Assembly (NCBI GenBank): GCA_002269645.1
Contig: NIVC01000042.1
Location: forward strand, 248,001-312,000
DNA: 64,000 nucleotides
From: Macrostomum lignano
Taxonomy: Eukaryota
Direction: 5' to 3'
Of this stretch, positions 1 to 64,000 are shown piece by piece (position 1 is the stretch's first letter; each line of letters begins with the position of its first letter). The notes beneath the pieces were generated by a model. That model searched no databases. It saw only the letters and a list, made by a program, of their open reading frames with translations, and was not told the DNA's origin. The position numbers and the translations under genes were made by a program.

Positions 1-1003
1 GCTAGTCATCTAGCCTATCTATTTCTTATATCTCTATCTTGTATCTTATTCTTAGCAAACTAAAAATTTGTTTAAAAATAAAAAAATCTATGAAGGAATG
101 AAAAAACTTTAGTTTTAACTTGAAAACAAATCAATTTGGCATACTTGCAAATTGAAATGCTTGTGGAAATAGCATTTTTAGGTATTCTATGTATATATAG
201 TCTTCATTTTTAGTTTGAGGTTATTCTAATTTCCTAGAATCTATTTACTTAAATGAATCAATAAATTTACTTAAATTAAAAGCAATTGAAATAGCAAGAT
301 TTTGTCAAGTATTACTTGAGAATCTATAATTCCTAGAAATACCAACAAAATGAAAGAATATAATATTTAGTGCAAAAAATCTAAGACAATAGAGCAAGGT
401 TGGAGTTTGAAATTAAAAACTACCAAATTTTCATTCTACTTAACTACTCAACAATACTTGACTTGATTGATTACTTGGCCAAAACCCCCAAAGTTTTGTC
501 AAGTACTTGACTTGACCAAAACCTGAGTTTTTTCATGGTCTAATGTAAACAATTTGTATTATGTGTCAAATATGTTTATTCCTTTAGTTTTCTAAATTTA
601 TCAATATTTATCTTTTATATGATATTTGTGATCAATAAGCAATGATTTACAAATAAAAATTTGCATCAATATTAAGTACTATAAAAAGCTTTGCCTAGAT
701 TGTAGCCTAACTTGTCATGAAGTATCTTTCCTTTTGGACAATATGACGTTAGAATTCATTCATAAGAGTTCAACAGTTTGCAGGCATAAGAGAATATAAA
801 ATATCTTTATAACTGGGGTCTGTCTAAGACTTATAAAACAGTATATTATTATATAGAATCAACTAAAATTAATAGAATTCAGAACCAATTTGAGCCAATA
901 GGGGTTTTTGTGATTTAACTTTGATACACAAATTTCAACCACAGTTTGTACTAATGAGTAATTTTTTGCCAAACAGCTCTCTTATTGTTGCTACCCAACC
1001 TAG

Positions 1004-3386
1004 ATCTACCCGCGCGATGACATTCTGCAAGCCAAGCTGGACCTGTTGGAGAAAACCAACATGGTTGATTACATTATCGAGACCTATTTGACCCTTCACG
1101 GCCTCGATGACGACGCCGATGTGCCCGAAGAGTATCAACAGAAGCGCGCGGCCGTCCTAGAACAATTGGAAGATTTCCGCGAAAAAGAAGAAGTTCTTGT
1201 CCGGATTTTCAACGCCGAGAACATGAACAAGCTGCGCTCGGAGAAGGACCACACTAAGCTGATTGAAACCCTTGCTGCTCAGTTTGGCTACAAGCCCGAA
1301 ATGCTTGATGACATGTACGAATTGTCTCGGCTGAAGTACAGCATTGGCAACTACAATCAGGCCAAGGGCTTCCTGTCCGTGTTCAGGATGCTGGCGCCGG
1401 CCAGCGATCCTCGCGTCTCGTCGGCCATGTGGGGCCTGCTGGCGTGCGAGATTCTTAACGACAATTTCAAGGTACGGCATTTTCTAGTTATAGTAAAGAA
1501 AAAAAAAATTAAAAGGGGTCAGAGCGTCGGACTCGCGACTTGAGGCCGGGGGTTCGATTCCCGATCCCACTAGGAACAATTTGTGTCCTTGAGCAAGACA
1601 CTTAACTCTGCATTGCTTCAGTTCCCCAGCTGTAAAATGGGTTCCAGCATTAGCTGGGGTAATTGAAGGTGTGTGTGGCGACCCCCAGCCCTTGGACTGA
1701 ACAGCCGTACGCAGCCTTCAGATGCGCCGCGCAATAGCTGCGGCTGAGCTTTCGGTTGCACATCTGGTGCAGTCGGGCAGGTGAAATCAATTATTACTAT
1801 TAATATTCTTAGTAATATTAAAATTAAAGTATTAATTTTATTCTGCGGATTCTTACTCTCCTTTATTTTGAGTTTTTTGGCATTTTTCTGCTCGTTAATT
1901 TCCCCTAAACTCCCCTAATGTCAGTCTCGTTCTGGAATTTCTATCCTAATTCCATTTTGATTTTGGGAATTTTTCTTGCGATCTTTTTTGAGACTATTTT
2001 GGGAATTTTTTATTCCACCCAATCTCCCTTCCCATCAATCCCATCTGTTCCATCTTTTTAATTCCCAGTATATTGGAAGGTAAACTATACTGTCAAGATC
2101 TGTTTAACCACAGGACGCGCTTGCCTGCCTGGACGAGCTCAAAGAGATGATGAAGAGCGACCGAGTCATCCCGCTGCAGCTGCTCCAGCAGCGCACCTGG
2201 CTACTTCACTGGTCCCTATTCGTCTTCTTCAATTACAAAGAGGGCGACAAAGACGGCACAGAGCTGCTAATTGACATGTTCTTGGACAAAGACTACCTGA
2301 ATGCCATCCAGACTCTGGCGCCGCACCTGCTGCGCTACCTGGCCGTCTGCGTCATCATGAATCGCAGCCGAAAGAAGCGCAACTTCTCCGACCTCATTCG
2401 AGTTATTCAACAGGTTTGAAGCATTAGCGATGAAGCCGATTAGGGTTGGGAAGTCAGCTCTTTTAAGTCTGTCAGTGTGCGATACGTACGTAAGCTACAG
2501 CGTGTGCATGAGTGCGTGACTGTGTACAGCATTGGTGCGCTTGTGTGTGCTCAGGACTCAGCGGAATGGGCAGCATTGCAGTCAGCGCTGGTTGTAGGAC
2601 CATGTCGCCGAGGGCGTTGCGCCAAGGTGCCCGCAGCCCTCCTGCCCGAAGAACTTAAACTAAATTATGTGCTGAAGAAATTAAAGGCTCGTACACTTAT
2701 TTGACCTTTATTGGCATGGCGGAAAGGACATCTGTTGGACACTTGCTATATTGCCTTGGAAATTTGGTGTTTAAATGTGACACAAGTCAAATATATCTAT
2801 CAAAATGTAACCTTTGTAGCATTCTCTCCACTGTACTATAAGTAGGGTATTTGGGGGATTGTTTTAGCAACATTTAATGCTAATCCTTGTTAAATTTCAA
2901 CACTGCTATCAACAGGAGTCGTACACCTACCGCGATCCGATCACGGAGTTCCTCGAGTGTCTCTACATTCAGTTCGACTTCGACGGAGCCCAGGACAAGC
3001 TGCGCGCTTGCACAGATGTTATTGTCAACGATTTCTTCCTGTGCCACCGACTGGACCAGTTCCTGGAGTCCGCCAGGCACCTCATCTTCGAGACATTCTG
3101 CCGGATCCACCAGGTGATCAGCATTGATATGCTGGCGCAGAAGCTCAACATGAACCCGGAGGACGCCGAGAAATGGCTAGTTGACCTGATCAGAAATGCT
3201 AGGCTGGACGCCAAGATTGACTCCAAGCACGGCTTAGTAACTATGGGCTCTCAGCACATCTCGCCCTATCAGCAGGTAATAGAGAAAACTAGAGTGCTCT
3301 ACCAGCGGACTAACAATTTGCTGTATTGCTTCGAGAAGAAGTTCGGCTTGCGCGGAGACGCCCTGGACCGGCCTATTCACAACTGA
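1004..3386 (+). CDS. eIF3e: Eukaryotic translation initiation factor 3 subunit E (Int-6); 5' exon lies upstream of the window. Exons 1004-1471, 2114-2413, 2916-3386
   Basis: Motifs [46 protein letters not shown] and the PCI-domain end [18 protein letters not shown]; three AG/GT-bounded exons join in phase 0. Confidence 0.96.
1516..1790 (+). mobile_element. tRNA-derived SINE with a CORE-like central domain, in an eIF3e intron
   Basis: B-box GGGTTCGATTCCC at about 1550, then GTGTCCTTGAGCAAGACACTTAACTCTGCATTGCTTCAGTTCCCCAGCTGTAAAATGGG, which resembles the MIR/CORE consensus as recalled; AT-rich tail near 1790. Confidence 0.7.
2470..2690 (+). mobile_element. Dispersed repeat (probable SINE body), related to copies at 20760-20965 and 33030-33330
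   Basis: Shared blocks GCGCTTGTGTGTGCTC and CAGCGCTGGTTGT...GGCGTTGCGCCA...CCCGCAGCCCT. Confidence 0.55.
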
Positions 3387-4637
3387 TAGACTCGCGATTG
3401 GCCTTGTGTCTCTGTGTGGCTTTTCTGACTGAATCGGATGTGTTCTGCTACTATAAAATAACTGAGTAGTGGTTTTCGTAGGTTTAAAAAGATCCGCTTT
3501 GAAAGTTGATAAATCCTTAATCCTTCTATTAATGAGTAGAAATCATTTTGAACTAATTAGCACCGTGTTAGTTTCTAGTGACTTTAAAATAAGGGAATTT
3601 TACAACCCCTAAAAACTTTTACAGATCCTAAAATTCGTAGCAACAATCTCGTAAATGAATAAAGAATATCCACATAAATGGTGGATTCTCTGTGTTGCAA
3701 GTTTTTGGTGATTAATGCGCATTTTACACTACTAATGATAAGAACTTAGTAAGTAGTTTAATTTTATTAAATGTTTTAGAAAAAAGACTAGATTACGTAG
3801 TTAGACAATTTAGGAGAGTAAAATTTTGCCGATAAGGTGGCTAGAATCGTGGTTTAGCAAAAGTACAAGTACTTTAACCGATAAAAGGAAGCAAAAATGT
3901 CCATAAGTATTTAGTGTTTATGAGAAGATGGTTCCAGTAGTCCATGGTTTGCTGTTTCTCTGTTTATTTTCTTGTTTTTATTTTGCTCTTCAAAACGCTT
4001 CGCTTGGTTTGTGGGAATTCTCGCGCAGAGATAGTTAATCATTCGATTGTTGTCTCTGTGTTGAATTGGATTCAGCTAATTTTTTTGCCGTATTGACTCT
4101 GTTGAAATGAATAGATAAAAATATAATGTAAACTGTGCGATTGGCATTCTAACATTGGCAATCGAGTGACTATGCTGGAGTGGTTCAGGTTAAGCTGCAG
4201 TTACTTGAGCTGAAGTTTGGATTTAAATTGACTCAATGGTTTGAGTTTATCATTTCGAATTTTGAATTTACCATTTTTTGTATTATGTGTAGTAATGATG
4301 TTCAGTGACTTTAGAAATATGGAATTTTAGTTCAGTTCAATTAGAGTTTTTGTCTATGGATTTAGGACTGGGATTTTCATAAATTTCGGATTGGGATTCT
4401 CAAAAATTTAGGACTGGGATTTTTTATAAATTTACGATGGGGATTTTCATGAATTTAAAATTAGGATTTTTATAAATTAAAATAGGGATCTTCATAAATT
4501 TGAGATTGGGATTTTAATGACTTCGGGATTAGGATTTTCGTAAATACTGTAATTAAGACCAACATGTCCTTTTTATAATAGGAGGAAATTAGGAAATTTA
4601 TCCCATTATTAAAAAGCTGCAAAACAAAACATTTCAG

Positions 4638-5426
4638 TTTCTGCACTCGCAGCAGGCCAAAGGCTACGCAGCCCTGGGCCTCGCCGCCCTCTGCTTTGCC
4701 GCCCTCTATCCCCGCCTGCTGCAGCCGCTGCTTCTGGCCGCCATGGGCCGCCGTGACGAGGCTAAACAAGCCGCCGAGGCCGCTATGGCGCATCCGAGGG
4801 ACCGCCTTAGACCGGCCGCTGCGCTGCTTGACACCGTCGACGCCGACGATGCACAACGGATGGCCAGCGCGGCGGAGGCGGCCGCAGCGGCAGTTGCCAA
4901 CGGCGGCAGGCCTCAGCCAGCTTTTCATCCGCCGATGCATCAGCAGCAGCAGCATCATCATCATCAACAGCGGCATCAGCAGCTACAGCAGGCATCCGGA
5001 CTGCATAGCAACAGCCTAGTAACCGTGGTGCTGCCATTGTACAGCGTAGCCATCTTGGGCTTCCTGTTGTACACTCTGATGCGCATGGCTGGCGGCAGCG
5101 GCGGAGGCAGCAGTGGAATCAATCGGCAGTTTTCACCCGAGTGGCGTCGACAGCAGCAGCGGTTGCTAGCCAGTCTGGTTGCTAGGCAACAGCAACAAGC
5201 ATTGGATGGCAACGGGGACGTTTCTGTCCATAGCAACGGTTCGGCTGGTGAAAATGGCGGCGAAAGCCTGTCTCTGGCCGCCATCGAGCGGGATCTGCAG
5301 AAGCTGCTTGGTCGCCTTGACAACGGCGGGAGCGATAACGGCAATCGTGAGCAGTTGAAACTACAGCTGGCTCGCACTGAAGCTGAGATGGTTCGCCTTC
5401 TGGAAGGCATACGCCAGGCTCAGTGA
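4638..5426 (+). CDS. RIC3: RIC-3-like nicotinic receptor chaperone (two hydrophobic segments + C-terminal coiled coil)
   Basis: Frame open from 4593: AALGLAALCFAALYPRLLQPLL (N-terminal hydrophobic CFAxLYP motif), second TM VVLPLYSVAILGFLLYTLMR, coiled coil LKLQLARTEAEMVRLL; 3' acceptor TTTCAG at 4637; first in-frame ATG (4743) lies after the conserved first segment. Confidence 0.8.
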   Translation, partial: FLHSQQAKGYAALGLAALCFAALYPRLLQPLLLAAMGRRDEAKQAAEAAMAHPRDRLRPAAALLDTVDADDAQRMASAAEAAAAAVANGGRPQPAFHPPMHQQQQHHHHQQRHQQLQQASGLHSNSLVTVVLPLYSVAILGFLLYTLMRMAGGSGGGSSGINRQFSPEWRRQQQRLLASLVARQQQQALDGNGDVSVHSNGSAGENGGESLSLAAIERDLQKLLGRLDNGGSDNGNREQLKLQLARTEAEMVRLLEGIRQAQ

Positions 5427-5487
5427 TTCGATCGAGTGCCGTCAGAGTCTTTGAGAAGGCAATATAAACATTTGTTTACTTTTTTGG

Positions 5488-5643
5488 GTGCATAGGTACT
5501 TCCGCAGTTAAAAGTGCACAGGTACTTCTACAGTCAAATGTACATAGGTACTTCTGCAGTTAAAAGTGCATAGGTACTTCTACAGTTAAAAGTGCATAGG
5601 TACTGTCGCAGTAAAAAGTGCATAGGTACTTCTACAGTTAAAA
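5488..5643. repeat. Minisatellite, about 26-bp unit GTGCATAGGTACTTCTACAGTTAAAA, about 6 copies
   Basis: Direct tandem repeats visible. Confidence 0.9.
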
Positions 5644-6149
5644 GTTGAGACTTCACAATTCAAGCTTGTTAGTCAAGAAGTTCAGTACTCTCATATTGAT
5701 ATGCACTAGTGTACTGAGCTAGTTAAAGAGTAGTATATGACATTTTCAGTAATTTTCATTTTTTATTTCTTTGTTTCTCTTGTCCATTATTATAATTTGA
5801 ATCTCGTTTTATTGTTTATAGCTTGTTTGCTATACAGAATTATGCATAGGATTTTAGCATCTAAATAGTACTTATATATGCTTGTTTGTTGCCTAATCAG
5901 TTGAGTCTTCTAAACAGCGGATCTAATCATGCTCTAGATTTGCATATAGCTAATTGTGATGACCAGTTATTTGTTCCGCAATCCATTTTACTGTCTTTAT
6001 TTTTTTGAGCTATACCCATGTCACCCAAAATAATGCTTTTTGTTACTGAATTCCAGATCGTATTGTAAGCTTACTAGACTGCTCTCTTATTTTCTCTTTT
6101 TTATGAGTAGGTTAACGTCCATATATCGCCCCTAAATATTTGGATTCAT

Positions 6150-6822
6150 GACGGGATCCTTAGATTCACCCTTGGAATCCTTAGATTCACCCTGGGTATC
6201 CTTAGATTCACCCTTAGAATCATTAGATTCACCACCCTTGCAATCCTTAGATTCACCCTTAGAATCCTTAGATTCACCCTTGGAATCCTTAGATTCACCC
6301 TTAGAATCATTAGATTCACCACCCTTGCAATCCTTAGATTCACCCTTAGAATCCTTAGATTCACCACCCTTGGAATCCTTAGATTCACCCTTAGAATCCT
6401 TAGATTCACCACCCTTGGAATCCTTAGATTCACCACCCTTGGAATCCTTAGATTCACCCTTGGAATCATTAGATTCACCACCCTTGGAATCCTTAGATTC
6501 ACCACCCTTGGAATCCTTAGATTCACCCTTGGAATCCTTAGATTCACCCTTAGAATCATTAGATTCACCACCCTTGCAATCCTTAGATTCACCCTTAGAA
6601 TCCTTAGATTCACCACCCTTGGAATCCTTAGATTCACCCTTGGAATCCTTAGATTCACCCTTGGAATCCTTAGATTCACCCTTAGAATAATTAGATTGAC
6701 CACCCTTGCAATCCTTAGATTCACCCTTGGAATCCTTAGATTCACCCTTGGAATCCTTAGATTCACCCTTAGAATCCTTAGATTCACCACCCTTGGAATC
6801 CTTAGATTCACCCTTGGAATCA
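6150..6822. repeat. Minisatellite, 21/24-bp unit TTAGATTCACC(ACC)CTTGGAATCC
   Basis: Tandem array; explains the repetitive ORFs at 6132-6954. Confidence 0.95.
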
Positions 6823-6847
6823 TCCTTGACCACTTGTCTCTATTCAG

Positions 6848-8256
6848 GACCAGCTGCCGGCCGAAGTGCTGGAGCGGGTTCTGGACAATCTGCTTCATCT
6901 GAGCGATTTGCGCAAACTGCGTTTAGTCAATCGGCGATTATGTCATTTAGTTGACTGTCTCATTGAGAGAAGGAAATGCCACTTTCGGGTGAGTGTTTGT
7001 TCTGTTTCTTTTTTTGATGGAGTAATTTCAAACTGACTGACTCACTGACTTACTGACTCACTGACCCCCAGGCCGCGCTGGACGGTCGGCACGGCCTCTG
7101 CTGGAGCCGCATCCGTCACGTGACCGGTCAGCCCAGCCCGTTCTCCAGCCTGCGCCTATCGGCAGCCGTAGCCAAATGCGGCAACTACGTCTATTTATTC
7201 GGCGGAGTGTCCGAACCAAATCAGGTGCCGCTGAACGACCTCTGGCGATTGTCCATTGAATCCTCGGACAGCGAGTGTCGGTGGGAGCGGGTCATGTCCT
7301 CCGGCCAGTTCCCCGAGCCCCGGTCCCACGCCAGCCTCACCTGCTATGCCAACACCCAGCTAGTGCTATTCGGCGGCTACCTGTTCCACGCCAGTCCCTG
7401 CGCCTCGGTTGTCGGCGATGTACACGTGCTGGACACGCGCAGCCATCGCTGGCAGCTGCTGCTACTCAGCGATCACGCTGCTTCATCAGCCAGCGCTGCC
7501 GATCCCCGGCCACAGCCGGCTATTGAACCGTTAACTAGCCACGCAGCCTGCGTGTTCATGCGCAAATACCTGCTAATTACTGGCGGCCTGACCTCGCAAT
7601 CCGTGCTGTCCGATCGGATCTGGCTGATCAACCTGTCCGATGGCACCTGTCTGTCTGCACCGCACGCTCTGACCTACGACAATGACGATCGTAGCAATCC
7701 TGCCGGCGGAGACGACGATAATCCAGAGGAAGCTGAGCAGCCTCATCAGCGCCGCTACCCTCTGCCGCGTCACAATCACGCTATGGAAGCCCTTGACGAC
7801 TGTCGAGTAATCATCTGCGGCGGCGAAGTTCGGCCTAACCAGTTCTGCTCCGAAGTTTGGCTGCTTTCTTGTTCGGCCAGTCCGGACGCTGGACAGTCGG
7901 CCATCCTGTCCGAGCTCACCTGGTGCCGGCTGGCGCAGCCGCGGTCGCCCTATTCGCCGCCAGCTAGCCGGTACTTGACCGCCTGTCTGCTGCCCGCCAG
8001 CGGCGCCGACTGCTCTGACGATGGCTACAGGCGATTGGTCTGTCTGAGCGGCGCCGGTGCCGCTTATGCCGCCAAAATTGGACGACTGCGCGAGCGGACA
8101 TTGGTTAGAATGCTGGCTCAGCAGCAGCGACAGAGGGTGCTATTGCAGCAGCAGCAGGCGAGCCAGCGACCTCCCGGGGCGTCCATTCGTGGCAATGCAA
8201 ATCAGCGAAATTTAATGCGGCTTCAGCGATTGCAGGTGATTTGTGATATGCTCTGA
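6848..8256 (+). CDS. FBXO42: F-box + kelch-repeat protein, FBXO42-like. Exons 6848-6988 and 7072-8256
   Basis: Exon 1 reads DQLPAEVLERVLDNLLHLSDLRKLRLVNRR (F-box) and splices in phase 0 to kelch repeats (YVYLFGG..NDLW, PEPRSHASL, LVLFGG, LLITGG, PRHNHAM, IICGG). Confidence 0.8.
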
Positions 8257-8716
8257 ACTCGTTAGAATTTGGATCCCGGGTGCCACATTTACAGCCTGTG
8301 TTTTTCCAAGCTGAAAGAATCTAAATTTTCATAATTATTGGGATTTTGAGGTTAAAAAAGCTTACAGTTAGGGTTGGGGTTTGGGGTCGATAGTTTTGGC
8401 AGTAAAATTTAATCAATTCGTGTTAAGCAGAATTGGCTCCGGTTAGTCCTGACGGATAATGTGAGCGTGACTTTCAAAACTTAAAACTAATTAGCATTAA
8501 GCATAAATGTAGTCAACTAGGTCACGTGGTATCTGCCGGTGCCGGTGCGCACTTATATTATAGTTAAACTACTAACCAGCATGATTCAGCAGACATCAAA
8601 CCCCCCACCCGGCCTAGGCCGGTCTGGGCAGACAGACAAACCCACCAGCCAATCAGAACGCAAGAACCCTAACCGGCGTACAAGCCGCAAACACAACAGT
8701 ATCAATCCCAAGCTTG

Positions 8717-9154
8717 ATGTGTCATAACATCCTAGCATTCTTCCCTATTTCTCGCACCCTTACCAAGGAGTACCAAGACCGCCTGGCGCTCCTGCGGCCG
8801 CATCATCATCGATTTGACGGTCCCGACGGCGCCAGCGGCAACCGGCTGCGGCATTCGTACCTGTGCCCCTACGTGCTCCGGATATCGGTGGACAGGCCCA
8901 GCGAAGACAGCCACTGGTTGGAGGTGCCGGCTTCGGCTGGAGTGAGCTTCGATTCCGCTCCGCTGGACTTGCACCGGTACACTGCGCTGGCCTGCCAGCA
9001 TCAGCTGTTGTTATTGAACTGTTTCTGCGCCCTGCAGCGCCATTTCCCTGTTAGTCATCCGTTTGTCCAACCGGTTGGACTGCTGTCTGACGATCAACAG
9101 TATCGGAATGCCGCCTGCGAGATGTTTCTGTTGTATCCGGCTGGCAGGACCTGA
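8717..9154 (+). CDS. Uncharacterised protein of about 130-145 aa (start at ATG 8717, or at acceptor 8767)
   Basis: GC-rich codon-like ORF flanked by AT-rich DNA between two genes on the same strand; no family recognised. Confidence 0.55.
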   Translation: MCHNILAFFPISRTLTKEYQDRLALLRPHHHRFDGPDGASGNRLRHSYLCPYVLRISVDRPSEDSHWLEVPASAGVSFDSAPLDLHRYTALACQHQLLLLNCFCALQRHFPVSHPFVQPVGLLSDDQQYRNAACEMFLLYPAGRT

Positions 9155-9217
9155 CTGACTGTTTTACTTAGGGTATATTTTCATAAATCCACCCTTTTTG
9201 TACCAGATTGCTTTTCC

Positions 9218-9480
9218 ATTAGTTGCTACCTGGAAGTAGCTAATCCGATTGGTTGCTTCCCGGAAGTAGCTCATACGATTTGGTTGCTACCCGGCAGTAG
9301 CTAATCCGATTTGGTTGCTACCCGGAAGTTGCTAATCCGATGGTTGCTACCCGGAAGTAGCTAATCCAATTTGGTTGCTACCCGGCAGTTGCTTATCGAA
9401 TGATTGCTTCCTGAGCGTTAATCATCGATGGTTGCTACCGGGAAGTTGCTAATCGATGACTGCTACCCGAAAGTTGATTA
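9218..9480. repeat. Degenerate ~30-bp tandem repeat TTGGTTGCTACCCGGAAGTAGCTAATCCGA
   Basis: About 8 copies; GCTAC/GTAGC inverted arms around CCGGAA. Confidence 0.85.
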
Positions 9481-10223
9481 CTGAGAAGACTCTCAATCGA
9501 AACATTACAGTTCAGATAATTAGTTTATCATAGCAACCAGTGGGTAGCAACATGTGCTAGTTCTATGGCAGTATTACACTTGCTTGTATCAACGAAAGTG
9601 TACTACTGTGGATGGCTTTCGGCTTTAAAAAAAATTCTCCCAGCTCAGTAATTCACATGTAACATTTTCGTTCGCATCTTCCTAGCATTCTGCTGTTACT
9701 TGCTAATTAATTAATTCACGACGGGTCTACAATGCCATTTGTGCATTTATAGTATGAATATCTGTAATGTATATACACAGATCAGAGTGACTATGACTTC
9801 GGTCGTTTCAATTTATCTTTGTTTATTAATGATTAATATAGATTGTTATGTTCTTTGCTTAACAGAAGCTAGAAAGTCAGGGCCGATGTACACCCTGTGC
9901 GGGAATGACTGTTTAGCAGTTGCCCTGAATCCCACCTGAAGCCTTGTACACATGATAAATTCCTATCTTTGTTTTCAGCCGCTGACTGAACCTGTTGTTT
10001 GGCCCATGCAACAGCAGCAGCAGCAGCTGGCAGCAGGGTTCCAGTTTGCTCGCTAGTAATACTACTGTGTTGTAAGTAGTACGCTTTCATTTTAGTTGCG
10101 TTTTCTATCGGGTTAACGATCTATCAAAAACATGTTTCTTATCAATCGTCTTCCAGAAGCAGCAGCAGCTAGCAAAGCTAAACAAAAGCAACAAAAGTTG
10201 CAGCAGAGGCTGCTGCCAGAGGG

Positions 10224-13200
10224 ATGGCATCCGCCGCCACGGCATCAGGTGGACACCATCATCATCAGCAGCAGCACCAGCAGGGCAAGCCGTACCAAGC
10301 CTACAAGCTCATTACGGACCCGGCGCTGAACCAGGCGCACGCAGCCAAAATCTATCGCTACGATGGTCGCCTGCAGGCGCCGCCAGGCTATCACGGACCT
10401 CTGCCGTCTGTTGGCGCCGACGCAGCTGCGCCGCCCCGCGATCCGCGCCATCAGCATCACCACGGTGGCGGGGCCGGCTTCCGTCAGCGGGAGCCGGCTA
10501 ATCTGCCTCTGCCGAAGTTTAAATACGACGAGTATTATTTTGGCCGACCGTTGGACAAGGAGGTGACCTTTACTAATATTAATGACAATTTGAAGTCGCG
10601 CGATCTGGAAGATATGTGCCGACAATTCGGCGAAGTTGAAGAGGCCAAGGTGTACTTTCATCCGCAATCGAAGAAACACCTGGGCATTGGCCGGGTGCTG
10701 TTTACCGGCACCCGCGCGGCCAGGGAGTGCGTTGATCGCCTTGACGGAGTCAGCAAGCTGGGCAACCAGATGAAGGTGTTCCTAGACACCACTGGCCGGA
10801 TGAGGCGGAAGCTGATCCACGATCTGCTGCATCACAATGCCGATGATGCTAATAAGAAACTGTTGCAAGCCGCTGCCGGCGCTTCCGCCACCTCCGCCGC
10901 GCTTGGCGACTTCGACGCAGCTGCTGCCACCGGCGCCGGCGCGGCTGGCGGCAAAATCCATCAGACTCGACCAGCTGTTGGCGGCCACGTCTACGGCGGA
11001 GATCCCACGTCTGTGAATCTGAAAGACCGTCTGCAGAGATTGCTCGAGGGTGAGTGCTAGTTAATACTAGCTTTTCTAATCAGCTTGGATCTGTTTAAGG
11101 TCACGGAGGGGTCAGGATGGACCAGTTAAGGTCACGAAGGGGTCAGGATGGACCAGTTAAGGTCACGAAGGGGTCAGGATGGACCAGTTAAGGTCACGAA
11201 GGGGTCAGGATGGACCAGTTAGGGTCACGGAGGGGTCAGGATGGACGAGTTAGGGTCACGGAGGGGTCAAGACAAGATAGACCAGTTAGGTTCACGGAGG
11301 GTCAAGATGGACGAGTTAGGGTCACGGAGGGGTCAGGATGGACGAGTTAGGGTCACGGAGGGGTCAAGACAAGATAGACCAGTTAGGTTCACGGAGGGTC
11401 AAGATGGACCAGTTAGGGTCACGGAGGGGTCAGGATGGACCAGTTAGGGTCACGGAGGGTCAGGATGGACCAGTTAGGGTCACGGAGGGTCAGGATAAAC
11501 CAGTGAAGGTCACGGAGGGTCAAGACAAGATGGACCAGTTAGAGTCACGGAGGGTCAGGATGGACCAGTTAGGGTCTCGGAGGGTCAGGATGTACCAGTT
11601 GAGGCCACCTGCTGTAATTTGATGATAGAAGGTGAAAATTAATTAAGTTGACCAAAGCGTCGTATTTGCAAGCCTACTTCCACCCGCAATCTTTTATGCA
11701 GGCACCTCAATAGCCAATTCCGATCCGAGCTCGCAAGCGGCCCAGCTGGCCATGGCCGTGAAAGTGCCGCTCCTGCCCGCGCCGCCGATGCCGCCAGATG
11801 CGGCTGCTGCTCCTCAACAGCCTCCTCCGCCGCCACCGCCGCCGCCGCCGCCCCCACCCCCACCGCCGCCTCCGCCGCCGCCCCCAGCTCCAGCGGTGGA
11901 AGTTGAGCCTCCAGACACCAGCGTGCCAAGCCTGTCGCCTAGCAACGCTGAGCAGGTGAGCCGGCGCGTCTTAGAAGGCGTCCTGAACGATCTGCGCGAA
12001 GTACTATTCAAAGATTTGACTAAACGAGCGATCGAGAATCACGCCTATCAGCAGTTCGAGCAGTGGTGGAGCCGGCACTCCGAGTCCGATGGCTCTAAGC
12101 CGCTCTTTAATCCGCAGCAAATCGCTAGCAAGCTGGACCAGTTCGAGCCGTCTGTTGGCCAATCATCAGTCATTGATTCGTCCTCTATGCCGCCCGTTGA
12201 TAATGACGTTGCTAAGGACGCTGAATCGGTTGACAGCGCAGCGGCGCCGGCCAGTACCACAGGCGCAACCGCTGTGGCAGCCACAGCCGGCGAGGATCTG
12301 CTGTCTTCTGCAGCATCAGCAACAACAGCAGCAGCAGCAGCAGCGTCTGGCGGGCAGTTTAGCTCAATCTCGAACCTGTTCTCCCTCACCGGATTCTCTT
12401 TCGGTCGAGGCGGCCTGCGAGCTAATTTGCCAAAAATCCAACGCCGACAAAAGCCGCAGTCTGCGCAGCAGCAGCAGCAGAATCAGCAGCATCAGTCTGG
12501 GCAGAAGCAGCAGAAATCCGATGCCGGGGACGCCGCATCGGTGAAATCCGACCGGGACAGCGGCGCTCGATTGGTCAAGTCCGAATCGCGCGACCAAGAC
12601 AGTCGGCAACATCGCCAACAGCGAGACAGCAAGCGCGGGCATCATCGGTCGCGTCGGGACAGTCGCCGCTCCGATGATCTTGGCGGCGTCGATTTGAAAA
12701 AGAAGTCCTTGTCTGGCTCGGATGAGGACTCCAAGTCTCCGAGCCCCGAGCCGGCTGCTCCCGCTGCTCGGGCGTCGTCTGTCTCCTCGTCGAGCTCCTC
12801 CTCCTCCTCGTCCTTGTCCTCCTCGCCGGCCCACTCGGACACCGAGGACGCCAAGACGCCGCTATCCACCAAGCCAGCCGCCCCATCCGGCCGCGTGGCC
12901 ACGAAGATCCGCGCCAAAACCCGGGAAGCGCCGCCGCAGACGCCGGTCCCGTCGCTGGCTCAGCGGGGCGGTCGTCGCGGCGGTCGCCGTACAAAATTGT
13001 CGGCAGCGCCGAGCCACCGGGCCAAGCAGAAACGCGGCCCGGCCAAGGTCATTGGCCAGCCGGTTAGTGGCGACGAGGCCGAAGATGACAGCACCGTCGA
13101 CAGCGCGGCCGCGTCGGTGAAGGTCAAGACTGAGCCGTCCGACAGCGAGTCGGGAATGTCTACAGATTCGGAAGCTGAGGACGATGGTAAGGCTGCCGCT

Positions 13201-16200
13201 GTCGCCTCCGCAATGGATGATGATGACGACGAAAGCGACGAGGCCAGCGAATTCCAAGGCGACAGCGACAGCGATGAAGAAAGCGAAGATGAAGACGATG
13301 ATGACGAAGTCGAGGACACCGACGATGCGTCAGAGGCTAGCGACGCCGGGGAAGCTTTTAATGATGCGTCGAAAACAAAGGCGGCAGTGGCGGCGGCTCC
13401 GTCACGTCCTGCTCCGACCGGCAGCAGTCGGCGAAAGTCTGCGCTTGTCCCGCTGGTGTCCTCGCCTCCGCCTGCAGCCGCTGTGCTGCCGTCGTCGCGT
13501 AAGCGACCGCCAATTGCGTCGCCGCCGCCTCAGCAGATTCCGGAGCAGCCGAAGACGCCGCCACCGCCGCCGTCTGACACGCATCCGCACCTTCCCGCTG
13601 GCGATGTGGATCTTGGCAAGCGAGAGCCCGGCCCGCTAGGCAATCTAGCGTCTGTGCCGCCCGAGGCTTCTGTCGCGCCCGATCCTGCACTGTGGCCTTC
13701 GCAGCTGGTGTCCGAGCACAACTACTGCTATTATCACAGGCCGCCTCCGCCTTCGCCAATGCCCGCCAACAAGCGCAAGCCGTCGCTGACCTCGGCCGCC
13801 GGAGTGCGCGAACTGGTCGGCCTGTTCCCGGCTGGTCCGCCGCCAGCTAAACGGCAGCGACCGCAGTTCTTGCCGGATGCGGACACCTACGATTCCGTGT
13901 TGCTGCCTCCGCCGCCGCCGCCGCCGCCTCCTCCGCAATTCGAGCAGCGCTCTCCCGAAGCTGAAACAGCGCTGAACGAGCGCATCCTAGCCGGCGTAAT
14001 GTCCGCCGAGGAGCACGAGATGCTCAAACAGGCGTTTGATTTGCTAGTAGCCGAAGGCGGCCTGCCCTGCGCAGTTGAGACCCACTGGACCGACCATCCG
14101 CCAGTTGGTCAGCCGGCGCGCGAGACCGGTCCGCGCGAGCCGCATTCGACTGGCTGCGCCAGGTCGGAGGGCTTCTACAAGCTGACTGGCAAGCAGAAGG
14201 AGCGCTCCGCTCTGGCGCTGGCGGCGGCCATTAACGCAGAAGCCGGACAGGCTGATGAAGCCGAGGCCGAGCAGGAGGAGCGAAAAGCCAAGCTGTCCCT
14301 GACTAGGGAGGCCAGGTCTATGCAGCGCAGAATTCTGGCCGAGTTTGCCGATATCGAAATTGGTGGGTTGCTGGTGGGAAGAGGGATTCAAATCCCAAAT
14401 GTTCCACTTGCTAGATTGGGAATCCTTTGTGCTCTAACGCTAGCTGTGGATGGAAAATCCCCACATGCGGCGCTACTTGGATCGGGAATCCCCCGTCCGA
14501 AATTATCTACAGATCATGAAAACCTCATGAAACCCTCATACTGTAGCAAATGGGCTTTTCCCACCTGTAACCTGAAGACTAGATAGGAAATCTCACATGT
14601 AACCTGAAGACTAGATAGGAAATCTCACATGTAACCTGAAGACTAGATAGGAAATCTCACATGTAACCTGAAGACTAGATAGGAAATCTCACATGTAACC
14701 TGAAGACTAGATAGGAAATCTCGCATGTAACCTGAAGACTAGATAGGAAATCTCACATGTAACCTCTAGATGGGAAATCCCGCCTGTAGCCTGAAGACTA
14801 GATGGGAAACCCACCAGTACCTATGGACTAGATGGGAAATCCCACCTATAAACAAGTCCTAGGACTGTATCAGTTAGTGCTATATGTCTAAAAAACATTT
14901 GATTTTTTCCTCACAGGCGACCTATTAAAGTTCAACCAATTGAAGTTTCGCAAGAAGAAGCTGAAATTCGATCGTTCCGGCATTCACTCTTGGGGCCTGT
15001 TCGCCCTGGAGACCATCGCCCAGGATGAGATGGTGGTTGAGTACACTGGCCAGATTATCAGGCGCTCCATAGCCGAGACTCGCGAGCAGGCCTACGAACG
15101 GGCCGGCATAGGCAGCAGCTATCTGTTTCGCATTGACGATGCTTTTGTCATTGACGCAACCAAATGCGGCAATAACGCCAGGTTTATCAATCACAGCTGT
15201 TCGGTGAGTCTGCATTCTGTTGCTCAATAGCTCTCAAGACACTGAGAGCTCCTTTTACGGTCATCCAAGACATAGATAGTCTCACTCAGGTCAATGAGTG
15301 TTTGCGAAAGCCGCTTAAGGTTGTTTAGTGCGCTAATAACTCATTCACGACCGTTCAAGACACGGAAGATTTCTTTAAGGTCGTTCAAGGCATTAAGAAT
15401 CCCTTCAAAGCCATTCAAACTCGGAGAATCCCTTTAAGGTCATCCAAAACACTAAAAACCCCCTCTAAGGTCATTTAAGACTATCCCTTCAAGGTCATGT
15501 AAGACTCTATCCTTCAAGGTGATTTTTAAGACTCTATCCCTTCACTGTCATTTAAGGCTGTATCCCTTCAAGGTCATTTAAGACTATCCCTCAAAGGTCA
15601 TTTAAGACTATCCCTCCAAGGTCATTTAAGACTATCCCTCCAAGGTCATTTAAGACTATCCCTCCAAGGTCATTTAAGACTATCCCTCCAAGGTCATTTA
15701 AGACTATCCCTCCAAGGTCATTTAATACTATCCCTCCAAGGTCATTTAAGACTATCCCTCCAAGGTCATTTAAGACTATCCCTCCAAGATCATTTAAGAC
15801 TATCCCTCCAAGGTCATTTAAGACTATCCCTCCAAGGTCATTTAAGACTATCCCTCCAAGGTCATTTAAGACTATCCCTCCAAGGTCATTTAAGACTATC
15901 CCTCCAAGGTCATTTAAGACTATCCCTCCAAGGTCATTTAGGACTCTATCCCTTCAAGGTCAACCAAGTCACTGATAACCAATTCAATGTCATATAAGGC
16001 AAACCCACAGCTTAGTCACAATAAAAGAAGTTCCTCAAGGTCACACGGAAAAATCCCAATGCCGCATAATTTCCCGCAGCCGAACTGCTACGCCAAGGTG
16101 ATCACAGTGGAAGGTGAGAAAAAGATTGTCATCTACTCTAAACGCGAAATCCGCCGCAACGAGGAAATCACCTACGACTACAAATTCCCCTACGAGGAGG

Positions 16201-16253
16201 AAAAAATTATCTGCCTATGCGGCACAGCCAGCTGCCGCGGTACGCTTAACTAG
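10224..16253 (+). CDS. SETD1: Histone H3K4 methyltransferase Set1/SETD1. Exons 10224-11049, 11702-14362, 14917-15203, 16080-16253
   Basis: N-terminal [22 protein letters not shown] motif [28 protein letters not shown] ([25 protein letters not shown]), post-[16 protein letters not shown]; splice phases consistent. Confidence 0.97.
11095..11600. repeat. Intronic minisatellite, ~30-bp unit GGTCACGGAGGGGTCAGGATGGACCAGTTA (SETD1 intron 1)
   Basis: Tandem array. Confidence 0.93.
14566..14830. repeat. Intronic minisatellite, 32-bp unit ACCTGAAGACTAGATAGGAAATCTCACATGTA (SETD1 intron 2)
   Basis: Tandem array. Confidence 0.93.
15460..15960. repeat. Intronic minisatellite, 24-bp unit AAGGTCATTTAAGACTATCCCTCC (SETD1 intron 3)
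   Basis: Tandem array. Confidence 0.95.
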
Positions 16254-17696
16254 TCAGTAGTGTGATTTGCGCGCGACCGTTAAAATTTAATATTTTTCTC
16301 TAAAAATATCACTCTTCACTAATAGAATATTTGTATGAATCAAATGAATCAAATGAAATGAATTGTAAAATAATGTCAATTTGCAGGCAGCTTCTCTATC
16401 TTTACTACTAACTCAGTAACTATAGGCGTGTATATATTCGTACATATATCCATTTACATGTCGCCCTCAACTCCCTTATTAATAATGGTGATCTGTAGCA
16501 ACAGAGCTTTTTTTCTAATGCCTGTAATCAAAACTGTTTTGTTAAATCAGTAAAATATATCTATATTTTAAATCCGTGACACCTGCCTGCAGGTGTTAAC
16601 CTTTCAATGCCAGTTTTCATTAATTTGAATAATAATATTGTTTATTTTTTAATTCCGTCAATCAAAATTTCGCCACACATGCATACCCTTATATAGGTTT
16701 TATTTCAACAGCTAAACCTTTCAAATCAGGACCCTGTCTCTCCTTTGAGTGCTAGTAAAAATACAGTTAGCAACCATTATGCCTGTGCATATGTTCTGTT
16801 TCTAAAATAATGCTAATTTGTCATTTATGATGTCATTTATTCTTTTCTGTGTCTTCTAGCTTTGGTTCAAATCGCAATTTTGCATACTAGTGTGTTAGTG
16901 AGATCTGATACAATTAACTTAATATATTTGTTTCAAATAAATATTATATCTTTATGAACTCATTGTGCCCAACTTGTTTCCTACATACGACTTGCAGGAT
17001 TGTTTTTTGTTTTTGTATTCTTAACTCATATGTTTACCATAAATTTCTGTCAATGTTTTTTATTGAAATTAGTTTGGCTAAGTGCGTTAGTATTAACTTG
17101 CGTAAGTACTTCACCCTCTCTTTGTCACTCTTCAATGCCATTCACTCTGTAGAAGTCACCCTCTCTCCTCTCTCTCTGTCACTCTTCAGTGCCATTCACT
17201 CTGTAGAAGTCACCCTCTCTCTCTCTCTGTCACTCTTCAGTGCCATTAACCTCTCTAATGTTACTACTTAGACTTGGTACACGGTATAAGCTACATGTAC
17301 GCACTACTTACTAAGTAGCTGGATTCAGTACAAAGAAGTTACGTGTGTAATATAAGCCATAGGCTGTATATTGCTTGTCAGTTGAAGTGCAATAGAGAAA
17401 AAAGCGAGATAAGATTTCAAATAGCATGTACAAGGTTCATCAGGGGTATAGCAATTCACCTGTTGCGACACCCGAGATAATAAGTCTTCTCGTATTTGTC
17501 CGCGCACGCGCTGTGCATTTTGTACGGTTGGCACGCAGTGTATAATATATGCCACCCTGTCGTAGCAGTGAGAGGGTTTGTCAAAGAAAATCATTGCTGA
17601 TCGAGCCTGTTGAAACTAGACCTGCTTCAGGTAAGTTTTGCCACTTTCTCTGCTTATTTTTTTAACTGAGCAAGACCAAATTTGAGATATAGATTC

Positions 17697-18016
17697 ATTT
17701 GAGTGAGAGACGCCATTTTATCTGAGTGAGAGGCGCCATTTCATTTGAGTGAGGGGCGCCATTTCATCTGAGTGAAGAGGGCGCCATTTCATTTGAGTGA
17801 GAGGCGCCATTTCATTTGAGTGAGGGGCGCTATTTTATTTGAGTGAGGGGCGCTATTTTATCTGAGTGAAGAGGACGCCATTTCATTTGAGTGAGAGGCG
17901 CCATTTCATTTGAGTGAGGGGCGCTATTTTATTTGAGTGAGGGGCGCTATTTTATTTGAGTGAGGGGCACCATTTCATCTAAGTGAGGGGCGCCATTTTA
18001 TCTGAGTGAGGGGCGC
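17697..18016. repeat. Minisatellite, ~23-bp unit TGAGTGAGGGGCGCCATTTCATT
   Basis: Tandem array. Confidence 0.92.
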
Positions 18017-18270
18017 CATAGTAGTTTCATCTGAGGGTGTTGCCAGTAACCAGGAAGCGCCAAGAAGCACAATACAGTATATGCTTTTGCCAGCCAATTG
18101 AGGGGGGTCGCGAGCCTCTTGTCCCCTCGGCTACGCTCCTGTTCCTCAGTTTAAAATTATTTTTAAAAACACTATTGCTGCAGTATTCGAACTGCACAAT
18201 ACTATCGCATCTATTAAAATATTCGCTAATAAAAATTGCTATTAACACTCACAGAGGCATCGCCCGCACA

Positions 18271-18642
18271 ATGTCTTCATCCGACACCAACCAGTCCTCC
18301 GGCGCGATCTACCATCACGTGTCTCCCACGGTCACTCTGGTCTACCGGGTGGTCTCAGGCCTCGCACTGCTATTCGCTCTGTCCAGCATCCTCATCACCC
18401 TCATCCAGGGCGGGGTGGTGTCGGCCAGCTTCTTCCTGCTCACCCTGAACCTGCTGCTCAGCTGCAGCCTGATTGGCCAGCTGTGGTGGTGGCACCGGAC
18501 CGGCGACCTGTCCGAAGATCGAATCTACGTGGTGTTCGCCGCCATGGGCATCCTGGCCTTCCAGTGCCTGACCACCATCATCTGGGTGTTCAACTACCAG
18601 CTGAGCCAGGCGGAGCTGATCCCGGCACCGTGCCGCCTGTGA
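18271..18642 (+). CDS. TMEM243: Small multi-pass membrane protein, TMEM243 (DUF2678)-like
   Basis: Three hydrophobic segments and a WWHRTGDL motif matching the recalled YWYRQGDL family motif; CAG acceptor at 18254 upstream of the ATG. Confidence 0.6.
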   Translation: MSSSDTNQSSGAIYHHVSPTVTLVYRVVSGLALLFALSSILITLIQGGVVSASFFLLTLNLLLSCSLIGQLWWWHRTGDLSEDRIYVVFAAMGILAFQCLTTIIWVFNYQLSQAELIPAPCRL

Positions 18643-19639
18643 CTGTGCACACCGCCCTGCCGAATAGCACCGGCTTCACCGTCACTCCCGTCACCGTCAC
18701 TGTGCAGTCGTGATGCGAAACTTTTCTAGATATAACTGCAAGGACTGTCTGTTAAGACAGTAATTGCTTGTGTACAACTGTTTACTACCGCATTAAAATC
18801 GCTTAAATTAAACTCAGCTTAAAGGAGCATCTTTAAATGCTTTAGCTGAGTGTTAAATAGCTTCTCTATGTCATTCCGTTGCTGGGTTGTGGCTCATTAA
18901 GTGATTTATTACCATTTATTACCATTACCATTTATGACTTATTACTCCCACTTATTTATACCATAGACAAATCTCTCTCTTAATATGACTTTTAATAAGA
19001 GGTAAATCGCAAGTCACCTTCTTGGACCTCGTCACTTAGTGAGCCATAACTCAGCAGCCGAATGACCTGGAGAAGCTTTTGAACACTACTCAACTGAAGC
19101 ATTGAATTTTGCCCGTCTTGAAGCTGAATTTTAATTTCAGCGATTTCTATGCGGTAGTAAAAAGTTATGCGCAATGATCGCTATCTCAACGAACAGCCCT
19201 TGTATAAACGTATAGTCTTTAAATTGATTTGGAACTATTTATACTAATTCAATAGCTTGTAGCTGATGGTGTAAAATATTTAACAGTATGAGAGCAGGGG
19301 GCAGAGCCGAAGTGCCCGGGTTGGAGTCCTGGAAGGAAAAGTTTTGCCACAGGCTTGTGCGATTGCACTATAGGTGGGCATGCCTCCATGCGTGTGCTCA
19401 TAGCTCAGCTGCCGGTGCTGGCAGAGTCTTCACCAGCTCCTCCTATGGAGCAAGAAATAATTATTTGCTAAACACCCTTTGGCTACTAAAAATCTTTCAC
19501 TTTGTCCACCTACATGTATAAACCATTAACCGATGGCTACGCCCCTTGACAGTTAACTGTATGAGTCAATGCTCAAGGTGCTTGAGCGACTGTTGTAAGA
19601 TAAGGCCATTATACTGTATGCAAGTGCGTATTTGATCAC

Positions 19640-20005
19640 TAATCACTGATCTCTATCACTGATCTCTGTCACTGATCTCTGTCAGTGATCTCTGTCACTA
19701 ATCTCTGCCACTGATCTCTATCACTGATCTGTCACTGATCTCTATCAGTGATCTCTATCACTGATCTGTCACTGATCTGTCACTGATCTCTATCACTGAT
19801 CTGTCACTGATCTCTATCAGTGATCTCTTTCACTGATCTCTGTCACTGATCTGTCACTGATCTCTGTCACTGATTTCTCTCACTGATCTCTATCAGTGAT
19901 CTCTGTTTCTGATCTTTATCACTGATCACTGTAACTGATCTCTGTTACTGATCTCTGTTACTGATCTCTGTCACTTATTTCAATCACTGAACTCTCTATC
20001 ACTAA
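19640..20005. repeat. Minisatellite, 11/13-bp unit CACTGATCT(CT)(G/A)T
   Basis: Tandem array. Confidence 0.92.
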
Positions 20006-20759
20006 ATCATATAGAAAGTTAGTTTTAGTTATGTTTTTACAATATATGTAAGGGTTTTGTAAAGCGGCAATGGTCCTGTGCTGCAGATCCTGTTGCTCAG
20101 TAGTTTATAATAATTTTAAATAGTTTATAATAATAGTAGTTTATAATAATTTTATAATAATTTTAATAGTTTACAATAATTTAAATAGGATCCGCCTCCT
20201 CGCTGCATCCGCCGGACGCCCCCTGCAGCGCTAAGTCAAGCCAAGTCAAGTTTATACTTCTTTATACTAGAAGTACTTTATACTAGAAGTAATAACCAGT
20301 ATAATAATTATAATATATACTGGTTTAGCAATGTAAAAGTTGGAGATGTTGGCGTTGATATTAAATAACTTTATCAAAAATACATTTACAGTTATATCTG
20401 ATCAAAAAAGTAAATTTTCTTTTACAATATTTTGTCTCGTCATAATGGATAAATAATTATTAAAGTACCCACAAAACAACTACGAAACCTGAATGTACAT
20501 GTACAAAACCCTAATGTGGCGTTTGTAGATGTGCATGTAAATTCCAACTGAAATAATTACTCGTATTTTACCATTTATTTCAAAATTAAATGCAGGAGAG
20601 ACATATACTTCGATTTTCGATCCCTCGCTCCATTTCGCCCGCAAACACCACCACGTATACATTCATTTTCCAGGCTTAGGAACGAAAATTGGCCAGAGGG
20701 TTTGCCGTGCGATTCACACCAATTTGGGCCAAAAACCCCCCAAGATACAGAGTGTACTT

Positions 20760-20965
20760 GCCTGACAGTTAAGGGCTGTTGTACACGTACCCTGTGTTGA
20801 GCGTGCAGTACATTGCATGAGTGGATGCATGCCTGCTTACAGTATTGGCGCGCTTGTATGTGCTCGGGTGTCACTATAAAAGGCAGAAAAATGCCTCAGC
20901 GCTGGTTGTGGGATGATGTTGCCAAAGGCGTTGCGCCAGAGTTCCCACAGCCCTAGCTCCTGTGA
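20760..20965 (+). mobile_element. Dispersed repeat copy (same family as 2470-2690)
   Basis: GGCGCGCTTGTATGTGCTC...CAGCGCTGGTTGTGGGATGATGTTGCCAAAGGCGTTGCGCCAGAGTTCCCACAGCCCT. Confidence 0.55.
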
Positions 20966-22753
20966 ATATGAAATTTGATATAGATGTCATGTATGAATCA
21001 TGCAATGTACATGTAATTTGCGCAGACTCATCATCCCTGCTCTGCCTCGATCACTCGGTAAATAGTTTCCTAGCTCGCATACATCAGTTATTCTCATCAG
21101 TCATAGTTTTAGGGTTGCAGAATACTTCTTTATTCAACAACATTCAGTCTTCAGTTTCTACATTTATGTGATTTTTGAAAGGACGTTCGGACATTGCCTC
21201 GGACAGAAACTGCAAAGGTACTCGTCGGTGGATCACGCCAAGGTTTATGTGACAGGCACTGTGCGGATGTATTTTAGCAAACGAAAAACAAATTTAAACA
21301 AACATATAAAAAGCTATGCATTTTTTAGCTAAAACTCTCGAGTTCGCATAAAAAATGGAATTTTAAAAGCAAAAAAGACAGTCAGTTATCTTTGTTACAA
21401 AGTGTTTGATGTATGCTAGTGTTTTGGTTACTATTTTTGGCAACAACTTGCATTCCATTGCCTTTCCTTGCTTATTTTAAACATTGTACTTAAAAATCTT
21501 AAATACGATTAGGAAATAGGTCTATAAAGTAGCAATTCGAATTCCATCTGTTGGACTGGTTGCGTACTCAATAAACTCAGAATCAATTATTAAATACATA
21601 GACAATTTTTCTGGCTTACTTGAATTTCGCCTATAATTGTGTTGTGTCTGACTGCTTGTGCTTAATAATGACAATGTATTGACTTAGGTCTTAAAGTTAA
21701 TGTTTTATAGATGTTTTATACAGAAATATAAAGTTGACATATTTTGTTATATTCGTATTTTTTTAACCCACTTTGTGTAATAATTTCTAAATAGCCCCTA
21801 AGTATGCTGTGACTTTAATTATTTTTATATCGTTGTCAAAAGATGCAAATTGTCTTTGTGTTTGACTTTGTCTTTAGTAATAGTAGTTAGTTAAGTTCTC
21901 TTATGTTTTAGCTAGGCCTATACATAAAGAACTAAAACTTAACTTTTATACATAGAATTTAAAAAAGCAATCAGGTTAGGTGCAAGGTGCATAGCAAGAA
22001 ATTTTCTTTGGGAGGATAGGGCCAGATAGGCCACTCCTTGGGAGGGAAATTTTCTTTCAAGAGGGGGGGTGGGATGCCCCTAAGGAGAAAAACAGACTTC
22101 AAACAGACTGTTTTTGGCTGTTCAAAAGGGTTACACCCCCTAGATCCTCCCCTTTCCTATTCCCTTAAAACTATAAAAGTAATGTTTTCTTTATGTTTTT
22201 TGTTCATATTATGGCTATAAGTATATCTTTTATTTGGTTTGTTTACTAAGATAGATACTTGCTCAGTGGCATAACCAGGGGGAGGGGGCAGTTGTCCTCC
22301 CTTAGGTAGAAATCAAGAAAAAAGCATAGGGAACCAAGTGAATCTTACCAAAATATAGAGCTACCCCTCTAACCCCCTCTTTGGGTCTTAACCCTCCAGA
22401 ATCCATCTACCTTAACAAATATATGGTTGTGCTACTGTTCCTACCTCAAGTCTATCATAATTTTTATGTAGGACCATTGGTTCATTGTGATATAATACTT
22501 TATAGTAGCTATTCTTTTTGGATTTAAATAATAAATATTTTAAAATTAAAGTTATTAGATAATTTTAGTATAGCTTCTTAGCAAAAAGAAATATTTAATA
22601 TTATTTTTTAGTTAGCTATTGCAGTATTAGTAGCTAGCTAGGACCTAAATTGAGACAAGTGAATCAGCTATCATTTCTTGGAATTATAAATCATTTCATA
22701 CTACCAAATATTTATATAGTATTCAAAACTTATAAATTTCTTCTGCTACAAGC

Positions 22754-25700
22754 ATGCCTGGCAATGGCCTGGCAACCAATCAGCAGCCAATGCTGTGCAG
22801 CTCGCCAAGTCTGCAACTCGACCTGAAGCAGCAGCAGCAGCAGCAGCTCCCTCTATCCCATGTCGAAGTGGAGCCATCAACAGAGCCGGAGCCCTCTGCC
22901 GCATTTCCTGACTCTCAGCTGCAGCTGCTCTCAGGCGCTGCCATTTGGCCTCCATCTGCTTCATCGTCTGCATCTCTGCGCGACAGCTGGAGCTCCTCGG
23001 CCGGCTCCAACGGCTCCGGCCCCGCCATGGCATCCCTCGTCGTTTCGCCGTTAGGAAATCCTCAGCAGCAACAGCAATCCCAGTCTCTGCCCATGCTGCA
23101 GCATCTGCAACAGATGAACCAGCAGATGATGCAGCTCGGATCGATTAACAATTGTAATCCAGCATCCTCAGTTTATTCTTTGTGCGGCAATGTTGCTGGG
23201 CAGCCAATTGCTGGCGGTCCATTGCAACAGCAGCAGCAACAGCAGAAAGGTGGCACTGGAGCCTTCTGGCAAGGCATTGTTGGCTGTTTCCGGCCGATGT
23301 GGAATGCGGTCGGCCGAACCGCCGCTGGTAAGATCACGTGATTATGTGTGTGCTTAAGTTTTTTTAGATTTAGTTTCTTATTGCAGCTCCCTATTATAGC
23401 TAATTAGATGACGAGGTATTTACTTATCACAGAGTAGTAATAGTTACTCTCGCCGTTTACTCCAACATCAATACGTTGGCATTCCCTGTGCCCTCCCTCA
23501 GTGCCTGCGTCAAAGCAGCCCCAGCAGCGGCAGCAGGCAGCGGACTGGTGCGCCGACGAGTCCGAGGTCGTCGAGCTGGGGTTCCTAGCCTCCGGCAGTC
23601 AGGGCTCCGTCACCCTGGTGCTGCACCGCGGCCAGCAGGTGGCGCTGAAACGATTCAACGATCCCGACGCGGCGCTGCTGGTGCCGCTGAAAGAGCTGAG
23701 CCACCTGGGCCGCCTGAGCCACCCGCATGTGGTGAAATTCTTAGCCTGCCTCGATGGCGGCGGCGGCCCCGGCTTGCTGATGGAGTTCTGTCCCCATGGC
23801 AACCTGTTTGATTACTATACAGTGAGTCTGGGCTGCTGGCTGTTCTTTTGCGTTTGTAAGTTCTAGATGTCATTTTTCAAATTTTGAATGTCATTTTTCA
23901 AATCCTAAATGCCATTTTTCAAATCCTAAATGCCATTTTTCAAATCCTAAATGCCATTTTTCAAATTCTAAATGCCATTTTTCAAATCCTAAATGCCATT
24001 TTTCAAATCCTAAATGCCATTTTTCAAATTCTAAATGCCATTTTTCAAATCCTAAATGCCATTTTTCAAATTCTAAATGCCATTTTTCAAATTCTAAATG
24101 CCATTTTTCAAATTCTAAATGCCATTTTTCAAATTCTAAATGCCATTTTTCAAATCCTAAATGCCATTTTTTAAATTCTAAATGCCATTTTTAAATTATA
24201 AATGCCATTTTTCAAGTCATGAATGCCATTGAAAATTCTGGATGCCATTTTTAAAATCCTGAATGCCATTTTTCTAAATTCAAGAATGCATTTTTTAAAT
24301 TCATTTGAGATTCTTCTGGTTTCGAAACATGTTTTGTAAGCCAAAAAGGTGACATTATTTTAGCATCCGGGTGCCACTTTGTTTTTAAGACTAGTTGCAT
24401 TCAATTAAAAATTATCTCAAACCTGTTCGAACCCGCGCTCAGGTCGGCACGGACTGCCTGCCGGCCGCTCGCATCGCCGACTGGTCCCGCCAGCTGGCCA
24501 GCGGCATGGCCTACCTGCACGAGTGCCGGATTCCGCACGGTGACCTGAAGAGCCCCAACATCCTGCTGTGCGAACTGGACCGGCTCAAGATCTCCGACTT
24601 TGGATTGGTGCCGCCCAACCGAGGTGACGAGGCCGGTTCTGGCCATAGACAGCAGCAGCAGCAGCTCTACGGCACAATGCGCTGGATGTCGCCGGAGCAA
24701 TGTCGCCAGGAGGCCTGGAGCTACCCGGCAGACGTGTACAGCTATGGAGTCATCCTGTGGGAGCTGCTGTTCATGGAGGTGCCCTACAAGTGCGTGGATC
24801 CGTGGGCTGTGATGCTGGGCGTTGGCCAGGGCAGTTTGTGCCTGCCTGTGCCGGGCCACACGCCCGGGTTGCTGGGCAGCCTCATGCAGACATGCTGGTC
24901 CACCGAACTCAGCCAGCGGCCGACATTTCGGGGCATTGTGACCGCGCTGACCGCATCGGGTCTACCGGACCTGCTGGTGCTGACTGACGGCGATCTGAGA
25001 GTGCTGCGGAAGGTCTGGTCCGCCGAGATTTCCAGGGCAATGTCCTCCCGGGTGCGGAGGGAGGACTTTAAGGTTAGTGCTGATGGGGAGCTTGTCTTTG
25101 TTTATGTTGTGTTTCAAATCAACGGAGTCTTTGTTGCAAAATAATTGAGTCTTCAATTTCTGAATTGATAGGTATTTAGTCTTTGTTGTGAATCGATATT
25201 GAGTCTTTGGTGTGAATCAATATTGAGTCTTTGTTGTGAATCAATACTGAGTCTTTGTTGTGAATCAATACTGAGTCTTTGTTGTGAATCGATATTGAGT
25301 CTTTGGTGTGAATCGATATTGAGTCTTTGTTGTGAATCGATATTGAGTCTTTGGTGTGAATCGATATTGAGTCTTTGTTGTGAATCAATACTGAGTCTTT
25401 GTTGTGAATCAATACTGAGTCTTTGTTGTGAATCAATACTGAGTCTTTGTTGTGAATCAATACTGAGTCTTTGTTGTGAATAGATACTGAGTCTTTGTTG
25501 TGAATCAATACTGAGCCTTTGATTAATACCTGTCTTAAATTTGATAGATAGATCTAAATTTTTATTCAGCTTCAAAATCGCATCTCATTCGCTCCTCAAC
25601 CTGTCGCCGACTCTCCAGGCCAAGCTGGAGGCCGACCTGCTGCGCCGCCGTCGCGACGAGCTGCACCACGCGGCGGACATCCGGCTGCTGTACGAGAAGC

Positions 25701-27712
25701 GGCTCCGCCGGCTTGATGAGCTGCAGATGAGCCTCACCAACTCGCAGATTCGGCAGCAGCTGCGCGACCGCGCCGAGGCCCAACGATCCGACCGGCTGCG
25801 CGAGGCCGTCCGCGACCGCTGCTGCCGCCGGTGCCGCCGCGCTCTGCGAGGCCTCGTCGGCGAAGGTGGCGACGCCGTCAAGGAGGACAACGACAGTGGC
25901 GACTGCCGGATGGCGGACAATTGCGCCAAGACTTCGGCGGCTGCTGCGTCTCGCGGAAGTGGCGTCGTCTTGGACCGCCCGATCCGCGCCGCCATCAGCC
26001 TCGACTGCTTGGCCGCCGCTGCCGCCGCCTCGGCCTCCTCCGCAGCCACTGAAGCCGCCGCTGCCACTGCCGCCGCCACCAACGCAGCTGAAGAGGCTGA
26101 TTCGCCGTCATCGCCTGGCCGAGGCATCGGCGACCGAGGCCAACCGTTTCGACGCGCCTATCGGCGCCGTGCGCCACCTGCTGTGCCGCCTCAGCAGCAG
26201 CCCCCACCGGCGCCGCGTCCTCTGGCCAGCGAGGGCGAGCCGCAGCTCAGGTCGCGTCCCGGCCGTCGCAGCGGTGCATCGGAAGCTTCGACTTCCTCGG
26301 CGTCGACATCATCACCGTCGACGTCCATGGCGGCCGGTTCGGCGCAGCTCCGGCTCAGCACCGACCTGCTCACCCAGGAGCTGCAGGAGCACCTGGCCGG
26401 CGATCGGCTCAGCGAGTGCGAGGCGCGACTTGGTGGACTCGTGTCCGAAGCGGTTGGTTTTTTAGCTTTTCGCTACATATCGGCTAAATTAGTCTGCTTG
26501 GGATTCTATAGTTACTATAGCTTTTCGATACATATCGGCCAAATCAGTCTGCATGGGATTCTATAGTTACTATAGCTTTTCGATACATATCGGCTAAATT
26601 AGTGTGGATGGGATTCTATAGTTACTATAGCTTTTCGATACATATCGGCTAAATTGGTCTGCATGGGATTCTATAGTTACTATAGCTTTTCGATACATAT
26701 CGGCTAAATTGGTCTGCATGGGATTCTATAGTTACTATAGCTTTTCGATACATATCGGCTAAATAAGTTTTCATAGGATTCAAGTTCATCGGGTTTCGAT
26801 GCAGATCGGTGAAACTAGATTGATTAGAAGAGAAGTTCTTTTAATTGCAGCCTTTCGATACATATCGGCAATCTTTCCTACTGTTGAAACTTACGGTAGC
26901 AGTTGATTTTTATGGCACATGATTTTTACAAACATTTAGCTTGTGCATTGGAGCATATTGAGCTGCAGGGTTTCTGTTGGGGCTGGGCTGCATTTTGGCG
27001 TGACGTAGCCATTGAAAATAGCTGATAGCATGCAGCTCCGTTGCTGGGGACTCGGCTATTTTTAGATAGAGAGAGAGAAATACTGAATTTTCTTCACGTT
27101 GCCAACCCGCGCACTTTTTCTCTCGTCACGGGTTTCTCTTGCCGCCCACCTCAACCTCCCCTCTGCTCGCTGCTTTTTCTGCTGACTTATCTGCTTTTGC
27201 TCTCCGTGTAGCCCTGCCCTACTCTGCTTCTAGGCTAGATAGGGCTGGCCATTGCCCTTCAATTGAGGCTCTGTTATCTTTGTGGAGTGTTGCAGAAAAC
27301 TTGCTAGCTTCGAGTGTGTTTGCTGCTATGAAGCTGGTAAATCTTTTTAGCGCTTGAGCCAGCCGCTTACGAAGCGCGCGCATTTGTTTGCTTGCACTGA
27401 AGAGGCTCAGGCATCTCTGAGCACCGCTCTGGGGTGGGCGCGTCTTTATTCTCTCTCAATATCAGTATTTCTCTATTTTTCGTCTCTTTTTTAACGTTAA
27501 AAAATAATGCAAACTACCCTACTTATAGTAGAGAAGTGATGAAATTCATCTAATTATTTTTCTATCGACGCCACTTGCAGCACTCGGAAGCGGCAGCCTC
27601 GGGCCACTCAGATCTGGACGAGCAGATTGACCAGTTGCGCAATTTGAGCATTGAGACTCAACGACAGCGACTAACGGTGGGGCCAGTCAGACTGAATTCT
27701 TCAATCTTGTAG
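22754..27712 (+). CDS. MAP3K13: Dual leucine zipper kinase (DLK/LZK/Wallenda, MAP3K12/13-like). Exons 22754-23327, 23502-23821, 24443-25072, 25619-26452, 27581-27712
   Basis: Pre-kinase motif FWQGIVGCFRPMWNAVG, VALK, HGDLKSPN, DFG, GTMRWMSPE, zipper RRRRDELHHAADIRLLYEKRL; phases 1/0/0/0 consistent; MAP3K12 vs MAP3K13 cannot be distinguished. Confidence 0.88.
23866..24290. repeat. Intronic minisatellite, 21-bp unit AAATGCCATTTTTCAAATCCT
   Basis: Tandem array. Confidence 0.95.
25175..25520. repeat. Intronic minisatellite, 24-bp unit TGAGTCTTTGTTGTGAATCAATAC
   Basis: Tandem array. Confidence 0.95.
26470..26765. repeat. Intronic minisatellite, ~55-bp unit (TTTCGATACATATCGGCTAAATTAGTCTGCATGGGATTCTATAGTTACTATAGCT)
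   Basis: About 5 tandem copies. Confidence 0.93.
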
Positions 27713-29094
27713 CCAGCAATCATTCCTTGTTTATTTTTGCAACTGCATGTACCTCATCGGCGCCACACCATCTCTGTATACTACTATTGTACGAAAATAT
27801 ATCAGTAGCACTTTGCGAGCATTCCAATTTTTTTTGACATGTACGATTGTTCGAGTTTTATTGGCATATTTTTTGTGTACTCCGTCATAAATTGCATAAT
27901 GATTAATTATAATGGTGTGGATTTTTGCGGCTGTGAAACAATACGAAAGCTCTTGGCTAGTGCCCAATGGGTTGTAAATTTTGTTGAAATATTGCGTGCT
28001 AATGAATATTATTTTTATAATTTAATGTTGTTGATAATTAATTCGATGCCTATGTTTTCGACTGTTCACTTCTTTCACTGTAGATTGATAATTTATTATG
28101 TTGTTAATTACCAATTGTTCACTTTAGACAGCACCAGTGCCTACTATAATTTATAATTATTATAACTATTTTTAATCTTGTGCGAGCAGATTCTTTTTGT
28201 CTACTATTAGTAGTTTAGCGTATATTTTAAAAATTAACCTTTTTTGAACCAACGCAAGGTAAATAAAAGTAAATTATGGCTGTGTAATATTTTTCTGTAT
28301 AAACTGGTGATCATTTTTATCGATAAAAAATGTTTATCTTATCTTGCTGACTTCTCAAGAAAGCGAATGGAATTCCTTTCTTGCTCATTTTCAACGAAGT
28401 TTAGTCATTTTGTGTCTAAACAAAATTTGGTGCATGTGCTCAGTTAAACATGACCAAAATCACGTGACTATTTAAAGTTTCTAATTTACAGTTTCAGGTT
28501 GGTTGCAGCTTACAATGTACTTAAATCCCAATGCCTCCCTGAGGTTCATAGTTTTCCTCTATTTAATAGGTACCATAGCTCTGCATCGGCCCGTGTACCT
28601 GTCTGCCCCACCCCTGCGTGCAGAACTGCTGAACTCGGGGTGGGGGGGAGGGTTCAAGTACAAGTGCGGCAGACGGCAGTTGTACACTCAACCCTGACTG
28701 GGGGTGTGCGCGCTGTCCACCCAGCTGTCTTATGTATACGAGTTTCTATATATATATATATATAAGCAATTAATAAGTCATAGAATTAAATTAGCAGGTA
28801 GAAGAGTTAACGAAGACAGATAGACACACAGATTCTCAATTTTTATTTGAAAGCATTAGTTTGTACATTTAAATTAAAGGCTGGCTATGTCATCAACTGA
28901 CGGATCTACATGTACCACTGAGCCCGAAGTCAGTGCTCGGACAGACCAGCATGTGAACAGTGCCACTCGTTGTAGCAGCAATAAAGGTGAAACAATATTT
29001 TTTCATTGCATGAATGTCTATAGCATATTGTACAGCTTTTTTAGTTGCATTTTCTTGGTAGAAAGCCTAGGTTTGGAGACAACAGTGAATTCTC

Positions 29095-30112
29095 GAGGGA
29101 TAGACCACAGACAGAGTGAGATCTGGGGGGATAGACCACTGACAGCAGACAGAGTGAGATCTAGGGGGATAGACCACTGACAGCAGACAGAGTGAGATCT
29201 GGGGGGATAGACCACTGACAGCAGACAGAGTGAGATCTAGGGGGATAGACCACTGACAGCAGACAGAGTGAGATCTGGGGGATAGACCACTGACAGCAGA
29301 CAGAGTGAGATCTGGGGGATAGACCACTGACAGACAGTGAGATCTGGGGGGGATAGACCAATGACAGACAGTGAGATCTGGGAGGATAGATCACAGACAC
29401 ACAGTGAGATCTGGGGGATAGACCACTGACAGACAGTGAGATCTGGGGGGATAGATCACAGACACACAGTGAGATCTGGGGGGATAGACCACTGACAGAC
29501 AAGGAGATCTGGGGGGATAGGCCACTGACAGACAGGGAGATCTGGGGGATAGACCACTGACAGACAGGGATCTGACCACTGACAGACAGGGATAGGCCAC
29601 TGACAGACAGGGAGATCTGGGGGATAGACCACTGACAGACAGGGAGATCTGGGGGATAGACCACTGACAGACAGGGATCTGACCACTGACAGACAGGGAT
29701 CTGACCACTGACAGACAGGGAGATCTGGGGGATAGACCACTGACAGACAAAGAGATCTGTGGGGATAGGCCACTGACAGACAGGGAGATCTGGGGGATAG
29801 ACCACTGACAGATAGGGATCTGACCACTGACAGACAGGGATAGGCCACTGACAGACAGGGAGATCTGGGGGATAGACCACTGACAGACAGGGAGATCTGG
29901 GGGATAGACCACTGACAGACAGGGAGATCTGGGGGATAGACCACTGACAGACAGGGAGATCTGGGGGATAGACCACTGACAGACAGGGAGATCTGGGGGA
30001 TAGACCACTGACAGACAGGGAGATCTGGGGGATAGACCACTGACAGACAGGGAGATCTGGGGGATAGACCACTGACAGACAGGGAGATCTGGGGGATAAA
30101 CCACTGACAGAC
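29095..30112. repeat. Minisatellite, ~32-bp unit GAGATCTGGGGGATAGACCACTGACAGACAGG with variants
   Basis: Tandem array; explains the repetitive minus-strand ORFs. Confidence 0.95.
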
Positions 30113-31280
30113 TGCCAACACATAATCTGCATATTTTGTGATACATCGATAAGATAAGGTGGTGGAACACCTATAGACAACTAAATTAGGACACTTGTTG
30201 GTTTCTTAAAAATAAGCTGGGGCCAGTAAGAAACATATTTGTCGTATCGCTAGTGCACTCAATTAGCTAGCATACTGGAGACACCGGATTTGTCTATGGC
30301 AAAACCCTTTTCAGCGCTATGGCAGGGAAGCCTCTATGGGTTCTCTGCACGACATGCGTTCCTTACCGGTCCCCCAGCTCTTTTCAGTGAAGAAAACCTG
30401 CTTAGCTAAGCCCATAAGCTTATGGTCACAGCTCGCACTCAAGCTAGCTATAGTAAAGCAGCAGCTGCTGTTGCTGGTCAAACGCCCCGCACTGTACTAT
30501 CCCTTCTTATCCAGTCACCCCCTCAACCTCCGCTGTAGTTGTCACTCAGAAGTTGCGGCGCCGGTCAGCATATTGCAATGTCTTGATAGACAGACCCTCA
30601 GCCAAAGCTACAGAATGCGATTCGGGGTCTTATGAAGCCAGCCTGACAAGAAAAATGGACGACCAAAGCTTGGAAAACTACGGGGATTTCCCCACGTCAC
30701 ACCCCCCGATGTACGTCTCGTGGAAATTTCCAATCCGCGCTTCGAAGAGGAACTTTTTTGAAAAGTGCAGCCTCCAAATCCTCAGGCGGTCCTTTTCTAA
30801 TCCTCAGGCCTTATCTCTATGATTTAACTCGCAAAATAGGACTTTCCTACCTGCCCATATAATAAACCGTATGCTCTATAAAATGGTTGAAAAATTGAAA
30901 TGGAAATTGGTCCGACTCTTACAACCCTCTCCACCCCGATAAGAGCTCAGAGCCGCCTCCAATTTTGGCCAAAACTAATCTACCGCGGAGTCCAATTAAG
31001 TTTTATGACCCAACGTGTAATTAAATTTTTCTGCTCACTTGGTCGCCTGTTTGGTCGCAATAAATTAAATGGAATCCAGCCTAAAAAACAAGATGGGATA
31101 CTTGCGGAAAAAGCTACTGTAAGTAGTGCAATGCGAAATACAGCACCTGTTTCACAGCGCAGGGCTGAGAAATTTAGAATTTAGTAAGTACACAGGATAG
31201 AATAAGGGGAACTTACTAAACTTACTCTACTACTGTTTTCTCATTATAATAAGTAGTATATATTGCACACGGTTTCACAG

Positions 31281-32663
<1,383 letters not shown>

Positions 32664-33029
32664 GGAGCTCAAATTCGCGCCAAATTTTTTCTCTCCAAAT
32701 TTAAGGTTCTTTAACACCGTCGTTGAAACTGTGACAGAGAAATACTTACTATATATACTACCTATATACTACTCGTATATAGGTAGTATATATAGTATAG
32801 ATTGCAGATCCAATAAAACTAGATGGGCCTCTCATGCATGCATGCTTGGGAAATCTCTCGAGCTACTTCAGTTCAGTAGCAAAGAAGGAATATAAAAGCT
32901 TTTTTATGAAAAGATAGACAGTTTTAAGTTACTTGTAGAAATAAAACAACTTGCTAATTGGGGCAGCCGCAATATACATTAGCCCAGCGCCATAGGAAGT
33001 GTACATGGAAGGCCCATAAAAATCTTTCA

Positions 33030-33330
33030 TGAAGGGCGTAGCCCAGTGGTCTAGCGCGGCGCTCTCATGTACCAGCGGCCCAGGCTCGATTCCAAGTGCA
33101 GTCACATTAATTTGGGGCTGAATTGGAATCTCGGCCTGGCTCTGCTCGTGCAATTAACGCCCTTAAGGCCAACCGGCCAACCCCCAAGGCACAGTGAAGT
33201 GTACATGCCTAACGAGAAATATAGTCAGGGCCGCTGTTCACCTGTGTGAGTGTGTGCCTGTGCGTATGACTGCGTACGTATCCGCGCGCTTGTGTGCCTG
33301 CTCAGGGGAGTCGGCGGAACGGGCAGTAAT
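33030..33330 (+). mobile_element. tRNA-derived SINE
   Basis: A-box-like TAGCCCAGTGGT and B-box-like GGCTCGATTCC; 3' part shares GCGCGCTTGTGTGCCTGCTCAGG with 2470-2690. Confidence 0.55.
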
Positions 33331-34045
33331 TGATCGTTAATCGTTGATCGTTATCTAATATTTCCGGGTTTTGGCGCGAATTTGAATTGCATGCTGTGTA
33401 CGACAGTAGACTTGAAAGTCGATAAATTTGACAAAAAGCTATTTGACTAATGCCTGCAGTAGCTTTCTATTGAAGTTTTTGTAAATAGTTTAACTTTTAA
33501 TAGCGTATTCACTGGACAATTTTTTCATTTTTCATAATAGTCATTTCCAATTCGAATATATTTTATCGAATTGTTCAATTTATCATTAAACAGGATCGAT
33601 GTTGGAATTCTGTGAGCTGTGCATTAAAAATATCTGAATAGTCCTACTGTTAATGAGTAGTACAATAGGGTCTTTTAAATAAATACTAAATAAAAAATCG
33701 CAATCAATCTGAAGTGGATTTCGAGTGACACATTCTCACAGTACCATCCAATTCAATCGTGCAATCAAATAATGCAAAATAGACTTACAGTATCAGATAG
33801 ATATGGCTGCCACGTGTGCCAATTCACTTGGGCAGTTGCAGTGAACTGAACACTAAAACCAATCCACTCACATAAAAGTTGCGAACCAGCTGTGACCCGC
33901 TCGAGACCCGCCAGGGATTATTGGAGCAGTTTCTTGCAATGCCGGTCTTAAAATAGACTGGGACGGTTTCAAATATATTGCTGATGAGGAGCGTGGCATG
34001 CAGAGGATTCTGTAAGAGCCGAGGCCACCAGCTCACAGCTTCCGC

Positions 34046-37000
34046 ATGCTGCCTGCACTGGGTCTTGAGGCTGCATTGAAGCTGCACATAGTTCTGCCGC
34101 TGCTGGTGAGCAGTACTGCCTCTTATGCGACCGACCTCACTGGACTGGGCCGCGAGTACATGTTGAACTTTAATAATCAGACTGCATTGTCAGGTGAGTG
34201 CAGCCGACTGGTGTTCCTGTAGTAACTTGTTCTCAAATTTTGAGCTGGGAAGTGCTTCAAAGTGCAAGTAATCGTTGTTATTAATACCCTCGCATCCTCA
34301 TCCATTCACACCCTCATCTATTCACATCCTCATCCATTCACACCCTCATCTATTCACATCCTCATCCATTCACATCCTCATCCATTCACATCCTCATCCA
34401 TTCACATCCTCATCCATTCACACCCTCATCCATTCACACCCTCATCTATTCACATCCTTTTCTATTCACATTCTCATCAAGTCACATCCTTATTCCTTCA
34501 CACCCTCATTCCCTCATATCCCCATCCATTCACATCCTCATCCATTCGCATCCTCATCTATTCACATCCTCATCCATTCACATACTCATATATTCACACC
34601 CTCATCCCCGCATATCCCCATCCATTCACATCCTCATCCCCGCATATCCTCATCCATTCACATCCTCATCCATTCACATCTTCATCTATTCACACCCTCA
34701 TCCATTCACATCCTCATCTATTCACACCCTCATCCATTCACATCCTCATCTATTCACACCCTCATCTATTCACATCCTCATCCATTCACATCCTCATCCA
34801 TTCACATCCTCATCTATTCACACCCTTATCCATTCACATCCTCATCCATTCACATCCTCATCCATTCACATCCTCATCCATTCACATCCTCATCCATTCA
34901 CATCCTCATCCATTCACATCCTCATCCATTCACATCCTCATCCATTCACATCCTCATCCATTCACATCCCCATCCATTCACATCCTCATCCATTCGCATC
35001 CTCATCTATTCAAATCCTCATCCATTCACATACTCATATATTCACACCCTCATCCCCGCATATCCCCATCCATTCACATCCTCATCCCCGCATATCCTCA
35101 TCCATTCACATCCTCATCTATTCACATCCTCATCCATTCACATCCTCATCCATTCACATCCTCATCCATTCACATCCTCATCTATTCACACCCTCATCCA
35201 TTCACATCCTCATCCATTCACATCCTCATCCATTCACATCCTCATCCATTCACATCCTCATCCATTCACATCCTCATCTATTCACATCCTCATCTATTCA
35301 CATTCTCATCCATTCACACCCTCATCTATTCACATCCTCATCTATTCACATCCTCATCCATTCACATCCTCATCCATTCACATCCTCATCCATTCACATC
35401 CTCATCCATTCACATCCTCATCCATTCACATCCTCATCTATTCACATTCTCATCCATTCACATCCTCATCCATTCACATCCTCATCCATTCACATCCTCA
35501 TCCATTCACATCCTCATCCATTCACATCCTCATTCCATCACGCATTCCCTTAGCATTCCAAAAGCATTTCACAATCGCCCGCATGGAAATGCCAGCTGCA
35601 CTGGCACAACTGAAAGCCCAGCCAGCACACGCAGACCAGCTAGAAGAATTTGAAAGACTCCTACTTGGCTTTCCTCGCAAACAAAAGTCAGGCTGAGCTC
35701 ACAATGCGCAGCATGAATCCGTGCTGCCGTGTTCAGTGAGACCGGGTTCCACCGTGGCTTGTGGGCTGCGGTATCTCAAATCCAAATTCATGCGTGAAAA
35801 TCCCTTTCCAGAGTAGGTCCATGCCCCTCTCCACCAATGACCTGACAAGACCTCGGCAGGGAAAATCTACTCGGGAGGGGGATTAGCTTAAAAAATTTCT
35901 CAAATCAGAATCGGACCTGCTCAACAGAGCAGAATACACAATATAGCTCAGTTATATTGCCTGCTGTTCGACCTGTAGTTATGCCCCAGAGAAATTGCGC
36001 CATGCCTGCGAAATGTTGCGGCATGCTTGTTGCTATGGCGTTGCTAGGGTACTACGCTTTGACAGCCAGCTGTCAGCAGCTGACGATGCCGCATATCAGT
36101 ACCGATGAGCAGCGACTGCTCACTCTGCTGATGCTGAACTATGACTCAGCCTCCAGGCCAACGTTTAACGCCAGCAACACGGTGGAAGTCCGGTTCCAAC
36201 TGGCTCTGATTCAAATCTCTCAGCTGGTGAGTTACTGATCAACGCGACATCGTTAATGCGTACTTCTCTCCCCCGAATTTTTGTTCTGCTGGTGCCGGAG
36301 CGCCGGTACCCGATGAGCAGGCCCTGATGAGGCGGATTCTGGCCGGATACGACTCGGCCGTCCGGCCTGTGCTCAACTCATCCAGCCAGGTGATGGTGAA
36401 GTTCGGCTTTGCACTGATCCTCATCGCGGACATGGTTGGTTCCCCTTCTTTCCCTTCCTTGGGCCGGGTGATTTGGGTGGTTGTTATCGGTGCCAGTCAC
36501 GTGACAGGGGTCGAAACATATTGTGGTGGTTTTCATCTGTGCCAGTCACGTGACAGGGGGCAGAAACACACTGAGGTGGTTTTGCATCTGTTCCAGTCAC
36601 GTGACAGGGGGTAGAAACATACTGAGGTGGTTTTACATCTGTTCCAGTCACGTGACAGGGGGCAGAAACATACTGAGGTGGTTTTGCATCTGTGCCAGTC
36701 ACGTGACAGGGGGCAGAAATATACTGAGATGGTTTTGCATCTGTTCCAGTCACGTGACAGGGGGGCAGAAATATACTGAGATGGTTTTGCATCTGTTCCA
36801 GTCACGTGACAGGGGGCAGAAATATACTGAGATGGTTTTGCATCTGTTCCAGTCACGTGACAGGGGGTAGAAACACACTGAGGTGGTTTTGCATCTGTTC
36901 CAGTCACGTGACAGGGGTTAGAAACATACTGAGGTGGTTTTGCATCTGTGCCAGTCACGTGACAGGGGGCAGAAATATACTGAGGTGGTTTTACATCTGT

Positions 37001-40000
37001 TCCAGTCACGTGACAGGGGGCAGAAATATACTGAGATGGTTTTGCATCTGTGCCAGTCACGTGACAGGGGGTAGAAACATCTTGTGGTGGTTTTCATCTG
37101 TGCCAGTCACGTGACAGGGGGCAGAAACATCTTGTGGTGGTTTTCATCTGTGCCAGTCACGTGATAGGAGTAGAAAATTTGAGGCAGAAAAATTTATCAG
37201 AGCGAGTCTTATCATGGAACCATTTTTAGTACCGTATAGAGAGCTTGTTGAATCCCCCATTTTGAATTCGAGCGCGCACACAGCTAACTAAATACGACTG
37301 TGAGTGAATTTCAGTACTTCACGCAGAAAGGTAGCGCCGAGTGGGTGTGTACGGATCTCAGATAAGTCCCTGCATACACATGATCTCGACAAAGCAAAGG
37401 TGAACAAAAAATGTTTTGATTACTCATTAGGCACTGAAGACCAGCTCATTCATATTTTATACTACGAGTATGAAGTGTCTTTAAAAATTTCCTTTGGATT
37501 TTACAGGATGAAGTGAACCAGGTACTTACAACCAACGTCTGGCTAGAACAGGTGAGACTTGCCTTTGAGGATTAAAGTAAATGGAGAAAATGATGAGGTA
37601 GCTTTTCCATGTTAGACGCGTGCATCTCGAGTGATTCACGTCCATCAGGGCCAACCCACAAGGCGCAAAAAGTGTACACTGGCTTTACTGGGATGAAAGT
37701 CTGGGCCGCTGTACACCCTTCTTGAGGGGTCGACTGTCGGCTGAACCTGCCTGTAACTGCATGCATAACCATGGACTTCCTCCGTCATGTCGCATTCAGG
37801 AATGGCAGGACGAACGGCTGCACTGGGATCCCAGCGACTACAATGGCCTGCAGGTGTTGCGCGTGCCCTGTCAGAAGATTTGGCTGCCGGATATTGTGCT
37901 GTACAACAGGTGAAATCATGTCGGATATTGTGCTGTACAACAGGTGAGATCATGTCGGATATTGTGCTGTACAACAGGTGAAATCATGTCGGATATTGTG
38001 CTGTACAACAGGTGAGATCATGTCGGATATTGTGCTGTACAACAGGTGAAACCATGCTGATATTGTGCTGTACACCAGGTGAGATCATGCTGATATTGTG
38101 CTGTACAACAGTTGAGATCATGCTAATATTTTGCTGTACAACAGGTGAGATCATGCTAATATTGTGCTGTACAACCGGTGAGATCATGCTGATATTGTGC
38201 TGTACAACAGGTGAGATCATGCTAATATTGTGCTGTACAACCGGTGAGATCATGTCGGATATTGTGCTGTACACCAGGTGAAATCATGTCGGATATTGTG
38301 CTGTACAACAGGTGAGATCATGTCGGATATTGTGCTGTACAACAGGTGAGATCATGTCGGATATTGTGCTGTACAACAGGTGAAACCATGCTGATATTGT
38401 GCTGTACACCAGGTGAGATCATGCTGATATTGTGCTGTACAACAGTTGAGATCATGCTAATATTTTGCTGTACAACAGGTGAGATCATGCTAATATTGTG
38501 CTGTACAACCGGTGAGATCATGCTGATATTGTGCTGTACAACAGGTGAGATCATGCTAATATTGTGCTGTACAACCGGTGAGATCATGCTGATATTGTGC
38601 TGTACAACAGTTGAGATCATGCTGATATTGTGCTGTACAACAGGTGAGATCATGTCGGATATTGTGCTGTACAATAGGTGAGATCATGCTGATATTGTGC
38701 TGTACAACCGGTGAGATCATGCTTATATTGTGCTGTACTAGTACAACCGGTGAGATCATATATCTGCTAAAAAGTACATTAGAAATATCCGCAGTATTTT
38801 GTGAGCATTTATCAACTGTCAGCTCATATAGTTTCAGTCGCATTTTAGATATGCAAAAATCTCAGTTGGGGATTTCTCTATCTGTGGATAAATAATGGGT
38901 ACTACATTGGGCAGCGCATGACTTTTTTTTCGGCAAGCCGAACGCTTCGTCTTCTGAAATCCCGACCAGAGGAAAGGTGATCGATTGCCCAGAGCCTTCC
39001 TATGGTTATGTATACGAGGCGTATCTATGGGGCTCTGTCTGGCCTTAGCGGGTCAATTTATATTCTCCTCAGATCCCCGTTAGCTGTTCGGGAATTAACA
39101 GAGATATGAGTTGCGAGTTTGACTTTCAGAGTCAATTATTTATTAAGTTTAAGGAGTTCATTGCTCTGAAGTTTGTTGTTTGGCTAGATTTACAGTGGCT
39201 TGAAAATTACTTTCTTTACTATGGTTGTGGGGCGCCGTCCCTACACTATATGGATAGCTGTGGGGCGCCATCCCTACACTATATAGATAGCTGTGGGGCG
39301 CTATCCCTACACTATATAGATAGCTGTGGGGCGCTATCCCTACACTATATAGATAGCTGTGGGGCGCTATCCCTACACTATATTGATAGCTGTGGGGCGC
39401 TATCCCTACACTGTATTGATAGCTGTGGGGCGCTATCCCTACACTATATTGATAGCTGTGGGGCGCTATCCCTACACTATATTGATAGCTGTGGGGCGCT
39501 ATCCCTACACTATATTGATAGCTGTGGGCGCTATCCCTACACTATATTGATAGCTGTGGGGCGCTATCCCTACACTGTATTGATAGCTGTGGGGCGCTAT
39601 CCCTACACTGTATTGATAGCTGTGGGGCGCTATCCCTACACTGTATGAATAGTTCCCTATACCATCCTCCTCAACAATGAACTGCAGCGCAGACGACTTC
39701 ACCACAGGCTACATGCAGAGCAAGGCGATGGTGGACTCAAGCGGCACCGTGTTCTGGCCTCCGCCAGCTAAGCTGCGTTCTACCTGCAAAATCGACATCA
39801 CCTATTTCCCGTTTGACGATCAGGTGTGCACGATGAAGTTCGGATCGTGGACCTACGATGGTTATCAAGTTAATATTACTAAAAAGTGAGTTAACGAATG
39901 CATCTTATTACTGTGGGTAGAAATACAGTATCAATATGAGTCTGAGTCTATATGAGTCTGAGTCTATATGAGTCTGAGTCTATATGAGTCTGAGTCTATA

Positions 40001-42740
40001 TGAGTCTGAGTCTATATGAGTCTGAGTCTATATGAGTCTGAGTCTATATGAGTCTGAGTCTATATGAGTCTGAGTCTATATGAGTCTGAGTCTATATGAG
40101 TCTGAGTCTATATGAGTCTGAGTCTATATGAGTCTGAGTCTATATGAGTCTGAGTCTATATGAGTCTGAGTCTATATGAGTCTGAGTCTATATGAGTCTG
40201 AGTCTATATGAGTCTGAGTCTATATGAGTCTGAGTCTATATGAGTCTGAGTCTATATGAGTCTGAGTGGAATCGGCCATTCCAGACGAGAAGAGGTGGAC
40301 TTCGCCAACTACGTGCAAAGCGGTGAATGGAATCTGCTACGAGTCGACGTGGATCGTCAAGAGGTGCACAGCGAGCAGAGAGGCAGGGAGAGCAGAAGTG
40401 AGAGGGAATAGAGAGAAGCTCAAGGGATATACGAGGAGACGAGGAGGAGGGAGATGGTAAGAGATAGAAGAGATATAGATGGGGAAGGAGAGAGAGGGAG
40501 AGGGAGTGGGAAAGGGGGAGGGAGAGGGAGAGGGAGAGGGAGAGGGAGAGGGAGAGGGAGAGGGAGAGGGGAGGGAGAGGGAGAGGGAGAGAGGGAGGGA
40601 GAGAGAGAGGGAGAGAGAACGGGACAGGGAGAGGGAGAGGGAGAGGGAGAGGGAGAGAGAGCATGAACATGAGCATAAACAGGAGTCTCAGGCAGTGAGT
40701 GGTAAGAATTGCACTGCAGCTGCATAGATGGCAGCTACAAAAACCGGTCACTCGGCGGGTCCGAATTCCAGACGGTCTACCCCATCAGCCCGGTGCCCTA
40801 CCCGGACATCAAGTTCCACATAGTGATCCAGCGCCGCACCCTGTACTACCTGTTCAACATAATATTTCCCTGCCTGTGGCTCACCGTGCTCAGTCTGTTG
40901 GGATTCTGGCTGCCGCCCGACTCAGGGGAGAAGATCACTCTGGGCATCACTGTGCTGCTGGCCTTCTCAGTGTTTATGCTGCTCATAGCTGAGAACATGC
41001 CGGCAACTAGCGAGTTCGTGCCTCTGATCGGTGAGTATAGGGACTCGGGCTTGTTGCTATGGTAACAAAATGTTTGTCAGGAAATATCTAGCAAGGAGCT
41101 TTGATTTGAGTGAGAACTCAACGTCTTTGTACATTAACCAGCTCTTTATAGGGCGCCAATCCTGCTGGAAAGGGGGAGGGTGCCAATCCTGGTGGAAAGG
41201 GGGAGGGTGCCAATCCTGGTGGAAAGGGGGGGTGCCAATCCTGGTGGAAAGGGGGGTGCCAATCCTGCTGGAAAGGGGGGGTGCCAATCCTGCTGGAAAG
41301 GGGGAGGGTGCCAATCCTGCTGGAAAGGGGGAGGGTGCCAATCCTGGTGGAAAGGGGGAGGGTGCCAATCCTGGTGGAAAGGGGGGGTGCCAATCCTGGT
41401 GGAAAGGGGGGTGCCAATCCTGCTGGAAAGGGGGGTGCCAATCCTGCTGGAAAGGGGGAGGGTGCCAATCCTGCTGGAAAGGGGGGGTGCCAATCCTGCT
41501 GGAAAGGGGAGGGTGCCAATCCTGCTGGAAAGGGGGAGGGTGCCAATCCTGCTGGAAAGGGGGGTGCCAATCCTGCTGGAAAGGGGGGGTGCCAATCCTG
41601 CTGGAAAGGGGGAGGGTGCCAATCCTGCTGGAAAGGGGGAGGGTGCCAATCCTGCTGGAAAGGGGGGGTGCCAATCCTGCTGGAAAGGGGGAGGGTGCCA
41701 ATCCTGCTGGAAAGGGGGAGGGTGCCAATCCTGCTGGAAAGGGGGAGGGTGCCAATCCTGCTGGAAAGGGGGGGGGTGCCAATCCTGCTGGAAAGGGGGA
41801 GGGTGCCAATCCTGCTGGAAAGGGGGGGGTGCCAATCCTGCTGGAAAGGGGGTGCCGATCCTGCTGGAAAGGGGGAGGGTGCCAATCCTGCTGGAAAGGG
41901 GGAGGGTGCCAATCCTGCTGGAAAGGGGGGTGCCAATCCTGCTGGAAAGGGGGAGGGTGCCAATCCTGCTGGAAAGGGGGGTGCCAATTCTGGAAAGGGG
42001 GTGCCAATCATGGTGGAAAGGGGGACGGTGCCAAGTCTGCTGCAGGCACAAAGTTCAATTCCTTCTCTAGGGTACGAGCTATGAGCTACGAGTACCACTC
42101 ATAGGAGACTCCTTCGACTTTAAGCCATAGACATTTTCTCGTCTAAGGCTTTCTATTTGACTGTCATTACCCACTGTACACAGCGAAATTAAATCTGACG
42201 CGCACACCCGCAGGCATCTATCTGACAGTGACCATGTCGACCACCTCGCTGTCAATCGTGCTCACAGTATTCGTGCTCCACCTGCACCATGTTGGCCCGA
42301 ACGACCGGCCGGTGCCGCGGCAGCTGCGCAGCCTCCTGTTCAACCGGCTGGCGCCGCTGCTCTGCATGTCGTCCGTGGCGCGCTACCAGCGCAAGGCCGG
42401 CCGTCGGCGCCAGCGCTACGAGGAGTCGCGTCGAGAAGTTGCCGCCGCCGCGGACGCAGCTCAGACGGAGGCCAGCAACGGGTCCGGCGGCGGAGTGGAA
42501 GGAAAGTCAACCACGATGGAGGCGGACAAGCGCTACCGGCAGTACGACCGGATGCAGCGGCACCTGCGCTACCTGATGCGCAAACAGGCCGAGGATGAGG
42601 CCGCCCAGCTGCTCATCAACGATTGGCGAATGCTGGCCTTCATCGTGGATCGCATGCTGTTTTGGCTCTTCTTGGTGGCAGCGTCCGCGTCAACCCTCAT
42701 CATCTTGGTCATCATGCCGCTGTTCAAAGAGGTTGTGTAG
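34046..42740 (+). CDS. Cys-loop nicotinic acetylcholine receptor subunit (alpha9/10-like sequence, cation-type GEK, no vicinal CC). Exons 34046-34193 (signal peptide), alternative exon A 36066(or 35981)-36226 or B 36301-36434, 37507-37551, 37800-37909, 39688-39885, 40285-40397 (donor uncertain), 40728-41030, 42214-42740
   Basis: [19 protein letters not shown], Cys-loop [29 protein letters not shown]1-3 [14 protein letters not shown]...[26 protein letters not shown]4 [18 protein letters not shown]. Confidence 0.93.
34285..35535. repeat. Intronic minisatellite, 16-bp unit TCCTCATCCATTCACA
   Basis: Tandem array in nAChR intron 1. Confidence 0.97.
36490..37165. repeat. Intronic minisatellite, ~51-bp unit containing the palindrome GTCACGTGAC
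   Basis: 13 perfect GTCACGTGAC cores plus 1 variant counted. Confidence 0.96.
37888..38755. repeat. Minisatellite, 33/34-bp unit GGATATTGTGCTGTACAACAG|GTGA(A/G)ATCATGTC, built from the exon 3' end plus splice donor
   Basis: The first unit is the coding end DIVLYN of exon 37800-37909 and its GT donor. Confidence 0.95.
39225..39645. repeat. Intronic minisatellite, 33-bp unit GCTGTGGGGCGCTATCCCTACACTATATTGATA
   Basis: Tandem array. Confidence 0.95.
39938..40266. repeat. Intronic minisatellite, homogeneous 16-bp unit TATATGAGTCTGAGTC
   Basis: About 20 identical copies. Confidence 0.97.
40490..40660. repeat. (GGGAGA)n polypurine tract
   Basis: Direct observation. Confidence 0.95.
41152..42035. 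repeat. G-rich intronic minisatellite, 24-27-bp unit GTGCCAATCCTGCTGGAAAGGGG(GAG)G
   Basis: Tandem array; explains the repetitive ORFs at 41031-42104. Confidence 0.96.
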
Positions 42741-43204
42741 GCCAATCGATCCTGCAACAGTCGTGTACCTACATGCATGAATGACATTGTCAACAGAGCA
42801 ATACCACTGTGGAGTTTAGCCATAGAGAGCAAGCCCTCAGCATGCAATAATGGATTGACACTAACTTTTGAGTGCTGTTAACGTTTATGGCACGAGTGCG
42901 CGTATGAGGCACTTGCAACAATAACGCGTGCAACAATGCATTATTGTAACACGATATAAATGTGTAAAAGCGGCAATAAAACACAAAAAGCGTGCTTAAA
43001 TGGCTCGTGATCGCGTATTTGTTAGAGTCATTTAATGCACGAGAAATATATATCGTGTTGCAATACTACTCAATACTTGGTTCTTCTTGCTTAAATGTCT
43101 ATGACTAGACCTAGACATTGACATATGGCCAAGCATTCTTAAATTGCTGACACTATTCATTGTCTATGGCCAAAAAGCAATCCTTCACCAATAACGCGAC
43201 TGTG

Positions 43205-43315
43205 CAGTAAATCCCAAGCCGTGCTGTAAATTCCAACCACCGTGCTGTAAATTCCAACCACCGTGCTGTAAATTCCAACCACCGTGCTGTAAATTCCAAC
43301 CACCGTGCTGTAAAT
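43205..43315. repeat. 21-bp tandem repeat CCGTGCTGTAAATTCCAACCA
   Basis: About 5 copies. Confidence 0.9.
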
Positions 43316-43349
43316 TTCCGCACGTATTCAACTTATTAAATTTATTTAA

Positions 43350-44400
43350 GTCTACCTGAGCTACTGGTCTAATTCTACCTGAGCTAATGAGATAATCCTG
43401 CCTAAGCTACTGTCTCAGTACCTGAGCTACTGACCCAATTCTACCTGAGCTACTGAGAAAATTCTACCTGAGCTACTGACCCAATTCTACCAGAGCTACT
43501 GACCCAATTCTACCTGAGCTACTGAACCAATTCTACCTGAGCTAGTGAACCAATTCTACCTGAGCTACTGATCCAATTCTACCTGAGCTACTGACCCAAT
43601 TCTACCTGAGCTACTGAACCAATTCTACCTGAGCTACTGAACCAATTCTACCTGAGCTACTGATCCAATTCTACCTGAGCTACTGACCCAATTCTACCTG
43701 AGCTACTGATCCAATTCTACCTGAGCTACTGAACCAATTCTACCTGAGCTACTGACCCAATTCTACCTGAGCTACTGACCCAATTCTACCTGAGCTACTG
43801 ACCCAATTCTACCTGAGCTACTGATCCAATTCTACCTGAGCTACTGATCCAATTCTACCTGAGCTACTGACCCAATTCTACCTGAGCTACTGGTCCAATT
43901 CTACCTGAGCTAGTGAACCAATTCTACCAGAGCTACTGAACCAATTCTACCTGAGCTACTGGTCCAATTCTACCTGAGCTACTGGTCCAATTCTACCTGA
44001 GCTACTGGTCCATTTCTACCTGAGCTACTGACCCAATTCTACCAGAGCTCCTGACCCAATTCTACCAGAGCTACTGACCCAATTCTACCAGAGCTGCTGA
44101 CCCAATTCTACCTGAGCTACTGACCCAATTCTACCTGAGCTACTGACCCAATTCTACCTGAGCTACTGAACCAATTCTACCTGAGCTACTGAACCAATTC
44201 TACCTGAGCTACTGAACTAATTCTACCTGAGCTACTGAACCAATTCTACCTGAGCTACTGAACCAATTCTACCTGAGCTACTGAACCAATTCTACCTGAG
44301 CTACTGAACTAATTCTACCTGAGCTACTGAACCAATTCTACCTGAGCTACTGAACCAATTCTACCTGAGCTACTGAACTAATTCTACCTGAGCTACTGAA
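43350..44400. repeat. Minisatellite, 23-bp unit ATTCTACCTGAGCTACTGACCCA
   Basis: Tandem array. Confidence 0.97.
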
Positions 44401-44483
44401 ATAATTCTATCAGCAGAGGTACCGAAATTTAGGACTGAAACTTACATGTTCGCAAGCAAATATATTTTCCATTGCTGTTGTCA

Positions 44484-45374
44484 CTTAATTAAAATAAATT
44501 ATAAAGCCCTCTTATCCTTCTTATAGTCCATGCGTGCGGTAAATTCCAATCTATCTATGTCTATGGCTAAAACCAGAAGAATGCTTTGCCCATAAATCAA
44601 TGAATCTATCACTAGGTTCCTTCGTGCGTAAATAGTCTATGGCTCATAGTCTATGGCCCCCTAAGCTAACGCGCACTCGTGCCAAGACTATTTACGCACT
44701 CGAAACCTAGAGATAAATCTACCATTTAAGCACTCAAAACCAAGTATTGAATCAGGGAAGCCTCTATGGTCGCTGCGCTCCCCAGGAGGGACACTAGTTT
44801 AGGCAGCATACAAGTTTAGGGGTAAAAACCCAATTGGAAAGCAGTGAATGAATATGAAAATGCAACGTTTTTTCATTTCTATGATTGATAACTTTTTTAA
44901 ACTAAAAGTCATAGAAAGATGCGGTTTGCACCATTCAACGCAAAACATTCGGAACTTTAGGTCTCCAATGTTAAGTTGTATTATTAAAAAAACTTCCGTT
45001 TTTTTAGTGCGAGAAAAATACTTTATAACCCTTCAGGCCATGCAAACATATGAAAAAATGAAATGGTTACCCTCAGGGGATAATTAAGCAAAAGAGAGTG
45101 AAATTAACTTCACTCTCTGATTCAATACAGAGATCCCTGATTCATTACTAGGTTTCGAGTGCGTTAATAGTCTTGGCACGAGTGCGCGTTAGCTTAGGGG
45201 GCCATAGACTATGAGCCATAGACTATTTACGCACGAAGGAACCTAGTGATAGATTCATTGATTTATGGGCAAAGCATTCTTCTGGTTTTAGCCATAGACA
45301 TAGATAGATTGGAATTTACCGCACGCATGGACTATAAGAGGGATAAGAGGGCTTTATAATTTATTTTAATTAAG
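44484..45374. repeat. Inverted repeat pair, 227-bp arms (44484-44710 and 45148-45374), 437-bp spacer
   Basis: Arms are near-perfect reverse complements (CTTAATTAAAATAAATTATAAAGCCC...CGAAACCTAG). Confidence 0.92.
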
Positions 45375-45870
45375 CAGAAAATTGCTGGGGCAAGCTGTAT
45401 AAAAATAGCACTTTGTATGACTCTATAAAACAAAAGCAAAGTCTACTACGAGTATACATCAGAGCTATAGCTCATTTCTCAGATAGTTTTGACCTCAAAA
45501 TGTGCCTGGTAAGTAGGATGGTAAAGTAGGATGGCGCGTTTGGAAAGATGCTGGGTACGGCATCAGAAGTGAACCAACCGTCGATTTTTCAGCTTCTTTG
45601 CTTGTCCATCTGCATATGCAAATGCGGAGCGCTTACAGATGGAGTTGGAGTACTGAGAGTTTGTTACAAAGAACCAGTTTTTTCCAGTTAGCAAGCTATA
45701 AAATACGAGAGGTGTTACAAAAGTTCGCGTACAAACTGCTCTAGCGCGAAATCGATAAGCAGCAGCATCATTTCATATTCTATGCCATTCCCCTAAACTT
45801 GTATAGCGGAGTGGGGTGGGGCGGGTGAGTGTCCCTTCCTGGGGAGCGCAGCGACCATAGAGGCTTCCCT
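44754..45870. mobile_element. Putative non-autonomous Mutator-like DNA element (MITE)
   Basis: ~43-bp TIRs AGGGAAGCCTCTATGGTCGCTGCGCTCCC; flanked by 9-bp near-direct repeats TATTGAATC / GATTGAATC; no ORF; the same terminal 16-mer recurs at 30324. Confidence 0.55.
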
Positions 45871-47927
45871 GATTGAATCCTATATTGTCGCCATTCTCTT
45901 TCTCTTTCATTTGTTTGTCTATGATAAAAAATACGACACATTATCTTATTCTTAGAAATTAACACTTACTTTCACTAAAAGCGGTGATCAAGACAACTTC
46001 AGACAAATAAAACTTGTTAGAATTTAGCTCACATAGTTGCAGAAAATTGAAAATATATTGTGTATGATTCTTGTTTTAAGACAAAATTCAACCTCCACAT
46101 TTAGAAGTTAAACATTTGGTCACAGTCGCGGTTGAAACAATAGATTTGTTTAATTACATGTATAGCTACGCTCTGATTTTTAATGACGCACTACTTTTAT
46201 ATGAGCGTCAGTTTAGCGTTTTTCGGATAAATTTGCGCGTGAACTAAATAAGTCAAGCGAAATCTGATTTTTTCCGAAGTTGATTTTGGCCAATGGCCAA
46301 AACTGAAAGATCTGGCTTGAACTGTAGAACTATACACTAAACGGTGGTTCATAATCAGCTGGTTCCACTTGTTGAAGGTCCAGAAGCTTCGTATGGGTGA
46401 AAGCCAGTGACCTACAAAGCCAGAGCTGATGCAGATACATGTGGTCGACTTGCTGATGAAATTTGGAGGCTTGGCAAGTGATTGGCTCACAGGGATGTAT
46501 TCAACACATTAGCGCTTATGGAAAAATCTGACCTTCTGGCAGAATCGTCGAATATCTCGACGGTCCGGAAGGCTGGCTACTTGATTATTGTTTGAGAAGG
46601 TGCGCAACAAAAGTCAGCCCGTGTTCTTGAATTTCGTGTGCCTGCGTTGCTCCGTTCCGGCGCAGCAAAACAATTATCTGGGGGGGGATTTCACCTCGAT
46701 AGTTCGAAGGGCGCAAAAATGGTTTGGCTTCAAATCCGACTTCATTTTGCACTCAATATGCTCACATAAGTAGTAAGATAAATGTTGAAATGTTCTGTGT
46801 AATATCTACCTCTACATCCATGTATTTTAATGTAATGATTTAGGGTTTAGGGTAAAGTGCATACGTCGTAGAGTTTACTAATTTTACGAAAAATCTAAAT
46901 TTTAGCATTTTCACTTTCAAACAACTACACAGCATTAGTTAAAAAGTTAACTTTAAAGACGGAGAATTTAGAAAGACATTTACAAGTCTGTTGTAGGGGC
47001 CAAATTACTCGTAAACTAAAATAGTTTAAATATTAAAATAGTCGAACCTGTATCTGCGTGGATTAAACCTGCTTTCCATGGCACAGCAATGGCTCAATAT
47101 TGCAAATCTACTTCTCTCGAGAATCAATTTCATCTTGCAGTTTGGAATTTTCTTCCATCGTTTGCTTAGCCAGTTCGTCTCGCAGTTTGGAATTTTCCAT
47201 TTTTTCTTTAAGCAGTTCATCTTTCCGCCTAGAATATTTCTGCAACAATTCACCACATAGCCTGCGGTGCGTATCGGCAGCGTCTTCATAGTGGCTCGCC
47301 AGCTCTCTCGTCTCATTAGAGGTGAAGAAGCAGCCCAGAGAAGCCAGCGAACACTGCAGCTCATCCTGCATGTCGGCCTGGGATCTGCATGAGTTGGACA
47401 AAAGAATAGATTCAACTTAGCTCAATTTATGTCAAAAGGAAAATAGTTGATAGCAAAACACACCTGTCAGATGCAGGAATCACTTTCACCAAGTAGAACT
47501 TGCGAGTGGTTTCCACAAGCCAGCTGGGGAGCTGCCTTTGTGTCTCTTCAGGATTTCCTGTATCAGAGTTGACGCCTTTGTCTTTGCCACACGTCATGTG
47601 ATCATTGACTTTGTTGATCATGGTGAGCACATCCTCCTGCCCAGCGTGCTGATGAAACACCCAGCAGAGGCTGCTGATGAGCCGGGAGCCGCTGTAGGCC
47701 ATGCCGAAGCTCTTCTTGCCAGGCAGGGTGGAGTAGGCCACGATGAGGCCAGCTCTTCCAGGAGCGTGGTCCGTGATGATTGCCGAGCGGGAGCCCCAAT
47801 AGTAATTGGCGTACTTTTTCTTCGACTCATCGATCCGGACTGAGTCAGTTCCCGGCGCCTTGGGGGTATTGGGCGGCGCGGGTGGATCTCTACATGCATT
47901 GACGATGAGAAACTTGGGCTTCTTACT

Positions 47928-50900
47928 TGTAGTGTAGTTCAGTGCGATGTACGAGCGTACAATATTGGCGCGCAAATATTATTAGTCACGTGTTGCAATG
48001 TATTACGTAAGACTCACGCGCACTTACTCTTCACATATATAAATATACTTGCAGGGCAAGTCGGCCCATTTCTAAAATTCTTCGTGCACTCGCAAACCCT
48101 CCGATTTTGTCTGAGTCACTACATGGCGTCGCGAGCAAACTATTGACTGATCATCACTCTCTAACCCAGCGCGGTTCCAGCCACACAAACATGGCCCAAG
48201 CTTTGCAACTCACTGCACCAGATGCATTTGATATCGATAGCGATCCACTCACACGAGCCCAGAGATGGAAGACTTGGGCACGGAGGTTCAATAGCTACAT
48301 TCGCGCTGCTGGCATCACAGATGCGACACAACAGCTGGAGTTGCTGGTCTACACAGCGGGAGAGAAGTTGGAAGACTTTATGGAAGACAACAGTGTTCAA
48401 AAAGGAAAATCTACAAACGAGCTCATCCAAAAGCTACAAGAGATCTTCGACCAGAAAAACAGCGTCGTCTTCCTCCGGTACCAATTCGAGACCTGCAGAC
48501 AGGAGGAGGGGGAGTCCATCGATGCGTGGTACCATCGGCTGCGCAAGGCCGCGGATCAATGCGAATTCGGAGAACTACGGGACTCTCTCATCAGGGACAA
48601 GGTGGTCGCCCACTACCGATCGGAGAAGATCAGAAGGGAGCTCCTTCAGCTGAACGATATCTGTCTAGCTGACGTACTGAAGCGAATCCGAGCAAGGGAA
48701 GCTGCGGAGCAACAGGCTCAGGCCATGGAAGAAAACAGCTCAGGTGGCGCCGCCGCCATGACGACCGCGAACGTGGCTGCGCTAGGCCCACCCCGAGCAC
48801 GACCGTCGCAGCCATTCAGAAGGGATCCTGCAATGAAGGACGGTGGCATCAGCTGCGAGCGCTGCGGACGGCCGGGTCATCGAACGTGCGAGGCTGCTAG
48901 AGACAAGGCATGTCGACGCTGCGGTAAGATTGGCCATTTCGCCCGGGCATGTCGGGGAACGTCCAGAATACCCGTGAGAGCTGTCAACGAACCGGACGAT
49001 CGCTCCTACGGGCAAGTCGAATATCTGCAGGACAACTCCACTGAGCACGAGCTTTTCAGCCTCCGAAATAGCGGATCAGCATGGACTCAAGCCACCGTCA
49101 ACGGATTCAAGACAACCCTGCTTATCGACAGTGGAGCGGCCTGCAACATCATCGACAGGGAGGCCTTCGAAAGGATGCCACAGAAGGCCAGGCTCCAAGC
49201 AGCCAGTGATCGGGTCTATCCCTATGGAAGCCAACAGCCACTGAAGCTGCTCGGCAAGACCGACCTACAGGTCAGCGTTTTCGGTTGCCAGGAGACGCTT
49301 CCGTTCCTGGTGCTGGACGGAAAGGGTGCTTGCATAATAGGCCGCAGGAGCGCGGAAGACCTAGGAGTTCTGCGAGTCGGCCCGGAAGACAAGGCAGCGT
49401 GTGAGCTACGCTTGGAGTGTCCGACTGACAGGCTGCTAGCCGGCGTTCCAAAAGACCTTCGGCAGTCCCCAGGTGCTCCATCTTTAGACGAAATCCTCAA
49501 GGAAAATGCACAGGCCTTCGACGGAATCGGCTGTCTTAAGAACTACGCAGCCCGCATCTTCCTGGAAGAGGGCGCAAGACCAGTGTGCCATCCACCATCA
49601 AGAGTGCCAATTCACCTCGCCCCAGCAGTGGACGCCGAGCTCCAGTACCTAGAAGAACAAGGCATCATTGAGCCAGTGGAGGGACCCTGCCCGTGGGTTT
49701 CTCGTATCGTCGTCGTCCCCAAAGAAGCTCCTGGCGAGATCAGGATCACTCAGGATCTGAGGGAGCTAAACAAGTCTGTCGTCAGGGAGCGACACCCAAT
49801 ACCGACCTTTGAGGAGGTAACAGGCGACATGGCAGGAGCGACGCTGTTCTCAGAGTTGGACGTCGCAAAAGCATTCTATCAAATCCCTGTGTCAGAGGAG
49901 TGCCGGCATCTTCTAACTTTTTCAACGCCTCGAGGTCTTCGGCGGCTGACGAGACTCTGCATGGGGCTATCAACGGCGCAGGAAATTCTTCAAGCTGTTA
50001 TGTCATCCGTGCTGGCTGGACTTTCAAAAGTAAAATGGATCCACGATGACATTATTGTCTATGGCCACAGCGTGGCGGAGCATCACAACAATCTGCGGGA
50101 GTGCCTCCAGCGGCTGGCGCAGCACGGACTGACGCTCAACCCGGCCAAGTGCAAGCTGGTACGAACGCAAGTCACCTTCATGGGGATGCGATTGTCGAAG
50201 GACGGAGTCAGGCCAACCGAGTCAAAGCTAGAGGCAGTTAATGCATTTGCAGAGCCAACGAATGTCACGGAGGTGCGCTCGTTCTTGGGACTTGTCAACT
50301 ACCTGGCCGCATTCACCCCGAGGCTGGCGGACCTGGCAAAGCCGCTGCGCAACCTGACAAGGAAGGGCCAGCCCTGGGCATGGGCCGATCTGGAAAGACA
50401 AGCCTTCAGCGACATCAAGTCTCAAATCGCGTCAAGTGGCTCTCTTGCCTTTTTCAACCATCGCCTTCCGACGCAACTCATTGTCGACGCTGGGCCAGCG
50501 GGGCTGGGTGCAATCCTGTCACAGACACAATCGGACGGAACCAGGCGGCCCATCGCATACGCTAGCCGGACACTGTCGGACGTTGAGCAACGCTATTCCC
50601 AAACAGAGAAAGAGGCGTTGGCCGTGAAGTTCGGCTGTTTAAAGTTTCAATTCTACCTCCACGGCGCGCCGATGTTCACGGTGCAAACCGACCACAAGCC
50701 ACTGGTTGCTCTGTTCGGCAGCAGTTCGAGACCCCCTCCGAGAATCGAAAGGATGGCATTGCGCATTCAGCATATGAAATTCACAGTCGAGTACCAGCCG
50801 GGCCCGCTCAACCCGGCAGACGTGCTCAGCCGACAGCCACTGCCGACACCCGCACCGAATGTGGGCGAAGAGCTGGATGCACTTTCCATCGCCGCTGTTG

Positions 50901-52571
50901 TACAGGCGGCCGTATAATTTGCGCTGTCACTGACCAGCGTACAGAACAGCTCGCAAAAGGACGCAACAATTCAAGCGGCGATTCGCGCCTTAGAGACAGG
51001 GCGGTGGAGCCTGGAGTCAGCAGAACTGCGGTCGCTGCATGCGCTGCGTCACGAACTGTCGGCAGTGGACGGGGTGCTCCTACGGGGCCAGCGGATCATC
51101 GTCCCGGTGGCGCTCCGACGGCTTGTACTGGATCTAGCGCACCGGGGGCACCAGTGCACACGTAAGACGCTGGACCGGCTGAACACCAAGGTCTGGTGGC
51201 CAAGGATGCAACTGGAGACGGAGCGCTTCATAGCCACGTGCCGGGCCTGCCTGGCGACCTCGCATGCCGCTGACGTGACTGCATCACCGCTAAAGCCGAC
51301 GCCCATCCCGAAGGCGGCCTGGCTGACGCTCGGGCGGATCTGCTAGGACCCATTCAAGGCAGCATGCTGCTAGTCTGCGTCGATCAATACTCCCGATTTC
51401 CCGAGGTGGAGGTTGTCCAGACCACGACGGCTGAGGCGCTAATCCCTCGACTGAGGAGTTCATTCGTCCGGTTTGGAATCCCTCAAACGTTAGTTACTGA
51501 CAACGGCCCACCGTTCTCTTCAGCCCAGTTCAAGAGCTTCCTGGACAGCTACGGAATTCGGCAGCGCCTCATCACACCGTTACATCCACAGGCCAACGGC
51601 GCCACCGAGCGTTTGAATCGTTCCATCAACAAGGTGGTGCGCGCTGCGATCGCACAGAAGCGCGACTGGAGAGCGGCCCTTGACGAGTGGCTGCTGGCCT
51701 ATCGGTGCACGCCTCAGCGAACAACTGGACGGGCGCCTGCCGAGCTCCTCATGGGTCGCGTGCTGAACGACTCCATCCCGTCGGTCAGACCGTCGAGACC
51801 GGTGGCCATCGCAGACCGGCAGCTTCGGCAGCGCGACGCACTTCGAAAGGCGCAAGGCAAGCTCTACACAGACCGGAAGCGACTGGCGAGACCGCACAAG
51901 CTCAAGGTTGGCGACACAGTGCTGCGGCGGCGACTGAATCCGCTCAAGGGAGACACGCCGTTCGAGTGGGACCCCTGGCTCATCGAGGAGATCAAGGCGG
52001 ACTCGGCGACGATACGACAGGGTGTCAGAGTTTGCAGGCGGCACTGCACCGACCTAAAGCGAGTGGCACCGGAGTCCGAGCCTGACAATCTGGGCGAGCT
52101 GGCAGCGATGCCGCAACCGGAAGTGAATGCGCCTCCGCCGCAGCCAGCCGCAGGCGAGCGAGCGGCCTCGCCCATTGCGTTGCGGCCACATCCCCGGGCG
52201 GCGAAGGTGAACGTGAACTACAAGGCTTGAAAAGGTTTTTGTTAAACGGTAGCATCTGATTTTTTTTATTTTTTGCTGGACTTTTGCTAAAATTGTAACA
52301 TAATGAAATTTAACAAAAACAGATTTTTTAAACCCAACTTTAAAAGTTTGCTTTTAAGCCGTATTTGAGGAGAGATGTAGTGTAGTTCAGTGCGATGTAC
52401 GAGCGTACAATATTGGCGCGCAAATATTTTTAGTCACGTGTTGCAATGTATTACGTAAGACTCACGCGCACTTACTCTTCACATATATAAATATACTTGC
52501 AGGGCAAGTCGGCCCATTTCTAAAATTCTTCGTGCACTCGCAAACCCTCCGGTTTTGTCTGAGTCACTACA
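47928..52571 (+). mobile_element. Ty3/Gypsy LTR retrotransposon (Mag-like), full length
   Basis: LTRs 47928-48123 and 52376-52571 (196 bp, 2 mismatches, TGTAGTG...CACTACA), 5-bp TSD TTACT, PBS-like TGGCGTCGCG at 48124, PPT GAGGAGAGA, domain order gag(2 CCHC)-PR-RT-RH-IN. Confidence 0.98.
48191..52230 (+). pseudogene. Gypsy gag-pol polyprotein with an in-frame stop (50915-50917) and a frameshift (about 51333)
   Basis: CERCGRPGHRTC and CRRCGKIGHFARAC knuckles, LIDSGA protease, WIHDDII RT, VDAGPAGLGA RNase H, H-H-C-C zinc finger and VDQYSRF...VTDNGP...GATER integrase. Confidence 0.93.
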
Positions 52572-55500
52572 TTACTCAGCCCCGATGAAGCTGAAAGCAT
52601 GCTGATCACTTCTTCAACAGCAATCCAGTTGGGGTTTTCGCTCGTCTCTTCCTCCACTCCGTAAAGTCGATTTTCACTTCCGTGAGTGAGGATGGCGACA
52701 ACTGCGCAGCTGCCGCACTCCTGAGAGAAATCCTCCTCCACGGCTTTTCTCATATCAGAAGCCTTCAAATCGTGTTTCACATTTATGCTTGCCTCCGCAA
52801 ATCCTAGCCTATGAAACAGGTGGGCCAAGTTTTCGCAGTCGATTCTCGTGCCTCTTCGGCGGCTTTGTCGGTCGAATCTCTCATTACTGATAATGAGGAC
52901 CTTTCCATCGCCAGTGTTTTCGTAGCAGGCGTCCATATCGGAGACCGGCAATGGTGAAAATCTTGGCTTGTCTTTAAACATCGGGTCATTCTTCAGGAGC
53001 TTGTCTTCGAACCGGAACGCCTCGATTCGGAGGTCCGAGTTGTCTGAAAGCCCCTTGTGGAAGAAGTCCTTCTTAGTGTTGTTTGGGGTCAGCTTTTTAA
53101 CAATATATTCTACTGGAGCACATTTGCCAGGATTATCTGGGTCGTCCCTGTGCTCGATCTCATCCTTCAGGTTGTTCAAGAAGGAGCTCATGTTATTGCA
53201 GTCGCCTCTTTTGTATATCAGTGCCACGTTGGGGTGGTTACGCTTCCAATCTTCTTCAGATCTCGATTTGATGTCACTTGCCTCTTTTGTAGCGACGTCG
53301 AATAGCGGATCGCCTGGATCAATAAGCCGACAGAATATTAGTAGCTTAGGCGTGTCTAGGTGATACTTTTCCGATATTGCTTGCAACACATGATACAGCG
53401 TGGTAACCAATTCGTTTGGATCGTTTGGATCGTGACGATCTCCAGCAATAATGAGAAACACACTGAGTCTGCGTTGATCTTTTGTGTCACTAATCATAGA
53501 AGAAGTGATTCCTTGTTTACAGCTAAACCTGCTTTCGGTATCCAGTCCAATGCTTTTAAACAGCTGCTCATATTGTTCTAAAGCTTTGTAGTTGTCTTCA
53601 CGTTTATCCAGCTCCAAGTCTTCGTAAATATGAGCGGCTCCGCGGATGTACTTAAGACCTAAAATTTAATATGGGCTAAGTTGTCTTACGGTTTAACTGT
53701 TTGAGTCTATTTTGAAGAGTTCAATGGGAAGTCCCTATCATGCGGTACCCTGATCGCTCAAACTGCCCAAGACATAAAATGCGTCACAAAAGTGCAGACT
53801 AGCAATTCACCTGTGCCAGCCAGGCTGTCCTCCGGCGGAACTCCATCCGAAGCCTCTGGAGTCCGTTCAGAAAGCTTTCCTGCCAAAACGGAGACAAAGA
53901 AAAAATTGCTCATACTCGAAGGAAGTAGACAAGGTACTTGAGTCACTTAAAAACTTTGTGAACTTCGCATTCAAGCGTTCTCAGTTTTTAAAAAAGTCTC
54001 AACTATTCATGGCCTCATTTTTCAATATTTCTGCTACTGAAAGTGAAACCTCAAAACCATAAACAGTGCCCGTTATGTATTATGCTCCCAATCAGCGCTA
54101 GAATTTTAGCGTAAAATAAAATTACCAGCAGCAGCCATTTCGAATTGCAGTTCCGATTTCTTGCAGACCACCAAAATACGGACAGGAATCGACAAGGTCC
54201 TTAAAGCCAGAGAATGGGAGATCAATTACTCTATAGAAAAATGTCAGTTGAGTACCACTCTAAAACAACGGATTGTTAGTTAACTAACAACCAAGGATTA
54301 GATTGCTCAGAAACTTACCTTTCCACCTTTTAGTTACGTGCTTAAATTAACCTAGCTTTTAGATAGAAAGGGAACTTCAGAAAAACTAAATGCACAGTGA
54401 TAGCGTACACTTGTACATTACTTGTAGTCAGACAATAGCTTTGCTTGCTTTTACCCGGGGAGGGAGGGTTTGAAAAAAATGCCGCAAAGCAAAGCCACCC
54501 AAAACATAGGCAAGCTTCAATGCATTGTACAGTGCTGGATTGGGATGGTACTGAGTAAGTCGTATGCTGCCCCCTCTCTCGTGCTGCCCAATAAAATTCA
54601 ACTCGCACTACAGTATCTTGATTACGAAAAAGAGAAACGGGAATTGCTTTGTGACAATTTCAAAAAATTGAATTTGACCAAAGTTTATCTACGAAGCAAG
54701 GACAACTTAAGTAGAGTCAAGAGACAAGATGACAAGAGTCTGAGTCATCTTGTCATTATTTTAAACGTTTTTTTCAAGTGACAGACCAATTTAACATGAA
54801 AAATCGATTGATGCGTCGTTAGAGCAGCATGTGAGGCACAAAATAGTGTGATTAGAACTTTCTCTGACACTGTTAAGAGACCCAATCACTGTTTTGGTGT
54901 TGAAAATCGTGAAATTTCCTATCTCCGTAGTGTATTTTTCCGGTGAAACCTGCCTTTAAAACTATTTCTGAACGAAAAGCTTTATGAATATCGATAGAGC
55001 AATAAGAAAGGCACAACATATCCAAAGATGAACACTGGATCTGCCTCCTATCAAAATCAATAACAATTTTTGTGCTGAAAAAATTAAAACCTCCTATCTC
55101 TGTAGTGTATTTTTCGACGAAAAGTTGCCTTCAAAACATTTACCATAGATCTCGAGTGTAGCGTCCTATATATATGTTACTTTGAGTAGTCCTTGCTACG
55201 AAGTACCTATGTCTTCTTAAAGCATATTTTCTTAGCTTTCATATGAGGCAGGCTAAAGTACGTAAAAGTATATTTTTCACATTGTTTTAGTGAAGCTCGG
55301 AAAAGCCAAAAAGACTGTGATACGCTCGTATTCCAATTTAACTCCTTGGAAGCTTGGCATTTTGGCAAAAATCGCCGGCGATTCATGCCGATTTAGTCAC
55401 TCTTAATGAGGCTAGTGAGGTAAGGAGATGATCGTCTACAACTAGGTTGAGCAGTTTGAAGCAGACAGGACTGTCCAAATTTCGCTGATTTGCCCTGGTC

Positions 55501-56306
55501 GGTCCACCCATGTGCTCTAGGCTCCAATGCTCTCGCTGATCGAGTTCTCGATATCCTGGATGAGCACTGCCGGCTATGCAGACAGACTGGACACCCGGAG
55601 CACAACACTAAAAAGCCAACGTTTCTGTCATTCACCCTGCGTGTCTCTTTCCATTGTTTCCCATTGAGAACAACAGAAAAACAGTAGAAACTGTTGAAAA
55701 AACGGGCAACAATTATAAAAAGACCTAAACTCTCTTGAGAGGTTGGGATTAGGATACACTGCAAGTACATATCCAATTGCACTGACAAATCACATAGAAA
55801 TATGATGCTCATATTTTTGCACCGATAATCAGGAGATAAACCATAAACCACAGATAAACCACAGACGAAAAAACTGTGACATCAAGCCCGACAAGGATTT
55901 ACGAGTACAAGCGCACGTAAAACACCACGTCTTACAGATCAATAACTGATGGAGCATGTGAAGGTGGAAGACAAGGATCGCTCTTGAGGGTCATCTTATT
56001 ATGCACGTGGCTGTGTGAGTCAGTAAAGTCAGTAAAAGCTGGAATAATAAATGATCTGCATTTCCTTTTAAATCATTGCCGCGTTTTCTTATGTGTTTTT
56101 TTCGCATGCATAAATTTTCGCTTCAATTTTTACTTAGTTTCCCAAAGCTCGGGGTTAACAGCTGTAGGTTGGCAGTTATCTACAGCTGTTACTGTGACGA
56201 GTTTACCTATTTACCCACGGTATGTATGTAACTTTAAGCTACTATTGTGACGCCTTGAAAAGATTTTTCGAACCTCTGAATATACTTAATGTGACGTGTA
56301 TAGTTT

Positions 56307-56384
56307 GTATGTATGTATGTATGTATGTATGTATGTATGTATGTATGTATGTATGTATGTATGTATGTATGTATGTATGTATTG

Positions 56385-56415
<31 letters not shown>

Positions 56416-56642
56416 TGTATGTATGTATGTATGTATGTATGTATGTATGTATGTATGTATGTATGTATGTATGTATGTATGTATGTATGTATGTATGTAT
56501 GTATGTATGTATGTATGTATGTATACATGTATGTATGTATGTATGTATGTATGTATGTATGTATGTATGTATGTATGTATGTATGTATGTATGTATGTAT
56601 GTATGTATGTATGTATGTATGTATGTATGTATGTATGTATTG

Positions 56643-56673
<31 letters not shown>

Positions 56674-56797
56674 TGTGTGTATGTATATATACGTATGTAT
56701 GTATATATGTATGTATACATGTATGTATGTATGTATGTATGTATGTATATATGTATGTATGTATATATGTATGTATGTATATATGTATGTATGTATG

Positions 56798-56828
<31 letters not shown>

Positions 56829-56845
56829 ATATGTATGTATGTATG

Positions 56846-56876
<31 letters not shown>

Positions 56877-56881
56877 ATATG

Positions 56882-56915
<34 letters not shown>

Positions 56916-56996
56916 TGTATGTATGTATGTATGTATGTATGTATGTATGTATGTATGTACGTACGTATGTATGTATGTATGTATGTATGTATGTTT
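56307..56996. repeat. (TATG)n microsatellite, about 690 bp
   Basis: Direct observation. Confidence 0.99.
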
Positions 56997-57141
56997 GTTT
57001 GTAACTTAACTCCTCCAAGGCTACTTGCAAGTTAGCGTTGAAACTTTTATGGGAAAACTGCAAGCAAACTATAAAGATATCATGTTCAAAGGATATATAT
57101 GCCTTCTAACCAAAACAAAAAAGTCAAATCTGACTACCTAC

Positions 57142-58149
57142 CCAGTCATCGTGGGTACCATCATGCGAAGCCCTCGATCCTCCTCACTACACTTCCAACA
57201 TAAATTTTCGTTATTAGATGCCCTAAGGAGCAAGTTTCGCCACATCTTCAAGCGAGTCCGTGAATTAGCAGTAGCGTCAAGCAGCGTCGAATGGAGCTGA
57301 GGGTATAATAAAAGGAAATCAATATAATAAAATAATGATATGCAACATTTATCATGCAAACAATAGTCATTAGTCATCAGCTACATAGTTTATAAAAAAA
57401 CTAGTAATCTTCCAGACAGAACAGAATCAATTTGAACAAAGAGCAAAATAATTGTCGAAGCGTGTCGAAATTGGGCTTTTTTAACAGTTAGTGGCACAGC
57501 TTGGCAAAAACTGTCCTGTCGATGCCGGATTGAAATGTTTTTTCAAAGGTCCCCTATTATTTACATTGGTGATCGTCACTTTCTGCGGTGATCGTTAACC
57601 GAGGGAATGAAGACACACTTAATGAAAAAAATTGCCATTTGAAGCAGTTAAGTTTTGTGCTTAAATGTACCTTTTAATGCCGTAAAATTGCTTCGTTATT
57701 CGCAAGGAATATTATCGCATCTGCTCCCGTTACACAGCCTTAGCGGAAAGGAACAGTAACGTTATTTGAAAGACTAACGACTAAGGACTATTCATAGAAT
57801 TTAGAAAGTAATATTTCATCGACCCAATAACATCGAATAATAATCATTTAAAAAAAAATTGAGCGATTCAGCTTTTAGAAAAATGATTAGAAACTGCAGT
57901 CGAAATGCCTTGAAGGTCTAGGGTAGTAAAGAATATTAGAGAGAGCTATGTTAGATATGCTAGATATAACAGTTACTATATTCTAGATACGACCTACTAC
58001 TGCAGTTGTCATATTCTAGACTATACTACCCTAGACCCTCATCGATGAACTATGGAAATGTGCGTGCGTGAACCTAATACTTACCTGTTGCAGCTTTTCT
58101 AGCAATTCAGCTGTATACTGATGTTCAGCCCCACGAAAAAGTAGGTCAT
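57142..58149 (-). CDS. Putative exons of an unassigned minus-strand gene: 58149-58085 and 57296-57142
   Basis: Canonical donors (GTAAGT, GTAGGT) and acceptors; phase-0 join gives DDLLFRGAEHQYTAELLEKLQQ|LHSTLLDATANSRTRLKMWRNLL; no family recognised. Confidence 0.35.
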
Positions 58150-58504
58150 CTTCACAATGAATCAGAAAAGCAGTATTACTAATTTACATAGTTAAGATTG
58201 GTTTTATATTACCTACAACAAATATTAAAATGATCAGGAACCAATGTTTCACAAGGCTAAAGAAATCTAATTCCATTTTATGTAATAGTACACGAATTTA
58301 TTGCCCGCTAAGGTCTCCCAGACTTCTAAAAAGATATTAGATCATTAGGATTATTAGATGAGTACCACGTAGAATTAATGGCTACTTACAATGACACTGA
58401 TCCAACACCGCTTGTTGAGAAGTGAATCGCGATCAAAGCGTCTGATGCAGAATATTCCATGCTTTTCTTCGGTTGAGAAACAAGTTATAAGCTCCTCTTT
58501 TGTG

Positions 58505-58975
58505 AAAATTTCCTCGTCTCTCTGCTTCTTTCGCTTCGCCTATTCCGCTTCCTCGTCTCTCTGCTTTAATCGCTTCTTCGAATCCTCATCGTCTCTATGC
58601 TTCGAGTGCTTCTTCGAATCCTCATCGTCTCTATGCTTCGAGTGCTTCTTCGAATCCTCATCGTCTCTATGCTTCGAGTGCTTCTTCGAATCCTCATCGT
58701 CTCTATGCTTCGAGTGCTTCTTCGAATCCTCATCGTCTCTATGCTTCGAGTGCTTCTTCGAATCCTCATCGTCTCTATGTTTCGAGTGCTTCTTCGAATC
58801 CTCATCGTCTCTATGTTTCGAGTGCTTCTTCGAATCCTCATCGTCTCTATGCTTCGAGTGCTTCTTCGAATCCTCATCGTCTCTCTGCTTCTTTCGCTTC
58901 GCCTCTTCCACTTCCTCGTCTCTCTGCTTCTTTTGCTTCGCCTCTTCCACTTCCTCGTCTCTCTGCTTCGATCGC
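58505..58975 (-). repeat. 33-bp tandem repeat encoding a charged (DDEDSKKHSKHR-like) 11-aa unit on the minus strand
   Basis: Tandem array inside ORF 58540-59052; one copy carries a TAG in place of GAG; probably the low-complexity tail of the adjacent transposase relic. Confidence 0.85.
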
Positions 58976-59329
58976 TTTGCTTCTTCCTCGTTTGTCTGCT
59001 TTGATTGTTTTGTCTCTTCATTGTCTCTCTGATTCGCTCGATCATTCGACATCCGAAGTTTGTACTTTCGTTTTTTGCTGCTTCAAGCTGCTTCTAGCTA
59101 GTTTGACCTTTTTAGGTCGTTTTCTCGACCAGCCGTCTCCATCCGGGTTTTTTGATGAATTCGTCGACTTTCGTTTTCGAGCGCGCCTTGGCTGAAGCAC
59201 AGTTTTTGATTGGCGCTCTAGACGCTTTAATCTAGAGTCACCTCCAGCTCTTCTATTACAAATATCGCCAATTGCAGACGAGATCCGGAGGCAGGCAATA
59301 CTCGACTTTTGCACCATCTGAACCAGGCT

Positions 59330-61560
59330 TCAAATGGTCCGTTTGTAAGATGGCTCGATCGCTTCGCTTCTTCCTCGAAAGACAGCAGTGCTCAAAAGTG
59401 GAAGGAGAGGCATCCACTTGCGAAGTGTCTTTCGAACAGCGCCAAGAAAATACAATGGATTTTCATTTTGCCAGGCTTCAGAATCAGTCGTCTCCTCTGC
59501 TTGATTGAATTCTGATACTGCTTCCACAACTTCCTCAAAAATCGCTGTAAAAGGCGAACTGCTTCGAAGGCTGTTTCTCTTCTTCTAGCATGTTAGGTAC
59601 ATTACTGTGACTGCCAGCATTGTCATCGTTCGTGAAATCGAGGTTGGTTTCTGCAAAAAATGAAGTAACAAGACGAACAAAAGAAACGAGAAAGGTTTTG
59701 CGACCGTCGTTTTGCTTGATGTCGATAGTCCGTGCAACAGCGTGCATTAAACGGGAACTACAAATAAAGACAAGCGGAGTCCCTGTTTTGCATCATTGTT
59801 GGTCAGGCGCTGATACTGTAAACAAAGATACTCCGTAATTGTCGTCTTACAAGCAGCACGTAGAACACCATAAATAAAGACCCAACTGAAATCGGTCACA
59901 AAGACTTGTGAGCCCTTGGTTGCAACTTCCCATTATTCCAAAGTCACAGTGGCGAGCGTAGTCACTTAAAAACCGTAGAAGCCAGCTCGAAATTTTTGTA
60001 AATTGTAAAACTCATTCAGTTACGGGTGTTTGTCACGTTATTGGTGTGGTGGCTGTAACCCTCAAAAGGGCCGTTTTGACGAGAATTACTTGTCACGTTA
60101 AGTCGTTGTAGTCCCAAATTAATTGTGAAGTCAAATTCTTGCGGAGCGGATTGTGTAGCGGAGCACTTGGCGTATAAAGGCAGAGGACTCCCGTAAGCTG
60201 GTTTATTGTCGTTAATAATATGGTTAATGTCACTACAAAGCTTATAGCGTTCTGGGGCACTGGCGGCTGCAACAATGGGTTGATGTAATTGAAATTATGA
60301 AGTCAAGTAGTTGACGAAGGATGCAGTGGCGACGCAACGTAGTAAGTAAGTGATGGCGGTCAGCACAGTGATGGCAGTGAGTAGCAAGTAGACAAGCAGA
60401 CAAGTAGTGGCGGGATTGGGCGTTAGCCCGTGGCAGTACAAGGTGGAGCAAGAATGTGTAAACAAGCCTGGCCCAGACGGAGTGGAGCCGTGGCGAGAGA
60501 TAAGGAGAGAGAAGGAAAGGAAGAAAAGGAAGGAACGCAAGAAACGCAAGGGAGGAACGCAAGGAACGCAAGGAAGGCAAGTGAAAACCCCCCAGTCCGC
60601 CGCCAGGCGGGGTTAATAAAGGAGTGCAGGAGGGTTAGCATAATATATGCGGAGAGTTATCATTGGCTGGCGGGGGGAAAAGCGAGGACTGAAATTATTG
60701 ATCGCGCGAGACCCTACAGACGTACGCAAAGATTACAATGTACGCAATGATTAGCAATTGATACAGATTCGTTGGGCGCTACTACAAGTAAACGTGAGAA
60801 TACGCGATTGGAGAATATTAAATGAGAAATTGTAGTGAAATTGTAGTCCAACGGCCCTTTTGCGGGACCACCTTAAACTGGCAACGTCACAGTGTTGCTA
60901 CAATTTTTGTGTTGAAATTACTGCACTACATAGTAATGGGCTACATGGAACATCCGCAGAGGGGCGAATTATCCCGCCAGTAGCATCGATGTGAATTGGT
61001 ACAAAATGATAATGAGCCAACGCATTCCGAAGAACGTCTAATTGCGTTGACATATACAGAATGACTCCTACTGGAACAGCTTCAATGTTCTGGATATATC
61101 CACAAACAGGGCCTTCACGATTCATGACCGAATTCCAAGCATGCCGTTGGATCAATAAGTCGTCTATGTTAGTCTTCGCTTTACAATCTATACCCTTTAC
61201 TCCACAGCAAGCTGTACGAACAGCGGCGAGAGAGCAGCTGTCGTCTCCAAATCGACGAACTGCCTCCTCGAAAATAGCAGTCGGCTGTGCCGCTTTACAA
61301 GTGGAACCAGCAGCGATGAAGTCTCTGCATTCTTTGGACCCCCGCTGCTATAAATACCTGCTATTGCTAGTGTTTTCTCGGACAGGCTCATGGCCATAGT
61401 GATTAGAAAGCTTTGAAAGACGAGCAATCCCAATCGTCAGTGGGAGCATTTTTCATAGTCACAGAAAAAGAAGCTCGACAACCGGAACCTTCAGCACATA
61501 CAATATACATCCACAAGAAGTTGCGATCTTTGCGAACGTTTTCTAGCCGAAACCAAGTTT
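59330..61560 (-). pseudogene. Decayed MULE-superfamily (NOF-like) DDE transposase, split by a solo LTR
   Basis: Fragments in several frames: CAEGSGC...HYGH zinc ribbon, GYIQNIEAVPVGVILY, PIHIDATGG (first D), VFVTDFSWVFI (second D), VFICSSRLMHAV (degenerate CxxH); multiple stops and frameshifts. Confidence 0.6.
60031..60891. mobile_element. Solo LTR, 861 bp
   Basis: Ends TGTCACGTT...AACGTCACA (8/9 inverted), 5-bp TSD GTGTT at 60026-60030 and 60892-60896; removing it rejoins transposase fragments. Confidence 0.75.
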
Positions 61561-62183
61561 TATTAATACTGAACTTTCCGAATTCATTGTTCTTTTTAAG
61601 GAGTGGAAGAACGACTTGAGATACTCAAGTTATTCGCAAAACGCCGGTATCATTGTCAAGATGCTGCCGAAACTGTTCTGCAGTCACGTAACTTAGCTCC
61701 ATGATGCGTACGCCCTACGAGTAGAGTATGCGGGCCTATTTTTAAGGTCGCAACAATTCTGAAATGCAAATATTGATGGCAAAATTTTTCTGCGCAGTTA
61801 GTTACCTGTGCGAACTAGACATTTGTATTGGGAAATCCCATTTTTCTTCGGTAGAGAAGAAAATTGTATTTGTTCCCATTCGGAAGGTAACAGTGGCACT
61901 TTCTTGCAGTTAAAGGCCATACCGAGTGGTTTTCAAACCGCTATGATTAATGGTATGTACAATTCCCGACAATAATTAATTTGTCCATCTTTGTCCAACT
62001 GTCACATCTTATAAAAAACAGATTGAAAGGAATGGAGTTTTGGTTTGTGTTTGGGTTGGAGTGGGTTTAATGTGTTTTGATGAGTGTGTTTAAGGACGAG
62101 TTTAAATAATTCTCTAGTAGAAATTGCCTACTGAACAAACCATATTTGACTGTCAGCTTCAAATACTAATTGAAGCGAAAAGA

Positions 62184-62229
62184 AACCGTAAAGACGGTCT
62201 CTAACTATTAGGACTCAATTTATTGCATG
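62184..62229 (+). other. Flatworm spliced-leader-like exon sequence AACCGTAAAGACGGTCTCTAACTATTAGGACTCAATTTATTGCATG, not followed by a GT donor
   Basis: Has the flatworm SL hallmarks (5' CCGT..ACGGT, 3' terminal ATG); 39/44 identical to the Macrostomum lignano SL as recalled (CCGTAAAGACGGTCTCTTACTGCGAAGACTCAATTTATTGCATG). Confidence 0.8.
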
Positions 62230-64000
62230 TCTATTTAAACGCTGAGCGTTTAAATAGCGCCGCCGCCTCCTGGTGCCGCCGCCAAGCATGCTAGCTGTGC
62301 GTTGTAAGGCCTCCACGCTGCGGCTGCGGCTGCCAAGAGCGGCACACCATCCACTCGGCGGGGCCGCCGAAGTGAGCGTCGATGCAAAGAACGGCGCCGT
62401 GAGCGAAATCGGCGTGGTCGAATTCGGGGACGCGGGCGACGAGCTGCAGGCAGCCGGCCCCTGCCAACTGGTGGTGCGGATCCGCTGGGTGGCGCCAGGG
62501 ACCGTGAGGTTCAAAATCACCGGACTCCAGCCTACCCAAAATGCGCACAGCAACAGCTTAGAATTGCTACCTGGAACTGCCAAACTTTGCGAGCAAAGTG
62601 GAGGCAACACCTTTTGGCCCAGCTTGCAGGCGACCTACAACTTGATATAATTATGCTGCAGGAGCTCTCCATCACGGCCGAGCCTGGGCTTCACCAGGAG
62701 AACATAGGCGGCGACTGGCTCCTGCAATACACATCAGCAGACTCGAAAGGGCGGGAAGGAATTGGCGTTCTAACCGGGCCGAGGCTTCAGCAAAGTACAC
62801 ACTGTGAGAGCCTCTCGCCGCGGCTTCTGCGCGTCGACATTCGACTCCGCAGGCGTAACATGCGGCTCTTCTGTGCCTATGCGCCCACGGCTGCGCGCCC
62901 TGAGGAGCACCGGCAGTTTCTGGAGTTCCTGTCAGCGCAGCTGGAGAAGACCGCTCAACGCGACACTGTACTGGTACTCGGAGACCTCAACGTTGTCATG
63001 CGAAGGTATGAGCGCGCTCGCTTTGTAACACCACGTGAAAACAACAACACTAATGCCCTAGTGGATTTCATGGACCGCCACAAACTGGTCTCAGCAAACG
63101 CGCTGTTCAGGAAGCCGCTTCACAGATTAGCAACATTTGCTGGCTGTAAACGGTCACGTTGGAAAGCGTCTGGAAAATTTGCTAGGAAGAGACTCGCACA
63201 GCTGGACCACGTGCTGCTTCGCCAGCGAGAACGACGACGAGTAACTAATGCGATACGGTGGCTCCGTTGGCAGTGCGGTCAGACCATAGGCTGCTCTACT
63301 GCGACCTGCGCCTGAGGGACCCGCTATATCGGCCACCGAAAAAAAAACAGCCAAAGCGCTACTTCCGCGCCCTACGCGACCCGGTTACAAGTGGCCGCTT
63401 CTGTCTGGCATTTGCCGAGGCGCTGGAAGAACGGCCGGATACAACAACCCCAGCCGAGTACTCGGACATCAGTGCCGCCATCCAAGCCGCCGCCAGCAAA
63501 ACTCTGCCGCTGGTGAAGCCAGCAGAAAGGAGTCGGCCAGTGTGGCAGAACGACGAAGTGCTGCGGCAGGCCCGGCTGACAGTGGAGAGACTGCGGAGGA
63601 GCGGACAGCCCGCGGAGAAGGAAGAGGAGACTCTAGCAGAGACATTTAAAGCCCGGTAGAGACCGCTATTCAGGAGATCACGGACGCCGGTCCCGACAAG
63701 AAACGCGTGCCGTCTGTTCGGTCGTCAACCAGCTGACAGGCCGCGAGAGACGCAACGCTCTGAAACTGGCGGCTGACACGCCCGAAGAGAGGCGAAACGA
63801 GCTGCGGACCTTCTTCTCTGGTATCGTCAACGCGCCCCCTTCGCCGCAAAGGGACATGTCATTGCCCACGGAGGTTGAGCTGCCAGATGAGAGCTCCATC
63901 ACCATCGACGAGGTGCTCCAACTTGCAAAGAAGACACCAGGCAACAAGGCTACTGGACCCGACGACGTGCCTGTCGAGGTGCTGCGCCTCCCTCAGGTCG
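62184..64000 (+). mobile_element. Non-LTR retrotransposon (APE endonuclease + RT, single-ORF, RTE-like layout), 5' part only, decayed
   Basis: RIATWNCQTL, DIIMLQE, CAYAPT, VLGDLN, LDHVLL, SDHRLL APE motifs; pre-RT motif GNKATGPDDVPVEVLR at the window end; frameshift near 63258, stop at 63657-63659. Confidence 0.9.

What the first reader, a model, noticed from the sequence alone, without database searches (positions are those of the whole stretch)
62184..64000. A LINE retrotransposon whose 5' end is a complete spliced-leader sequence
Seen: a 46-nt flatworm SL-like exon ending in ATG sits about 80 nt before the open frame of an APE-RT LINE and is followed by TCT, not by the GT donor an SL RNA gene would have. 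The 5 differences from the recalled M. lignano SL fall in a segment that can still fold (GTC-T-CTAA/CTA/TTAG-GAC), which looks like a functional SL variant rather than random decay. Known: SL-gene-targeting retroelements (SLACS/CRE/CZAR, NeSL) use restriction-like, not APE, endonucleases, and relict SLs mark retroposed genes in dinoflagellates. Inference, three models: (a) the element's RNA is SL trans-spliced and was reverse-transcribed to the very 5' end; (b) the family has permanently adopted the SL as its head; (c) an APE-type element inserts site-specifically at the SL exon/intron junction. Any of these would be an unusual retroelement-SL coupling.
Basis: partly seen in the sequence, partly recalled or inferred. 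Interest (0 to 1): 0.88.

Follow-up and report, generated by a model that had tools for sequence, protein, structure and literature searches.

The report
Spliced-leader-capped LINE retrocopy in a flatworm
A dead copy of a jumping gene (an RTE-like LINE) in the flatworm Macrostomum lignano carries the worm's whole 44-base spliced leader on its front end, most likely because its RNA was trans-spliced before being copied back into DNA; this has already been noted in passing in other flatworms and in Hydra, so it is a neat example, not a new kind of thing.

Summary
The window is Macrostomum lignano (Mlig_3_7, contig NIVC01000042.1). Positions 62186-62229 cover all 44 nt of the published M. lignano spliced leader (SL), with 39/44 identical. 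The SL copy ends exactly at the exon's last base (ATG), has no GT donor or SL intron after it, and lies one base before a 12-bp hairpin.

That hairpin is the conserved 5' head of a single-ORF, ~3.3-kb, APE+RT, RTE-like LINE clade. All eight relatives' heads examined have it, with different arm sequences. The start codon of the LINE ORF lies in or just after its 3' arm.

The copy is dead: start codon lost, one in-frame stop, at least three frameshifts.

Best explanation (about 0.6): a LINE transcript was SL trans-spliced and reverse-transcribed to its very 5' end. Insertion into an SL gene is disfavoured, and so is a U6-L1-type template switch.

The five clustered SL differences break the SL RNA's own stem without compensation, so a "functional SL variant" is not supported.

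SL-transposon fusions have been reported in Schistosoma and 24 parasitic flatworms, and SL-capped transposon transcripts in Hydra. Novelty: new member of a known kind.

I could not read the 3' junction or other genomic copies.

The parts
62186..62229 (+). Complete copy of the 44-nt Macrostomum spliced-leader exon (39/44 identical), ending in the SL's terminal ATG (62227-62229). Its ATG opens only a 3-codon mini-ORF (MSI*).
   Evidence: published SL in PMC5173321, PMC8629364 and PMC10468722 suppl..
62203..62211 (+). Variant centre of the SL copy: canonical TACTGCGAA is AACTATTAG here. The five substitutions are at 62203, 62207-62209 and 62211. They form the palindrome CTAA-CTA-TTAG.
   Evidence: positions 18, 22, 23, 24, 26 of 44; P(span<=9)=0.0024; the changes break SL RNA stem I pairs.
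62230..62230 (+). Junction base (T) between the last SL base and the LINE head. No GT donor and no SL intron follow.
62231..62257 (+). Conserved 5' head hairpin of the LINE: CTATTTAAACGC / TGA / GCGTTTAAATAG (12 bp, 3-nt loop).
   Evidence: -12.5 kcal/mol. A homologous hairpin is present in 8/8 heads, with different arm sequences (alignment).
62254..62556 (+). Arg-rich N-terminal region of the single LINE ORF (frame of 62101). The start codon is lost (ATA at 62254-62256, where most relatives have ATG). There is an in-frame TAA at 62305-62307.
   Evidence: relatives read ATG CCG CCG CCT CC... and run on as one ORF of about 1055 aa.
62557..63315 (+). Apurinic/apyrimidinic-type endonuclease (APE) domain, LRIATWNC...SDHRLLYCDL, broken by a frameshift at about 63249.
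   Evidence: Pfam PF03372, E=1e-11; tblastn frame change at 63249.
63316..64000 (+). Linker and first part of the reverse-transcriptase region (to ...GPDDVPVEVLRLPQV), cut by the window end. Further frame breaks lie near 63657 and 63700.
   Evidence: Relatives P0001 and P0004-P0007 carry RVT_1 downstream.

Best explanation
This is a retrotransposed, now dead, copy of an RTE-like LINE whose RNA had received the host spliced leader by SL trans-splicing.

The LINE clade has almost no 5' UTR. There is only a hairpin, with the ORF's start codon in or just after its 3' arm. Such elements are probably transcribed by read-through from neighbouring host transcription (inferred). A splice acceptor at or just before the element's head was used by the trans-splicing machinery (inferred). 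That gave an RNA of the form cap-SL(44 nt)-T-hairpin-ORF.

The element's own APE/RT then copied this RNA into DNA by target-primed reverse transcription, all the way to the first SL base (inferred from the anatomy). The SL exon was thereby fixed in the genome without its intron.

The copy later decayed: start codon lost, a stop codon, frameshifts, and possibly the five SL changes.
For: 1. The SL copy is complete and ends at exactly the exon's last base. Similarity to two real SL RNA genes (L018, L049) starts at CCG and stops at GCATG. The genes continue GTAAGACACCG...; the window continues TCTATTT.
2. The LINE side is also complete. One base after the SL begins the hairpin, which is the conserved head of the clade. 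It is present in 8/8 heads with different arm sequences. It is followed by the conserved (ATG)CCGCCGCCTCC start of a single ORF of about 1055 aa. Both partners being intact at the junction is what splicing plus full-length reverse transcription predicts.
3. The species was identified as M. lignano. There 30-39% of genes are SL trans-spliced (PMC8629364, PMC5730564).
4. There is no SL intron, 5S or snRNA gene anywhere in the window.
5. Precedent: genome-encoded SL-TE fusions in flatworms were explained the same way (PMC5832876; PMC12582326). SL-capped TE transcripts are seen in Hydra (PMC12220107).
6. Five relatives carry tandem 5' units upstream of the hairpin. In four (L023-L026) the units end in TTTGCAG or TTTTCAG, which matches the M. 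lignano trans-splice acceptor motif [T/C]TNCAG; L027 has one degenerate unit ending GCGG.
Against: - The 3' end of the element and any target-site duplication lie beyond base 64000. So it is not shown that the SL and the LINE entered as one insertion.
- No other M. lignano copy could be read, and no progenitor with an AG acceptor was seen.
- None of the relatives' contigs carries an SL. Four have an informative 5' flank (L001, L002, L024, L027). Three start inside the unit array.
- The SL-to-hairpin spacing here (3 nt before the ATTT core) is shorter than the 8-9 nt expected from the CAG of the relatives' units.
- The five SL differences are clustered (P=0.0024), which simple neutral decay does not explain.
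- No RNA evidence was available.
Confidence: 0.6

Rival explanations
1. Heritable SL head. An SL-capped copy became a master element, so the SL (with its variant centre) is now part of the family consensus and is passed on to daughter copies.
For: The family is multi-copy and old. P0011 is a gene model built on another, also broken, M. lignano copy. The variant centre differs from every SL found elsewhere and is non-randomly clustered. That could reflect evolution as LINE sequence rather than as SL.
Against: Passing on an SL that starts exactly at SL base 1 requires transcription to start precisely there, and nothing suggests that. The 3' splice AG is lost on trans-splicing, so the head cannot be re-made the same way. 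Relatives with a visible 5' flank have no SL. No second SL-bearing copy was seen, though this could not be searched.
Confidence: 0.1
2. Template switching. During reverse transcription the LINE RT reached the 5' end of an ordinary LINE RNA and jumped onto an SL-containing RNA, as in U6-L1 chimeric retrocopies.
For: LINE RTs are known to switch templates at RNA 5' ends (established knowledge of U6-L1 chimeras and R2 template jumping). Relatives show tandem duplications of their 5' terminal unit, which could be template-jump products. The units loosely resemble the SL's 3' end, which could give microhomology (post hoc).
Against: A jump onto SL RNA should start at that RNA's 3' end and bring in the intron half (GTAAG...Sm site). 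That half is absent. A jump onto a trans-spliced mRNA landing exactly at the exon junction is a roughly 1-in-many coincidence. The free SL exon is only a transient splicing intermediate.
Confidence: 0.1
3. Insertion into an SL RNA gene or pseudogene. An APE-type LINE landed, by site preference or by chance, exactly at the SL exon/intron boundary. The rest of the SL gene would then lie after the LINE's 3' end.
For: The 3' junction is unseen, so this cannot be excluded. APE-type LINEs specific for small-RNA genes exist (established knowledge: Tx1-group and Dada elements). A disrupted SL gene would be free to accumulate the five changes.
Against: The upstream flank shows no similarity to the flanks of two real SL RNA genes, not even the shared TCTTTG just before the SL; this is a low-power cross-species test. 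Relatives are not next to SLs, so the clade is not SL-specific. Random insertion into about 8 genes of 109 bp in a 580-Mb genome (PMC8629364), at exactly the splice junction, is very improbable. The match also starts at exactly the base where the published 44-nt transcriptome SL starts; the G that precedes CCG in the two SL genes and in the M. cliftonense SL is an A here.
Confidence: 0.07
4. Assembly artefact or chance adjacency of an unrelated SL-bearing retro-fragment and a LINE.
For: S. mansoni authors raised chimeric assembly as a caveat for their SL-TE cases (PMC5832876). Mlig_3_7 is a repeat-rich long-read assembly (PMC5730564).
Against: Both partners end or start at their natural termini within one base. 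A random mis-join or independent insertion would rarely produce that. The 44-mer match is far beyond chance.
Confidence: 0.03

Closest known systems
Genome-encoded SL sequences fused to LTR/LINE elements in parasitic flatworms (S. mansoni, Boroni et al. 2018, PMC5832876; 24 trematodes and cestodes, Calvelo et al. 2025, PMC12582326)
   Same: Same phylum and same anatomy: an SL exon without the SL RNA gene features, next to a retrotransposon. The proposed origin is also the same: integration of retrotransposon transcripts that had been SL trans-spliced.
   Different: Those reports are counts made while filtering false SL genes (597 loci, 'partial leader sequences'; 6 loci in S. mansoni). The text read gives no nucleotide-level description of the junctions. 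Here the SL is full length, joined within one base to the conserved head of a full-length-type element, in a free-living macrostomid for which the searched literature reports no such case.
Relict spliced leaders on retroposed genes in dinoflagellates (Slamovits and Keeling 2008; PMC5585692, PMC12014239)
   Same: A DNA-encoded SL at the 5' end marks passage through a trans-spliced RNA and reverse transcription.
   Different: There the cargo is host genes, and the relicts are truncated at an SL-internal AG and stacked by repeated cycles. Here the cargo is the retrotransposon itself and there is a single complete SL. A test of whether the relatives' 17-nt 5' units are stacked SL relicts was only weakly suggestive.
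SL trans-splicing of transposon transcripts (Hydra Iso-Seq, PMC12220107; C. elegans Cer1 subgenomic mRNA, PMC3315495)
   Same: Shows at the RNA level that transposon transcripts are substrates of the host SL machinery. This is the step inferred here.
   Different: Those are RNA observations with no genomic SL-bearing copies described. Here there is only the DNA footprint and no RNA data.
SL-gene-specific non-LTR elements (SLACS, CZAR, CRE in trypanosomatids; NeSL-1 in nematodes)
   Same: A non-LTR retrotransposon physically adjacent to SL exon sequence.
   Different: Those carry a restriction-enzyme-like endonuclease and insert at a fixed site inside tandem SL RNA genes, so SL gene sequence continues on the far side. 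This element has an APE endonuclease, its relatives are not next to SLs, and there is no SL gene context on the visible side.
U6-L1-type chimeric retrocopies made by RT template switching
   Same: A small nuclear RNA sequence fused to the 5' end of a LINE-derived cDNA.
   Different: U6 chimeras contain the whole small RNA up to its 3' end. Here only the exon half of the SL RNA is present, cut exactly at the splice donor.
HDV-like ribozymes at the 5' end of co-transcribed LINEs (R2, RTE, L1Tc; PMC3185411, PMC4035085)
   Same: A functional analogue: a way for a promoter-less LINE to free its 5' end from a read-through host transcript.
   Different: A ribozyme leaves a 5'-OH and no host sequence, whereas trans-splicing adds a capped 44-nt leader. 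No ribozyme or other Rfam family matches here.

Membership tests
Retrocopy of an SL trans-spliced RNA (relict-SL class) | 5' end carries the species' own SL exon sequence | tested here: met
   Species identified as M. lignano. All 44 nt of its SL are covered at 39/44 identity.
Retrocopy of an SL trans-spliced RNA (relict-SL class) | SL ends exactly at the exon 3' end, with no GT donor, intron or Sm site | tested here: met
   Similarity to SL RNA genes L018 and L049 stops at GCATG. TCTATTT follows here in place of GTAAGACACCG.
Retrocopy of an SL trans-spliced RNA (relict-SL class) | No SL RNA gene promoter or flank upstream | tested here: inconclusive
   No similarity to the upstream flanks of L018 or L049. 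But those two flanks barely resemble each other, and M. lignano's own SL gene flank was not available.
Retrocopy of an SL trans-spliced RNA (relict-SL class) | Target-site duplication enclosing SL + element + 3' tail | not testable with these tools
   The 3' end lies about 1.3-1.6 kb beyond base 64000. No tool gave access to NIVC01000042.1 past 312,000 (reached only window base 60917).
Retrocopy of an SL trans-spliced RNA (relict-SL class) | Source transcript has an AG acceptor at the junction, or SL-LINE reads exist in RNA | not testable with these tools
   No other M. lignano copy and no RNA-seq could be searched. Relatives' units end in [T/C]TNCAG, which is only indirect support.
SL-gene-specific non-LTR retrotransposons (SLACS/CZAR/CRE, NeSL) | Restriction-enzyme-like endonuclease downstream of the RT | tested here: not met
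   N-terminal APE domain (Pfam PF03372). Relatives are APE + RVT_1 only.
SL-gene-specific non-LTR retrotransposons (SLACS/CZAR/CRE, NeSL) | Family members sit at a fixed site inside SL RNA genes | tested here: not met
   0 of 4 relatives with a visible 5' flank are next to an SL. None of the SL-containing loci from metagenomes or MAGs is next to a LINE.
SL-gene-specific non-LTR retrotransposons (SLACS/CZAR/CRE, NeSL) | Remainder of the SL RNA gene continues after the element's 3' end | not testable with these tools
   The 3' junction is outside the window.
RTE-clade LINE | About 3.2-3.3 kb, one long ORF with N-terminal APE and central RT, no RNase H or C-terminal zinc knuckle detected | tested here: met
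   L002 and L023 have a single ORF of 1060 and 1054 aa. Pfam finds only Exo_endo_phos and RVT_1. The window copy is colinear with them as far as it goes.
RTE-clade LINE | Very short 3' UTR ending in a simple-repeat tail rather than poly(A) | tested here: met
   Met in relatives only: (TTG)n in L001, L002 and L023; (ATTTCT)n in L021. The window's own tail is not visible.
RTE-clade LINE | RT groups with RTE in a phylogeny of LINE clades | not tested
   No reference LINE RT set was available offline. Two wider protein searches timed out. The clade name therefore rests on architecture only.
U6-L1-type template-switch chimera | Whole small RNA, including its 3' end, fused to the LINE cDNA | tested here: not met
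   Only the exon half of the SL RNA is present; the intron half is absent.
Functional SL RNA gene (variant SL) | GT donor, Sm-like site, and stem I pairing the exon with the donor | tested here: not met
   No donor or Sm site. Grafted onto the L018 intron, the variant loses stem I in the centroid fold and 5.8 kcal/mol.

The most novel reading that the evidence does not exclude
This LINE clade may use SL trans-splicing as its normal way of making a capped, translatable RNA. It has no 5' UTR beyond one conserved hairpin holding or directly preceding the start codon. Upstream of that hairpin, five relatives carry homogenised tandem 16-17-nt units. In four of them each unit differs from the hairpin arm only by ending CAG instead of CAC, which matches the host trans-splice acceptor motif [T/C]TNCAG. 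On this reading the units are a built-in array of trans-splice acceptors (or stacked SL relicts, as in dinoflagellates). They would free the element from read-through host transcripts, playing the role that HDV-like ribozymes play in R2, RTE and L1Tc. The window copy would then be the footprint of that life cycle.
Probability: 0.2. Interest if true: 0.7.

Novelty: new member of a known kind. Interest (0 to 1): 0.35.

Why it matters
A DNA-encoded, full-length SL on the head of a full-length-type LINE is a molecular fossil. It shows that this element's RNA went through the host's trans-splicing machinery, and that reverse transcription ran to the very cap-proximal base.

Practical consequences:
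- Such loci are false positives when SL RNA genes are searched for by sequence. They can also make SL-trimmed RNA-seq mapping and gene-boundary calling misleading in Macrostomum.
- SL-tagged copies mark retrotransposition events that can be separated from ordinary copies.

If the broader reading holds (acceptor arrays at the 5' end of a UTR-less LINE), it would be a host-machinery-based answer to the old question of how promoter-less LINEs obtain a defined, capped 5' end. As it stands, this is one decayed copy and one more example of a phenomenon already noted in flatworms and Hydra.

Tried and rejected
- **Other copies in the window:** none by blastn or tblastn.
- **Reading past base 64000 and fetching other M. 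lignano copies:** failed. Ten window ORFs were looked up and only the Gypsy ORF is on record. Its locus reaches only window base 60917.
- **Caspase gene as a route to a homeolog:** its homologs (P0026, P0027) exist only in UniRef, with no contig on record. I did not try to fetch them.
- **P0011:** no gene on record.
- **Absence of close LINE relatives in the protein database:** not evidence of low copy number. GenBank annotation of Mlig_3_7 excluded repeat-overlapping transcripts (PMC5730564).
- **My first reading of the N-terminus** (frame 2, MLAVRCKAS...) was wrong. It is an off-frame ORF, the same mistake made by gene model P0011. The conserved frame is that of the APE domain.
- **HDV-like ribozyme, SL RNA or other Rfam family at the head:** none, even at E<=10.
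- **SL scans of public collections:**
  - viral contigs: nothing
  - JGI metagenomes: one SL RNA gene and five trans-spliced transcripts, all canonical
  - GTDB genomes: one more canonical SL RNA gene, in a contaminated MAG
  - no variant SL and no SL-LINE junction anywhere
- **The variant SL in the literature:** no hit.
- **Relatives' 5' units as SL relicts:**
  - local alignment: not significant
  - global alignment to the 17-nt SL tail: p 0.002-0.5, chosen post hoc and not independent
  - verdict: unsupported, not excluded
- **Shared TAGTAG motif upstream of SL genes and of the window SL:** by my own rough estimate, about what chance gives.
- **Wider protein searches with full-length relatives:** timed out twice.
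- **L003, L021/L022 and L066:** 5'-truncated or have a different head, so uninformative.
Full report
**What is there**

The stretch 62186-62229 reads CCGTAAAGACGGTCTCTAACTATTAGGACTCAATTTATTGCATG.

An exact 908-aa match of the window's Gypsy-type ORF places the window on Macrostomum lignano Mlig_3_7, GCA_002269645.1, contig NIVC01000042.1. Record coordinate = window coordinate + 248,000.

The M. lignano spliced leader (SL) rebuilt from its transcriptome is the 44-mer CCGTAAAGACGGTCTCTTACTGCGAAGACTCAATTTATTGCATG (PMC5173321; 35-nt core in PMC8629364). [quoted passage not shown]

So the window holds the whole SL, from its first to its last base. Identity is 39/44, with 17 exact bases on the left and 18 on the right. 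Each half occurs once in the window, against about zero expected by chance.

**The junction**

I found two real SL RNA genes of environmental macrostomids:
- L018, a JGI metagenome contig
- L049, a contaminant contig in a "Flavobacteriaceae" MAG

Both carry the canonical exon followed by GTAAGACACCG..., a stem-loop, ATTTTTAG (Sm-like) and a terminal stem-loop.

Similarity between the window and these genes begins at CCG and ends at GCATG. Nothing upstream or downstream matches, and no SL intron sequence occurs anywhere in the 64 kb. The window continues T-CTATTTAAACGC-TGA-GCGTTTAAATAG, which is a perfect 12-bp hairpin.

**The element**

Downstream lies an APE endonuclease domain (Pfam Exo_endo_phos, E=1e-11), then the linker and the first RT motifs, cut by the window end. 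The closest proteins in a 5.8-billion-protein collection are 50-61% identical APE+RVT_1 proteins from metagenome and Logan contigs. There are also a few M. lignano gene models.

I fetched ten relatives' contigs. They show the following.
- In L002 and L023 one continuous ORF of 1060 and 1054 aa runs from an ATG through an Arg-rich N-terminal region, the APE and the RT.
- The 3' UTR is about 50-60 nt and ends in (TTG)n or (ATTTCT)n, not poly(A).
- The total length is about 3.3 kb.

This is RTE-like architecture. I did not test the clade by phylogeny.

Upstream of the start codon there is only a hairpin, and the ATG lies in or just after its 3' arm (...AAATATG CCG CCG CCT CC). The hairpin is predicted in all eight heads examined (z -2.4 to -4.5). 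The arm sequences differ:
- TTTAAACGC/GCGTTTAAA in the window
- TTTATACGCC/GGCGTATAGA in L001
- TTTGCAC/GTGCAAA in L002 and L025
- TTTGCACAC/GTGTGTAAA in L024

That is, changes occur on both sides of the stem.

In the window the SL therefore abuts, within one base, the conserved 5' head of the element.

**State of the copy**

- The start codon is lost: ATA at 62254-62256.
- There is an in-frame TAA at 62305-62307.
- The frame shifts at about 63249, about 63657 and about 63700.

My first reading of the N-terminus (MLAVRCKAS..., another frame) was an off-frame artefact. The UniRef model P0011 makes the same mistake on a second, also broken, M. lignano copy of this family. So the family is multi-copy and old.

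Its absence from GenBank proteins is uninformative, because repeat-overlapping transcripts were removed from that annotation (PMC5730564).

**How it most likely arose**

Three things are shown:
- a complete SL exon, cut exactly at the splice donor position
- a complete LINE head starting one base later
- no SL gene features on the visible side

From these I infer that a LINE-containing transcript was SL trans-spliced at an acceptor at or just before the head. The capped SL-LINE RNA was then reverse-transcribed to its first base and integrated.

The host makes this plausible: 30-39% of M. lignano genes are trans-spliced (PMC8629364, PMC5730564). An element with no 5' UTR is likely to depend on read-through transcription, though that is an inference.

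**Rivals**

- *Template switch of the U6-L1 type.* This should bring in the 3' (intron) half of the SL RNA, which is absent.
- *Insertion into an SL gene exactly at the exon/intron boundary.* This needs either site specificity or a very improbable hit. Site specificity is contradicted by four relatives with a visible 5' flank and no SL. The improbable hit would be on about 8 x 109 bp in 580 Mb (PMC8629364). It stays formally open because the 3' junction is outside the window.
- *A heritable SL head.* This would require transcription to begin exactly at SL base 1. I could not test it.
- *Mis-assembly.* This would rarely join two natural termini.

**The five differences**

They lie at 62203, 62207-62209 and 62211, all within 9 nt. 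The probability of five random positions out of 44 spanning 9 nt or less is 0.0024.

The short local hairpin is indeed predicted, but it is no better than shuffles (z -1.1).

In the SL RNA fold, exon bases 16-21 pair with the donor GUAAGA, and bases 23-26 pair with exon bases 39-42. The changes break both helices while bases 39-42 are unchanged here. Grafted onto the L018 intron, the variant loses stem I in the centroid structure and 5.8 kcal/mol.

The exon is invariant in three named species, two environmental SL genes and five metatranscriptome transcripts. I therefore do not read this as a functional SL variant. Whether it is a rare expressed variant, evolution of the LINE head, or one complex mutation is unexplained.

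**An unexpected feature of the relatives**

In L023-L026, one to five tandem 16-17-nt units lie upstream of the hairpin. Each unit is identical to the hairpin-proximal unit except that it ends CAG where the hairpin arm has CAC. L027 has one degenerate unit ending GCGG.

TTTGCAG and TTTTCAG match the M. lignano trans-splice acceptor motif [T/C]TNCAG (PMC8629364). This fits built-in acceptors. It could equally be a by-product of cap-G copying plus template jumping at the RNA 5' end.

A third idea is that the units are stacked relicts of the 17-nt SL tail after its internal AG, as in dinoflagellates. It got only weak, post hoc support.

The spacing in the window (3 nt before the ATTT core, against 8-9 nt in relatives) does not match the relatives' CAG position.

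**Comparison with what is known**

- 597 SL-like loci next to LTR and LINE elements were discarded in a 24-species survey of parasitic flatworms, with exactly this explanation (PMC12582326).
- In Hydra about 30% of TE Iso-Seq reads carry an SL (PMC12220107).
- A Cer1 mRNA in C. elegans is SL1 trans-spliced (PMC3315495).
- Relict SLs mark retrogenes in dinoflagellates (PMC5585692, PMC12014239).

This locus is therefore a new, well-resolved member of a known kind. It is the first I could find for a free-living macrostomid, with a complete SL and a defined junction. It is not a member of the SL-gene-targeting families (SLACS/CZAR/CRE/NeSL): the endonuclease type and the relatives' locations both fail that test.

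**Limits**

No tool gave access to the rest of the M. lignano genome or to its RNA-seq. The target-site duplication, the 3' flank, the family's other 5' ends and direct RNA evidence are all missing. They are listed under decisive next steps.

**Scores**

Interest is 0.35. The more novel reading, not excluded, is that this UTR-less LINE clade routinely relies on SL trans-splicing through an acceptor array at its head. I give that a probability of about 0.2, with interest of about 0.7 if true.

Noticed in passing
L025:1-100, L024:1530-1650, L026:1-45, L023:1-50, L027:85-135: Relatives of the LINE carry 1-5 tandem 16-17-nt units upstream of the 5' hairpin. In L023-L026 each unit equals the hairpin-proximal unit except for a final G instead of C (TTTGCAG or TTTTCAG against ...CAC). 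That matches the M. lignano trans-splice acceptor motif [T/C]TNCAG. L027 has one degenerate unit ending GCGG. Several contigs begin inside the array, so what lies upstream is unknown.
   Followed up: partly
window 62231-62257; L001:47-77, L002:177-205, L023:22-47, L024:1613-1642, L025:79-103, L026:7-32, L027:104-131: An 11-14-bp hairpin with the LINE start codon in or just after its 3' arm is conserved across elements only 50-60% identical in protein. The arm sequences change on both sides of the stem. Its function is unknown (translation control, 5'-end recognition or a promoter element are possibilities).
   Followed up: partly
window 62203-62211: The five SL substitutions create a perfect palindrome CTAA-CTA-TTAG. 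They also create a branch-point-like CTAAC followed by TATTAG|G. This is non-random clustering with no explanation.
   Followed up: partly
L049:1589-1700 (JAGQZA010000190.1, 'MAG: Flavobacteriaceae bacterium HKST-UBA79'): A 3.7-kb contig of a bacterial MAG holds a complete macrostomid-type SL RNA gene (canonical exon + GTAAGACACCGTTGATCC...). This is eukaryotic (flatworm) contamination of the bin.
   Followed up: partly
L018:616-725 (Ga0302322_100095745); L011-L014 and L019 (Ga0316592): A JGI metagenome contig carries a canonical Macrostomum-type SL RNA gene. Five contigs of another JGI sample begin with the canonical SL, the pattern expected of trans-spliced transcripts. So macrostomid flatworms appear to be present in these environmental samples.
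   Followed up: partly
P0011, P0013, P0014 (UniRef, M. lignano ML2 gene models): P0011 is a 'reverse transcriptase domain-containing protein' model that translates another copy of this LINE partly in the wrong frame. P0013 and P0014, named MUS81, contain an RVT_1 domain and match this LINE, so they look like chimeric gene models.
   Followed up: partly
window 48107-52230 (+): A Ty3/Gypsy-type LTR retrotransposon with long open gag-pol ORFs (936 aa and 288 aa, the latter integrase-like). It belongs to an 11-member 90% cluster annotated in M. lignano (BOX15_Mlig014458 family).
   Followed up: partly
window 52520-53617 (-): First large exon of a caspase (CASPASE_P20) gene, 100% identical to UniRef A0A1I8I2..., with an 83% identical paralogue in the same species. 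It lies 8.6 kb from the LINE head and points away from it.
   Followed up: partly
window 6132-6898, 29161-30180, 31286-32252, 34262-35696, 36533-37060, 39106-39648, 40236-42104, 43430-44360, 56222-57063, 58391-59052: Many long micro- and minisatellite arrays, open in several frames at once. They make up a large share of the window, in line with the 15% simple and tandem repeats reported for this genome.
   Followed up: no
window 62036-62095: A G/T-rich stretch (GGTTTGTGTTTGGGTTGGAGTGGGTTT...) lies about 90 nt upstream of the SL. It resembles a degenerate (TTG)n LINE tail, but no LINE coding remnant lies upstream of it.
   Followed up: partly
window 1046-3386, 7120-8256, 10224-14586, 22754-26566, 42228-42740: Exons of ordinary host genes, judged from the ORF translations only: eIF3e-like, kelch-repeat-like, an RNA-recognition-motif/SET1-like gene with long low-complexity tracts, a protein kinase, and a Cys-loop receptor C-terminus. 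No domain search was run on them.
   Followed up: no
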